Assembly (NCBI GenBank): GCA_024137785.1
Contig: JAHRHZ010000115.1
Location: 701,579-765,578, forward strand
Source of the DNA: Ginglymostoma cirratum
Lineage: Eukaryota
Direction of reading: 5' to 3'
Length of the DNA stretch: 64,000 nucleotides
The position numbers were made by a program, and so were the translations under genes. The notes below the pieces were generated by a model that saw only the letters and a program-made list of their open reading frames with translations, did not search any database and had not been told where the DNA came from. Positions 1 to 64,000 of this stretch are shown piece after piece. Each line of letters starts with the position of its first letter. Position 1 is the first letter of the stretch.

Positions 1-249
1 CATTTTTATTCAGACACTGAAAATAGAGTAATATTTATTTTAATTAATATGCTTGACTGATCATTGCAATGTAACAAACTGAAGCATATTGCTCACATTA
101 TTTTAATTGGATAATCATTTATTTAGACATCAGTTAAAGCGGCAACTCCTGACAGAAACACTCTTCAATTAATACCTTTTTTAAAAAAAAATCTTTCATT
201 GCAATGCAGCTAAGAACAAAAGTAACTTGGTGATACAAAGCAAACCTGA

Positions 250-872
250 CAGTAATTATTTGAGATACAGTAGGAACTGCAGATGGTGGAGAATCTGAGA
301 TAACAAGGTGTAGAGCTGGATGAACACAGCAGGCCAAGCAGCATCAGAGGAGCAGGAAAGCTGACGTTTCGGGTCCTTAGAANNNNNNNNNNNNNNNNNN
401 NNNNNNNNNNNNNNNNNNNNNNNNNNNNNNNNNNNNNNNNNNNNNNNNNNNNNNNNNNNNNNNNNNNNNNNNNNNNNNNNNNNNNNNNNNNNNNNNNNNN
501 NNNNNNNNNNNNNNNNNNNNNNNNNNNNNNNNNNNNNNNNNNNNNNNNNNNNNNNNNNNNNNNNNNNNNNNNNNNNNNNNNNNNNNNNNNNNNNNNNNNN
601 NNNNNNNNNNNNNNNNNNNNNNNNNNNNNNNNNNNNNNNNNNNNNNNNNNNNNNNNNNNNNNNNNNNNNNNNNNNNNNNNNNNNNNNNNNNNNNNNNNNN
701 NNNNNNNNNNNNNNNNNNNNNNNNNNNNNNNNNNNNNNNNNNNNNNNNNNNNNNNNNNNNNNNNNNNNNNNNNNNNNNNNNNCCGAAACGTCAGCTTTCC
801 TGCTCCTCTGATGCTGCTTGGCCTGCTGTATTCATCCAGCTCTATACCTTGTTATCTCAGTAATTATTTGAG
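250..872. mobile_element. Penelope-like element insertion with inverted terminal arms and 15-bp TSD, spanning an assembly gap
   Basis: Left arm (265-382) and right arm (783-857) are reverse complements of the same PLE terminal repeat seen at 18131, 23647 and 54354; CAGTAATTATTTGAG occurs at 250-264 and 858-872. Confidence 0.85.
383..782. other. Assembly gap (400 N)
   Basis: Run of N. Confidence 1.
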
Positions 873-1359
873 CTAATTTATTCAACAGAAATTCGTTTTC
901 ACAATGGATTGCAGTTTTCTGTATTACGTGCAAAATCTCCAAAGATCAAGAAATGATTTAAGAATATGTAAAATTAGTTTGGAAAGGAATCCATTCCCTC
1001 CTGAACTGTGTATAAATTGGTGAAATGTCCCACCTCAATAATTTTGTTATTGACAATAGTTTTTAAGTTTATTAAATCAGTGGGTAATCTGTGTTCATTG
1101 TGAACACATTCTCATACACATTAATACCTACCCTCCGGCTATGCTCTGCTATGAAAAGTAAATTACAACGAACCTACAACATTTAACGTGACGAATTGAG
1201 CAGATGCATCTGCTAGGATCAAAACTGTTGCAACGTTGGTTTCTATGGTATCTCTAACTGCCTTATCAAATGGTCCTGACTGGTTGTAAATCGTCTGGTT
1301 CAGAAGCCTGATTCTCAGGCAGTTTATTTTCACATGGCGTTTGAAAACCACTTTTATAT

Positions 1360-1465
1360 GCCAGAAATGTAATATTTCATAAGACGTCTCAGAAACGAGA
1401 GCCCTGACTGAACTGTTGCAAACAGAACGAACACTTCAGTAACAAAGCTTGACTGCAGGAGATTT
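1360..1465 (+). repeat. Locally duplicated non-coding module in the presumed J-Cmu1 intron (other copies ~2925-3025 and ~36218-36315)
   Basis: Shared AGAAATGTAATATTT..CTCAGA..GAGAGCCCT.AC..AA.TGTT.CA..CAGAACGAACACTTCAGTAACAAA..GACTGCAGG. Confidence 0.75.
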
Positions 1466-2604
1466 GAAATCGGTTGTTAGCAACTACGAATATTTGATTG
1501 AACAAGAAAGATTTTTCTCGTGTCTCAGTTGTCAGTGACATGTTTCGTGGCACAATGAAGAATCAGAACTTATTTTGCACCTTATTATTTGAGAACCTAT
1601 CGTCAGCTTTTAGTGTTTATGGCAACAATCATACTACATTTCAAAATATTTTAATCTACTTCAAGCCAAGTAGTCGATCTTTTGAAGAAAGGCGCTCAGC
1701 GGTTTGAGGAAGGGAATTATATGTTGAATTCCAATGGCAATGAATTTATAGTATTGAATTTCCGAGTTTTATTTCTCTATAGTTGCCTCTACAATTTGGA
1801 GATACCATCAAAGTATTTATGGATAATTGTTTAAATGTTACTTTCATCATGTAAACATTGTGTAACAATCCCTGAGTTCTGGAAGGAGTTAATGATTAAC
1901 ACGGTTTATGCACTGTCAAACAGGTGGCCTGCCTTGCCATAGATAGTGTCGAGCCCATTGTGCTCAGGCCTGTTGTGAAGTAGTAACAGTGTCCCTATCC
2001 CTGTCACTGTCCCTGAGCCAGGTGGCCTATGTTCATTTACAGAAATATGTAATACCATCTCTTGTCAGGTTAACTGGGGGAGGGGGTTGGGATACATTGA
2101 GTTCTTTGGTTGTTTTTGGAATTTCTCTCATAGAGGCCAGTGAAATCTATTCAATCGCTGTCCTGGCATGCACCTCTTAAAAAATAGACAGAAATTTTCT
2201 GGTTAACAGCTTAAAAAAAAAGTCCATGCTCAACGACTTTTGGGCTTCGCTGGCTGGGTTGTATGGAATAAATCTTTGCAGAATTCCCGCTTTTGACTTG
2301 CTGTTCTATCATCATTGTTTATGACTGATCCAGAGATAATCGTTTCCAAAGCATTTTTGATGAGAACATGTCGAGGCTGTTTTATTTTATATCAAACTAG
2401 TGCTGGACGTGAGTTTGACTGCTTGGTAGTGTGGCGTTTCTACAGAAACTAACACTTGCAGCAGGTGCTTTTCAGGAAGTCTTCAATTTATATCTCAGCT
2501 CGTCCTGTACCACTGCTAAGAATTTTCTTCCATCGGATGTCGAGCAAGCATAGTCAGCGTCTAACTCATTAGGCGTTAGTTCTGGTGCCTGAAAACATGA
2601 AAAG

Positions 2605-2735
2605 ACAATTGACGAAGAGGGATCACTGGACTCGACACGTTAACTTTGCTTTCTCTCAACGGGAGCTGCCGGAACTGCTGAAATTCTTCAGCAATATTTG
2701 ATTTTATTTCAGGTTTCAAGCATTTACAGTTTGTT
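2605..2735 (+). mobile_element. Old short PLE-terminal-repeat-derived element (degenerate hammerhead-type head)
   Basis: GAAGAGGGATCACTGGACTCGACACGTTAACTTTGCTTTCTCTC..CTGCTGA; related copies at ~24965, ~38725, ~58975. Confidence 0.6.
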
Positions 2736-4162
2736 ATTTCATTAGAAAATAGTTCTGTTGTCAGGGGAAACAACAAGTTATTCGTAGAGAAAATGTGTTT
2801 TAATGAATTAAGAAAATTCAATGATGGTTAATATAAGATAATCATTTAATGTGAGTGAGCTGATATCGAGCCGTAGTTTCAGAAGAAGCTGTAAATCCAC
2901 TGTCACTGGATTTCAACCTGTACATAGAAATTTAATATTTGATTAGGTGCCTCAGACATGAGAGCCCTTACTAAATTGTTACAGTCAGAACGAACACTTC
3001 AGTAACAAAAGTCGACTGCAGGGGTTTTAATAAAAAGTGTTCACTGTAAGTGATAGCCTAACGAATAGCATCGTGATAAAAAGACAGGATCAGGAAAAGG
3101 GCACTCAGCCCCTCGAGCTGTTGCACCACTTAATTAGGTTGTGTTGGATATATGACTTAACGGTATAGGCCCGCCTTTGGCCAAAAACCTTGTAACAAAT
3201 TTAATTAACAAAGAAAGACTGTCCCAGATTCAATTATTCGTCTGCACATAACAAAGGGAGACATCATTTATGGAAGACATTTTGTAAGGTTTCAAGGTAA
3301 CACAATGAGGCTGTAATTAAATAGTCATGAAAATAAAATTTAATCTCTGGCAATTTCCATTTGAAACATCCCAATCAAATGAGTCAGATCTCTTTAATTT
3401 AACATTATATTTATTTATTCCATACAATATAGCGTTTGATTGCATTGAAAATAAAATGAGCAAACCTTCATTCCCATTACATGATGACGAAATCGTTCTG
3501 TCAGTTCAGTGAAAACATAGTCAAAACACAGAAAACGAACACTTTCAGCACGTCAGCCGTGTGTGGACACACAGCGAGTACATCAAATATGTTTCTATTC
3601 TTCCAGTGGTTATTTGATTCTCTAGACGGATGTGGGTTGTCAGAATTCGTACATCTCCTTGAGAAGTCAGTAGTCATCAGCCTACGTGAGTTGCTGAGAT
3701 TCATATGGCATAAGAATTCCATGGCAGGTTTAGAAAGTGCATTCCATGGCAGTGATCCAGTAAAAGTAACGAGCCAGTGAAATAGTTGCATTTCAAGATC
3801 GAGTGTGATCTGGAGGAAAATTTTCATGGGAAGCAATTACCATGCATGTGAGCCCTTGTCTAAAGAAGGTTCCATTTTTGGAATGTGCTGCCGAAGGAAA
3901 GTGTGAACCTACAAATTAGAAGCTAAAGAAGGCATCTCGTACCCTAAAGAATGTTCTTCCATTCATGAGATCACCATAAGTCTTGCTGTTCTTTGCTCTT
4001 TCCAACACGCGACAAAATTTTGCCCGACTGTGAATTGTTCATTGTTACAACTATTATATTGTAAATTTTAGCAGAAACCATTAGCAGCTGAGGATACATT
4101 TGAGTAACTAATAAGGTCAAATTATCAGAGTCTAACTTGTTCAATCGTCCATTCTTCCCTAG

Positions 4163-4462
4163 TGACAACATCTTCTCCCATACTTTATGGCCTGGTCTCC
4201 TCCTGTCAGCAACACAACACCGATGGTTCTGTGATCTTTGGTTGCTTGGCAATGGGCTATTCCCCTGACGTCACTAAGGTGACCTGGAAGAAAGGTGGGA
4301 AGCCGATCTCGACTGGATTGAAGACTTACCCATCAGTGAGAAACAAGAAGGGAACTTACACCCTGAGCAGCCAGTTAACCGTGACTGAGTCAGAAGTGGA
4401 ATGCAGGAAAATCTACTGTGAAGTTCAACACGAAGGGTCAGAGAAGAGCGTTGGAATGCCAT
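4163..4462 (+). CDS. IGHM: IgM heavy chain Cmu1 exon (copy 1)
   Basis: ccctAG acceptor, T|GTAAGT phase-1 donor; C1-set domain [44 protein letters not shown] typical of shark mu CH1. Confidence 0.95.
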
Positions 4463-4509
4463 GTAAGTGTTGTGGGGACTGAGATAAACAGAAAACCTCT
4501 GATTAACAT

Positions 4510-7150
4510 GATGTGTGCTGCACAGAAAAGGCCCTTAGGACCACGCTATCCACGCCTATCAATAACAAACACGTAACTGATCCAATTTAATGTGCCAGCA
4601 CTTGGTCCATTGTCTTGTATTACTTGCCTTCGCACGTATACATCCAAATTCTTCTTACATATTGTGAGGGATTCAGCCTATACACGACTTACAAACGCTG
4701 ATTTCCAGATTTGCACCACCCTGCTTCCCTGACATCCACTCTAAACTTTGTGACCTTTCGTTAGCCCTATTTCTCTTAGACATTGATCCCTCCATCAAGG
4801 GGAAAGGTTTTTTTTCCTGCTTATCCTGCCTATGCCCTCCACATTTCCAGATATCTCAATCACGTTCTCCCTCAAACTCTTCTGCACTAAGGAAAACCCC
4901 AGGCTGTGTAATCTCATTTCGTAAGTAAACCTTCCAGTCCAAGCAAAATCCTGATAAATCTCGCCTGTGCCCTCTTCAGTGTAAGCACATTCCTCTGATA
5001 ATGTGGATTCGTGATTAGCACACAATACTATCAATAGGGTTTTATTAAGTCCCAGCATTATTTCCCTGCTATTAAATCCAATGCCACTGCTAATAAAGAC
5101 TAATGTCCCACACAACTTCTTAACCTATTTGTTCACCTGTGACAGAAAATTAACGGATCACAGAGCATGCACACAAGAGATCCTCAGTGCTGTCAAGGCT
5201 TCCAATATTCAAATCCTTGTGTTATCTTCCGTGCAAATGGATCACTTTACACTTATCCAGAATCATTTCTATTTGCAGCTTGTCAGCGCATGTAGCCAAC
5301 AGTTCAAGATCCTCCTGCGACCTATAACTATCATGCTCACTACTGACCAACTCGACAATTTTCATTTCGTCTCTGAACTTACTGGTCAACTTTCCAATAT
5401 TCAAGTCTAAATCAACACTGATGCCTGCAGACCAGCACTAGATGAACACTTCCAATCACACAAACACCGCAAGACCATTATCCTTGTCTCCATGCCACTC
5501 AGCCAGTTCTGGATTCAATTCTTTCAACTAACTCCGATCCCGTTGGCTCTTATCTTTGTTATCATCTGCAAACCTGGTTAACTCTTCCAAAAACACTATT
5601 AAATGGTTCACATATAACTTCCCCTCAATAAAACCACTTCAGAATTTTTGATTGAACCTCCAAATGAAAACTAATTGTGTTTCACAATGGTTCCAACAGT
5701 TTCCCAATTACTTGACAAGCCTGTGCTTTCAATGTTTATCCCTTCCCTCCGCATGCATAACTAGACCACATAGCTGACCTACAGTCATTTGGCACAGACA
5801 CTATGGCCAGACAGGAATTCTAAACTATTTTAAATTACCCAACTATTTCATCCTGTGCTTCGCTGAACAGCTTGGGATACATTTCATTCGCCCTGGAAAC
5901 TTCACTACTTGTATTCCAGCAGGATAACACAGAATATCTCAGCATCTATTCTAATTACTTAAATTCAATCACAGCACTTCACAATGATTCCTATACCCAC
6001 ATTGTCCTTCGTACGAGTGAACGCTGACGCAATGTATTCATTTTGAACAAAAGCTAAATCCTCTGACTTCACACCAATAATATCATACAGAAATATAATG
6101 GGGGTTGCTATTTCCCGAGTTATCCTTTTATTATGATTGAATTTGGAATGTTCTTTTATAGGTTCTTTCATTTTGACTTTCATTATTCTTTCGTGGTACT
6201 TTTTGTTTTCCCGTTTTCTCTTTTGTCAAAATCCTCCTTGCACTTTCTGTACACTTTGAGAATTTCTATTGTTTTGAGTCTTCAGAACATAACATAAGTA
6301 TTCCATTTTTCCCTTTGTCTAACCCTGCATGTCCTTTGATGTCCAGAGCTCGGTACGTTTTTGTCCCATACTGTGGATTCATCGGAACACATCGTCCTTA
6401 TATTTTTCCTGTTCTTTCTTGAATGTGCCCTATTGCTCCAACTTAGGTTTACATTCCAGTTCTGTCAAATCATTCCTGACCTTATTAAAATTGACTTTCC
6501 CCATTTCAGGACTTTGGTGCAGGCCCACTCCTAGCCCTTTCCAGTACAATCTTGAATCTAGCAGATTTATTATCTCTGCCTGCAAAATGCTCCACCATTC
6601 ATATTTTAACCATTTGTTCACCTTCATTACATAAAGTAAGTCCATGTTCACCTCTCTCTTGCAAGGCGTGCATTTGAAATGTCTCTATTAAATATATTCT
6701 CTATTTTTCTTATTTAAAAAAAATCTCTTTGGAACATTTTTAGAATTCTGCTCCGTCTAACCCTTTGACAATTTGAATACCCGAGCCGAAATTGAGGAAT
6801 TAAAATCAGCTTCAATCGTTCCCCTATTAATTTACAGTTCTTTGAAATGTGCCTATGTCGCTGCACTTCTCGATCTCTTGAAGCGATAGAGGGGTCTATA
6901 GAACTCTTCCAGTCGTATGTTTGCTTTATTTTGGTTTTTAAGTACTGTTCACTTGAGGAAGTATCTGTGATTTAGTCCTTCCTTACAACCTGAAATACCG
7001 TGATCAGTATTGCAACAGAACCATGGCCCATTTTATACCTTTCTCTGTCTCGCCGGACAATCTGGAATTATGAGCTTCCAATCCTGCCCCTCTCTCAAAG
7101 TATTTCCACGATATCAATTGCACCATTTCCTTAATTATGCCCTCAACGCA
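4510..7150 (-). mobile_element. Old, degraded CR1-like LINE in the Cmu1-Cmu2 intron
   Basis: Reverse-strand CR1 ORF2 remnants (e.g. WADKLQ..DKCKVIHL, 5222-5404 ORF; FNKVRNDL near 6430-6651) and a CR1-type 3' tail near 4510; similar to 46800-48330. Confidence 0.65.
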
Positions 7151-7457
7151 CGTGTCTTATTTGCCAGCCTCCTTTCATTAAAAAGAATAACATCCAACAT
7201 TGTTAACTCCCTTTTGGTTTAATTGGCCTATAATTTCTATGCCTTCTTTACGCCGTTGCTGTCCTTTCTAATTTTGGCATTTAACATCATCCTGCTGATC
7301 TTTCTGTGTCGATCACAGCTTCTCTACCATTCTGCACATTATACTCTTTGTAATACCGAAGTTAGTGTCAATTAACAGCAATTAATATTGATATATAACA
7401 GCTAATGGTATTCGTTATCAAATCCGTCAGCTAAATTATACAATGTGTTCCTTTAAG

Positions 7458-7769
7458 GTCCAATTATTGTGCATCCAACTCTTCTCCTAACTGTGAGTTC
7501 CAGCGAAGAAATTACAAACAGCAAATTTGCAACCATCGTCTGTTCAATCATCGATTTCCAACCAAAGTCAATCTCAGTGACTTGGTTGAAGAATGGACAA
7601 TCCGTGGATTCTGGCTTCTTCACCTCTCCTGCGTATGAAACGAACAAGAACTTCTCAGTGACCAGTTGGCTGAGAGTCCCTTATAGTGAATGGTTCAACA
7701 GTGCAGTCTATACTTGCCAGGTCACCCATGAAGGGCTCATTCAAAGTCGAAACATCACCGGATTCCAGG
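7458..7769 (+). CDS. IGHM: IgM heavy chain Cmu2 exon (copy 1)
   Basis: tttaAG acceptor, G|GTAAG donor, phase 1; [54 protein letters not shown]. Confidence 0.95.
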
Positions 7770-8019
7770 GTAAGAGATACATACTAAGAGAAATACAAAT
7801 CATTCTGAACGCGATGTAAATCAAATACGCTAATTGATCAGGTTTGGTAAACGACAGAGAACAATTTCTAATTTACCGTCAATCCATGAATATATCATTT
7901 CCGTGTTAGTGTTATGTCAGCGTTGCTTGTAATTCAGATCTGAAAAAAAAACACACACACTTCCCTCTATGTTGAAGGCATGTGGACAGTTGGTTGGATT
8001 TGGTTGTTGACTGAACGTA

Positions 8020-8458
8020 CTTGGAGAGGGAGTCGGAGTGCAGAATCCATTACTGGCATGGCCCCAATGATGAGGGTTTTCGGGTTCGAGGAGGGATCTT
8101 TTTGAAACTGAGAAAACCCTGAGAGATCGAGACAGAGTGGATGTGGAGAAGATGTTTTCACCATAAGGCGAGACTAGGACCCAAGGGCAGAGAGGCAGAG
8201 TCAAAGGGAGAATCATTTAGAAATGAGATTAAGAGGACATTCTTCAGCAAGAAAGTGATGAATCTGTGGATTTCATTGCTTCAGAGGGCTGTGTAAGCCA
8301 TGTCATTGAATGTATTTAATGCAAAGATAGATAGGCTGATGCTTAGTCTGGGGCGAAGGTGTGTGTATAGGTTGAGAAACATATCAGCTGTGACCGAATG
8401 GCGGAGCAAACTTGATTGGCAGAATCGCCCGATTCTGCTCCTATATCTTATGATCTTG
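8020..8458 (+). mobile_element. CR1-like LINE 3' fragment, shared with copy 2 (35665-35960)
   Basis: GACAGAGTGGATGTGGAGAAGATGTTT..TTCTTCAG..CAGAGGGCTGT and tail CTGCTCCTATATCTTATGATCTT. Confidence 0.75.
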
Positions 8459-8550
8459 TGGTCTTCAGATGACATCGTAAAAATATGCAGTGGCGCCTAT
8501 TTGAGTATAAAACAGAACACATTCAATACTTTGTTCCAAACTCCGGAATT

Positions 8551-9850
8551 ATCTGAGAAAACAAGGTGTAGAGCTAGATGAACACAGCAGGTCAGGCAGC
8601 ATCAGAGCAGCAGGAAAGCTGACCCTTCTTCAGAAATGGGGGAGCGGAAGGGGACTCTGAAATAAATAAAGAGGGTGGGGAGGCGGATGGAAGGTAGATA
8701 AAGGAACAGGTACGTGGACAGGAGACGGACAGGTCAAGGAGGGGGGGATGGAGACAATAGAGGCGAGTGTAGGTGGGGAGTTAGGCTGAGGCTTGGTCAG
8801 TCAAGGGAAGACTGGCAGGTCAAGGAGGCGGAGAAGAGGCTGGTAGATAGAAGGTGGGGGTGGGGCTTGCTCAGTGAGGTGGGAGGGGCGGATAGGTTGG
8901 AGAAAAGACGGACAGATCAAGGAGGACGAGATGGGCTGGTTTTGGGATGAGGTCGGGAATGGGGAGATTTTGAAGCTTGTGAAGTCCACGTTGAGATAAT
9001 TGGGCTGCAGGGATCCTAAGACAAATATGAGGTGCTGTTCCTGCAATCTTCGGGTGGCATCGTTGTAGCACTGGTGTAGGCCCAGGATGGATATATCGTC
9101 CAAGGTGTGGGAGGGGGAGTTGAAGTGTTTCTCGACTGGGAGGTGCAGTCGTTTGTCACGAACCAAGCGTGGATGTTCCACAAAGCAATCTCCAAGCCCG
9201 GTACCCCCGATGTAGAGGAGGCCACACCAGGAACAACGGATACAATATACCACATTAGCAGATATGCAGGTGAACATCTGTTTAATGTGGAAGGTTTTCT
9301 TGGGGCCTGGGATGAGGGAGAGGGGGGAGGTGTAGGAGCAGGCGTAGCACTGCCTATGGTTGCAGGGAAAATTTCCAGGAGTGGTAGGGCTAGTGGGGAG
9401 TGTGGAGCGGACAAGGGAGTCACGGAGAGAGCGGTCCGAGGGAAGGCAGATAAGGTGAGGGAGGGAAAAATGTCTTTTGGAGTTGTGTCAGATTGCAGGT
9501 GGTGGAAGTGGCAGAGGATGTCGCGTTGAATCTGGAGGTTGGTGGGGTGGTATGTGAGGACAAGGAGTATTCTGTCTTTGTTGTTATTGTGGAGAGGGGG
9601 TGTGAGGGATGAGTTGTGGGAAATGCGAGAGATGTGGTCGAGGGCATTTTCGACCACTGTGACGGGCAAGTTGCGGTCCTTGAAAAACGAGGACATCTGG
9701 GATGTCCAGGAGTGGAATGCCTCACCTCGGGAGCAGTTGCGGCGGGGGCGAATGAATTGGGAATAGGGGATGGCATCTTGCAGGAAGGTGGGTGAGAGGA
9801 AGTGTATTCTAGGAAGCTATGAGCGTCGGTAGGCTTGAAATAGGTATCTG
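8551..9850 (-). mobile_element. 5'-truncated Penelope-like retroelement (GIY-YIG endonuclease region), frameshifted
   Basis: ORFs 9016-9696 and 8801-9277: VVENALDHISR..LVLTYHP..; NVVYCIRCSWCGLLYIGGT..EQHLIFVLGSLQPNYLN; purine-rich 3' region and terminal repeat at left. Confidence 0.9.
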
Positions 9851-10974
9851 TTGGCTTAGATTTTGTATGGTACGGGCCTCCTCAACTTCAATCAAGGCAC
9901 CAAATCATAGAACAAATGAGTATCATATTTGATTAACAGTGATAAACGTGATCTAATTCAGCTTCGCTTAGACGTTCTCTGTAAATGGTGTATGTGGCAA
10001 GAAAATAAATTTTGGTGGGAATGCTACAGTAGGGATGAATGAATTGGAATTAGAGCCAGAATGTTTCAACTTGGTTTCAGGATGGAAATGTTCCAACAGT
10101 GAGTCGTGGAAGTCTAAAGTTCGCTTGGCCAAACTTCCATTGTGTTTCTGCATCGATTTAAAACGTTCCTACTTGATTTTTTTTATTTGATTCTGCGAGT
10201 AAACTAAAAATTGCAGATTGATAAGTAATGAGAAAATAGAGGTCAGTCGTTTAAAGAAAAACTGAAGTGAAAGGCTTGAGTTGAAGAGTGTCCTACTCTA
10301 TTTCTAATGCTGTGGTCAGAGTATTATTTCCATATCTACTTCAAATTCATGAGGAATAATATCTCATACCGTATTTCAGAGAACAATCTCACATACATAA
10401 TGCAAATTATTTTCAATCATATTAAATCACATTGAACAGAATTTCCGTCACCGTTCACCGCTCCAGTAACGCAGTAAAATCTTTGCAAATACATTAGGAA
10501 TCAGAGAATAATTACGTTTGATTACAATTTTCCCGAAATTCGGGATTTGGGATGGCACTCAGCATGACCAACATCATTTGTATGCATGGTTCATGAATGT
10601 TGAAATGAAGTCATTATATTGAGCGCAGATTAGTTTTGTCACAAGTATCAATAGAAGGACTTGACTGAGAGAAGAATTCTGAAGAGAAAGTTACTCCATG
10701 TCTAACATCATGGTACCTTTGATTATTTTACTTTCTTCATAATATTCACATGCTGCAAAGCCAGTGTTCCTTAAATATAATTACACAAGTCATGTTTTAG
10801 GTAATCACGAATGATTTCACAAATCAAAATATATGAACAATTTATCGTTTCAGGAAAAGTTGAAAATTGCCATCTCGAAGGTCGTTTCTTTATCTCGTAA
10901 GGAAATAGCCTGAAGGCGGTGCTTTGATCGCAAAGAGGCATTTTTCATTGGCTGTGATTTTTACTTCATTGCAG

Positions 10975-11280
10975 TTACCGAGTGCCGTGATTACACAGTT
11001 AAAATACTACCGCCGCCAATTGAACAGGTCTTACTGGAGGCGACGGTGACGTTGACCTGTGTTGTATCCAGTCTTCCTTTTGGAGTCAACGTCACCTGGA
11101 CACAGGAAAATAAGCCTCTGAAATCAGAGATTGCTGACCAAGCCGGAGAGGATCCCGACAGCGTGATCAGCAAATTGGACATTTCTACTGAAGCCTGGCT
11201 GAGTGGGGTTTCTTTCTACTGCGTGGTGAACCATCAGCATCTACCGACTCCTCTCAGAGACTCCATCCACAAGGAGAAAC
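10975..11280 (+). CDS. IGHM: IgM heavy chain Cmu3 exon (copy 1)
   Basis: ttgcAG acceptor, C|GTGAGT donor; [55 protein letters not shown]. Confidence 0.95.
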
Positions 11281-11743
11281 GTGAGTGGTGAGATCAAAGC
11301 ACTAACTCTATTCTTGTGCTTGTTTCCAAGGCATACGTAATTTTGCTCCACTCACATCGATAGTATTCTTTGATTTATAATGAACTAATACCTTTGGAAG
11401 CTTTCACGATGCATTTCCGGGCAGGATAGCTCAGTATGTGATTAAGAAAAAGTTGGATTCAAGGATAATGTATGATGATTTAGTCACATACAGTAGCAAT
11501 AAGCTTGGTTTGTCACGTAAACGTCAGCAATGACGAATGGACAGAAGTTTCTGGTTTTGGGCTGGAAAAATGCGGCAACTTACCTTTTTCTTCTAATAAA
11601 TAAAATGGATACCACTCTGCTCCTTTGAAAACTAAAGTGGATAAATCCCAAATTAAAAATGGAATATTTTAATATTTAGTGAAATATCAATGTTGAACTT
11701 GTATTTTTAAAAATATTTTATGTTTGTTTCAAATATTCTGCAG

Positions 11744-12135
11744 CAATAAATCCACTGGAGCCATCAGTGTCTGTCCTCTTGCCACCGACGGAAGAAGTCT
11801 CCACTCAGAGGTTTGTCTCCCTCACTTGTTTCGTGAGAGGTTTCTCCCCGCGTGAGATCTTCGTCAAGTGGACAAACAATGATAAGCCGGTGAATCCCAG
11901 TAATTACAAGAACACCGAGGTGACGGCACAGAGCGACAACGCCTCCTTTTTCATGTACAGCCTGTTATCCATTGCTGCGGAGGAGTGGGCCAGCGGTGCT
12001 TCTTACTCCTGTGTGGTGGGACATGAAGCGATTCCATTGAAGATCATTAACAGAACAGTTGACAAATCCAGCGGTAAACCAAGTTTTGTAAACATTTCAC
12101 TTGCACTGATGGACACCATTAATTCATGCCAATGA
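11744..12135 (+). CDS. IGHM: IgM heavy chain Cmu4 exon with secretory tailpiece (copy 1)
   Basis: ctgcAG acceptor; [57 protein letters not shown]; internal donor AGCG|GTAAAC at 12073/12074 for the membrane form. Confidence 0.97.
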
Positions 12136-12162
12136 AAATTACAAGGTTACGTTTAAGAATTC

Positions 12163-12168
12163 AATAAA
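12163..12168 (+). terminator. Secretory-form polyadenylation signal
   Basis: AATAAA 28 nt after the tailpiece stop; conserved in copy 2 (32387-32392, - strand). Confidence 0.8.
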
Positions 12169-13334
12169 AGTACTAATGACTTTGTTCCTCCAATTGTGAT
12201 TTAAATACACAACGCTTAATTAATTGTGTTTGACACTTTTACTAATATTTCATCCATTCAGTTCAAGTTGATTATTAACAGACCCAGTACTCATGTCTTA
12301 TACAGTTAATGCACCCTACTCAGACGCACTCTTATTCGGAGATAGAGTAAAGCTCACGCATTGCCGCATTCCACAAAGTACCTTCTCCATCTCAAATCCC
12401 ACTCAGATTAAATTTGAGAATGTCCAATCTTTTGACAAATTCACACCCCGCATTTTGATCTAGCTGTTCCTAATTCCCAAAGTGCCTAATTCTTCAAAAT
12501 TTATGTTTGCTTTAAAATGCTGCTTTTCACGAATTGGCAGCGTAAACCTAAGAGACTTTATGAATTATTTTTGATGGTAACATACCAACAGGAAAGACAA
12601 GCTAAGGGCAACAAATATCAACGACGACAGAGCAACTTGATTTTAACTTTTGTTCCTAAGGAACTGCCAGGTATCTTGCACCAAGGCACTAATTGAGAGT
12701 ATTTATCTTCACTTCTACACTAGAGAGGACAAAAAGAAAAATTGTTGTTTTTCAGCAGAGGGAGACGAGAGGGAACGTTTAAGCGACTGTGCTCTTGTTT
12801 CCCGTACAGATTTTTTTAACTGTAGAGGCCATTTGTAATGTGAACTAGTTGCGTTTTCTTACTGTCCGAAGATTTAAAATGTCCACGCGAAATTATAATT
12901 TTGAAGCATGTTGGACACGCGTGTCACCGTTAATCACCTCTTAACATTGAATTCCCATAATCAAAACCAAAGCTGATGATTGCATTACCCCAATTCGTAC
13001 TCCACAGTTTTGTCTCAGTTCTGTGGAACTCATGGGATCAATTCTGATTTCCGAACGTCTGTCGTCATTTAGTTTCAGGTACAGTACACTTATTGATATT
13101 TCCGAAAACATATTCAGAAATATTTTTATCCATCTCTGGGGCAGTGGCTGATTGAACTCAGGCCCCTTGTCTCATAGACAGAAATTCTATCACTGCAACA
13201 AAAGAGTCTTTCGCAAAGCAATAATCTTTCCACAACGACGAGAAATGCTCCCCACACCATTCGGGTCAGACCTCATTATTGGCAGTTGATTAAAATTAAA
13301 ACCACGACGAAAATGAGCATGGTTTAGTAAGACA

Positions 13335-14360
13335 GCAGAAACACACACAGATACAGACACGTGCTCACAAACACACACATAAAAACACAAATACGCAGAA
13401 TCTCACGTAAAGACACGTACTTGCGCACACAGCAATGTGCATACAAATAAGCCATCACACTAGCATACACGCACGGATACACATATGCATATGATCATGA
13501 ACATCCACGTAAATAACTGCATACAAAAGCAGATACACGGAAACACACACACACACACAAAAGCGAGCGTGCGCGCACACACACGTACACACACCACAGA
13601 CACAAGTGAACAGTGGTACATACACATAACCATGAAAAATATGGACACAAGTTAACACTCAAATGGAGACGAATGTATGTACATTCGTTCACCATAAAAC
13701 CTACTGACATACATGCATAAATGCACAGATACAGCATCTGAAAACGTCATTCCAAATGTATGCTCACAGAGACACGGTTGAGCACAGAGATAAATATTAA
13801 ATTCATCACTATCCCATTTTCACAAACATAGAGATATGACGAGAAAGGCAGATTAATAGTTTATTTTTAAATGCCACTCATTTGCACATATACACTGTCA
13901 TGCTTACATACAACTTCAGAGTCTGACATGCAGACACGCAACTGTGCAGATCAATAAACAGTGGAGCATTTACAAGGCAAGGGTTAGGATACAAGCATCC
14001 GCAAACATCCGCGCGCAATAACACAACCAAACATATCAAGGATTGTTTATGTGCACAGGCACACAAAAAGGCATCACATAAATATAGCCATCCATCAAAA
14101 CAGAAAGTTTCATACTTACATAATATATACATATGGAGCACAAACTTGAAAATAACCTAACGTATGTACGATCGGAAATAGATACATAAACGCATATTTT
14201 AGATGGCACTAATGCAAAACAAACGCATTCGCAATGACATTAAAAGATAAAGACAGGCATCAACGAATGAAGTGACATGTTAACACAATGTGAAATTGTG
14301 AAATTAACAACATCTGCATACACAATCACAGCCATGTAAATGAACGCACCAGCACTAAAG
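13335..14360 (+). repeat. CA-rich low-complexity tract between secretory polyA and TM1
   Basis: Dense imperfect (CA)n/ACAC/ACAT including a short pure (AC)n run near 13543; mirrored at 30150-31240. Confidence 0.8.
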
Positions 14361-15044
14361 GAACATGGATATGTTTATTTACGTCCAAACTCCAACATGG
14401 ACGCTGCGAAGTAAGAGAAACTCGTGAACAGATTCACAAACATTAAAGGAAAATCATAGACACCAAGCTATAGACAAAAATAAATGAAGGTGGACGCGCA
14501 CAAAAATTTACTCCCAAAGTATACTGATGCCACAAACAAAAATATGAAGCAGTGTCTTTACTGTGCATCTGAATTATGTTCATGATTTGCCAAGCAATTG
14601 TTCACGAATAATTGAAGAAGACGAGTAATCATATTTTAACTCTTATTCAAGGATGGCCAAAATTTTCAACTAAAGAGCTGTCACAGCCTATATTTAAAAT
14701 ATAATTATGTTATAATAATAATAACTAATAATAATGATAATCGTTCCCAATGAGTGTTCCGCAAATGCTAACAATGATAACATCACACAATAATTGATTA
14801 AATGACGAAGTAATTCAAAATGTTCTGACACACATAATAAAGGAAGACTGTGTGCAGTTAGTGTTAGCAATTTATTGCTGACAGACACGAACGCAATCAT
14901 AGATCCAGGTAGGGAGTCAAATTTGAGAACGTCCCTACAGCTTGAAAAAAATGTTATGGTCCATGATTACATGATTTATACATAGGCTTATCAGTCTGGA
15001 TCGACAAACAACGCAAATGCATTCTCTCGGTTTTATATTCATAG

Positions 15045-15172
15045 ATTCAATAGATTACCCTTGGATTGAAGATTATGAGGATGATAACAGCAACATCGGG
15101 ACGACTGCTTCCACATTCATTACCCTGTTCTTCCTGAGTATTTTCTACAGCGCTGCCGTCACTCTGGTGAAG
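15045..15172 (+). CDS. IGHM: IgM TM1 exon (copy 1)
   Basis: catAG acceptor, AAG|GTGGGA donor; (D)SIDYPWIEDYEDDNSNIGTTASTFITLFFLSIFYSAAVTLVK: acidic spacer plus antigen-receptor TM motif with YS. Confidence 0.93.
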
Positions 15173-15308
15173 GTGGGAATAATTAAATAATTCACGCTTC
15201 AAACAGAAAAATATGGTTTGTCAAATCTCTAATGTCGTTGAATAAAAATTAAACCTAAATGCTCCTGATCATAAACATCTGGATCATTATTTTATCGCTT
15301 TTTTCCAG

Positions 15309-15317
15309 GTCACGTGA
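15309..15317 (+). CDS. IGHM: IgM TM2 exon, coding part (V-T-stop)
   Basis: ttttccAG|GTC ACG TGA; aligned with GTC AAG TGA in copy 2. Confidence 0.88.
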   Translation, partial: VT

Positions 15318-15729
15318 ATAAATTTTGGATCCTGTAGAATTTTCTCATCTATTTGTTGAGCCTTCTGAAATCCATATCTACAATCTATCCTGTTGTTGAC
15401 TCTAACAGTGCGATAACTTCAGTTTATAAGTGTGTAACTGACAAAATAATTGATGGCGTTTCCCTTTCTTTGACATCGTTAAGAAAACTATGGTTGAAAT
15501 ACTTTGTAACTTCCCATTTTTTGAAGACAGCTTGTTTTTTTTGTCGCTATTGTTTTTCCTTATTCAGAGTGGTGGCCTAACCTTTATTTTGAGACTGTAC
15601 TTTCTCTTTCTGATGATTGTTACAGCTCAGAGCACGTGTGTCTTCATTCCAATGTGCTATCAATTCATTATATTCCCTTTCAATAACATTAACATACATT
15701 TTTGGATAAAAATGCTGTCTGAAATAGTT

Positions 15730-15735
15730 AATAAA
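15730..15735 (+). terminator. Candidate membrane-form polyA signal
   Basis: AATAAA conserved at the homologous position of copy 2 (28868-28873, - strand). Confidence 0.6.
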
Positions 15736-16720
15736 TCATTAATGAATATTCACAAACCTCGAGTTGGCTTAATTCTTTCTTCAAAGCCCATCAGTAATAA
15801 TATATTTTCCCCTGTTTATGTGGCCCACTCCCTTCCCACCCAAATGCTTTTCACGTCTTATAACTGGGGGTGTTTCACTGTCATTTCGGTTAATGCTGCG
15901 ACACCTTGCAGTCCACCATTGTATATCAATCTTTAACTCAGTCTGCCTAATGTAACACTCCAGAGGCAGAATGACTAGAGCGCAAGGAAACCCTCGATGT
16001 TTCCTTTTATGCACAGGGGGTCACGGCCTCGTGTCAAGTATGTTTAAAAAATAAGATCTTTGTTCTACAAGAAGCCTATAGAAGGCAGGAAATAGAGTTA
16101 TAAATCTCACTCTGCTCTGTCTAAAATAAAACTGCTCCCTACATTGGTACAGCGTGGGTTAATAAAGGATGAACCTCCACTTAAAATGCCAAATTAAATA
16201 TTCATCAGCCGAAACTGTCAACGTTCAGTCAGGAATAGAGACACAGCCGTGGGCAAACCAAGGGCTGACTCTTCGTCCTGAAGTTGTTTTTTTACATAAG
16301 TCTCATGAAGCACAAATGTTTGAAACTATTTGAAACACAGCTCCTTCCAGATGCCAAGGAAGGAGAATAAAAACTGCCTGATACAGGGTTATCAGTGAAT
16401 AGCACACTTCACAATTGTAAATCAGAGTTCAATGTCGATCAGACAAGGCAGAAATGAAAAATACTGGAAATATTCAGCATTCAGGCCTGTGTAGCGCAGG
16501 ACAGAATTCTACAGAAATAATAACAGAAATAATAGTTTGTATCCTATCTGGTCTAGAGATGCAGAAGCCTTCTCCACGAGTTATAGTTTATTTATTCTGG
16601 GAGCTATATATGTAATATGAATCCGTTACGTGAAAAAAATCTGTAGACATTTGAAATCACAAATCGACTAAGACTTGCCTCGGCCAAATTTGATATCTTA
16701 TTCAGCCTGGAACACCCAGT

Positions 16721-18130
16721 ATACAAAGGATGGGGTATTCAGTGTACAGACAGATAGAGCAAGCAGAGAATCTATGAGGAAGGATAAGCAGTTGATAGGG
16801 CAAAGTGGCAGTCAGTGTGACGCGTTGAGGTGTGTCTACCTCAATGCAAGAAGTATCAGGAATAAGGTTGATGAACTTAGAGCATGGATCAGTAATTGCA
16901 ACTACGATGTTGTGACCATTACAGAGACTTGGATATCGCAGGAATCGTTATTGAATGTTCGGGGTATAAAAGTTTCAAAAGAAATAAGGATGGACGTAAA
17001 AGAGGTGGGACAGTGGCATTGCTAATCAGGGATAGTATCACAGCTGCAGAAAGGGAGGTCGTGGATGAGGCTTTCTCCACTGAGTCAGTATGGGTGGAAG
17101 TCAGAAACACGAAAGGAGCAGTCACTTTATTGGAAGTTTTTTATAGGCCCCCGAATAGGAACAGAGACACTGAGAAACAGATTGGGAGACAGATTCTTGA
17201 AAGTTGCAGAAGTAACAGAGTTGTTGTCATGGGCGACTTCAACTTCCCTAATATAGACTGGAACCTCGCAAGTGCAAATAATTTGAATGGAGCAGGTTTT
17301 GTCAGGAGTGTCCAGGAAGGATCTCTGACTCAATATGTAGATAGGCCGACTAGAGGGGAGGCCATATTGGATTTGGTGCCTGGGAATGAACCAGGTCAGG
17401 TGTCATATCTCTCGGTGGGAGAGCATTTTGGTGATTGTGATCACAACTCCCTGACTTTTATTATAGTCATGGAGGTGGATAGGAGTAGACGGTATGGGAA
17501 AGTATTTAATTAGGGGAGGGGGAATTGCAATGCTATTAGGCAAGAACTACGGAGCTCCCACTGGGATAAGAAGTTCTCATGAAAATGCACAATAGAAATG
17601 TAGAGGTTGTTTAGTGCCCAGTTGCTACAGATACCGGACAGGTTTGTCCCACTGAGGCAAGGAAAGGATGGTACGGTGAAAGAACCTTTGCTAACAAGGC
17701 GTGTTGAACACCTAGTCAAGAGGAATAAGGAAGCTTACTTAATGTTGACGAAGCAAGGATCAGACAGGTCTCTAGAGGTCTACTAGGCAGCCAGGACGGA
17801 AATGAAGAATAGACTTAGGAGAGCTAGAAGTGGGTATGAGAAAACCTTGGGGGGTGGATCAAGGAAAACCCCAAGGCTTTCTATACTTATGTGAACAACA
17901 AGAGGATGGCCAGAGTGAGGGTAGGGCTAATCAGGGATAGTGGAGGGAACTTACGTGTGGAGTCAGAGGAGGCAGGGGAGGTCCTCAATGACTACTTTGC
18001 TTCAGTATCACCAGTGAGGGGAAACTTGACGTTTGTGAGGACAGCATGAAACAGGCAGAAATGCTCGAACAGGTTGTTGTTGGGAAGGAGGATGTGCTAG
18101 AAATTTTGAAAAACATGAGGATAGAGAAGT
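16721..18130 (+). mobile_element. CR1-like LINE ORF2 N-terminal part (APE endonuclease), disrupted, lacking RT and 3' end
   Basis: LRCVYLNARSIRNKVDEL..ITETW / GGTVALLIR..FYRPP..VMGDFNFPNIDW..TRGEAILDLV..DCDH. Confidence 0.92.
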
Positions 18131-19925
18131 GAGAGATAATAGGTACTGCAAATGCTGGAGAATCCGAGATAACAAGGTGTGGAGCTGCATGAACACAGCA
18201 GGTCAAGCAGCATCATAGGAGCAGGAAAGCTTGACGTTTCAGGCCTGGACCCTTCATCAGAAATGGGGGAGGGAAAGAGGGTTCTGAAATAAATAGGGAG
18301 AGAGGGGGAGGCGGATAGAAGATGGATAGAGGAGAGGATAGGTGGAGAGGAGACAGACAAGTCAAAGAGGCGGGGATGGAGCCAGTAAAGGTGAGTGTAG
18401 GTGGGGATGTAGGGAGGAGATAGGTCAGTCCAGGGAGGACGGACAGGTCAAGGGGGCGGGATGAGGTTAGTAGATAGGAGATGGGGGTGCGGCTTGAGGT
18501 GGGAGGAGGGGATAGGTGAGAGGAAGAACAGGTTAGGGAGGCGGGGACGAGCTGGGCTGGTTTTGGGATGCGGTTGGGGGAGGGGAGATTTTGAAGGTTG
18601 TGAAATGCAAATTGAAACCATTGGGCTGCAGGGTTCCCAGGCTGAATATGATTTGCTGCTCCTGCAGCCTTCGGGTGGCATCATTGTGGCATTGCAGGAG
18701 GCCCAGGATGGACATGTCGTCTGAGGAATGGGAGGGGGAGTTGGAATGGTTCGCGACTGGGAGGTGCAGTTGTTTGTTGGGAACTGAGCGCAGGTGTTCT
18801 GCAAAGCGGTCCCCAAGCCTCCGCTTGGTTTCCCCGATGTAGAGGATGCCACAATGGGTACAGCGGATGCAGTATACCACATTGGCAGATGTGCAGGTGA
18901 ACATCTGCCTGATGTGGAAAGTCTTCTTGGGGCCTGGGATTGCGGTGAGGGAGGAGGTGTGGGAGCAGGTGTAGCACTTCCTGCGGTTGCAGGGAAAAGT
19001 GCTGGGTGTGGTGGGTCTGGAGGGGAGTGTGGAGCGGACAAAGGAATCACAGTGAGAGTGGTTCCTCCGGAAAGCAGACAAGCGTGGGGAGGGAAAAATG
19101 TCTTTGGTGGTGGGGTCGGATTGCAGATGGCGGAAGTGTCGGAGGATGACGCGTTGGATCCGGAGGTTGGTCGGGTGGTACGTGAGGACGAGGGGGATTC
19201 TTTTTTGGTTGTTTTATGCGGGGACGGGGTGTGAGGGATGAGTTGCGGGAAATGCGGGAGACACGGTCGAGGGCATTCTCGACCACTGCTGGGGGAAAGT
19301 TGCTGTCCATGAAGAATGACGACGTCTGATATGTACGGGAGTGGAATGCCTCATCCTGGGAGCAGATGCGGTGGAGGCGAAGGAATTGGGAATAGGGGAT
19401 GGCATTTTTGCAGGAAGGTGGGTGGCAGGAGGTGTCTTCTAGGTAGCTGTGGGAGTCGGTGGCCTTGAAATGGATATCGGTTTCTAGGTGGCTACCCGAG
19501 ATGGAGACAGAGAGGCCCAGGAAGGAGTGAGAGGTGTTAAAGATGGTCCAGGTAAACTTCAGGTTGGGGTAGAAGGTGTTGGTGAAGTGGATGAACTGTT
19601 CAAGCTCCTCGTGGGAGCACAAGGAGGGTCCAATACATTCATCAATATAACGGAGGAAGAGGTGAGGGATGGGGCCAGTGTAGCTGCAGTAGAGGAACTG
19701 TTCCTCGTATCCTACAAAGAGGCAGGCATAGCTTGGGCCCATGCGGGTACCTATGACAACCCCCTTTGTCTGTAGGAAGTGGGAGGAGTTGAAGGAGAAG
19801 TTTTTAAGGGTGAGGACGAGTTCAGCTAAGTGGTAAGAGTGTCAGTGGAGGGGCACTGGTCGGACCTGCTGGACAAGAAGTAGCGGAGGGCTTCTAGGCC
19901 ATCTGTATGGGGAATGCAAGTACAC
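18131..19925 (-). mobile_element. Penelope-like retroelement (probably Neptune-type): partial RT, Cys linker, GIY-YIG endonuclease, 3' terminal repeat
   Basis: YTCIPH near 19920; GTRMGPSYACLF; FLRYIDE; HPPSCKNAIPYSQFLR; CNRRKCYTC linker; NVVYCIRCTHCGILYIGETKRRLGDRFAEH; frameshifts between ORFs 19047-19742 and 18533-19081. Confidence 0.93.
18229..18264 (-). ncRNA. Minimal type-I hammerhead ribozyme motif in the PLE terminal repeat
   Basis: Minus strand reads UUU-CUGAUGA-AGGGUCCAGGCCU-GAAA-CG-UC^AAG: both core boxes, stem II, palindromic ACGU in place of helix III, GUC cleavage triplet. Confidence 0.75.
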
Positions 19926-20149
19926 ACCAGCAACACCCACATCCCACAAATTAAGAGGAAAAAATGAGAGTGCTAAATGTTTCACTGTGTGCTAATGTAA
20001 ACAAAGGCATCCAAATACAAGGAACCCCATCTCTTCGAAACTATGACCCTGCTCAGCCACTTCATCCACATCCCCGATGGCATCCTTTACTCTTCCACTC
20101 ATTTGCTTAACATGAATCCGTCTACACTGCCTTAAAAAGGTAATAACAA

Positions 20150-21750
20150 ATACATCTTCAAAGTTTTTGTTTAAACAAGATTGCCAAAGACTGCAAGTGA
20201 GTAGATATTATTTTGTCTTAAGTTGGCAAATCCTGATTTTTCAACTTTGAACACTAATCCGAAAAGAGAAAAGGCCTTTTCCCCATTTACCACGTACAGA
20301 TGATTCACAATCTAATTTTTTTTTTGAATGTAGCGCCCTTCATTTGTTTAAATTTAGGCGTGTACAGGCCAATCCAGTCGAAACGTTACTCGCTGTAGAA
20401 ACTATCTCTTCCAGGTAGAAGCCTAATAAATCTTCCCTGAACATCTACCAACGCATTTCCATCCTTCATTCCACGAGGATCTATGTGTTTCCACGAATAT
20501 TGATGTGGTCTCATTGAATGCACTGTCTACATATATCATGATCTTTGTAATCGTTTATTCAACTCCCCTGAACTACACTCTGAAGTCTTTTCATTTTCCG
20601 AGGGATTTGTAGTTCCAACATTCTCACTTTTTTGCAATTGATGTGCAAAGACATTCTGGTGCCTCTGCATCACTGATTTGCGCCTTAATCTTCCTTAAAA
20701 AAAGGTCATATTCATATCTTAGCCATGATACTCCATTTTTTAGATCCTTTCCCATTCACCTAACTGATATCTACCTCCTTGGAGCCTCGTCTTGTCCCCT
20801 TCAAACCTAACATTTCTACCTATCAATGAGTTATCAGCATATTAGCAGCCACTATTTTCGCCCCTTTTGCCAAGTAATTTAAAGAAACTTATATGTTGAG
20901 GTCCTAATCCTGATCAATTGTCATGCGGCTCTTTAAATCTTGGCAATCAGAAAAGTACTGCACCATGTTTGTTCTTTGTTTCCAATAAACTAGCCAATAT
21001 TATATCTGTTCCAATGTATCACCACTTAATTATGAACTTCTATGTTCCACTACAAACCTTGATGTGACATTTTGTTCAATGTCCTTTAGGAAGACTTATG
21101 CAATGTTAACCATCGTTACAAAGTGATTTGAGTACAGGAGTAGTGAACCCATACTTAATGGTATAGGGCTTGTTTAGACCAGCAGTGGAATAGGTGCACC
21201 GTTAAAGTCGCCTTTTCTTTGAAAAGATGTTGTTACCTTAGAGAGCGAGCTGGGAAAGATTGAGCAAACTTTGATCAGTCATGATCGTATTGAATCTTGG
21301 GACAAGCTCGGTGATCTGAATAACCTACTCCTGGTCTCTGTTTCCCCACGTTTCTTTGATCTCTGGACATCCAAGTTTTGCTTCTCCTTTATCGACTGCG
21401 CATATTAATTCGTCAAAAATCTAGAATTAACTCTCGGCATGATATTCCCATTACAAAGTAATATTGATTCCACCTGATTGTCCTAATACTTTTAAAGTGC
21501 TTTGGTATAATTTCCTTTATTACAGCTTCTTGCATATTCCTTATGCAGATGCCAAATTAACTGGCAAGTAGTTTTCTGCTTTCTGTACCTCTCCTTTTTA
21601 CTAAAGGATTTCGATTTACACTTTTCCAATCTACTGGAACATTTCTTGAATCTCACGAATGTTGGAAAATAAAAATCAACAGATTAAATATTTCACGAAT
21701 TACTTCTGTTAATATCTTAGCATGAAGTTGACCACTACCCAGGGATGTTA
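20150..21750. mobile_element. Highly degraded CR1-like fragments
   Basis: Scattered CR1 ORF2-like phrases in both orientations (e.g. GAGTACAGGAGTAG..GGTATAGGGC..TTAGACC ~21130; TTCCAATCTACTGGAAC ~21624). Confidence 0.45.
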
Positions 21751-23646
21751 ACACGGAGTTCAAGCTATTTGATTCAGAACACTTCACTAACGGGGGTATT
21801 TTATTGCTGTCTTAACCTCATCTCATTTTCCTCATTTGCGAGTTAATTCTGATGTGTTTCATAATTTGCAAATCTACTCTTTTTGAATGTGCTTGTTCTA
21901 AAGACTGACTATTGCCTTGATTTTTTCAGAAACCATGATTAAAAATCCCTACTTTGAACAAAGTTTCAAATATTATTAAAATCTGTTATTGAAATTTCCT
22001 CTGATGAGCTTCTGGTGTTTAACATTTTTAGTCATAATTTGCTTCAAGCAGAGGGTTTAAACATGGGTTTCTCTAATTTACCACCTCTGGCTTTTGCGTG
22101 TATACAAAAATATTGATGCGAATCAGAATGAACAGATTGTTTTCAGTTTCTGTATCAGATGTTCCTTTGTCAGAGTAGACTTCATAACCTCCTCGAATCT
22201 GCTGTGTTTTCCCTCAAGTTGGAAAACAAAGCAAGCCTGTTTCAGAAGGCATCAGTTCTAATCATGACAGCCACGAGGCTTCCAATCTGCTTGGGCCATG
22301 TTCGCCCTCTGACACTTCATTTCATGCTGTGTTCGGCTTTAAACGGTCATACATTTCTTGCCTCCTGTTTTCCTGTTGGAATCGAATGTATACTACGCTC
22401 ACTGCCTCACTCTATATAACATCAGTAAACATTGTTGTCATTCCAGATATCTCTGTGGACTTGATCAGGAGATTCTGAGTCCTTCCACAACTCTGAGGAG
22501 AGAAAGTATGCTTTCTTTAGTAATGACTGGTATTTCACACCCACAATCCATTAAAGGAAATCTGTCCTTTGCTGAATGAAGATGCAGCCAAGACTTGATC
22601 CCTTCACCTTTCCTGAGCGTGCAAAACACACACAAGGCAAATCTGATCAGAATTAATTATATTATACCCTACCGCAGTGAACGTTTGCCCGCATTGTGCA
22701 ATAGAGACTCTGAAATGAATAAAACAGCCTTAGGTTAACAATGTCTCCAACTTCTTGACAATGGTCTGACCTGTTTTCAGCGTTCCGTGCCCTTGTGCTA
22801 AGGCTACGTAGCACTCTGGTGGAAAAAAATGAAATGTCAGAAATGGGATGTATCCTCTGTTTAAATTAGATGTGGTCAATGTTGATGAAGGGTCAGTGTG
22901 TTGTTTCCGTCAATGATGTCGCCTGACCTACGGATTTATTGCAATATTTTATTTTTTCAGTTACCAGTACGAGGCACCTTGAGTGTGTTACTAAGCCAAC
23001 TCCATCTCCTTTATGGTTAAATAGCATTTGACTCTGTTATTCGCCTTTTGGCAAGATTGTACCAATGGATCCTGAGTCACATATGTTACTGTATCAGGCA
23101 GAATCTGGAACTGAATGCAATAGATACAGTCATCGTCATAATCAGCCTGCATTCTGTGATATGTTAAATCATGCACTAAGGTCTCTCTTTCTCTCTCTGA
23201 TGTTACGGCATCAAATGTTATGTTTGTTCCAATCAACTTCACTGCCACATGTGTCCACTCTTATTACGTAAGAGTCTATCACTGTAATGATTTCGGTAGA
23301 TCAAACCTTTCATTCAAATGTTACAGAAAATGATTATAATGATTATTGGAAACTTGTCAGATTTAACAAGAAAATTATTTGTGGCAAAAACAAAATTTGA
23401 CTCTGCCTCTTTCACTGCTCCACCAAGATATGTTTTAGTTATATTTCAATGCGTTATGTATTCTATTAAAAACGTATAGTAAACCTTACATTTTTATTCC
23501 TGGTGTGCTCTGTGTCGATGTTTTATTTTCTTTACTCCAACAGTAATTTCGTGATATTGCTGAAGTAGCAAATATCTTTAGTTAATCAAGTCTAGATCCT
23601 GCCTCTGTTCTTATTGCAGGAGTCAATATCTCTGTTTATGTTAAAA

Positions 23647-23772
23647 AGATAGTAGGAACTGCAGATGCTGGAGAATCTGAGATAAAAAGGTGTAGAGCTG
23701 GATGAACACAGCAGGCCAAGCAGCATCAGAGGAGCAGGAAGGCTGACGTTTCGGGCCTAGACCCTTCTTCAG
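23647..23772 (-). mobile_element. Solo PLE terminal repeat ending exactly at a hammerhead core (23745-23772)
   Basis: Near-identical to the arm at 265-380; minus strand CUGAAGA-A-GGGUCUAGGCCC-GAAA-CGUC. Confidence 0.85.
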
Positions 23773-23859
23773 CAAGACAAGGGAACCTTTCCTTTCGGCC
23801 TTCTTCAGTGGCAAATCCTAACCACGAGACCACCAGGGAAGATATGGGAAACATTTTTA

Positions 23860-24140
23860 TCTGCGAGTTCATACAGGAGAAAGACCATTCCTCTGTCTTG
23901 AACGTGGGAACGGCTTCACGAATTCACTTGACCTTCTGACACACTGGTGAATTCATATTGATATGAGACTGTTCACCTGCTCTGATTGTGGGAGAGGATT
24001 CACTCAGTCATCTATCCTGCTGACACATCAGTGAGTTCACCCTGAGGAGAGGCCATTCATCTGCTCCAAATGTGGGAAAGGACCTCACTGTTACTCCATT
24101 TACTCAGTCACCGGTGAGTTCACAGAAGACTACAGTAACT
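23860..24140 (+). pseudogene. C2H2 zinc-finger pseudogene remnant (about 3 fingers) between the two IgM copies
   Basis: [11 protein letters not shown]..; [36 protein letters not shown] with stops and indels; 3' flank resembles that of the 36.5-37.6 kb ZNF. Confidence 0.8.
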
Positions 24141-24329
24141 GTTATTTTCTGTTCATCACATTGAAGAATGAAATACGCTAATTGAGATCTCCTGTTGGTG
24201 TTAGTAAGCTTCAGCCCAAATAAAATGCCCAATTTTCTGATTACAATCAAATAAATCAGCTTTGTATTAAATAAAGTGCTTTACTCTTTTTGTTCTATCT
24301 AACACACAAGTTAATCCTTTTGAAGGGGT

Positions 24330-25330
24330 CTCCGTCTTCCCTTTTTCCTCCATCCCCATCTCCAACAACAAGTGCAAGGAGCTCATACGTGTCACTAAAA
24401 TTGCGATAATCTAATCAGCTGCCTCCGCTTCTTTCTTTCCGTTTCACTCACTCACCATGCAATACTGTCTCTAAAGTTCCTCCTTGTCTGGGCGCTAAAC
24501 TTAGATCTTTCTTCAGTGTCTCTCCCATCTTGTCCTCATCTTGTCCATGAGCCCAACTACTCTGAGTTCAAAATTATTCCTCATGAATTCCTAAGTAGTC
24601 TGTTTCCCGGTGCTATAAATGACGTTTTCTTCAGGTTCTGTCCCTCTTTTCTTTAAATCTGCCATTACTCCAATCTCAAAGAAAACAAGGTTTTATCCCC
24701 TCCTTCCAAACTATTGTCCCCGTCTCCAACTTTGCTTTCTTTCCTTAAAATCAATGTCATCTTGTAAATCTGTTCCAACTTTTCCAGAACTCCATGTTTG
24801 AATATCTCCAATCAGGTTTCTGTCGCTAACACATTGCGCATGCAGATTCTATCAAAATTATAAATTACATCCTTTTTTACTCTATCGAAGGTAAGCCAAC
24901 ACATCTCGTCTTCCTGAGCCTAATGTAGCCTTTAATAAAATTGACCACAACATGGCGCTCCAGTTTTGAAGAACAAGATGTTGGACTCAATGTAAACTCT
25001 CTTTCTCTCTTCACAGATGTTGCCAGGCCTGCTGAGTTTCTCCAACATCCTCTGTGTTTGTTTCAGATTTCCAGAATCCACAGTAATTTGCTTCTGTTTC
25101 TTCCAATACACCTCCACCGTTATTGAGCTGAGTGGGATTACTCTCTCCTGGTCGTTTCCTTCTCTATCTGATCGTAGCACTGGCAATACATTCCACTCCC
25201 ACTCACATACTTCTCTCTGGTTCCCCAGAGGATCTAGCCTTCGCCTCCTTTATTTCTCATCAATATGCTGCCAACAATGACCGCATCTTTAAACATCGTA
25301 TCAGATGTTCATTAATAGCTGGCAGCTCGA
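24330..25330 (+). mobile_element. Degraded L2-like LINE RT fragment with a nested short repeat (24960-25095)
   Basis: FKSAITP.SKK..NY.P; TTTGAATATCTCCAATCAGGTTTC (QSGF); TCTGGTTCCCCAGAGGATCT (GVPQGS-like). Confidence 0.65.
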
Positions 25331-25779
25331 CCTTAGCACCGTCCGAAAAACCATCACTATGTAATCCCTCCTCGTCGTTCCAGATTCTGGGCCTGGGCTC
25401 CTACCGGTTCTTTTTTCTTCTCCAGATTCTCTCTCTTCCTGTTCTTAAAGTCACGATTCAGGCAGTGGTTCAACGTTATTGTTTCACTCAAATTCACCAA
25501 ATAACACAGGTCACGACAGCATAAGTTTGCAAAGAATCGATATTCCTGATTGTGGAGGAAATTCCAGTGGTTAGCTCAGATTTTCCTTGTTCCCAGGGCT
25601 GTTGTACCAAGCGGAGTCGGTGAGTTAAATTGATGCCGTCTCATCAATTCCTTTTGTGATCCCTCACTGAACTACAACAATAACTGCAACGACAACGCAA
25701 AGACGAGCGTTTGAAAGTAGCAAAATTTCTCAAACAGTTCCACAGGAATTCAAGCACCTATTAAATCATTTCAAGTTAT

Positions 25780-26880
25780 AGAATTCTCGCATGGAAACAG
25801 ACAGGCCATGTTTCCCAAGCTAAACTAATCCCAATTGCTTGTTTTTGCCAACTATCACTCTAAACCTTATCTATTCATGTACCTGTCTAAATGCCTTTAA
25901 ATGTAACTGTACCCGAATTTGTCATTTATTCTGGCAGTTCGTTCCAGACATGACCATAACTCTGTGTGGAAATGTTGCCCGCCAAGTCCTTCTCAATTTT
26001 TCTCTTCTCACATTAAAAATATCCCCCTAATTTTGCATTTAATTTCCCTGTGGAAATACCTTTGTTATTCATGTTGACCATGTCCCTCATGATTTTATAA
26101 ACCTCTATAAGGTCACCCCTCAACCTCCTATGCTCCGGTGAAAAATGTCCCAGCCTATCCTTACAACGCAAACCCTCCAATCCTGGCAACATACCGGTAA
26201 ACATTTTTTGAACTCTCGCCAATTTAATTACATCCTTCCCAAAGCAGTGTAGACGTGTACACAGTGCTCCAAACGCGACCTTAGAAACGTCCTGTAAAAC
26301 AGAAACTTGATGATCCAACCCCTGTACTCAATGGTCTGGGCAATGGTCTGGGCACGCTACACGCCTTCTTAACCAATCTGTTCACCTGTGATGTAACTTT
26401 CAAAGAACTATATACCTGAACCCCTGGGTCTCTCTGCTCGACAACACTCCCTACATCCCTTATGTTAATTGAATAAGCCCTTTCCTTGTTTGTTTTACCA
26501 AAATGCAGTGCCTGGCATTTATCCAAATTAAACTTCTTCTGCCACTCCTTCTCCCATTGGCCCATTGTTCAAGATCCCTTTGGAATCTTAGATAACCTTT
26601 TTCTCTATTGACTAAACCACCGATTTTGATATAACCACAAGCTTACTAACCAACAGTCTTAAATTTTCATCCAAATTCTTTATATTAATATCAAACAAAC
26701 GTGGAGCCATCATCAATCCCTGTGGAACACAACTGTCCACCAATACTCTCTGTCTCCGACTGTCAAGCCAATTTTGCATCGAATTAGCTTGCTCACCCTG
26801 AATCCAATTTCATATAACTTTACGAATTAGTCTACAATGCGAAACTTTGTCAAAGACTTTACTAAAATCTATTTCAACAA
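25780..26880 (-). mobile_element. CR1-like LINE 3' portion
   Basis: ORFs 26281-26565 (WQKKFNLDKCQALHFG) and 26013-26318 (RRLRGDLIEVYKIM). Confidence 0.88.
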
Positions 26881-29298
26881 CTTCTGCCACAATGGGTTTT
26901 GCACATAAATTATTCAATTGGAAACACGAATAATTTACTAGTGATAGGTAATTGCTGGAAATAAAAAGAAATGGGTGACTTGCCGATGGGAAGTGAAAGT
27001 TACAACGTGAAGAAGGACACTTCTAGATATAAAAGGTAATAAAAGGAAAACTTCCTCCATTCTTCATGCTCAGGTCTTACCTGGATGCTGTACCATCAGG
27101 GTATTTCCTGTTTTGTTTTATTAACTCAAGTTCCTCTCACCCGCTGTTTCATACTTGCCAACCATTTGTTAACGGTTTTTTGCCTTTTCAGGTTGCAGGT
27201 TGCCTTATCCTGTGCATTCTCAGACTTCAATATTTGGAGTCCTTGCTGTTTCAACCTGTGCCTCGGCCTATAAAACACAGTTGCAGAAGAGCGTTAATAA
27301 AAGAACTTAAGGTAAAATACTGAGATATTTAGAGAAAGCGTAGAACTTCAACAGACAGGTTGCAGGAACGGACGTCAAGTGGAAATCCAGTATTTCTAGC
27401 ACTTCTGACCTCTGCCTGCCCTGATCAACATCAACTTCTGGCGTACCATTTTTGAGAGCTGTTATTCATTGATATCCTTGTGAAAGATATATCTCAGTCT
27501 CATGGAGGTGTGACGTGGTTCTTTCTTTTGTAATGGATTCAGAAGAACATCTAATGATAAATGTGTAAATCCAAAGACGTGCAGAACAGAGGATCCTCCA
27601 TGGATACGTGCACAAATCAGGAAATATACTATAAGGTCTCGAGAGAAGGACAAATCAACATTATTTCATAAATGGCACTGCAGAGAACAATTACAAAGGA
27701 ATCGTGTTAAACTGAAATAGAACAGTCGCTTTACTCACCTGGAAAATTGCGTCCAGTTTCAGATGTTACATCCTTGTAAGAATACAAAGTCAGGAGAGAG
27801 GGTAAATGGCTGATTGTTTTATTTTTGAGAATTCACACGCGTGTAATTGTTGTATGTATTTAAGTCGACCGTTGATCTCTTGTTGAAGCATAACACAAGG
27901 ATTAAATGGTGAATTAAGATAAATTACAAGTTTGACAAGTTCTTATCAAATAATTAACCACCATTGGATACTCCAGGCTGACCAGGATATCAGATTTCAC
28001 CGAGGCAAATCTTAATTAATGAGTGAAATGCCTACAGCTGTTTTCATAAGGGATTCATATGTATCTCCCAGAATAAATACACTATAACTTCCGGAGAGAG
28101 CTTCAGCATCTGAGAACAGGTTCTATTTTTGGTGCTGAATTCTGTCTTGTGCCACATAGGACCCAATGGCTGAATATTCCCAGTAATTTTGATCTCTGCC
28201 TTGCCTAATGGACATCGACGTCTGGTTTATAATTTTGAGGGTTGCTATTCAGTGATATCCGTGTATCAGATAGACCATGGGTTCATTTCTTGGAATTTTG
28301 ACAGCTGTGGTGTGTCAAGTGGATCTCGGGATTTATGCTCCATGAGGCTCATGTGTGAGAAAAACTCCATTTTTAAGAATCAGCCCTTGGTTGGTTCACG
28401 TGTTGTGTCGGTATTCCGGTCTGAACGTTGACATTTTTGGCTGATGAATGTTTAGTTGGTCATTGTAGGTGGAGATTTGCCCATTAGGAACCCAGGCTCC
28501 ACCGACATTAGGAGTATTTTTGTTTTAGACAGAGTAAGCTGTCTGCCTTTTGTAGGCTTCTGGTGGAAAAATGCTCGTGATTTTTGTAATCAGTTGACCC
28601 GAGAAAGTGAACCTTTGCGCGTATGAGGAATCATTAGAAGGACTCCTTGCGCTCTAATCATTGTGCATCTGGAGTACCGTATTCCAATTTGGCCTCAAGG
28701 TAGCTAAGCATTAACCCAAATGGCTGGATGAAACACAATCTGACGTAAGAGAAAAACATTTGACTGGGAACAGAGTGGGGCGTGTAAACTTGGAAAAATG
28801 TATCATTACTGATGGGCCTTGAAGAAAGAATTAAGCGAACTCAAGGTTCATACATATTCATTCAAGGTTTATTAACCATTTCAGACAACACTGTTAACGA
28901 AGAGTTTATGTTAATGTTAACAGAAGTGAATATGACTGGGTTGCCACATTAAAATTAGAGCGCATGCGCTCTGAGCTGTAAATTTTAAGTACATTTGTAA
29001 AAGTCACCAGAAAGAGAAAATACTGCCTCAACATAAAGGGTTGGCAGCAATTCTGAATATGAACACCACTAACAACAACAGACTTCAAACAATTGGGAAG
29101 GGACAAATTATTGCATCATAATTATATCAACGATACCAAAAAAAAGTAAAATGGAAAAACCGTCAATTATTTTCCCTGTTACATATTCTTAAACTGAAGT
29201 TATTTCACTGCTAGAGTCAATGACAGGACAGATTGTTGATTTGGAATTCAGAGGCTTCGACAACCAGATGAGGAGAATCTGCGGGGTCCAAAATTCAT

Positions 29299-29307
29299 TC
29301 ACTTGAC
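29299..29307 (-). CDS. IGHM: IgM TM2 exon, coding part (copy 2, V-K-stop)
   Basis: ttttccAG|GTC AAG TGA on the minus strand. Confidence 0.85.
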   Translation of the reverse strand, partial: VK

Positions 29308-29444
29308 CTGGAAAAGAGGGATAAAGTGACAACGCAGACAGTTATGATCGAGGCATTCAGATTTTAATTTTTATTCCATGACACTTAAAAACTTCACAAA
29401 TCATATTCGTGTGTTTGAATTACGAATGATTTAACTATTCCCAC

Positions 29445-29572
29445 CTTCACCAAAGTGACGGCAGCGCTATAGGTAATACCCTGGAAGAAGAAGATAATGA
29501 ATGTAGAAGCAATTGCCCAGATGTTGCCGTTATCATCCTCATAGTCTTCAATCCAAGTGCTATTTATCAAGT
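29445..29572 (-). CDS. IGHM: IgM TM1 exon (copy 2)
   Basis: cgtAG acceptor, AAG|GTGGGA donor, 128 bp like copy 1; (D)LINSTWIEDYEDDNGNIWAIASTFIIFFFQGITYSAAVTLVK. Confidence 0.88.
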
Positions 29573-30149
29573 CTACGAACGTAAAGCCGAGAAAAAGTAC
29601 TTAGATTGATTATTGATCCAGTCTGATATATTGTATCTAAAATAATATAATCGGGGCCTGCACATCTTCTTCAAGTCGTTAGATTGCTCTCAAATTTGAC
29701 TCTATCTGTAACGATCATTGCGTTAGTGACTCTCAACAATAATTTGCTGATACTAACTACACATGTTCTTCCTTTGTTATCCATGCTGGATCATTTTGAT
29801 GTATTTCATCAGTTAGTCTATTATTGGAAAATATTACTATTGTTATCGTACGAGGAATACTCATTGGGAACGATTACATTAATTGTGTCATTACATTTTC
29901 AATATAAGCTGTGACAGCTGTTTAGTTAAAAAAGAATTATCGTCATCACTGGATAAGAGTTGAAATTTGATTGTTTATTTTCTTCATTTGTATAGGACCA
30001 ATTGCTTGGCAAATCATGAACATAAATTAGATCCACAGTAAGAACGTTTCTTCATATTCTTATCAAAAGGACCTCCATTGGAATAATATTTTGTGCTTGT
30101 GGCCTTGGTTTATTTTTGTCTACAGCTTGGTGTGTATATTTTTCCTTCA

Positions 30150-31240
30150 ATGTTTGTGTATGTGGTTATGGGTGCCTCTTAGTGTGCACGTGTCTATGTT
30201 GGAGTTTGTTCATGAGTAAACATATTCGTGTTCCTGTAGTGCTAGTGTATTCATTTACATGATTGCGCTCGTGTACGTAATTTTTGTTCGTTTCACATTG
30301 CGCAAGCATCATTGTGTTAATATGTCACTTCATTCGCTGATGCCTCTGTTTATCTTTTAATATTTTTGACGTGTTTTTTATGTGTTAGTGCCATCTAAAA
30401 TATGTGATTGTGTGTCTATTTCAGATCCTACCTACGTAAGGTTATTTTCATGTTCGTGGTTCATGAATGTATGCTAGTGTGAAACTTCATGTTTTGATGG
30501 ATGGTAATATATACGTAATTTTGACTGTTTGACAATGTGTGACAATGTACCCTAAACCATCTCCTGAGATGTTTGCTTATACTATTGTTTGTGGATGGCT
30601 GCTGCCGCTTGTGTGATCGTCCTTTTTTTTGTAAATGCCCCACTATTTGTTGATCTATGCACTTGCGTCTCTGCATGTAAGACTCCGAAATTGTGCGCAT
30701 GCATTACCATGTATGTGTACTAATCAACGTGGTTTAAAAATAAATAATAAAGCTGCCTCTGTCCTCATATGTCTATTTCTGTGAAAGTGGGATTAAAAAA
30801 AATGAGATGAACGTTTATCTCTGTGCTCATATGTGCCTGTGTGAGTGTACATGCGGGAGGACATTTCTTGGATATTGTATGTGTGTGTTTATTCATTATT
30901 ACTGTGTATGAATATACATGTATTCATGTCCATTTGTGTGTTAATATGTGAATGTTTTTCAGTTATATCTGGGTAACCTGTTCATTTGAGTATGTATTTC
31001 TTTCTGTGTTAGTACGTTTTTGTGAGTATTTAAATGAGTGTTCATATATCATATACATGTATGCGTCTGTACATGCGTGCGTGCGTGACGGCTTATTTGT
31101 ACGTACATTCATGTGTGCGCATACACATCGTCCCTTTAGGTGAGAACCTATACGTGTGTGTCTTTATGTGTGCGTATGTGAGCATGTATCTGTATTTGCG
31201 TGTGTTTTGCTCTTATACCAGACTGTGTTCGTTTATGTTT
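30150..31240 (-). repeat. TG-rich tract (CA-rich on the copy-2 sense strand), homolog of 13335-14360
   Basis: Imperfect TG/GT repeats flanked by sequence alignable to the copy-1 intron. Confidence 0.75.
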
Positions 31241-32398
31241 TCGAAACTTAATCGATTGCCAAATATTAGGTCTGACCCTAATGGTGCAGGTAACATTTCT
31301 CGCCGTCATGGAGAGGTTAACGTTTTGTGAATGACTCTTTCATTACTATGATAGAATTTCCGCCTCCGACACAGGACGCCCAAGTTCAATGCCCCACTAC
31401 TGCAGAGATGTGTAATAACATTCCAGAGTATGTTGATTAGAAAACTTCTGCAAGTGTTCTGTATGTGAAACAAAATGGCGTCAGGTGTTCGAAAAGCAGA
31501 ATTGATCCGAGGTCCTCCAGAAAACGGAGTCAACACTGTGGAATACATATTGGAATGATGCAATCATCAATTTAATTTTGGATTATGGGGAATTGTTAAC
31601 AGATGATTAACGGGACAAGTGTGTCCAACATTCTTCAAAGGAATTACTTTGCATGGAAATTTTGAATCTTCGGACAATAAGCAAGAAGCTGATAGTTTCT
31701 GTTAACAACTGGGTCACATTACAGAGGGCCTCTAACGTGAAAATTCTGCACGCGGAGAAAGAGCACAATCTGTTAATCATTCCCATCTCCTCTCCCTCTG
31801 CTTAATGATAAAAAATTCTTTTAGCTCTCTTTTAGTTGTGGAAATGAAGATACATTCTGTCAATCGATGTACTGCTGCGAAATCTCTAGCACTTCCCCAG
31901 AAACAAAGGCTAAATTCACGTTAGTCTGCATTCTATGCGATTGGCGCACTCAGTAATTCTTTTCTGTTAGTGTTCCCAATCAAAAAATAATTTTAAAAGT
32001 CTCTCAAGTTTATGTTCCGATTTGGTGCAATGTGGCATTTTAAAGCTGACTTGAATTTTATAGGAATAAGCAATTGGGAAATCAGAAGCACTGAGATCAA
32101 AATTCGTGGTGTTCATTTGTCATGAAATGGGCCTTGTCAGATTTCATCTCAGTGGGATTTAAGATGGAGAAGGTAGGTTGCGGAATCCTGCAATAAGTGA
32201 GCTTTACTCTGTCTCTGATCCAGGGTGCATGTGAGCAGGGAGCATCAACTGCATAAAACTCAAGTCCTAGACCCGATAATAACCAACTTTAACTGGAAGG
32301 ATGGAATGTTAGTAAAAGTGCGAAACACAATTACTTAAACAGTTGTGTATTTAAATCACAATTGGAAGAAACAAAACACTATTATTTTTATTGAATTC

Positions 32399-32811
32399 TT
32401 AAATGTAAGCCTGAGATTTGCATTGGCACAAAATAATTGTTTCCATCAGTGCAATTGAAATATTCACAAAACTTGGTTTACCGCTGAATTTATCAACCGT
32501 TCTGTTGATGATCTTCAATGGAATCGCTTCATGTCCCACTACACAGGAGTAAGAAGCACCGCTGGCCCACTCCTCCGCTGCAATGGGTAACAGGCTGTAC
32601 ATGAAGAAGGAGGTGTTGTCGCTCTCCGCCATCATCTCAGTACTTTTGTAGTTACTAGGATTCACCGGCTTGTCGTTGCTGGTCCAGTTGACGAAGATCT
32701 CACTGGGGGTGAAACCTCTCACTAAACAGGTGAGCGAGAGAAAGCTCTGAGCGGAGACTTCATCGGCCGGTGGCAGGAGGACAGACACTGATGGCTCTAC
32801 CGGATTTATCA
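32399..32811 (-). CDS. IGHM: IgM Cmu4 exon with extended secretory tail (copy 2; headless gene, possibly a pseudogene)
   Basis: ctgcAG acceptor; [57 protein letters not shown]; internal donor AGCG|GTAAAC intact; AATAAA at 32387-32392. Confidence 0.9.
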
Positions 32812-33099
32812 CTGCAGAATATTGTAAGAAAAGATAATTTTTTTAAAAGTCCATATTCAATATTAGGATTTCACTAAATATTAAAATATTCAATTTTACA
32901 TTGGGATTTATTTACTTTCATTTTCTAAAGAAGCAGAATAGCAACCATTCTGTTCAATAAACAAAGTGTTTAGTTCGAAAATCATTTCGAGCCATGTTTC
33001 CAGCCCAGAACGAGGAAATTCTGTCCATTTGTCATTTCTGTTGTTTACATCACAAACCCTCAGGTTTCTTCCCACCTTATTTGAATTATAATAGAATAT

Positions 33100-33198
33100 C
33101 GATTTATGAAGAGGGATCCCGACCCGAAACGTCCAGTTTCCTAGTGCTAAGATACTGCCTGGCCCGCTGTGTTCCTCCAGTTCCACGCTGTGTTATCC
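33100..33198 (+). mobile_element. Short PLE terminal-repeat fragment in the copy-2 Cmu3-Cmu4 intron
   Basis: ATGAAGAGGGATCCCGACCCGAAACGTC..GCCTGGCCCGCTGTGTTCCTCCAG..TGTTATC; absent from the homologous copy-1 intron (~11465). Confidence 0.75.
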
Positions 33199-33359
33199 TT
33201 CAATCCATCTTTTTCTTAATCAGCTACTCAGCTATCCGGCCGTGAAATGCATCATTAATGCTCCGAACGATGTTAGTTCATTACCAATCAAACATGCTTT
33301 TAATATAACTGGATCTAAATTAGACATGGGAAAATTGGTGCTGTAATCTCACCACTCAC

Positions 33360-33668
33360 CTTCCTCTTTGTGAATGAAGGCTGTCAGAGGAGTCGGTAGA
33401 TCCTGATGGCTCACTGCGCAGTAGAACTTAACCCCACGCAGCCAGGCTTCAGTGGAAATATCTAATTTGCCGATTAAGCTATTGGGATGTTGTTCGATCT
33501 GGTCAGCAATCTCTGATTTCAGAGTCTTCTTTCCTTGTGTCCAGTTGACGCTGTCACCAAAAGGAAGATTGGACATAACACAGGTTAATGTCATCGACGT
33601 CTCCAGTAAGACCTGCTCCACTGGCGGCGGTAGTATTTTAACTGTGTAATCGCGGCACTCCGAAATGA
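33360..33668 (-). CDS. IGHM: IgM Cmu3 exon (copy 2)
   Basis: aatAG acceptor, G|GTGAGT donor; [50 protein letters not shown]; open frame. Confidence 0.9.
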
Positions 33669-34879
33669 CTATTAAGTAGAAATCAGAATCAATGAAAAAT
33701 GTCTTTTTAGGATCAAAACACCAGTCTTCAGGCTATTTCCTCACAAGGTGAAGGAATCACCTTCGAGATGGCAACTTCCAAGTATTCCTGAAACGATGCT
33801 TATTATTGTTCATATATTTTGATTTGTGAAATCGTTCGTGATTACCTATAAAATGACCTGTCTAATTTTTCCTCAAGAACACTGGTTTCGCAGCAAGTGA
33901 AACCTGTGAAAAAAAATTCAATGCTGCCGTGACGTAACCCATGAAATAAACTTCCTTTCAGAGTTCTTCTCTCACTTAAGGCCATCCATTGATACTTGTG
34001 ACAAAACTAATCTCCGCTCAGTGTAACGGCTTCGTTTCAACATTGATGAACCATACTTGCAAATGTCGCTGGTCACGCTGAGTGCCAAGTCAAATTACGA
34101 ATTCCGGGCAAACTGTAATCAAACGTAATTATTCTCTTATTCCTTATGTATTCACAGACCTCTTCGTGGGTTAAAGGAACGGTGAACGGCCACAGAAAAT
34201 CTGTTCAATGTGATTAATCGTGATCGAAAATAAGTTGCATTATTGGTATGAGATCATTCTGTAAAATATGTCATGCGATATTATTTCTCATGTGCTGGAT
34301 TTGGAGTAGTTCTGAAGACAAGACACTGAACACTGCATTGAAAATAAGGGACGGCACTCATCACCTCACGCCTTTCCCTCCATTCAGTTAGTTAATGGCT
34401 GGTCTCTACCTTCACTTTATTTACCAATCTTCAATTTTTTAATTTCTTCACAGAACAAAAAGAAATCAAGCAGGAGCATTTTAAATTCATGTACAAACTC
34501 AACGGAAGTTTGCGTTAGTGAAATTCAGACTTGCATTACTCACTGTGTGAACATCTCCGTGCTGAACTCAGGCTGAAACAGCTTGTCTCTAACTCTGAGT
34601 TCATTCATCATTATTGTGGCATTCCCATTAGCATTTATTCTCTTGCCACATACAGAAATTACATAGAACGTCCTAAAGAGGCTCGATTAGATCACGTTTA
34701 TATTTGCTAATCAAATATGATACCCGCTTGGTCTGTGGTCTGGTGTCATGATTGAAATTGAAGAGCCCTGAAATATAAAAGCTATGTCGTACCACGCCCA
34801 AAGCCAACAGATAATTCCTGAGCTTGGAGTGAAGTATTGAACGTGTTTTGTTTTATTTTCAAATTAGTTTATTTTATTT

Positions 34880-35616
34880 TACTGACAGAGGGGTCTTGGG
34901 GTCCAACAGAGGGATCTTGGGGTCCACCTCCATAGATACCTCAAAGTTGCTACCAAAGTTGATAGGGTTGTAAAGAAGGCGTACAGTGTGTTGGCTTTCA
35001 TTGGCAGGGGAATTGAGTTTAAGAGCTGTGAGGTTATGCTGCAGCTCTATAAAACCGTGGTTAGACCACACTTGGAAAATTGTGTTCAATTCTGGTCACC
35101 TTATTATAGGAAAGATGTGGAAGCTTTAGAGAGGGTGAGCAGATGTGGAAGCTTTAGAGAGCAGAGGAGATTTACCAGGATGCTGCGTGGACTGGAGGGT
35201 AGGTCTTATGAGGAAAGGCTGAGGGAGCTAGGGCTTTTTTCATTGGAGTGAAGAAGACGGCTTGATAGAGGCTTACCAGATGACGAAAGGCATAGATAGA
35301 GTGGACAGTCAGGGATCTTCTCCCAGGGCGGAAATGACTATTACGAGGGTGCATCATTTTAAGGTGATTGGAGGAAGGTATAGGGGAGATGTCAGAAGTA
35401 GGTTCTTTGCACAGAGAGTGGCGGGCGTGTGGAATGCGCTACCGGCAGTGATAGTGAAGTCAGATATTTTAGAGACTTTTAAGCGACTCTTGGATAGACA
35501 CTTGGAGGATAGTAAAATGTAGGGTATGCAGGGTAGATTGATCTTAGTAGGATAATAGGTCGGCACAACATCGTGGACCGACGGGCCTTTACTGTGCTGT
35601 ACTGTTCTATGTTCTA
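34880..35616 (+). mobile_element. CR1-like LINE 3' fragment specific to copy 2
   Basis: LAFIGRGIEFKS..LYKTVVRPHLENCVQFWSP; tail ACTGTTCTATGTTCTA; site empty in copy 1 (~8495). Confidence 0.9.
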
Positions 35617-35960
35617 AAAAAGAGTCCTGCATATTTCTACGATGTCACCTTCAGTCCACAAGGTCATAAGAATTAGGAGCAGGATCAGGTTATTCACCCA
35701 ATTAAGACTGTTCCACCATTCGATCATGGCTAATAAGCTTCGCAACCTCATTCTCCCGCCTTCTCCCCTGCTAAGCAAGAGCCCATCTATTTCTGTCTTC
35801 AGTACCCTCAAAGACTTTGCCTCCGCAGCCCTCTGTGGCAATGAGATCCACAGATCCACGGATACATCACTTTCTGGCTGAAGAAATTTCTCTTCATCTC
35901 CGTTCTAAATGGTCCTACATTTGACTCTGAGGCGGTGCTCTCGGGTCTTAGTTTCGCCTA

Positions 35961-36400
35961 CCTGCTGAGTTTCTTTAGAATTTTTTTGTTTTTATTTCGG
36001 GTTTTTAGCATTCGCTGTTTGTTGTTTCATTTTTTAAAAAGTCTCTATTCTCAGATGAAACAAAGTACGTTGTTCAGGGAGAAAAATGAATTTCCAACAA
36101 TTAGGCAGATTCAATGATACTTAATATCAGAGATTCATTGAATGTGAGTGACCTGATCTAGAGCCATAGTTTCAGAGTAACAGTAAATTCATTGTCATTG
36201 GAGTTCAACCTATTACCCAGAAATGTAACATTTGATTAGGTGCCTCAGAACTGAGAGCCCTGACCAAATTGTTACAATCAGAATAAACCTCTCAGTAACA
36301 AAAAGTAGACTGTAATTGTTCCAATAAAAAAAAAACTGTTCACCGCCAGCGATAGCCTAACGAATTGACACAATGATAGGAAGACAGAAGCAGGAGTAGG
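35961..36400 (+). other. Inverted remnant of the IgM J-Cmu1 intron (homolog of ~2675-3100)
   Basis: Colinear similarity in the + orientation, e.g. AATGTGAGTGA.CTGAT..GAGCC.TAGTTTCAGA, TTTGATTAGGTGCCTCAGA, GATAGCCTAACGAAT. Confidence 0.85.
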
Positions 36401-36424
36401 GTTAGGGTTACCGAAACCGAAACC
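36397..36424. repeat. Short telomere-like filler TAGGGTTAGGGTTA-CCGAAACCGAAACC at a rearrangement junction
   Basis: Read directly; lies where Ig-intron similarity stops and ZNF sequence starts. Confidence 0.6.
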
Positions 36425-36473
36425 AATCATTACCTCAGGATCGGACAGATATGCCCCATTTGCACAAACTGAA

Positions 36474-37640
<1,167 letters not shown>

Positions 37641-37849
37641 CCTGTTCATTGGTTTCCTTTTCTCCTGATATTAAGAAATTCAAACGCAATTTTTCGTGTC
37701 ACCATCCTGAATAAAAGTCAACTAAATCGGCTTTGTGTTAAACACATAATGTGTTGAGACTTGTTAATATCTCTGATACAATTTAATTATTTTTGTAGAA
37801 CTTTCCCTTTCCCTTGTCTCATCTGGATTCACCTCAACTCGTGTGAGTT

Positions 37850-37965
37850 TTGCTCTGCAATGAGCTTTCAGTTCAGATGGGGAACAGATTGCCCACATAC
37901 TGTTGCCGCATTTCCATGGTTTCACTTTGGTATGAACGTCTTTGTGTTTCTGTCGGTTTGACAAC
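37850..37965 (-). pseudogene. ZNF N-terminal finger fragment
   Basis: SNRQKHKDVHTKVKPWKCG..PSELKAH. Confidence 0.55.
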
Positions 37966-39639
37966 TGTTTGAGTCTGCGTCAAGATGCTAGCAGTGGCAC
38001 GTTAGGCAGCATTCAGGTTTCTGGGTAAGAGTAGCCCTGTTGATGATCTACATTGACTCTGTTTACAATTATTCAACCATTAAGTAATTCGAGGATGAAT
38101 TTAAGGTGAGAATGTTCTGAGGGGACATCATCAGGCACCAAGTACTTGAAAAAAAAACACTGTGAATCAAATAGTATTTTCTAACCCATCTATATTCATC
38201 ACAATACTGGAGCTGCAGTCTTTCTGCTGTCTGTACACACCAGCTACCGCTGCCGTTCATGCAGTGACCACAACAGACTTTATATGTTCCTTCGGACCTC
38301 AGGTTACCTCGGTGTTATCATTTATTTTTGTCAAATCCACTCATTTTTTTCTTTTCAGCAGCAGCCCTAATATCAAGTTTAGCATTAATGCCAACAGCAC
38401 TAAGCGAGATTGCAAACATCTTTACTCTAAGTCGGGTTTAACTTTGAGTAAGACCTCACACTCCACCAACTTCTATGGCTCAAATGAACACTGAATCTTG
38501 GGCTGAACCTGTGTTCACTTTTGAGCATAATCAATGATCCAGCCTCAACAGCTTTCTGTGGTAAATATTATCACAAATTCACTACCCTCTGCGAGAAAAA
38601 AAAATCTTCCAGATCTTTTAAGTTTGCTGCTCTTTATTTTGAGATTATGCCCTCTGGTCTTAGACTCTCACACAAGGGAAATAACCTTTCTGCATCTACC
38701 CTGTTAAATCCTAAAAGAATCCTCATAAAGAGTCAGCAGACTCGAAAAGTTAACTTGGCTGTCTTCCCACAGATGCTGACAGACCTGCTGAGTAATGGGA
38801 TCCTCTTAATATTATTTATCAGAAATACCAAGTGCTCTTTTTTGTTGTTGATGATGTTGAAAATGAAATGTTCTAACTCACTTGGGTTACAAGGCTAGTC
38901 CTCCACCCACTGAGCTATGGAGCCTCAGTTAAATAACTGACTCTAATATGGTCAAAAAATGAGTCAATTTTGATACTATCAGCTACAGAAATCGGTGTAA
39001 TTAAACCCATGACAAGTCTAGAACTGTACCCACTAAAAGATCAGTCCATGCAATATAAATTGCAATGTAATAGATAATTTGATAGCCTATGGAACATAAA
39101 CCAAGGCATCTGAGTGTAACAAGGTGAGGGGGTTATACACAGAAGGATGGGAGAATGCAATAAAGAATCTGAGAGGGTCCAGAGCGAAGAAAAGAGAGAC
39201 TTGGCCAATTATGATTTAATGTGGGCCTGACCCCTCCAGTGAGTGAGGTCACATTGTCCTTCTCAATACCTGGTTGATTTCCAGAGATTCAATCAGACAA
39301 GATTGTGTTCACACTGGCATATGCCCGGATCACAAACATATATTAGGCTAACCCAACCAGGTGAGTGAGCTGATGTAAAGATTGTGTCCCAAGATTCAAT
39401 GTAATTTGTGAGCAGAAATAATGATATAATTGTCATTTCTGTACAGGGAAATTTATCAGACACTCACAATGACGGACAGAAATTTAGATTGCTTCTTTTA
39501 ACCTCCTGATTTTTTTGTCCTGATATCTGCTAAGGCAAATAATTCCTGTAACTCCATCTTTAGTGATAAAATCTGTGGCAAGAGAATGTTCCATGTAACT
39601 ACACCGTGAATATACAATGCCAGACATTTACACAAGGCA

Positions 39640-40140
39640 ATGACAACAGCTGCAATCGGCACTGCCTTCATATTGGTTCATTAACAAAGTGAATGAATGA
39701 ACATACACAAGGTTTTGGGATGATATCTAACAGTTGTTGACAAGTCTTAAACATATCATAACTCAATATAAGTAAACTGAGTGCGGAGAATGAAGTAGTC
39801 TCTTAATGTGCAGTGAGGTGAGGCATCAGATGAATTGAAAAATGTTGACTTCAAATGTTAAAAATCATTTACAGCTTAGTTAATTTTGGATGGGAACAGT
39901 CAACTGAAGCTGAGGCAAAGCTGCAGTCAATGGGAAGATTAGGAAATCTTTACATCAGTTGGAGTCATATCTAGCAAAAAGGATATGATTGTCAGATGTG
40001 AATGATATCAATCCCAGGACATCAATGCAGGAATGTCTCAGGCTGACATTCTTTATCCAATCATATTCTGCAGCTTCATCAATAATTTTCCACAAATCAT
40101 AAAATCATATAATACTAGCTGATAATGTATTTATAAATGC
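39640..40140 (+). mobile_element. Degraded LINE RT fragment (possibly same family as 59150-60745)
   Basis: GTTGGAGTCATATCTAGCA (WLESYL-like), GCAGGAATGTCTCAGG (GVPQG-like), TGCAGCTTCATCAATAA. Confidence 0.55.
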
Positions 40141-41499
40141 TCCACTTTGCATCCTTTATAATAGACTCCAAGATTTGTCCAATAACAGAAATTAAGTTAG
40201 CTGGTCAATAGTGACCTGTTTTTGTGTCATTCCCTTTTCAAATCAAGGCAATATACTGGCAGTTCTACCATCCTCTGAGACTTTTCCAACACCTAAAAAT
40301 TCTTGTAAGGTGACGGTATCTGTAGTCAATTCCATTAGTACCCTAGTGTTAGCTCACAAAGTCCAGGGGACTAGTCTTTCACTCCATGAGTTTTCCTAAC
40401 ACTTTATTGATACTTATTGCATTATTTCCTATCCTCCTTCTGCTCTTTGGTTATTCAGTAATTTTGGAATGTTATAAGTACTATGGTGAAGACTGGTGTA
40501 AAGTGTTTATTCAACTCTTGCTATTTCCTTGTTCCCCATTATTATTTTCCTAGTTTATTCTCTAAAGGGCCTATATTCACCAGTTTGAGACAGACAGTTT
40601 TTTTTAAAAGAAAAAGGTCAGTAAATAAAGCAGGGGTTAAGAGAAAATGGCACGACAATGGAGTTGAGGATTATCAGATTTGCCATGAGCTCACTGAATA
40701 TTTGCACAGATTCAATGGGCCAAATGGCTTAGTCAGTTCCAAAAGTTTATTGATTATAGTGTTTTTAATACATGATGGAAGTCCCTACTATTGGCAAAAT
40801 GCTGCTGCATCCAATCCCGAACAGACGTCGCCCTCATGGATATTATGGGGAATGAACAATTATTCTGACTAACTCAATGCCCTTTTATTGTGAAAGTTAT
40901 TGCAGTTATTTGTACATCAAACCTGAAGCAACATACTAATTTTCCACACAAGTCCATCTTGCTCCACAAAATGGAGAATTTGACCATGGACACAAATTTT
41001 CATGGACAAAAATCTGATTGGGAAATTCAAGAATTGCTTTCTGGGATAGATGGCATAGATTTAGGATGAAACAATGCATTTCAGGTCTTTGGACGGGAAA
41101 GGCAGGTACAAATTGAGACAGCAACCTGCAGGGATGGTGAAGTCAGAACGTGAATATGGTAGATTTATGGCAAAAGGGACAGTACGTGGAGGAGAATGAT
41201 TAACAATAAAGCAAATAGAAGTTCAGTAGCCAGGCATTTAGTAGGAATCGGGCCAATGGTGCAGGAAATGAGAGCCTTGGACAGGGTGTGCTCTGACAGG
41301 GCATGCCAGGAAATTAGAGGGTAAGTGAAGAGAAGGGCATGTTCAGGGCTCAGACACAGAAGAATGTTTAACACAGTTTGTCCCAGTAGTCAACTGCAAG
41401 GGAGGGAAGCAAGTGAGCAAGTTGATCAGATTGTCTCAGTCTTAATGACAAAGAAACTCATGCATTTAGATTTAAAATCCCATTCTTAGAAAAGTAAGA

Positions 41500-41785
41500 A
41501 AATCCCCAAGTCCGCCTCACGTGGAGTCACACTTTCATGTCCCTGGCCGTGGACTAAATAAGCAGAGCATACCCTATGAGCTGTGACTGTCACCTAGAAC
41601 AAACTGTCCACGTAACTTTCTCCCTGATGCATTGCAGTGATTGTAGGGTAGCCTCCACTTCAGTGATTATGAACTGAGGTTCCTCCAGCCACAGACACTT
41701 GGTGAGGGCATGTTGGTCCAGGATCACACTAGTGTCCAGGAATTCCCATATCCTGAAGTCACTATACATACTTTCCCTGCCATCT
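41500..41785 (-). mobile_element. CR1 ORF1 N-terminal fragment
   Basis: Minus-strand ATGGCAGGG..ATGGGAATTCCTGGAC..AAGTGTCTG resembles the ORF1 start at ~52680. Confidence 0.5.
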
Positions 41786-42849
41786 TGATTGGCCTTGAAA
41801 ATTATGACTTTATTTAGACAATTTTACATAAAATTTATTATCTCTGGTCTTGTATCTACTTATGTTCTTATTATCAATCATGGGTGAAATCAACCCTGGG
41901 AGAGGATATTCACTACCCAATTGTGGAAAAGGATTCACTTGGTCATCCCAATACCAAGACAACAGCACAGACAAAGAGGCAGACAGTTCTGACATTGAGA
42001 GTGCAAACGATTTACTCAAGCTTCCTACCTTCAAACCTAAAAACTTTGAAACTTCAAAGGATTTCTTCCATAATTGTCACAATCAAACTGGAGAAAGTTT
42101 ATTTTAACTTACTTGAAAATGATTCTTCTATGTTCTTCAAGGTTTCCATGGCCACGAAACAAAACTGTAAGCCCATTGATTTCAGTCCCATTATGCACAC
42201 CTGGTACAGAGAATTGAAACCCGACAAGATAGAGGGAAGAAAGAGACTGGAAGTGGAAGAATGAAATTGCATAAATGTTTTAACTATTTGGATTTCAGCC
42301 TGGGGAGGAGCTGGAGTGTAATGAGCCTAGATTTACAGATTCACTGCAAGGACAGGTAAAAATGAACCAATGAAACCCCAAGATCCCACGATCTAGCACT
42401 GCTGTTGTGCACAGATTATCAGAGGTCAGCACAGAAAAGGAAATGAGCAGCAACGCTGTCAGGGAACGAAGAGCAACCCCTCTAATTTTCATTCTGGCTG
42501 CGCAGGCCTCCAAGGATGGTGCATGGTCACGCCTTCTGAAATTGGAAGTCAAGGCCTCAGTCAGAGCACCTAAACCTGAAGCGACTGCACACACACAGTT
42601 CAGAGGGAATGCTGAACAGGAATTGCACAACAGTCTTTTGGGAGATCTCACATTTCCATGTGGGGCTGGGGCGGATGTGAGAAGCTGGCCAGGAAAGCAT
42701 CAGCATCGTCAAGTCTAAAGATAACACGGACACAGACAAGGATTCAGCTGGGCTGATGGAGATTGAAATATCTGGTTTGAGTGTGGGTGTGGGTGTGGTT
42801 TTTGTGGTCAGAAATTCATCTTGAGATTACATTTGTGACTGAGATTATG

Positions 42850-43170
42850 AACAGTGCAGTTCAGCCTCACTGTCAATGAAAAGGAATAGACCCAGGAGTT
42901 CAAGAATGGAATGCACAGTGGTAACTGAAGACATTTGATTTGTCTTCCAAACTTTTACTTGGAGGATATTTCTGTTCATCCAGTATTATGTTGGGATAAT
43001 TTAATAACAGTGGAAGATTGGATAGGGATGGTGTTCAGGTAGAGCTGGTAGTTGTCAGTAACCACATGAAAACTAATACAGTGATTCTGGATTATTTCAG
43101 CCAGGGGCAGTGTGTAGATGAGAAACAGGAGGGGCTAATGATAGCTCTTTGGGGTAGACCAAATTCAAGT
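42850..43170 (-). mobile_element. L2-like RT fragment
   Basis: Minus strand GGTCTACCCCAAAGAGCT..CCTGTTTCTCATCTACAC..CTGACAAC..CAGCTCTACCT (GVPQGS / YADD region, degenerate). Confidence 0.55.
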
Positions 43171-44149
43171 CTTTGCAAAAACTGTCGATCATTCTTTAAA
43201 AAAAAGGATTAGTGAATATGAAGGTTTGAAGGACTGTATGAGGAGAGTGAACAGTTAACAATATCAGCGAATATGTTCAGTGAGAATAGGGGCAGTGGAA
43301 CAAAAGTGGGTTTCATGGACAAGACAAGCTCCGACAGGAGAAAAACTGGGGAAAGCTATGGGGTCAGGGGTCAGGCAAGAAGGAACTTGACAGGCAGTTT
43401 GACTCATGAGCTTGTCTGTGGGAGGGTGAAGTTGGTTCATCAGCAGCCCACAGTCAGACAGCAGGCAGTAGTAGAAACCTAATTTAGGCACAACTAGCAG
43501 AAGTAACAGTAAAACACAAAACAGACCTAAAGTACAACCATTACTCAGGACTAAGGAAGTTAGGCAATGGTAGAAAGGAGATTCGAGAGAACAGACATGA
43601 AATCAAGCAACGGATGAACATGGATTCAGATCCAGGGTAAAGGAGCCACACTAGATCCAGACCATTCCTCCAGCTGTCTGGTACCTCACCTGTGTCTACT
43701 GAAGGATGGAAAATATTCCTCACAGAATCTGTTATTTCCTCCCTGACCGCCTTCAACATTCTGGGGGACTATCCATACGCCTCTGGTGTTTTATCTACTT
43801 TCAATTATTCCATCTCCTCTAACACTTCCTGTCCATCAGGATTATTTAGTTTAATATTTCACACTACTCCTCGATTATTATATCCATATCATCCTTTTCT
43901 TATGTGAATTCTGCAATGGGAGTGTCTAAACAAATGGTACCATCAGACTCCGTGTCACTCTGTGACTGGGGAATAAAGCAGGACTGAAGGAATATCATAT
44001 ACTTCCCACTGCGGACAAATCTTTGTGGAGTTCTCAACGATATCTTCTCCAAATCTGACTCAAAACAAGAACAAGGCAGTTGGAGCTTCTTCCTGATTTA
44101 TGGACAGTGATAACACTTGTTTCTCATTATAGACCTCACCAACACAAGA

Positions 44150-44850
44150 AGTTGCTGTTTGCCTGCAGCAAAAATAAAGTTTCTTCGTGAAGGAGACCAA
44201 AGTTGCACACAGACTCCTCTTGTGGCCTCATAAAACCCTGCACAGCTGCTATAAGACCTCCTTGCTCCTGCAATCAAATCCTCTTGCAATGAAGGACAAA
44301 GTTCCATTTGCCCTCTGAGCTGCCTGTTGCACCTACATGTTTGCTCTGAATGACTGGTATACAAGCATACCCAGGTCCCTTTGTACATCAACATTTCCAA
44401 ATCTACCATCATGTATGTTATATTCTGCCATTCTGAATTTTCTACCAAAGTGGATTACTTCACATTGATGCTGCAACTGCCATAATTTGCCATTCACTCA
44501 AATTGTCTAAATCTCCCTCATACCTCTTGTTTTCTGCTCACTCACAATCTCCATTGTTTTATGTTAACAAACTTGGAAATACTACACTGGATTCCATCAT
44601 CCCAATCCTCGACATATATTTTGGATAGCTAGGGTCCAAGGGTGGTGCTCCTTGCAGTGCTTTACTTATCAAAGCCTGATGCTCCAAAAAAACTCATTTA
44701 TTTCTGTTCTCTGTTTCCTGTCCGCTAATCAATTTTCAATCTACACCAGTATATTCTTGACAATACTGTGAACTTTGATTTTGCACTCTAAGCTCTTATG
44801 TGTGACTTTATCAGAAGCTTTCAGAAAATCCAAATGACCCCATCAACCGG
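44150..44850 (-). mobile_element. CR1-like RT fragment
   Basis: ORF 44098-44448 with CVQLWSP; DLGxLV-like and DFxKAFDKV-like segments. Confidence 0.7.
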
Positions 44851-45724
44851 CTTCACTCGTAATATCTCCAATAAAACTTCAAACATGGTCCATGGCAACA
44901 CATGAGATGTGCAATAAATGCTGATCCAGACAGCAATACCCACATCTCATTAATAAATTTATTTTAAAAAGCTTTGGACCTTTGTTCAGCAATGCCTCCT
45001 TGTTTTCATCCTCGTTTTCAAATTCCTCCATGGTCTTCCACACTCTATTTCCACATGCTCCATACCTTTCACCACAGACAGAACTGACAAACCTTAAAGA
45101 CACAAACAGGCAAAGGCTGATCATATTCACCTTTTAATTCATCAAATGACTCTTTCTGCACAAGAGAATTCACAAACCTTGTGCTGTTGCATAACCTGGA
45201 GGAAAATTTAAGGAGGAGGCTTTCTAAACTGTTCTCCCCTCCCCAGTCAGCAGCAGGAAGGCCATGCAAGTGCAGTGCAGTCCCGCCATCCAAAGCAAGT
45301 GCAGTGCAGCTGATACCAGCAGTCGAGCTCGATCTGTATCTTTTTGGAGCATCAGCCTCCGGAGAAAAGCGGAGAGGCAGCGCCCCAAGCGGCTTTTCGC
45401 TCTGGCCTGAGCTAGCAGCCAGTTGCTCAAGAAACCTTAGCTCCAGGATAAAGTTGGGGAAAATGTGTTGAGGCGGGTCTCTCATGTCAGTGCATCTGGC
45501 CTGCAGCCTGGAACCCGAGGACATCCCTGATAAGCTCAGCAATGCCTACCTACTTTGGGCAACCCCAACCCTTCACTGTGAACTTTATAAAGCAGACAAT
45601 GTCTTCAGAATCAGATTTCCTTCTCTGCACAACATTTGGGGGCAAAGCCGTATCTCCCCTTTCCATTTCTTTTCTCATCCTGGGAGGGAGGGAGGAAAAC
45701 TGTTCATGCGCAGCAACTGAAGAG

Positions 45725-46325
45725 ACAGGATTGATTGATTAATATATTGTCACATGTACTGAAATACAGTGAAAAGCTTTGATTACAAGTGGTACAGGCA
45801 GATTGTAGTAAGCAAAGGATGTTCAAATCAAAAAGCCTTAGAGCCATACAAGTTACATTGCACAGGGCATGAGATCAATGTTAGCAAGATCAGCATTATT
45901 TGAGACTACAGAGTCCATTCCTCAGTCTGACAATGGCCACAAAGAAGCTGTCCCTGAACCATGCTTGTGCATGTGTTTAGGCTTCCGTATCTTCTGCCTG
46001 ACTGAAGAGGTTCCAGGAGATCATTCCCGGGGTGTGATAGGTCATTGATGATGTTGGCAGCCTTTCTGCGGCAGCAAGCCAAGTAAATCAAGCCCACCAA
46101 AATGTCAAATTTCCTACTCCTCTGATGCTGCCTGGCCCGCTGTGTTCCTCCAGCTCCACACTGTGTTATCCATGGATGGAAGGTTGGCCTCCATGACACT
46201 CTGGGCTGTGCACAACATCTTCTGTAGTTCCTTACTGTTCTGGGCAGAGCAGTTGCCATATCAGGCTGTTATGCACCCGGACAGTATGCTTTCAATGGTG
46301 CATCTGTAGAAGTTGGTGAGGGAAA
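45725..46325 (-). mobile_element. Rex/Babar-type LINE 3' end with a nested PLE fragment (~46095-46170)
   Basis: Minus strand LTNFYRCTIESILSGCITA.YGNCSAQ and SHPG..L..L.SGRRY; (CAAT)n-like tail at 45730. Confidence 0.75.
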
Positions 46326-46799
46326 CTTATGGACATGCGAATTAATCCAGAGAGGAAGCATGCTCTGGAAATTTTGGTTCAGATATATCTCATAAATTTA
46401 TTGTCATTCTTTGCTCTCTCTCAGCTTCACACATTTATTTGCCTGACTAAAAGAGTGGCCTCTTTCCTTTTGTTCACAATTACAGGACTTCTATCAGAAA
46501 TGGGCAGGATTTAAGGGGCGGTAAATTAATTGGCAATTAAGGCCAAAATTCCATTTTCTTTCTTCATTATTTGCAGCACCATGCATTAGAAGCTGTCTTT
46601 TGAGGTCTAACTGTGGAGGGAGCATCATTAGGTGAAATTGTCTTGCAGCCAAAATCCCCACTGACAATCCAGGACTGTGTCATGGAGAATGCTGATGGAA
46701 AAAAAAGATAGGTTTCCATCACTGGCTGGTCAACAGACCATCAACCTTTTGGTTAACAGCCAAATGCAATGACCAATTCCCCTGTCAAACATTTCACTT

Positions 46800-48330
46800 C
46801 TCACTGACCCAGATTGAATTCTATAACCACTGATTAGCCCATCTGTCAACATTCTCCTGTAAGTTAAGGCTATCCTACTCACGACTTACCACCCACGACT
46901 TCTGTATCATCTGTGAACTAACTGATCAACCGTCCTACATTCAATTCTAAATCATTTATACGAACCATAAACAGCAAGGGCCCAACACTGACCACCATGG
47001 AACACCATTGGACACAGACGTCCAGTCAGGGAAAAGAAACCCTCGAACATTACCCTCTGCTTTTTGCCACTTGGCTGATTGTAGATCCAATTTGCCAAAT
47101 TTCAATGGATTCCATGGGCTCTTACCTTTGCATTAGTCTCCCATGCGGGACCTTCTGAAAAGCCTTGCTGGTGTCAAAACAGGCTACATCAAAAGTATTG
47201 CCCTATTGACACATGTGAAAACTGCAAAAAGTTGAATCAAGTTAGTCAGGCATGAACTCTCCTTAAAGAAATGCATGCTGACTGTTCTTGATTAATCACA
47301 GCCTCTCCAATGTAAATTATTGCTGTCCCTCAGACTACTCAAAATGTCCCCTCTCTCTACGCTAATTTCTTTATATTCCATCACAGACCACCTCCCTCAA
47401 TCGTCTCTCTCACTGACACAAAGTATTCATTTAGGACTGTTCTTAAAAAAAAAAGGCCTATATCCTTTGGCTACATGTATAGATTCCACTGTGGTCCTAA
47501 ATGGGCTTTTATTTTTCCCACATTACCCTGTAACCATTAATGTACTGCAAAACAACTGAGCATTTTCCCTTATTTTACCTGACTGCAACAATTCATGTTC
47601 CCTTATAGCATTCCTTATCTCCCTATTTAAATTCCCTCTTGCATATTTCCCTGAATGTATCTGCTATCTGCTCCCTGCACCCTCTGGCCTAATCATGCCT
47701 GGTCTTCCTAAAATCAACCAATTTAGAACTTTTAATTGAAACCCATCCTTGTCCTTTTCCATAACAATCCTGAATCTTTCGAAAAGAGTTCTGATAACTG
47801 TCTGCAAACTGCTGCTCCGCTGGAACTTCAATCAATTGTCTGCCATTGTTACTTAAATTTAAGTCCAGGACCTCCCCTGTCCTTATTGGGACTTCTACAC
47901 ATTAGCTTCAAAAACTGTCCTGGATCTATTTTAAAAGTTCCTCTAAACCTTTCACACTATGATGACCACAGTTAATGTTGGGGAGGTTGAAATCCCTCAC
48001 TATCATAACCCTATTACTTTTACACTTCCCTGAAATTTGCTTCCTTACCAGCTCTACTTGTTCTAGCCATACAGGTTTATTTCAGTTTAAGATGTCATCT
48101 TTCATTGCTGTAATAAATTCCCTGAACATAATTGTGACCACTCCTCTTTTGCCTCCTTCGCTGTCTCACATGGAGACCCTGTATCCATTCCTGCCTCTCT
48201 CTCTTAGCTATATTTCACTGACAGGAATGTCATCAATCCCCATGTTTTAATTTGTATCCTCAACTCATCTGCCTTGTTCATCAAACTTGCAGCATTAAAA
48301 TCTATGCCATTCAACCATGTCAAAATGCCT
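46800..48330 (-). mobile_element. Degraded CR1-like LINE (RT and endonuclease remnants)
   Basis: Minus-strand DFxKAFxKVPH-like, GVPxWSVLGPLLF-like and IVRDFN-like segments. Confidence 0.65.
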
Positions 48331-49131
48331 TATACCTGAATTGATATGTGAGTTGAGGCCTTCCTGACTCACTTGTTGATTCTTCTCTTCTTACACTTTT
48401 GGATATTCTCTCTTGTTCTCATCCTATTACAAAGTTAAATGCACTCCAACTGCACTTGTAACTAAAGTTCCAGCATTAAAGGCTATATCTCAATCTGGAC
48501 GTGCCTTCTCCCAACTGCTCATGTGAAAGTCACTTACTGTCTCATTCTGAGCACCTGAGAGATAAGATAAAGACTTCATGCAACATAGTTTTAACAAAAA
48601 GCTGATTTGAATAATTTTTTAATAATAATTTTACAAACATCATCAGAAACAGGAACAGAAAACATGGTTTGAATACAGATAACAATAGCATCAAAGTCCA
48701 ACACTGATAGTTACTAGGGACCTCATTGTTGTCTAACCAGTCCAGATGAAACAAACTATGCAGGTGGACAGTCTTTACCCAGTGTAAATGTGTTGATTTA
48801 CAGCGACATTACAATCATTTACAAAACATATCTGACAGATACACAACTGTATCAACATTTTATCTACAATAATCAGTACCTTTAGTAGAGCAGGGTTTAA
48901 TAACATTAGTACAAACAGCCCAATGACCAAAGTTCATTCCTTGGTGTGAGTAAAAGCAAAATCCTTCACCTGTGACTCTTTGTGAATTTGCTGGCGTGTT
49001 AGCAAACAGCAAAGCTTTTTACACAAACACAGCAGATGAACAGAATTCACCTAGCTCCATTTCACTGGTGCGTCCATTCCCCCATACAAAACAAGTGAAA
49101 GAGCTATCTGTAGAGTGAACAGCCTGCTCTA

Positions 49132-49950
49132 TCAGCATGTAAGTTGAATGAGTAACTGTTTCTCCCCACTGTGAACCTGCTGGTGTCTCAGCAAATTGGA
49201 TGATTTGCTAAATCCCTTCCCACAATCAGAGCAAGTGAATGGTTTCTCTCCGGTATGAACTCGCCGATGTTCCAGCAGGATAGATGACCGAGTGAATCTT
49301 TTTCCACATTCAGAACAGGTGAATGGTCTTTCCCCAGTGTGAACTCGCTGGTGTTCCAGTAGTTTAGATGAGCAAATGAATCCTTTTCCACATTCAGAAC
49401 AGGTGAATGGTCTTTCCCCAGTGTGAACCCGCTGGTGTTTCAGCAGGCTGGATGAGGATGTGAATCCCTTCCCACACTGGGCGCATTTAAATGGTCTCTC
49501 TCCAGTGTGAATTCCCTGGTGTTCCAGTAGTTTAGATGACTGAGTGAATCCTTTCCCACACACGGAGCAGGTGAATGGTCTCTCCCCTGTGTGAATTCGC
49601 TGGTGTACCTGCAGGTTGGATGATGAATTGAATCCCTTTCCACAATCAGAGCAGGTGAATGGTCTCTCCCCTGTGTGAATTCGCTGGTGTATCTGCAGGC
49701 TGAATGATGAAGTGAATCTCTTTTCACAATCAGAACAGGTAAATGGTCTCTCCCCAGTGTGACCCCTCTCGTGTCTCAGCAGGCTGGATGACCGAGTGAA
49801 TGCCATCCCACAATCAGCACAGGTGAATGGCTTCTCCCCACTGTGACTGCATGGGTGAGTTTTAAGCTCGGATGGGTCAAGAAATCCCTTCCCACAATCC
49901 CCACATATCCACAGTCTCTCCCCAGGGTGACTGCACTGGCATTTGGACAT
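49132..49950 (-). CDS. C2H2 zinc-finger protein, 9 tandem fingers, no effector domain seen
   Basis: 272-aa open frame with nine CxxC-x12-HxxxH units joined by TGE(R/K)P linkers. Confidence 0.88.
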
Positions 49951-50419
49951 TCAGATGAATCTTCACAGGCTTTTCCACACACAGACAATATGTGTTTCTC
50001 CCCAGTGTGAATGATGCTTTTTCCTTCAATATTCAAAATCCTGAGATAATTAGATGATGATAAACAGATTATCTGTCAGTCAGATCTGGATGTGGTTTCA
50101 TTTGAAGTCTCTAATTGCAAAATTACCTTTCAAATAGAAAGCAAATTTATTGGAAGAAACCAGAAGAAAGTATTGGTTGTAAAACTGACAGAAATTAATC
50201 TGGTCATTTGTGGAGATGACACCTAAGGAAATTACTGGGTTATTATAAAAACTGAATAGGTTCATAAATGTCCTTCATGAAAGGGAACCAGTTAGTGTTT
50301 GCACAAACCTGCAGGAAGAGACAGAGGTAGGAGAGGCAGACATGAAACAGAGGCATTTTATAGATCTACAACACAATCCTGTTCCTGTTTTCTCCCCATA
50401 ATCTTCAATCCCTCTGAAG

Positions 50420-51080
50420 GGCAAATAACAAATTATAGTTCCTTGAAAGTGGAGTTGCAGGTAGAAAGGCTGGTGAGAAAGCATTTGGTACACTTACTTT
50501 TACTTGTCAGTGCACTGAGTACAGGAGGTGGGAAGTCTTCAAACAACACTAGTTCAGCCAATTTTGGAATACTGTGTTCAATTCCGGTCTCCCTGCTATA
50601 GCAAAGATGTTGTTAAATTTGAAAGGGTTTAGAAAAGATTTACAATGTTGTTGCTATGTTTGGAGAGTTTGAGCTATAGTGAGAGGCTGAATAAGCTGCA
50701 GCGTTATTCCCTGTAGCATCAGAGGCTGAGGGGTTACCACAGAGGTTTAGAAAATCATGAGGGGCATGGATAGAGTGAATAGCCAAGGTATTTCTCCCAG
50801 GGTAGGGGAATTCAAAACCAGAGGGCATAGTTTTAAGGTAAGAGGAGAAAGATTTAGAAGGGAGCTTAGGGGCAATCTTTATGCACAGAAAATGGTGCAC
50901 ATATGAAACCAGCTGACAGAATTACAACATTTTAAAGTCATCTGGATGGGTACATGAAAAGGAAGGTTTCAGAGGGATACGCTGGAAAATGGGACGAGGT
51001 CAGTTTAGAATACCTGGTCAGCATGAACGAGTTGGACCAAAGGGTCTGCTTCCATGATGTAAATGCCCATGACTCAATGA
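50420..51080 (+). mobile_element. CR1-like LINE 3' fragment
   Basis: TACTGTGTTCAATTC.GGTCTCC..AAAACCAGAGGGCATAG..TTGGACCAAAGGGTCTG tail. Confidence 0.8.
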
Positions 51081-51649
51081 TTAAGCAAAATGGTGGAAAT
51101 TTCACATAAAAACAGAAAATGCTGGAGCTACTCAGCTGGGTCTGGCAGCAGCTGAAATGGTGTCAGATGCAGGAACCATTGCAACCTTGAAGTGTTTCCA
51201 ACGATCACACAAGACACCACAATACAGGTTACATGCTGAGTGCTGGAAAATGGGACTAGAGTAAATAGATGCTTGATGACCAGCACGTATATAATGGTAC
51301 GTTGTTCTCTACTATTTTATGTCAGAGACTCTGACCCCATTTTGTTCCATGATTCTCTGTGACTCTCTCTTTTAGTATGCTAGCAGGTGCGGCAAGCCAT
51401 GAAGAATGCAAATGATATGGTGGCCTTCACAGTGTCAGGATTCAAGTTCTGGAGTAGGGATGTCTTTCTGTAAGGGCTTTGGTAAGACAAAACCTGGAGT
51501 ACTGTGTGCATCTTTGTTCTCCTTTCCCAAGGAAGGTTGACCTGACTACTGAGAGAAGGTTCACCAAACGGATTCCTGGGATGCCAAGGCTGATGTGTTA
51601 AGAGAGAGTCTATCCTTGTCAGATCCTCCTTTCTTTCGTCTCTCTGAGC

Positions 51650-52700
51650 TGCTGACTGCGTCACTAACTAACATTCTACTTCCCATTTCCTGATCTGAAT
51701 CTGACTCATCTAAGCCAACAGTTTGATTCCCATTCCTCTGCTATACTAGTTTAAAACCACACCAGTGAAACCAGAAAAGCCCCCAAGAGGAGATTTGTCC
51801 CAGCTCTGCCCAGTGGCAACCGGTCAGGCTTGTACAGATCCCAACTCCCACGGAAATAGTCCCAATGCCTCATGAATCCAAACTCTTCTCTGGAACACAA
51901 TTTCTCCAGCCACACATTGATCTAATCTATCGTCTTAATCCAGCTCTCGCAAGCATGTGGCCCTGGCAGCAAGTGTGACATTATTACATTTTAGGTCTCA
52001 TATTTTAATGTATCTCCCATCTTCCTACATTCAGCTTTCAGGCCCACATCCCTTTGTTCGCCTGTGTTGTTGGTACCTATGTGGCCCACAACCACTACCT
52101 GTTCACCCTCCAGGTCCAGAATGTCCTATCCCTGATCCTGGCACCACAAAGGTCACATATCATCCTGGATTCATGTCAATGGACACAGAAGTGCCTGACT
52201 GTACCCCTGATTATTGCATCCCGTGTCACTAAGCCCTGCCACTCATTTTTCTCCCCTTCTGTGCAGTAGCGCCATCGGTGGCGTAATGAACTTGATTTCC
52301 TGTGAGGCCCCCCCCAACCATCTCAAGTATCCAAAGTGGTATATGTTTTTGAGAGAGGGATGACCACTGGAGACTCGTACAATTCCTTCCTGACCCTTTT
52401 ACTTTATCAAAAGTCACTCATTTCCATCTGCCTGTGCTGAGTCTCACCTGCGGTGTGACCATCTTGCTAAACATACTGTCCACAGCTTTCTTGATATCAT
52501 GGGTGCTTCACCGTGAGTCCATCCACAGCTCCAGCTCCGGCTCCGGCTCCGAAAAGCAGTTAGCCAGTAGCTGCAAATGGACACACTTCCTGCACACATA
52601 GTCATCGGCAAAACTGGAAGCATCCCTTAATTCCCATGTCGTGCAAGAGGAGCACAGCAGGGGTCTGAGGTTTCCTGTCATGCCTTCTTTATAAATTAAA
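51650..52700 (-). mobile_element. CR1-like LINE 5' region (ORF1)
   Basis: Minus strand MTGNLRPLLCSSCTTWELRD..DDYVCRKCVHLQLL (CxxC..CxxC), then GDAIIRGT..GHIGTN esterase-like remnants. Confidence 0.75.
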
Positions 52701-53649
52701 CTCGTTACTCCCTTTAAAGAGAATTAAATTGAGCTAGAGATCTTTCTTTGTTTCAAACACTTGTATTAAAATCAAAAGCTTCCACCTGTACTTTAGGTGA
52801 TATATTGTACTTTAAAATGTGCAAGAAATTACTCTGGAAGTATCACTTACCTATCAATTCTTTCAATTTGGCCTGTGTCACATTCTGAACTGCCCAGACT
52901 GAGACTGAATTCAGTCTTTCAGCTTCACTATCTCACCTCATTATCTGGTTTTCTCCCAACTCCAAAGCACTGTCATTGAGCCAAGCAACACTCGCGGTGC
53001 AGCCTTGTCATTTTAATTGTCTATTCACACTTACTCTGAACTCAGCCTCCTATACTGTTCCAATGCGGCTTAATGGGAGCTTAGGGAACAGCATCTCATC
53101 TTTCAACTCAGCACATAAAAATGCTTCGGGCTCAAGAATCTGGATTGTTCCACCTCAAAGAGTGCTGGAACTCAAGTCCATAAGGAAATTTAAAAGGAAA
53201 TTTGCAGGTATTTGAGATTGGAGAATTTATGGGTTAAAATTATGAAGTGGATGATTAGGGCAAAATATGACAGTTCTTTCCAAGACATGAGGTGTAATTT
53301 GGATAAATCTGTGCCCCTCTCAGGTCAATATCTCCTTCCTGAACACATACCCCAGGACTGATCTAACCGTGAATTGGAACATGTTGTTGCTTTTAGAATT
53401 ACAAACGTATCAGAGATATTTTCCCATGCACAAACCTTTTCACTTCCACAGTTAAATGCCAATGATATTCAGATTCTGATCACTCTGCTGATTCTGTTAG
53501 AACTGGTTTTGAAATCCTGGTCTGCAAATTATTCTCAATTCATATCCTATAAAACAATTCACGAAAGAAAAGTCACTGTTAGTCCAGGATAGAAATTTAG
53601 AAATGGCAAGCATTTCTCTTGGTTTCAGTCTGCTATATAAATACTCATC

Positions 53650-54075
53650 AAATCGCCCCGCCCCACCCAGGAAGAAGCATGCGCATGCGCGCTGCACCAT
53701 CTTGCCCCCAAAAAAGATGGTGGCAGTAACATAGGGCCTATCACTGCCTGAAGCCCGCAGCTATTTTCCCGTTTGCTGTAAACGCGGAGCCGCTAGTTTC
53801 CAATTCAGGTGTACGGCCTAAACCGTGTGTTTATAAAACTTTCTGGTCCACACTGATTCTTTTTTCCTCCCGGTCTCCGCTGTCTCTCCCTCTTTGCCGT
53901 CACCACTTCCCGCACTCACTCAGGCACCATTACAGCGGCACTGCGCCGGCAGCGGTACTGTTCACGTGACCTGCTCGCCCCGCCCCCTAAATCCCTGGTT
54001 GGCGGACCAGCCGCTTCCGATTGGTCAGTCAGTCCAGCCCAGTCCAATCCTATTGGTCAGTGACAAGCTGTCAGT
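53650..54075 (-). promoter_or_regulatory. CpG-rich promoter and probable first exon (donor after 53920) of the minus-strand ZNF gene
   Basis: GC boxes (53655, 53977), NRF1-type GCGCATGCGC (53681-53690), inverted YY1-like CCATCTT/AAGATGG (53697-53720), TCACGTGAC (53962-53970), CCAAT boxes at 54020, 54044, 54052; GA|GTGAGT donor; branch point plus AG acceptor before 53546. Confidence 0.7.
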
Positions 54076-54338
54076 CAGCCTAGCCCCATGGCGAGGTGAA
54101 TGGAGTTATCCTCCCTCTCTGTTCGCCCTGAGATGAGCTTAATCATTCACAGTGAATGGGCCAGTGTCATCCAGCACCGGGGGGGGGGGGGGCTGGTGGC
54201 CATTCAGCCCGTTGTACTATGTCACTCGAGAAACGCCGCAAATCTATCCCAACTTCGCTGCCATTTGCCCAGAACCCTTCGAATCTTTCTTTAAAAAGTT
54301 ACATTTTTATTTTTGTCTTTTTAATTTTTTTGACCGAC

Positions 54339-55206
54339 AAGAGCTGGAGAATGAGATAGTAGGAACTGCAGATGCTGCAGAATCTGAGATAACAAGGTGC
54401 AGAGCTGAATGAACACAGCAGGCCAAGCAGCATCAGAGGAACAGGAAGGCTGACGTTTCGGGCCTAGACCCTTCTTCATAAATGGTGTTGGGGAAGGGGG
54501 TTCTGAAATGAATAGGGAGAGAGGGGGAGGCGGATAGAAGATGGATAGAGGAGAGGATAGGTGGAGAGGAGACAGACAGGACAAAGAGGCGGGGATGGTG
54601 CCAGTAAAGGTGAGTGGAGGTGGGGAGTTACGGAGGAGATAGGTCAGTCCAGGGAGGACGTACAAGTCAAGAGGGCGGGATGAGGTTAGTCGGGAGGAGA
54701 TGGGGGTGGGGCTTGATGTGAGAGGAAGGACAGGTTAGGGAGGTGGGGACGAGCTGGGCTGGTTTTGGGATGCGGTTGGGGGAGGGGAGATTTTGAAATT
54801 TGTGAAGTCCACATTGATACCATTGGGCTGCAGGGTTCCTAAGCGGAATATGTGGTGCTGTTCCTGCAACCTTCAGGTGGCATCGTTGCGGCACTGCAGG
54901 AGGCCCAGGATGGACATGTCATCTGAGGAATGGGAGGGGGAGTTGAAATGGTTCGTGACTGGGCTCACCTTTACTGGCTCCATCCCCGCATCTTTGATGT
55001 GTCTGTCTCCTCTCCACCTATCTTCTCCTCTATCCATCTTCTATCCGCCTCCCCCTCTCTCCCTATTTATTTCAGAACCCCCTTCCCCTCCCCCATTTCT
55101 GAAGAAGGACCTAGGCCCAAAACGTCAGCCTTCCTGCTTCTCTGATGCTGCTTGGCCTGCTGTGTTCATCCAGCTCTACACCTTGTTATCTAAGAGCTGG
55201 AGAATG
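54339..55206. mobile_element. Penelope-like insertion: 3' part on the minus strand plus an inverted terminal repeat, 15-bp TSD
   Basis: AAGAGCTGGAGAATG at 54339-54353 and 55192-55206; 54963-55191 is the reverse complement of ~54388-54615; degenerate hammerhead cores at 54452-54479 (-) and 55099-55126 (+). Confidence 0.92.
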
Positions 55207-55609
55207 GCGGCATTGTTCCCCTTTTGCTGCATTCATGTATTCCTACACTTGAGTACATGTGACAATAAAATTTAATTCTAATTCTACGTTCTAAATCTCT
55301 TTTGGGAATAACTGTTCCAGATGCTCAGAACATGCTGGGTAAAGCAATTTTCACATGTTCACCCTGCATTATTTGACAATTATTTGAAAGTTGGATTCTG
55401 TGGTCCAAAATTGTGACGACTGATACGTCTCTACAAAACAGAAACCCAAATAAATGTTAATTTATTCATGGAGCATGGTCTATGGTATCCAGTCCAGTAT
55501 TTACCGGCCATCTTTAATTTGACTTGGAGAATGTGGCCGTTAACTGTCTTCTTGAACTGCTGCAGTGCATGTGCGTTAAGTACACCACAGTGTTGTTTGG
55601 GTGACATTC

Positions 55610-56140
55610 TGCAACAGCCTCACAATCCTCCCTATCTTTGTAACCCCATCGATATCTGACAAAACTCATTATCCCTGCAATCTCCTTCAGCCTCGCAGTC
55701 CTCCCTACCACTGTAACCTCCTCCAATTTCACAAACCACCCTATCTCCGTAACCTCATCCAGCCCCTCCAACTCTCCCCATCTCTGTGAACCCCTCCAGC
55801 CTCACAATCTTCCCTATCTCTGTAATTCTCCTCTGAAATAGCTCCACAAAGGGCGGTCACCCTTTATTTACCTGTATGTAGCACACAACAGTGATGCAGC
55901 TAGCTCAGACATGGATCCTAGAGTGACCAGAACCCCTGACATATCTGTCAGCGAAGATTTCCTGTTTGAACCAGTTTCTCTAGCCCTTACATTCTTAGTT
56001 CTGTCATGTCCTCCAGCCTCATAACACTCACTATCTCCATAATCTCCTCCAGCCTCACAATCCTCCCTATCGATGTAATATCCTCCAGCCTCAAAACACT
56101 CCCTATCTGTAATCTCCTCCAACCTCATAAATCTCTGAGA
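55610..56140 (+). repeat. ~36-bp imperfect minisatellite in two blocks
   Basis: Unit ~CTCCTCCAGCCTCACAATCCTCCCTATCTCTGTAAC, about 6 copies at 55612-55833 and about 4 at 56009-56140, continuing into an L2-type 3' sequence. Confidence 0.75.
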
Positions 56141-57099
56141 TATGCACTTTCCTCTAATAATAGCCTTGTGTGAATACTCCATTTTTATTTCTCCACTTGA
56201 TGGTGGCAATTTCAGATACCTAGTCCCCAAGTTCCAGAATTTCCTTCTAAATCACTCTGCCTCTTTACTCCACCTTCCACCCAAAAGTTTTGACCATTGA
56301 TGAGTCATCTACTCTAATATCTCCTTCTCTGACCTGGTTCAAACGTTGCTTATTGTATTTGTATATTGCATCTCAGAGGTATATGGTACAGAAAAAAAAG
56401 GCTCTGCAGCGATCGAGTCTGTGCCAGTTAAAAGTAACCACCTAACTATTCCAATCCCATTTTCCAGCACTTGGCCCACAGCCTTGTGAGCTTTCACAAG
56501 TCTGCATCTAAATACATCTTAAATTTTAACAGGACTTCTGCATCTACCACACTTACAGACAGTGAGGTTCAGTATAAGTATCATGATAACATTACACGCA
56601 GGAACACAGAACATCAGGGTCTGTGAAGTCGAGAGATCACCCACACATTGGAAAGGATGGGAGGGTCCCTGAGAGGGTGCAGAGCTGCTATATTAACAAT
56701 GTTATATGTCCTGTAGTAATGGCCAAGTAGTGAAGGTGATAGATTTCAAATCTATTGGCTGTCCCTCACAGATTTGAGCCCTCCTAATTACTCATCTTTC
56801 CTGATTTTAGTCTGTGATATTGGCCAAATGCAGGCAAGCAAGGCTAGTATATTTAGGAAAACTTGGTTGGCATGGACACGTTGGACTGAAAGGTCTATTG
56901 CTGTGCTGTTTGACTCTATGATACAAGTGATCCCGTTTAAAAACTGGAACTAACCAAACTTGTTGATCTCAGTTTGAGAACTTGTTCTTCAATATTAGGT
57001 CAACACATTCATTCTGATCATGTGAATTTGTTCTCATGTTTTGAAAAACAATCCAAGAATATGAAGGGTTGAATTTTACTGAAACACAAAACAGGAGAG

Positions 57100-57540
57100 G
57101 AGTTTAAGCAGTTCAGACTGCTGAAGAACATAAAAGCCCATGATGTAAGGGGCATGGTCCTGGCATGGATAAAGGATTGGATGACTGGCAGAAGCAGAGA
57201 GTGGGCATAAAGGAGTCTTATTGAGGATGGCAAACACTGACCAGTGGAGTTCTATAAGGGTCAATATTGGGCTCACAACTATTCACAATATACATTTTTG
57301 ATTGTGACAAAGGAACTGATGATGGTGCAGCTAGGTTTTCAGTTGAGACAAAGATACGTGGAGAGACAGTTAGTGTTGAGGAAGCAAAGAGCTGCAAGAA
57401 GGCTTGGATACGCTAGGAGAATGGGCAAAGAAGTGGCAGATGGAATACAATACGGGAAACTGTGGGGTTGTGCAATTTAGTGGGAAGAATAGAGGTGTTG
57501 ACCAGTTTCTAAATGCAAAGGGCTTAGAAAATCTGAAACA
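57100..57540 (+). mobile_element. CR1-like RT fragment
   Basis: WIKDWMTGR.QRVGI; LGEWAKKWQMEYN. Confidence 0.8.
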
Positions 57541-57939
57541 GGAGCACCATGAAAACTGTTTCAAGCTTTCAGAACTTGTTATATTGTTGCTGCTTTCACC
57601 ATTTGATCTTCCTTTTCCAGATATTTTCACAAAGAAACAAGTCTCCTTCAGACAATGTATTGCAGTGGAACTCACTACTAAATAGCGACTGGCCCATAAA
57701 TCCAGTACTTTAGGCTGCCTGATAACACTGCAACAACAAACACACCACAAAATAATGTTTCAACTGATGGAATTCAAACACAGTGTGAATGTGTGCATGC
57801 ACAATAACATTCAAAACCCAATCTTACGGCTACACAATTGTATTAACATTTTAGTTCCAAAATCAGCGCATTTAACACAGCAGCGTTTAATACCATCAAA
57901 AAAAAAGCCAATGAGCTTGACATCATTCCTTTAACTGTG

Positions 57940-58570
57940 GTTCTTTGTGAATTCACTGGTATGTTAGCAGGATGGATGACAGAGTAATTACCTTCCCACA
58001 CATGGAGCAAGTGAATGGTTACTCTCCGCAGTGTGAATTTGCTTGTTTCTCAGCAGGCTGGATGACAGGGTGAATCCCTTCCCACACATGGAGCAAGTGA
58101 ATGGCTTTTCTCCAATGTGAATTCGCTGGTGTTCCAGCAGGTGCGTTGACTAAGTGAACTTCCCACACTCAGAGCAGGTGAAAGGTTTCTTCCCTGTGTG
58201 AACTCACTGCTGTGTTAGTAAGTTGGGTGACTCAGTGAATCCCTTCCCAAACAGACAGCAGATGAACAGTCTCTCCCCAGTGTGAACTCACTGGTGTACC
58301 ACAGGTGGGATGACTCAGTGAATCTTTTCCCACACTCAGTGCAGATGAATGGTCTCTCCCAATGTGACTGCATAGGTGAGTTTCCAGCTGGTAGGGGTAA
58401 CAAAATCCCTTCTCACAATTCCCACATTTACACAGTCTCTCCCCAGTGTGACTGTGCTGGTGTTTGGACATTTGAGATGAATGTTCAAAGACTCTTCTAG
58501 ACACAGAGCATGTTTAGAGGGTCTCCCCAGAGAGAACGGTGTGTTTTCCTTACATGTTCAAACTCCTGTG
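57940..58570 (-). pseudogene. C2H2 zinc-finger pseudogene, paralog of 49132-50040
   Basis: MSKHQHSHTGERLCKCGNCEKGF.. with frameshifts; flanks 58560-58790 and 57780-57960 align with 50040-50260 and 48780-49000. Confidence 0.87.
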
Positions 58571-59149
58571 ATAAATAGTTTGTGACAAACAGAGTGACTA
58601 TCTGATCTGGATGCGGTTTTGATTGACTTCTCTAATTGCAAATCAAATTTTCAAACAGAAAAGAAAGTAAGCAGTGGGAGAGAAACTAGAAGAACACACA
58701 CAGGTTGTCAAATTGAGGGAAATTAATCTGGTCATTTGTGGACCCAACACTTAGCGAGAAACATCACCATGAAAAGTGCTGGATTATCATCAATTCCCAA
58801 CATCAGTACCAGTAATATAGAGATAAAGGTGAGAGAGACATTTTATGTATCTACAACTTGACCTTGTTAATACTTTTTGCCCAATACATTTAATCCCTTG
58901 ATCTGAAGAACTAACGAAAAGTACAGAAGCAAAACTCTAGAAATCTGAAATAAAAACAAACTGCTGAAAATATTGGTTCTAAGAGAGGGTCACTGGACCC
59001 AAAACATTAACTTTGATTTCTCTTCCCAGATGTTGCCAGACCTGCTGAGCTTTTCCAGCAACTTCTGTTTTTGTTGTTGGAAATACTCAACAGGTTTGCC
59101 AGTATTTGAAATGGTGACAGATGTAGAAGGGGGAGAGCTGCCCCACAGA

Positions 59150-60745
59150 CTGGTCAAGCACAGTAGGATACAGTCAGGAGACAGTGGCCCTGGGAGTCCT
59201 CAACATTGACTCCAGACCCCATGATGTCTCATGACTTCAAATGAAAGATGGATAACGAAACCTCCTACTGATTACCATGCACTACCCTCCATCAGCTGAT
59301 GAATCACTGCTTCTCCATGTGGAATAACACTTAGAGGAAGCACAGAGGGTGGCAATGGCACAAAACACATTCTGGGTGGTGCCCAACACCAAAATTGGCT
59401 CGGCAGCAGCACTACTGATCGAGCTGGTCAGAACTTAAAGGGCATAGCTTTAAAGAATCAACAAGAGGGGAAAACATACTTGACCTCATCCTTACCAATC
59501 TGCAAGTGTACCTGTACATGCCAGTATCGGTAAGAGTGACCACCGCACAGAGCTTGTTGAGACAAAGCTCCACCCTCAGGTTGAGAGAACCCTGCATTGT
59601 GTTGTGTGGGACACCACCGTGCTAAATAGGACAAACCTCAAACAGATCTAGCAACTCAGCATTGGGCATGCATGAAGTGCTATGGACCATCAACAGCAGC
59701 AGAATTGCTACTCAAACACAATCGGCAATCTCATGCCACAGCATATCCCCACTCAACCACTACCATCAAGCTAGGGGATTGAACTTGATTCAATGTAGAG
59801 TGCAGGAGGGCAAGCCAGGAGCAGCACTAAGCATACCTAAATATGAGACGTCAACCTGGTGATGGTACCAAACAGCATAAGCAGCAAGTGGCAGGGTGAG
59901 CTTAGCAATCCCTCAACCAACAGATCAAATCTAAGCTCTGCAGTCTTGCCACACCCAGTTGTGAATGGTGGTGAAAATTTAAATAACTAACTGGAAGAGG
60001 AAGCTCCACAAATACCCCCATCCTCCTTCATGGAAGAGTCCAACAAATCAACATATGATTTTGGAACATTCACAGCCACTTTCAGCCAGAAAAAAACTGC
60101 CAAGTAGATGATCCATCTCGGCCTCCTCCAAGTTTTCCCAAAATCACAGATGCCAGTCTTCAGGCAATTCGATTCACTCCACGAGATATCAAGAAATGAT
60201 TAGAGTCACTGGATTCTGCAAAGGCTGTGGGCCCTGACCACATTCCAATAATAGGACTGAAGCATTATGCTTCAGAAATTGCTGCTGCACTTGTCAACTG
60301 TTCCAGTAAAGTGACAACACTTCGCACCTTCCCAAAAGTGTGGAAAGTTGTTCAGACATAGCCTCTACAAAAAAGCCAGGACAAATCCAACATATCCAAT
60401 TACCGCTCCATCAGTTGACTCTTGATCAGCAGTAGAGTGATGCAATGCATCGTCAACAGTCCTATCAAGCAGCACCTATACAGCAATAACCTATTCAGAT
60501 ACATGAGAACACATCTACCTGCACGTTGCCTTCCAAGCCACTGACCATCCTGGTATGGAAATTTATGGTCATTTCTTCACTGTTGCTGGAATCCCCTCCC
60601 AAAGAGCACAGTGAACCTACCTACAGTGCATAGACTGCGGCAGTTTAAATAGGCAGCTCACCACCACCACCACTGTCTCAAGGGCAACTAAGTATGGGCA
60701 ATAAATTCTAGCCAGCCAGTGACACCCATTTTCCATTAGAGAGAG
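59150..60745 (+). mobile_element. Degraded LINE (APE, start of RT, 3' tail) whose tail is shared with the SINE at 62814
   Basis: TRGENILDLILTN..SDH; KAVGPDHIP; NYRSIS; tail GGGCAACTAAG.ATGGGCAATAAAT..CCAG.GAC.CCCAT. Confidence 0.8.
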
Positions 60746-60809
60746 AGTAAAAAAAAACGTAAATTATTCACATCAGAAACAGATGCCAAGAAAACAGATT
60801 CACTCCTGC

Positions 60810-60980
60810 ATATGGTTCACAGTGAAACCCAATCAACGGAGTGACTTGTGAACTCACTGGTGTCTCAGTAGACAGGCCGACCAAGTGACTGCCTTCCCAC
60901 AGATGGAGCAGGTGAATGATATGTCCCTGGTGTGACCTTGTTGATCAGCAGCGAGTTGAGATGAAAGACTGAACCCAGTC
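60810..60980 (-). pseudogene. ZNF finger remnant
   Basis: Minus strand [27 protein letters not shown]. Confidence 0.6.
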
Positions 60981-61014
60981 CCACACCAAGGTCATCTATT
61001 TCCACCAAAGTGAC

Positions 61015-61580
61015 GCCACCCAACACCACCCTAGTCTCTGCTCATCTGCTGCTAAAACTGTCACCCGTTCCTTGGTTACCTCTGGATTTAACTATCTAAC
61101 ACACTCCTGGCCAGCATCCCACATTCAAACTCGCTGTAATCTCAAGGATGTCTAAAATTCTGCTGCCCATATGCTTACTTGTTCACCAATCACCCCTGTG
61201 TTCCCTCACCTACAGAGGCTCCTATTTTAATCAATAATGTTTTAAAAATCTCAACCTCGACTTCATTCATGGCTGTGATCATCCCTATCTCCCCACACAA
61301 TACATCCATCAAGGCCTCAACAATTCATTTAGTTTCGACTCCAAAGATGCATTTATTCCATCCTCCACCATCGGTGGGCTGTTTCATAACATGACATGGT
61401 CTGGAATTCCACCCTACACCTCTCAGGTCCGCTTTCTCCTTTAAGGTATTCCTGAAAACCTGTTTATTTGACAATGTTTTTGGTCACCTGTCCTAAATAT
61501 CACCTTCTGTGGCCTCAGGTCAAAAGTCACTCTGCAATATTTCTGTGAAATTAGAAACATAATAGAAATATAAATTATTG
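61015..61580 (+). mobile_element. L2-like LINE 3' fragment
   Basis: GCTGCTAAAACTGTCA..GTTACCTCTGGATTTAACTAT (VTSRLDY-like), TGGAATTCC..CTGAAAACCTG.TT.TTTGAC tail. Confidence 0.65.
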
Positions 61581-62813
61581 TTGATTTAGACATGTATTAT
61601 CAACTCTTTCCTGTCACTGGGTGAATGATCTGTAACTCTTTACCAAATTGTATTGTAGGAGCACCTTCACCAAAAGATGCAGAAGTACAAGATGGTCAAG
61701 CATCACCATCACCATAGACAACGGGACTTTGGCAATAATTGCTGGTATCTGTGGAGGGAAAAACTGAGTTAATGTTTCAGGGTATACAAAATGAATTACA
61801 GGGAATGAAAATGGTGTGGAATTTGATGGTCAGAAATGGAAGGGAAGTGGACTTTCACGCTGGAAAGTGAATTCCTGACTGTGAAAGGTCATGTATGCAG
61901 ATGAATCAGGTAAGGCAGCAGCGCATGTTCAGAGGATGGGCAGCAGTGGAAACTCATTTACACAAGGTTGATAGAAGTAACAGTAAAATACAAAACAGAG
62001 CTCAAATGTACACCTTATCAGAGGCTGAGGAAGTCAAATATTGACAAAGAGTTGATCAGGAGCACAAAGGTGAATTTAAGCAGTGTTCAGTGTTATGATC
62101 CCCACTATATGAACACTGGACTGCCAGAAATCTTTTGATAGATCAAAATATTTAATGCAGGGCTTCCTGCAGTGAGGCAACAGCAGGTAACACGGAGCTC
62201 TGATGAAGTTAAAAGCATTTCTCCTGCACCAAGTATCTAAAGTGTAACAGCCACAATTATGTTGCGTGAAACCAATTCTTTGCTTCAGTACTTTGCCAGC
62301 CAGCATAAACCATCTCTCTCAGGAAACACTAGTCGTCTCTCTCGTCTGGGAAAGAAATCCAGAAGAAAGAAACTTTTCTCTTGGTTTGGTTTGCTCTGCC
62401 TGTCAGGGAAGGCTGTGCATGTGTCCCGCTGCAGCTCACACTTGGTTAAAAGACTAAAGTGCGAGTATTTAAAAGAAAGCTTCCTTATCCTTTATTCTTA
62501 CGCTGAACTTTTTATTTATGATTCTCTCAAGTCTGTAACAAATATTTAAGTATCCTGTATCTAGGTACCCTGTACCTAAGATGGCATTACAAACTTTTCA
62601 CTGCAATCATTTGGGTGCATGTGACGATAAAGGCTATTCACAAAGATGGCAGCCGCACATGTTTTCAACGGGTCATTGCCCCAGTAAAGATTACCCAGGC
62701 TCATCACAGGCTGAGGCCCACAGCCGTTTTTCCTTTTGCTGCCAGAAGTTTAAAAACCAGGAGTTTAAAATTTGTGTTTTCCGACGTTCACCAACATTGT
62801 TAAAACCTCTGCA

Positions 62814-63143
62814 GGGGGAGGCAATGGCTTAGTTAATCCAGAGACCCAGATAGCATTCTAGAGACACTGGTTTGAATCCCACCATGGCAGATGGTGAAAT
62901 TTGAATTCAATAAAATATCCAGAATTAAGAATCTAATGATGACCATGAATCCATTGTCGATTGTCAGAAAAACCCATCTGGTTCCCGTTAGGGAAGGAAA
63001 CTGCCATCCCTACCTGGTCTGGCCTACATGTGACTCCAGACCCACAGCAACATGGTTGACTCTAAACTGCCCTCTAGGCAATTAGGGATGGGCAATAAAT
63101 GTTGCCTGGTCAGCGATGCCCTCATCCCCTCAATGAATAAAGA
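62814..63143 (+). mobile_element. tRNA-derived SINE
   Basis: Head GGGGAGGCAATGGC.TAGT with B-box GGTTTGAATCCC (62869-62880), central domain, LINE-derived tail ending AATGAATAAA. Confidence 0.8.
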
Positions 63144-64000
63144 ATCTCAGTCCAAACTAGCATTACTTCATTCCCACTTTTTGCTTTTTTTCTCTTTCAT
63201 GACCGTATCCTGCACCTTCCATCCATGCCCACGCGTCAGTCACAGTGATACTGCACCTGCGGACAAAGAAATGTTTCGGGAGGAAATTCAAGACCGTGTG
63301 TCGGCAGCAGCTCTATTTCTGGAGTGATGTAAGTGCAGGGGTAAGGTGTCCAGAAAGGGGAATTGCGAGGAGTGCATAGGATCTTAAGAATGGAGGAATT
63401 TCCAGAGACTGTCTGTCATTGAGAACATAGCTGCCTCATGGAGCTTGAAGAATGACATTGTAATGGGCTCATGCAGGCCATGACCACAGCGGTACAGGAG
63501 ATTTCTTCTGCCGTAAGCAGGAGGATAGATCTTGTCTCCACGAGCTTGCAAAATGTCACTTATCACCAGCAAACTGGTCGGAGGCAAGGTCAGGGATGCT
63601 GTGACAGGAGAGGGGATCGGGAACTCCGCACAAAGCCCATCCCTTCTCACTGTTTTCAGCCTCAAACCCGAAACACCACCTCTATTTCCCACACTCGCTG
63701 TATCTGGCCATGCACAAGTAGGAGTGGAACAGTCTTTACTGGAATCATCTGGGGCTCTGAGTGATGACCAAAAGTATCTGAGCAGTGAGAGAAGGGATTT
63801 GAGAAGCCTGTTGCTACATTTGCTGAAACCTGCAGAATGCACCTCATAGAAGCAATAGGAAACATTTGTGCTACAAACTGTAACTGATTAAATGTGTGAG
63901 TGCACATTGGGGTTAACAAGTTTGACAAAATGTTGCTCTTTTTAAATAGCCAAATGAAGGGTTTGAGTTCTAAATAAAGGCCAGATAGGCTGGAACTTTT

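What the first reader, a model, noticed from the sequence alone, without database searches (positions are those of the whole stretch)
18229..18264. Hammerhead ribozyme cores carried by shark Penelope-like elements across an Ig locus
Seen: CUGA(U/A)GA-(A)-GGG..CCC-GAAA-CG-UC recurs at 18233-18260 (-, intact, 3-bp helix I), 23745-23772 (-, core intact, helix I lost), 33106-33133 (+, C3>A), 54452-54479 (-, C3>A), 55099-55126 (+, G12>A), partially at both gap edges (363-372, 783-792), and degenerately near 2610, 22882, 24965, 38725 and 58977. Established: PLE terminal repeats encode minimal type-I hammerheads whose palindromic helix-III stub (here ACGU) requires dimerisation, and an extra A after A9 is tolerated in natural hammerheads. 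Several short copies begin right at the core, suggesting non-autonomous, retrozyme-like SINE families built on the ribozyme-bearing repeat.
Basis: partly seen in the sequence, partly recalled or inferred. Interest (0 to 1): 0.7.

Follow-up and report, generated by a model that had tools for sequence, protein, structure and literature searches.

The report
Hammerhead at shark Penelope transcript start
These are decaying copies of the small hammerhead RNA motif, likely self-cutting, that Penelope-type jumping genes are known to carry, present over 100,000 times in this shark genome; the new lead is that the motif likely sits at the very first bases of the element's RNA, which would explain the many tiny copies without a separate short-element family.

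Summary
The motif is real: a minimal type-I hammerhead in the pseudo-LTR of Neptune/Nematis-type Penelope-like elements (PLEs), 270 nt downstream of a GIY-YIG frame. The genome holds 107,936 exact core matches against 63 controls. Helices I and II covary across families. The kind is published; my searches found no shark description. Corrections: the focal copy has a G10.1-U11.1 wobble; the seven main sites are five insertions; the Ig setting is incidental; 22882 is unsupported. Short copies are not a separate retrozyme family: they share haplotypes with long, ORF-bearing copies. Their 5' ends pile up 4 nt before C3 (35 of 87; 20 of 28 in a second family), not at the cleavage site. That base is an initiator-like A about 30 nt after a TATA-like box in three families, and it opens helix I. 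An extra T there is almost confined to copies that start there. Best reading: transcription starts at helix I, and short copies are cDNAs of the uncleaved 5' leader. Neither the start nor cleavage is shown in RNA. The scan noted similar motifs in two other genomes.

The parts
18233..18260 (-). Minimal type-I hammerhead core (C3 at 18260, C17 at 18233; predicted cut between 18233 and 18232), family A; G10.1-U11.1 wobble
18261..18264 (-). 5' strand of helix I; A at 18264 is the initiator-like base and predicted transcription start (inferred)
18229..18232 (-). 3' strand of helix I (3 bp in this copy, 4 bp in subfamily A1 and families C, D, E)
18290..18295 (-). TATA-like box, 31 nt before the predicted start (inferred promoter)
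18133..18228 (-). Rest of the pseudo-LTR (5' leader in the next unit) with the optional tail; insertion 3' ends cluster at +86..99 and +120..134 from C3
18533..19213 (-). Linker with CX4CxxC motif and GIY-YIG endonuclease frame of the 5'-truncated, decayed PLE
   Evidence: PF01541, E 4.1e-5, above cut-off
19047..19841 (-). Reverse-transcriptase fragment of the same PLE, in another frame than the endonuclease
8551..9852 (-). Older long copy of the same family in the IgM CH2-CH3 intron, antisense, core internally deleted
23647..23775 (-). Short copy beginning at the core; helix I lost
33096..33192 (+). 97-bp short copy (C3>A) in the CH3-CH4 intron of the inverted IgM duplicate; absent from the paralogous intron
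54353..55191 (.). One insertion with inverted pseudo-LTRs (cores 54452-54479 minus, C3>A; 55099-55126 plus, G12>A), 15-bp target duplication
261..860 (.). One inverted-arm insertion spanning the assembly gap (N 383-782), 15-bp target duplication
2609..2731 (+). Decayed relic of a related family (best match C)
24954..25084 (+). Decayed relic of a related family (best match C)
38710..38790 (+). Decayed relic of a related family (best match D)
58967..59075 (+). Decayed short copy, family C, beginning at the core

Best explanation
The motif is the minimal hammerhead of shark Penelope-like elements, predicted to self-cleave, and it likely forms the first 32 bases of the element's RNA, so that the tiny genomic copies would be reverse transcripts of the uncut RNA's 5' leader rather than a separate short-element family. 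Shown: it lies in both pseudo-LTRs of a full-length element, 166 nt before the ORF start and 270 nt after the ORF end; its helices covary between families; copy 5' ends pile up at the base that opens helix I; copy 3' ends fall at two sites about 35 nt apart. Inferred: a TATA-like box and initiator in the upstream unit's 3' end start transcription at that base. The PLE protein then primes at one of the two internal sites. If it primes in the 5' leader it reaches the RNA end after 100-135 nt and gives a short copy that lacks the TATA-like box; if it primes in the read-through 3' pseudo-LTR it gives long or tandem copies. Inferred from other PLEs: cleavage needs a second RNA (palindromic helix III) or the PLE protein, and would remove a 32-nt capped fragment, but uncleaved RNA is the main template. 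The copies in this window are decaying passengers with no likely role for the IgM genes.
For: PLE context. Abundance. Structure: 91.4% of 128 cells paired, 12 cells changed on both sides, 0 of 500 shuffles as high, slid controls 12.5-50% (16 hand-picked copies). 5' ends, using anchors outside the core: 35 of 87 scored family-A copies and 20 of 28 family-C copies at -7..+2; family-A rate 0.055 per nt against 0.007 or less elsewhere. Among copies that carry the ORF start, 9 of the 18 that reach the core also begin at -4..+2. TATA-like box at -35 (A), -33 (C) and -33..-35 (D) from C3 with an initiator-like A at -4 in all three, although the sequences between differ. That A is invariant in all 16 aligned copies, and helix I stops there. 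Four or more T after that A: 31 of 81 terminal against 1 of 90 internal copies, p 4e-11; genome-wide 5,550 copies with the extra T but only 36 against 31,655 when upstream element sequence is kept. Shared haplotypes. Internal priming, the tail and the uncleaved template were shown in vitro for the anole PLE (PMC11167929).
Against: No RNA evidence for the start or the cut: neither lay found a place where many molecules begin or end, though an unstranded poly(A) library swamped by read-through copies (83-92% of reads run on into other sequence) could hardly show one. No chance control was computed for the TATA and initiator positions; they are read from the outputs. The two long family-E copies show no clear TATA-like box, and family F has its box about 47 nt before C3, with copies that do not start at -4. 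The full-length copy L105 starts near -25, not -4. D. virilis Penelope has a TATA-less internal promoter and starts 46 nt before an intron that ends at helix I (PMC2377424; PMC4209133). For family A the hammerhead fold is about 6-7 kcal/mol above the predicted minimum as a monomer, and the double hammerhead is far above the cofold minimum in all six copies tested. One subfamily has only 2 bp of helix I. The 5'-end samples come from the first 2-3 Mb of one contig and include paired arms of single insertions.
Confidence: 0.65

Rival explanations
1. Same PLE hammerhead, but the 5' pile-up is an integration artefact: the endonuclease nicks the A/T-rich bases just before C3, or AT-rich target ends anneal there by microhomology, truncating long cDNAs at that spot.
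For: The anole PLE endonuclease prefers an ATT site near its own ORF-pLTR junction (PMC11167929). The 270 nt upstream are C-rich, with few A/T stretches. Target duplications often overlap the first bases of the copy.
Against: Families C, D and E have other bases at -4..-1 yet end at the same place. The more A/T-rich box at -35 is not a hot spot (1 end in -8..-30 and 5 in -31..-100). In three element-to-element junctions the extra T cannot come from host DNA (L192, L210, L215).
Confidence: 0.2
2. The short copies are self-propagating non-autonomous SINE- or retrozyme-like families, transcribed from their own internal promoter and mobilised by the PLE protein.
For: 27 of 28 scored family-C copies are short. 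A few short tandems exist (94-441 nt spacing), and a preprint reports tandem retrozymes averaging 363 bp in one chondrichthyan (10.64898/2026.07.22.740005).
Against: Haplotypes are shared with long copies and no common short-only haplotype exists. Long ORF-linked copies exist for A, C and D. Tandem units are irregular and include ORF-start sequence, as expected from template jumps. Short copies lack the TATA-like box. In the anole PLE the RNA needed lies beyond the priming site, which short copies lack.
Confidence: 0.1
3. The hammerhead-like fold is kept as a promoter-proximal or protein-binding structure and no longer cleaves in these families.
For: Weak helix I and an unfavourable predicted fold in family A, the most abundant family. 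No clear excess of copy ends at the cut site (A: 5 of 81 at risk, 0.008 per nt against 0.007; C: 3 of 28). Cleavage was dispensable for insertion in vitro in the anole PLE.
Against: All catalytic positions but the variable N7 and H17 are invariant or nearly so across families while the helices change in pairs. Subfamily differences avoid the core. The anole motif cleaves when the protein is added.
Confidence: 0.2

Closest known systems
Minimal hammerheads (min-HHR) in pLTRs of metazoan PLEs (Cervera and De la Pena 2014, PMC4209133)
   Same: Type-I topology, complete core, extra base 9.1, G10.1-C11.1 in the family majority, palindromic 15.2-16.2 with no helix III, both pLTRs of full elements, mostly dispersed single copies.
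   Different: No shark row in the supplement part and term search I saw. 107,936 exact cores against about 4,000 and 9,000 reported there for coelacanth and Xenopus. Helix II is short (4-5 bp). I did not see the link to a start site there.
Poseidon element PAc of Anolis carolinensis (Frangieh 2024, PMC11167929)
   Same: Hammerhead at the pLTR-ORF junction; two internal priming sites that define the tail; uncleaved RNA as template.
   Different: PAc's ORF starts inside helix II, here 166 nt after C3. The shark elements have the CX4CxxC linker that Penelope/Poseidon lack.
Neptune/Nematis PLE clades (Craig 2021, PMC8557442)
   Same: RT followed by a CX2-5CxxC linker and GIY-YIG; partial tandems; inverted 5'-truncated arms; 30-40 bp tail.
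   Different: No RT tree was built, so Neptune and Nematis are not separated here.
Non-LTR retrozymes of metazoans (PMC7229834; 10.64898/2026.07.22.740005)
   Same: Short, non-coding, hammerhead-bearing, PLE-related.
   Different: Retrozymes are tandem arrays of 150-450 bp units expressed as circles, with canonical hammerheads in the 2020 paper. The shark copies are mostly dispersed monomers or inverted pairs that share haplotypes with coding elements.

Membership tests
PLE minimal hammerhead | Complete catalytic core C3-A9, G12-A14, A15.1-U16.1, H17 | tested here: met
   Family majority from core-independent anchors in A and C; focal copy
PLE minimal hammerhead | Extra base between A9 and 10.1; G10.1-C11.1 pair | tested here: met
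   15 of 16 aligned copies G-C; the focal copy is G-U
PLE minimal hammerhead | Helices I and II supported by compensatory change | tested here: met
   4 of 8 pairs change on both sides (67 of 500 shuffles reach this count); cells and covariation score 0 of 500; copies hand-picked, some found with patterns that held helix letters
PLE minimal hammerhead | Palindromic helix-III stub allowing a double hammerhead | tested here: met
   Invariant in 16 of 16; the dimer can be drawn but is not the predicted minimum
PLE minimal hammerhead | Self-cleavage after H17 as dimer or with protein | not testable with these tools
   Needs an assay; RNA lays uninformative
EN+ Penelope-like element | RT plus C-terminal GIY-YIG | tested here: met
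   GIY-YIG above cut-off in the window; L105 RVT_1 E 1.3e-6 and GIY-YIG E 0.0011, both just under cut-off; homologs carry RT and some GIY-YIG
EN+ Penelope-like element | Pseudo-LTRs, inverted arms, optional 30-40 bp tail | tested here: met
Neptune/Nematis clade | CX2-5CxxC linker between RT and endonuclease | tested here: met
   definition
Neptune clade | Placement in the RT phylogeny | not tested
   No named reference set on hand
Non-LTR retrozyme | Tandem arrays of regular short units | tested here: not met
   Only 2-3 unit, irregular tandems in 8 loci inspected; no genome-wide tandem scan was run
Non-LTR retrozyme | Own non-autonomous lineage | tested here: not met
   Haplotypes shared with long copies in family A
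Non-LTR retrozyme | Abundant circular RNA | not testable with these tools
   No suitable library

The most novel reading that the evidence does not exclude
In shark Neptune-type PLEs the ribozyme is built onto the cap: transcription starts at the base that opens helix I, so cleavage, licensed by RNA dimerisation or the element's own protein, removes only a 32-nt capped fragment. It would act as a self-decapping switch between a translated RNA and an uncapped unit-length RNA that can be circularised with the 3' ribozyme's end, while tens of thousands of short genomic copies record the cap site of the uncut RNA.
Probability: 0.3. Interest if true: 0.65.

Novelty: new member of a known kind. Interest (0 to 1): 0.42.

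Why it matters
The role of the hammerhead in endonuclease-bearing PLEs is still open (PMC8557442). This genome offers a large natural record: copy ends map a likely RNA start at helix I and two priming sites, and show that uncleaved RNA is the main template in the germ line, matching an in vitro result from a lizard element. It gives exact constructs for a cap-removal test, and warns that short hammerhead-bearing repeats need not be separate SINE or retrozyme families. The copies in this window have no likely function.

Tried and rejected
Rfam scan: no hammerhead family hit. No RNA holder was on record among indexed runs; this is no evidence either way. RNA lays: run X18 (poly(A), unstranded, about 24% read) gave 46,902 and 52,344 reads, X19 only 19 and 471, with no start or end pile-up; the loose ends near the cut site are a subfamily indel, not RNA ends. 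Cleavage site as the source of short copies: rejected for family A, and n=3 in family C. Excess core conservation among inserted copies: not seen; non-CpG core 8 of 693 (1.2%) against 15 of 1,221 downstream after I removed three subfamily-diagnostic columns (71 of 1,431 with them); G12, in a CpG, is changed in 9 of 70. A splice acceptor 24 nt before C3 was considered as the boundary: two copies start near it, but no pile-up and no such joint among those listed. An extra cap-derived G at junctions: no clear signal. A role in IgM biology: rejected; the 33106 copy is missing from the paralog and most copies are antisense or outside the gene. A recalled tRNA-like look of the flank at 23795-23835 found no Rfam support. 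The RT query was cut in the wrong frame, so only the endonuclease query counts there. Lunse et al. (dimer cleavage) is not held and is known to me only through PMC6765202.

Full report
Observation. The five main sites and both gap-edge halves are present as described. The focal copy, 18233-18260 on the minus strand, keeps all single-stranded core bases and a 3-bp helix I, but closes helix II with G-U where the family has G-C. Sites 54452 and 55099 are inverted arms of one insertion, and so are the two gap edges; each has a 15-bp target duplication. Four of the five degenerate sites are relics of related families; 22882 is not supported. The motif is far above chance: 31,579 exact copies of one 28-mer against 0 controls and 107,936 generic cores against 63 in a 4.36-Gb genome.

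Carrier. The focal core lies 270 nt downstream of a GIY-YIG frame on the same strand, with an RT fragment further upstream. Locus L105 is a full-length element: two cores 3,546 nt apart flank an ORF that starts 166 nt after the first C3 and is frameshifted before the endonuclease. The closest named proteins are from Chiloscyllium punctatum (75-76% identity), with fragments from Rhincodon, Hemiscyllium and Hypanus, which fits a shark host. The CX4CxxC linker marks the Neptune/Nematis type; no tree was built. Inverted arms, partial tandems and two 3' ends about 35 nt apart (50 of 105 at +86..99, 42 at +120..134) are typical PLE features.

Is it a ribozyme motif under selection? At least six families occur (A-F, my labels). 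In an alignment of 16 hand-picked natural copies (family F not included) the core is invariant or nearly so apart from N7 and H17, while three of four helix-I pairs and one helix-II pair change on both sides; 91.4% of cells pair, against 12.5-50% for slid controls. The count of covarying pairs alone is not significant (67 of 500 shuffles), the copies are related, and some were found with patterns that held helix letters. Inside a family, inserted copies decay neutrally, fastest at CpG sites including G12. So selection acted on source elements, not on the inserted copies. Nearest-neighbour folding does not favour the active form in family A, and least in the focal copy; families C and D come closer. 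Published min-HHRs cleave weakly as dimers (PMC4209133) or only with protein (PMC11167929).

Where short copies begin. Using anchors downstream of the core, I mapped 5' ends for 106 family-A copies (19 cut by gaps, 87 scored) and 30 family-C copies (28 scored), from the first 2-3 Mb of contig C1, out of 99,352 and 26,976 exact anchor matches. 35 of 87 and 20 of 28 begin at -7..+2 from C3. The cut site shows no excess in A (5 of 81 at risk) and 3 of 28 in C. Among 30 of 1,591 copies carrying the ORF start, 9 of the 18 that reach the core also begin at -4..+2, five run far upstream as tandems, and four begin elsewhere (read by eye). Some copies are paired arms and so not independent.

What is at -4. 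In long copies of families A, C and D a TATA-like box lies 33-35 nt before C3 and an initiator-like A at -4, though the sequences between differ (the TATA and initiator consensuses are recalled, and no chance control was computed). Helix I runs exactly to that A. Copies that start there often carry an extra T after the A (31 of 81 against 1 of 90 internal copies; 5,550 genome-wide against 36 among about 31,700 internal ones). This fits slippage at an RNA end, by the polymerase or by RT, although flanking target DNA can supply some of these T. Against: family E shows no clear box, family F has another spacing, L105 starts near -25, and D. virilis Penelope uses a TATA-less internal promoter. A putative TATA plus initiator in a pLTR was noted for a rotifer PLE.

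Mechanism. Most likely the upstream unit's promoter starts RNA at helix I, and the PLE protein primes internally, as shown for the anole element. Priming in the 5' leader gives 100-135 bp copies that lack the TATA-like box; priming in the read-through 3' pseudo-LTR gives long and tandem copies. Uncut RNA is the main template. Cleavage, if it occurs, would remove a 32-nt capped piece. Confidence 0.65 for the whole, about 0.95 for 'PLE minimal hammerhead'. RNA data could not test the start or the cut. Short and long copies share haplotypes, which argues against separate retrozyme-like families.

Ig context. The window holds IgM-like constant exons, a transmembrane exon at 15113 and, just upstream, V and J segments, plus an inverted partial duplicate and zinc-finger sequences. 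The 33106 copy is absent from the paralogous intron. The setting is incidental.

Literature seen. PMC4209133: main text parts 1-2 of 4, supplement file 2 part 2 of 3 and a term search (no shark term; file 1 could not be searched). 10.64898/2026.07.22.740005: parts 1-2 of 5 and passages; it includes one chondrichthyan, and its supplements, which I could not see, may list these families. PMC11167929: parts 1-2 of 4. PMC8557442, PMC2377424, PMC3846280, PMC6765202, PMC7229834, PMC6155905: passages only. Searches for a shark PLE hammerhead or a start-site link returned no paper on it by title or abstract; the listings were not opened. Repbase and most subscription journals were not searchable. Two earlier notes of this scan on other genomes reached similar readings; they are not independent support.

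Verdict. A new member of a known kind. The start-site reading is a testable addition. Interest 0.42.

Noticed in passing
window 9863-16245 and 28404-34780: Inverted duplicate (about 75-86% alike) of the IgM CH3-CH4 region and downstream sequence; no transmembrane motif hit was found in the duplicate.
   Followed up: partly
L306:3900-5400 (just upstream of the window): V exon, one recombination-signal match and a J segment of the same IgM cluster.
   Followed up: partly
window 23863-24082, 36530-37640, 49074-49961, 57946-58550, 60847-60928: C2H2 zinc-finger arrays interleaved with the Ig region; 49132-49950 is an open 272-aa frame, the others look decayed.
   Followed up: no
L089, L127, L135, L212, L238, L251: A distinct hammerhead family (F) with a longer helix II and a TATA box about 47 nt before C3; possibly another PLE clade.
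   Followed up: partly
L105 (5' junction): The 11-bp target duplication happens to place a TATA box at the same distance from the predicted start as the element's own box.
   Followed up: no
L053/L054, L064-L067, L131, L133, L144, L153: Very short head-to-head palindromic insertions, one arm starting at helix I and the other at various points, sometimes near the cut site; many assembly gaps sit inside such pairs.
   Followed up: partly
window 23776-23835 (minus): The flank of the short copy holds a collapsed core-like piece and a stretch that looked tRNA-like to me (recalled; no Rfam support).
   Followed up: partly
window 55608-56115: 36-bp tandem repeat array.
   Followed up: no
window 16896-17513, 26013-26568, 34886-35522: LINE fragments (APE endonuclease hit at 16899-17510).
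   Followed up: no
PMC4209133 supplement, Fig. S3: By eye, several non-shark PLE hammerheads also have an initiator-like motif 4-8 nt before C3 (for example Xenopus, Ciona, Nasonia); not counted against chance.
   Followed up: no

Follow-up and report, generated by a model that had tools for sequence, protein, structure and literature searches.

Is an IgM heavy-chain constant region with nothing upstream of Cmu3 a recently beheaded gene or a retained Fc-only module? The question is raised by the second IgM locus (copy 2) of the window, i.e., the whole 64,000-nt stretch of nurse shark DNA analyzed here, for which a first-pass annotation had offered both readings. Copy 2 is a member of the Elasmobranch IgM heavy-chain clusters, its Cmu3, Cmu4 with tail, TM1, and TM2 being homologous to IgM and its introns collinear. 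We consider it quite probable that copy 2 is a young IgM-cluster pseudogene, the V, D, J, Cmu1, and Cmu2 of which were lost, likely in one germline deletion-inversion-deletion event that followed the split from its relative B.

Retained exons of copy 2

The features of copy 2 and of its intact neighbor, copy 1, are as follows.

27972..35959, minus strand: the whole retained body, homologous by alignment to copy 1 8166-16711
~34885-35616: younger LINE tail interrupting this body
33360..33668, minus strand: Cmu3 exon, open, with an in-frame shifted TAG acceptor
32399..32811, minus strand: Cmu4 and secretory tail
32392: secretory AATAAA
29445..29572, minus strand: TM1 exon, open; its membrane helix has the changes Leu to Gln, Ser to Gly, and Phe to Thr
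29299..29307, minus strand: TM2 (Val-Lys-stop)
28873: AATAAA at the TM2 side
4162..15316, plus strand: copy 1 from Cmu1 to TM2, intact
G000:C115:697455 and 698958: V and J of copy 1, just upstream of the window

The two copies are arranged tail-to-tail. The minus strand of copy 2 aligns with copy 1 at 8166-8519, 9857-11468, and 11507-16711 (copy 1 coordinates) with 72-76% identity, in agreement with the reverse alignment reported by the first-pass annotation. All four exons are open, with neither a stop nor a frameshift across 837 coding nt. The splice and polyadenylation signals had been described as kept; this holds for the frames, the internal membrane donor of Cmu4 (after 32482), and both AATAAA signals, but not for the ancestral Cmu3 acceptor and the ancestral secretory stop. 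The former (TTGCAG in three close paralogues) is gone, and the AG before 33668 is a different acceptor, in frame and displaced upstream by 3 nt from the ancestral one. The latter (32422-32420) is read through by a change of TGA to TGC, and the new stop at 32401-32399 lengthens the secretory tail by 7 residues, so that its Cys has lost the penultimate position. In the TM1 core, TLFFLSIFYS has become IFFFQGITYS.

As had been noted, V, J, Cmu1, and Cmu2 are absent from the remaining 28 kb, and they are also absent from the next 130 kb (partly N). The parts that a functional IgM cluster has upstream (leader, V, D, D, J, Cmu1, and Cmu2) are missing from this span, and copy 2 corresponds to an unprocessed pseudogene that kept collinear introns and carries a deleted head and a lost secretory stop as disabling lesions.

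Junctions with the inverted intron piece and the zinc-finger exon

Beyond its retained body, copy 2 continues into four features.

35959..35962: junction A, joining the SINE end of the inverted piece to an old CR1-like tail that belongs to the Cmu2-Cmu3 intron
35962..36401, plus strand: inverted 440-bp piece from the J-Cmu1 intron of copy 2 itself (corresponding to copy 1 2675-3101), 76% to copy 1
36402..36412, plus strand: junction B filler, 11 nt, TTAGGGTTACC
36413..37600, plus strand: degenerate C2H2 zinc-finger exon, its own upstream DNA lost

The inverted piece is 94.5% identical to relative B, the same as the rest of copy 2, and is therefore copy 2's own intron; the head-to-head join at ~35960 with a J-Cmu1 intron piece in opposite sense, as first proposed, is confirmed. 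Both ends at junction A are repeats, the classes of which we assign by recognition, without a repeat library, as presumably SINE and CR1-like. Judging from the paralogues, this junction would be near-blunt, with microhomology of at most a few nucleotides.

At junction B, the filler TTAGGGTTACC opens with 9 nt that extend the native TAGGG as telomere repeat, without a break in register. Two paralogues read GAGTAGGG followed by CA where copy 2 has the filler, and the match with relative B stops at 36401. The filler is thus a non-templated TTAGGG addition, in register with native bases and absent from the empty site (chance probability ~1e-4, computed after the fact). The in-register pattern alone suggests that telomerase may have made it. 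Slippage may have done so instead, as the next hexamer (CCGAAA) is also doubled. Typical interstitial telomere arrays are much longer than 9 nt, unlike this filler, which adds only 9 telomeric nucleotides. The proposed fusion of the beheaded copy to zinc-finger DNA is seen as the headless zinc-finger exon that follows. The contigs of run X1 over this exon show T>C differences, for which minus-strand RNA editing and allele or paralogue differences are equally good explanations.

Ages of duplication and beheading

The first-pass annotation had contrasted the diverged introns of copy 2 with its intact exons. Introns of all close IgM paralogues are equally distant (0.21-0.27), and those of copy 2 are nearest to C115:428k, not to copy 1, in three of four blocks. 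The 22-26% intron divergence of copy 2 therefore dates an old cluster duplication common to all IgM paralogues, not the beheading, and the supposed paradox dissolves. The A-B distance, B being the relative, is 5.5% (424/7746). A contig of relative B (1010/1008 nt, runs X2 and X3) matches 36123-36401 at ~94.5% and then continues with ~735 unlike letters, whereas its zinc-finger contig matches from 36413 and is preceded by 119 unlike letters. Since the intron piece and the zinc-finger exon of B each run into other sequence, junction B is younger than the A-B split; for junction A, its absence in B comes down to 5 loose letters. This comparison covers 40 of 875 rows, biased toward sites where the contigs of B agree. 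The front half of copy 2 was thus likely lost after the split from this ~5.5% relative, which may or may not have an intact gene, and the label of a recently beheaded gene gains support.

The copy 2 branch evolves with an omega of 0.59 vs. 0.29 in the background (p=0.009), i.e., below the purifying selection of intact copies; the visibly broken C115:428k copy has 0.49. The ratio, proposed as a test of decay, is thus raised, but it is not near 1 (<1 with p=0.043; Cmu4 alone 0.37, p=0.017). The value below 1 fits a long functional past of copy 2 and does not prove present neutrality. Private amino-acid changes per 271 codons number 36 in copy 2 vs. 10, 17, and 23 in the others (10-17 in intact copies). 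Six of the nine exon differences from B among those listed are nonsynonymous, each leading away from the usual paralogue residue, and Cmu4 has accumulated since the split at least 7 changes in 228 nt vs. 6.2 expected under neutrality and 2.7 under constraint (P=0.02; partial list). In neutral simulations of so brief a decay (0.028 substitutions per site) the frames stay open in 9-43% of cases; the omega point estimate corresponds to more drift, ~0.07 substitutions per site, and open frames then persist in only 0.2-13%. Cmu4 of the B orthologue has a 3-nt deletion, and relaxation may therefore be older than the A-B split.

Competing explanations and known systems

Genome searches with V, Cmu1, Cmu2, junction DNA, and adjoining intron found no orphan head of the copy 2 lineage, and so the missing inverted Cmu1-Cmu2 piece expected earlier did not turn up among them. 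Three other fragments were obtained and rejected: C102 (C102:1071344-1079899, Cmu1-Cmu2 only, homologue of copy 1 3638-7935) is unplaced and its decay too advanced, C127 (head only) shares sequence with the 440-bp piece but differs from it by 33%, and C115:77-89k has V-J and Cmu1 in normal order with its own TM remnant. Two short matches at C115:820-821k sit in an apparent old repeat. Protein searches with Cmu3 (longer search; best 8 of 50 candidates) and Cmu4 (near search; 8 of 11) gave no close orthologue. Literature searches for a V-less shark IgM or for the copy 2 locus returned reviews and unrelated loci only, which does not establish that it is unpublished; the text and supplements of Lee 2008, Zhu 2012, and Rumfelt 2004 may describe it.

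The segment carrying Cmu1 and Cmu2 had been thought inverted and then cut off, but inversion is evident for the 440-bp piece only. A two-step route, in which 2675-8165 with Cmu1 and Cmu2 would first be inverted and later cut off, with the C102 orphan as its possible survivor, is possible and not needed. It yields the same end product, and the C102 homologue lies wholly inside the missing interval; we nonetheless regard it as unlikely, because it needs two events instead of one and because C102 shows much more decay (3 stops in Cmu1 and several frame-breaking gaps in its projected Cmu1 and Cmu2 vs. none in copy 2), has longer intron distances and a nearest neighbor that is not shared, reaches neither breakpoint, and is followed by no inverted J-side DNA. 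It is very doubtful that 35960 and 36401-36413 are assembly misjoins and that an intact gene exists. None of the contigs listed crosses either junction with 31 letters to each side (those of X1 run 6 letters past junction A and extend leftward of the filler by just 12 letters), junction B is absent in the relative, the ends of junction A are both repeats, and the assembly is partly N. However, the assembly has no gap at either junction, the inverted piece belongs to copy 2 itself, X1 contig 36390-36607 (depth 2.3, 8 differences in 218) is placed across the entire filler, the genome searches gave no orphan head of the same lineage, and the exons show excess amino-acid change regardless.

Copy 2 could also be a spare Fc cassette, receiving VDJ-Cmu1-Cmu2 by somatic inter-cluster recombination within the Cmu2-Cmu3 intron or an upstream exon by read-through or trans-splicing. 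The four open exons, the usable in-frame acceptor, the internal donor, both polyA signals, and omega below 1 speak for this, as do an open zinc-finger ORF with 9 fingers, located 13 kb upstream in the same orientation, the unspliced 0-difference contigs of copy 2 in an RNA-like run, and the expressibility of nurse shark V regions with the C region of another cluster (PMC4279169). Run X1 is of unrecorded kind, a splice joint being the sole ground for calling it RNA-like, and its uncovered bins were left out as evidence. The Cmu3-Cmu4 splice joint listed there is that of copy 1; copy 2 has a 0-difference contig, unspliced through its Cmu3 donor. All copy 2 contigs listed are unspliced and of low depth, and contigs show neither level nor strand; those of runs X1 and X13 may be genuine transcripts. 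Against the cassette, the single loose end at Cmu2-Cmu3 among those listed for X1 is similar to a C282-type Cmu2, not to copy 1 (C282 Cmu1 is 100/100 identical to nurse shark AAA50817.1). No in-frame leader was found at the junction donor (CAG/GTAGGC), all three upstream frames being closed within 9 codons (24 in phase 0; phase 1 is needed, closed within 5); in this nearby sequence there is no open frame of the V-less expressed type (IgW-delta-V), and the first Met is residue 25 of Cmu3. The sole J-C intron homology is inverted, so that crossover there would join VDJ to the zinc-finger side; the Cmu2-Cmu3 introns are just 76% alike; the TM helix and tail are damaged; and promoters appear only at V segments according to the light-chain section of PMC5192425. 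We hold this explanation to be very improbable, and there is only a slim chance that somatic inversion between the Cmu2-Cmu3 introns of the two tail-to-tail copies, or trans-splicing to 33668, gives the VDJ-Cmu1-Cmu2 of copy 1 a different Fc. If true, the Fc switch would bring an extended tail and an altered membrane helix, and copy 2 would serve shark inter-cluster switching as an acceptor made of constant region alone, which would mark a step in the direction of the many-C-gene layout known from bony vertebrates. Raised dN/dS, roughly neutral Cmu4 change, the closed frames, and unspliced contigs thus do not favor the retained Fc-only module.

Under the preferred pseudogene explanation, copy 2 is an old IgM cluster that still has Cmu3 to TM2 in frame and lost its head, likely in one deletion-inversion-deletion event, after the split from the ~5.5% relative. 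The first deletion would have taken the head up to copy 1 position 2674 together with DNA up to the zinc-finger exon, and the second copy 1 positions 3102-8165, both flanking the small inverted piece; the break after TAGGG would have been extended with telomere-like repeat before end-joining. The remnant, having neither promoter nor leader, likely makes no protein and drifts, and its frames are likely still open for want of time to decay. Copy 2 would thus be a well-preserved example of shark antibody clusters dying through rearrangements on a large scale, its break possibly scarred by telomere repeat, and a cheap natural control for shark isotype switching, being a V-less C region beside an active cluster. 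Five of the 11 IgM-like loci found in the genome are broken, four by large losses, so annotation by domain count will overcount IgM genes.

Nurse shark IgM comprises 9-12 functional genes and three pseudogenes (PMC5192425), and Groups 6-8 are minicluster pseudogenes (PMC2435157). Like copy 2, these are dead members of the V-D-D-J-Cmu family; copy 2 has no V and would be missed by the vh probe of the latter paper. IgM1gj, a three-domain IgM without Cmu2 and with germline-joined VDJ, also misses constant domains, but it keeps leader, V, and Cmu1 and is expressed (PMC5192425, PMC4279169); a locus of this layout lies at C130:2479-2495k. V-less IgW and V-less secreted catfish IgD are likewise constant-region-only immunoglobulins; according to PMC5192425, the former is a splicing product in which the leader is kept and joined to C1, and the latter is expressed, whereas copy 2 has no leader and no listed spliced transcript. 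A structural parallel, delINVdel complex variants with a small inverted segment between two deletions (PMC6286558), shares repeats at breakpoints and inserted letters at a junction; the copy 2 event is fixed or segregating in a shark germline, and its microhomology is an estimate. Telomere-repeat insertions at repaired double-strand breaks (PMC2246262) are in register with 1-8 native nucleotides and accompanied by deletion of flanking DNA, as is the filler after TAGGG in copy 2.

Layout and retained exons of copy 2

Self-alignment of the window, which spans C115:701579-765578, confirmed that copy 2, the headless IgM remnant, runs in reverse to copy 1, the intact cluster, and meets a head-to-head intron piece at ~35960. 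Copy 2 matches copy 1 segments 8166-8519, 9857-11468, and 11507-16711 at 72-76%, and the inverted piece (35962-36401) aligns to copy 1 positions 2675-3101 in the opposite orientation (76%). V, J, Cmu1, and Cmu2 were found neither in the remainder of the window, as stated by the first-pass annotation, nor in a further 130 kb, partly N.

Retained exons of copy 2
33668-33360, minus strand: Cmu3, open
32811-32399, minus strand: Cmu4 and tail, open
29572-29445, minus strand: TM1, open
29307-29299, minus strand: TM2, open

The claimed intactness of these exons holds for the open frames and both AATAAA signals, which are kept, but not for the ancestral Cmu3 acceptor (gone, with an in-frame TAG 3 nt farther upstream in its place), the secretory stop (read through), or the membrane helix (Leu, Ser, and Phe replaced by Gln, Gly, and Thr). 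Since three of four bases are changed at the old acceptor site, an old tandem-acceptor shift is probable. The first Met of Cmu3 is residue 25. The repeat classes named at copy 2 (SINE, CR1, LINE) are presumptive, assigned by recognition and not from a repeat library.

Copy 1 is complete, with its own V and J just upstream of the window. Its TM2 (15308-15316) reads Val-Thr-stop, not Val-Lys-stop, and its TM1 (15041-15174) has Gly where most paralogues carry Trp, though copy 1 is spliced in the RNA-like run X1 of organism A. A 100-bp motif occurs twice in its J-Cmu1 intron (1363-1465 and 2926-3028, 82% alike); other clusters have a single copy, as does the inverted piece (36217-36302). Zinc-finger genes are scattered around the locus (13 ORFs with at least three fingers in 485 kb); an open 272-aa ORF with nine C2H2 fingers (49135-49950, minus strand) lies upstream on copy 2's own strand and may be a source of read-through RNA.

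Age, constraint, and transcription

Intron p-distances are ~0.17-0.33 among close paralogues and 0.21-0.27 for copy 2. Three blocks of copy 2 are closest to the broken locus C115:428k; its inverted piece is closest to copy 1. IgM clusters duplicated long ago, and the intron divergence, previously contrasted with the open frames, does not measure time since beheading. The orthologue in the related organism B differs at 424 of 7746 aligned letters (5.5%; DNA runs X2-X4, three studies). Junction B (filler at 36402-36412, then the zinc-finger exon) is absent there, because B's intron and zinc-finger contigs each run on into unlike letters: a ~1010-nt contig of X2 and X3 matches 36123-36401 and then has ~735 unlike letters, and in an 880-nt contig 119 such letters precede the match starting at 36413. 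A 194-nt contig stops matching at 35960 and leaves five letters unmatched, which weakly suggests that B lacks junction A (~35959-35962) as well. Organism B presumably has an intact gene at this locus; since many listed sites show two contigs, it may hold two related copies.

A custom codon model (6 loci, fixed tree, 271 codons, IgM1gj-like locus excluded) gave omega of 0.29 for background branches, 0.59 for copy 2, and 0.49 for C115:428k. In the proposed dN/dS check, copy 2 differs both from background (p=0.009) and from 1 (p=0.043), consistent with a gene that functioned for a long time and then drifted. Among four close copies, copy 2 has 36 private amino-acid changes and the others have 10, 17, and 23. 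Among 40 of 875 rows, which favour conserved sites, copy 2 and B show at least 9 exon differences, 6 of them nonsynonymous and each moving away from the usual paralogue residue. Cmu4 of copy 2 has at least 7 changes away from paralogue residues in 228 nt, against 6.2 expected under neutrality and 2.7 at omega 0.21 (P=0.02, assuming 72% nonsynonymous sites). In simulated neutral drift with 0, 0.05, and 0.1 indels per substitution, all frames stayed open in 43, 21, and 9% of runs at 0.028 substitutions/site and in 13, 1.3, and 0.2% at 0.07, which makes the open frames compatible with a young death. Copy 2 has somewhat more amino-acid change than so brief a post-break period would give, and Cmu4 of B's orthologue carries a deletion of 3 nt; constraint may therefore already have been relaxed when the head was lost.

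The IgM part of X1 shows 0 differences from the window, and its Cmu3-Cmu4 splice joint has copy 1's linking letters. Among the matches listed, copy 2 is represented in X1 only by unspliced, 0-difference contigs (33253-33679, reading straight across the Cmu3 donor; 34015-34623; 35759-35965; 36053-36209), and in another run, X13, by an unspliced one (35640-35752, 0 differences). The joints listed hint that copy 2 is nearly silent, the contigs giving neither level nor strand. Its junction makes a donor-like site, upstream of which the frames are closed.

Copy 2 is thus a real feature and quite probably an ordinary young pseudogene; of the two fates proposed earlier, recent beheading agrees with the absence of junction B in B and with the open frames. 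Retention as an Fc-only cassette, unlikely yet cheap to test, is hard to reconcile with the raised omega, the closed frames before the junction donor, and the unspliced contigs. An assembly misjoin is equally improbable: no listed contig in independent data bridges either junction with 31 letters on each side, but the assembly has no gap at the junctions, the distance of the inverted piece to B identifies it as copy 2's own intron, and one contig of X1 lies over the filler.

Other IgM-like loci of the genome

Genome searches and fetched regions yielded at least 11 IgM-like loci, 6 of which look intact where readable and 5 broken; large-scale loss is the usual way IgM clusters die in this genome. 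One Cmu1 elsewhere is identical to nurse shark IgM AAA50817.1 (100/100), which makes the source a nurse shark or a species very close to it.

Broken IgM-like loci
C115:428k: stops and frameshifts
C115:77549-89248 (L022-L023): germline-joined VDJ, Cmu1 missing 2 nt, and a following deletion that ends within TM1
C102:1071344-1079899: decayed orphan piece, Cmu1-Cmu2 only
C127:1567040-1578560: head only (V with stop, D-J region, J-C intron), ending before Cmu1
Copy 2: head lost

The J donor of the germline-joined VDJ is TT, not GT; according to PMC5192425, a canonical germline-joined IgM is lacking in nurse shark. The C102 piece, around which 110 kb contain neither V nor J nor Cmu3, was a candidate for the missing Cmu1-Cmu2 part. 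It falls inside the interval that copy 2 lacks, but its decay is far more advanced and it could not be linked to copy 2. No C exon match occurs in 27 kb downstream of the C127 head. At C101:7610000-7632000, V, Cmu1, Cmu3, Cmu4, and TM1 were matched, but neither Cmu2 nor a joined VDJ motif; by its exon matches the cluster resembles another three-domain IgM. In the C115:515k cluster, intact in other respects, the membrane helix is altered (C115:495770-495900, L008; ASEFITLFFLSICDS), carrying two acidic residues and lacking Tyr.

Rearrangement and telomere-like filler

In gene direction, copy 2 reads from the zinc-finger side through 3101 back to 2675 and then from 8166 onward. Inversion of the Cmu1-Cmu2 segment (2675-8165) followed by truncation, as first suggested, possibly occurred and gives this product, but needs two events; one event that deletes DNA on both sides of a short inverted stretch would suffice, as in the delINVdel class, described in the available text of PMC6286558 as a small inversion flanked by two deletions. 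At junction A two old repeats meet in a nearly blunt joint. At the junction B site paralogues have CAGGA(G/A)TAGGG or a close variant, then CA; copy 2 has GAGTAGGG, then TTAGGGTTACC, before zinc-finger homology begins. Nowhere else in the window do two telomere units stand in a row, and the chance of a telomere-repeat 9-mer within the 11-nt filler is ~1e-4, calculated after the fact. At 9 nucleotides, this is no more than suggestive of a telomere-repeat insertion at the break. In-register native bases are a reported signature of telomere insertions at repaired breaks, according to the accessible part of PMC2246262, and the copy 2 filler is likewise in register with the native bases.
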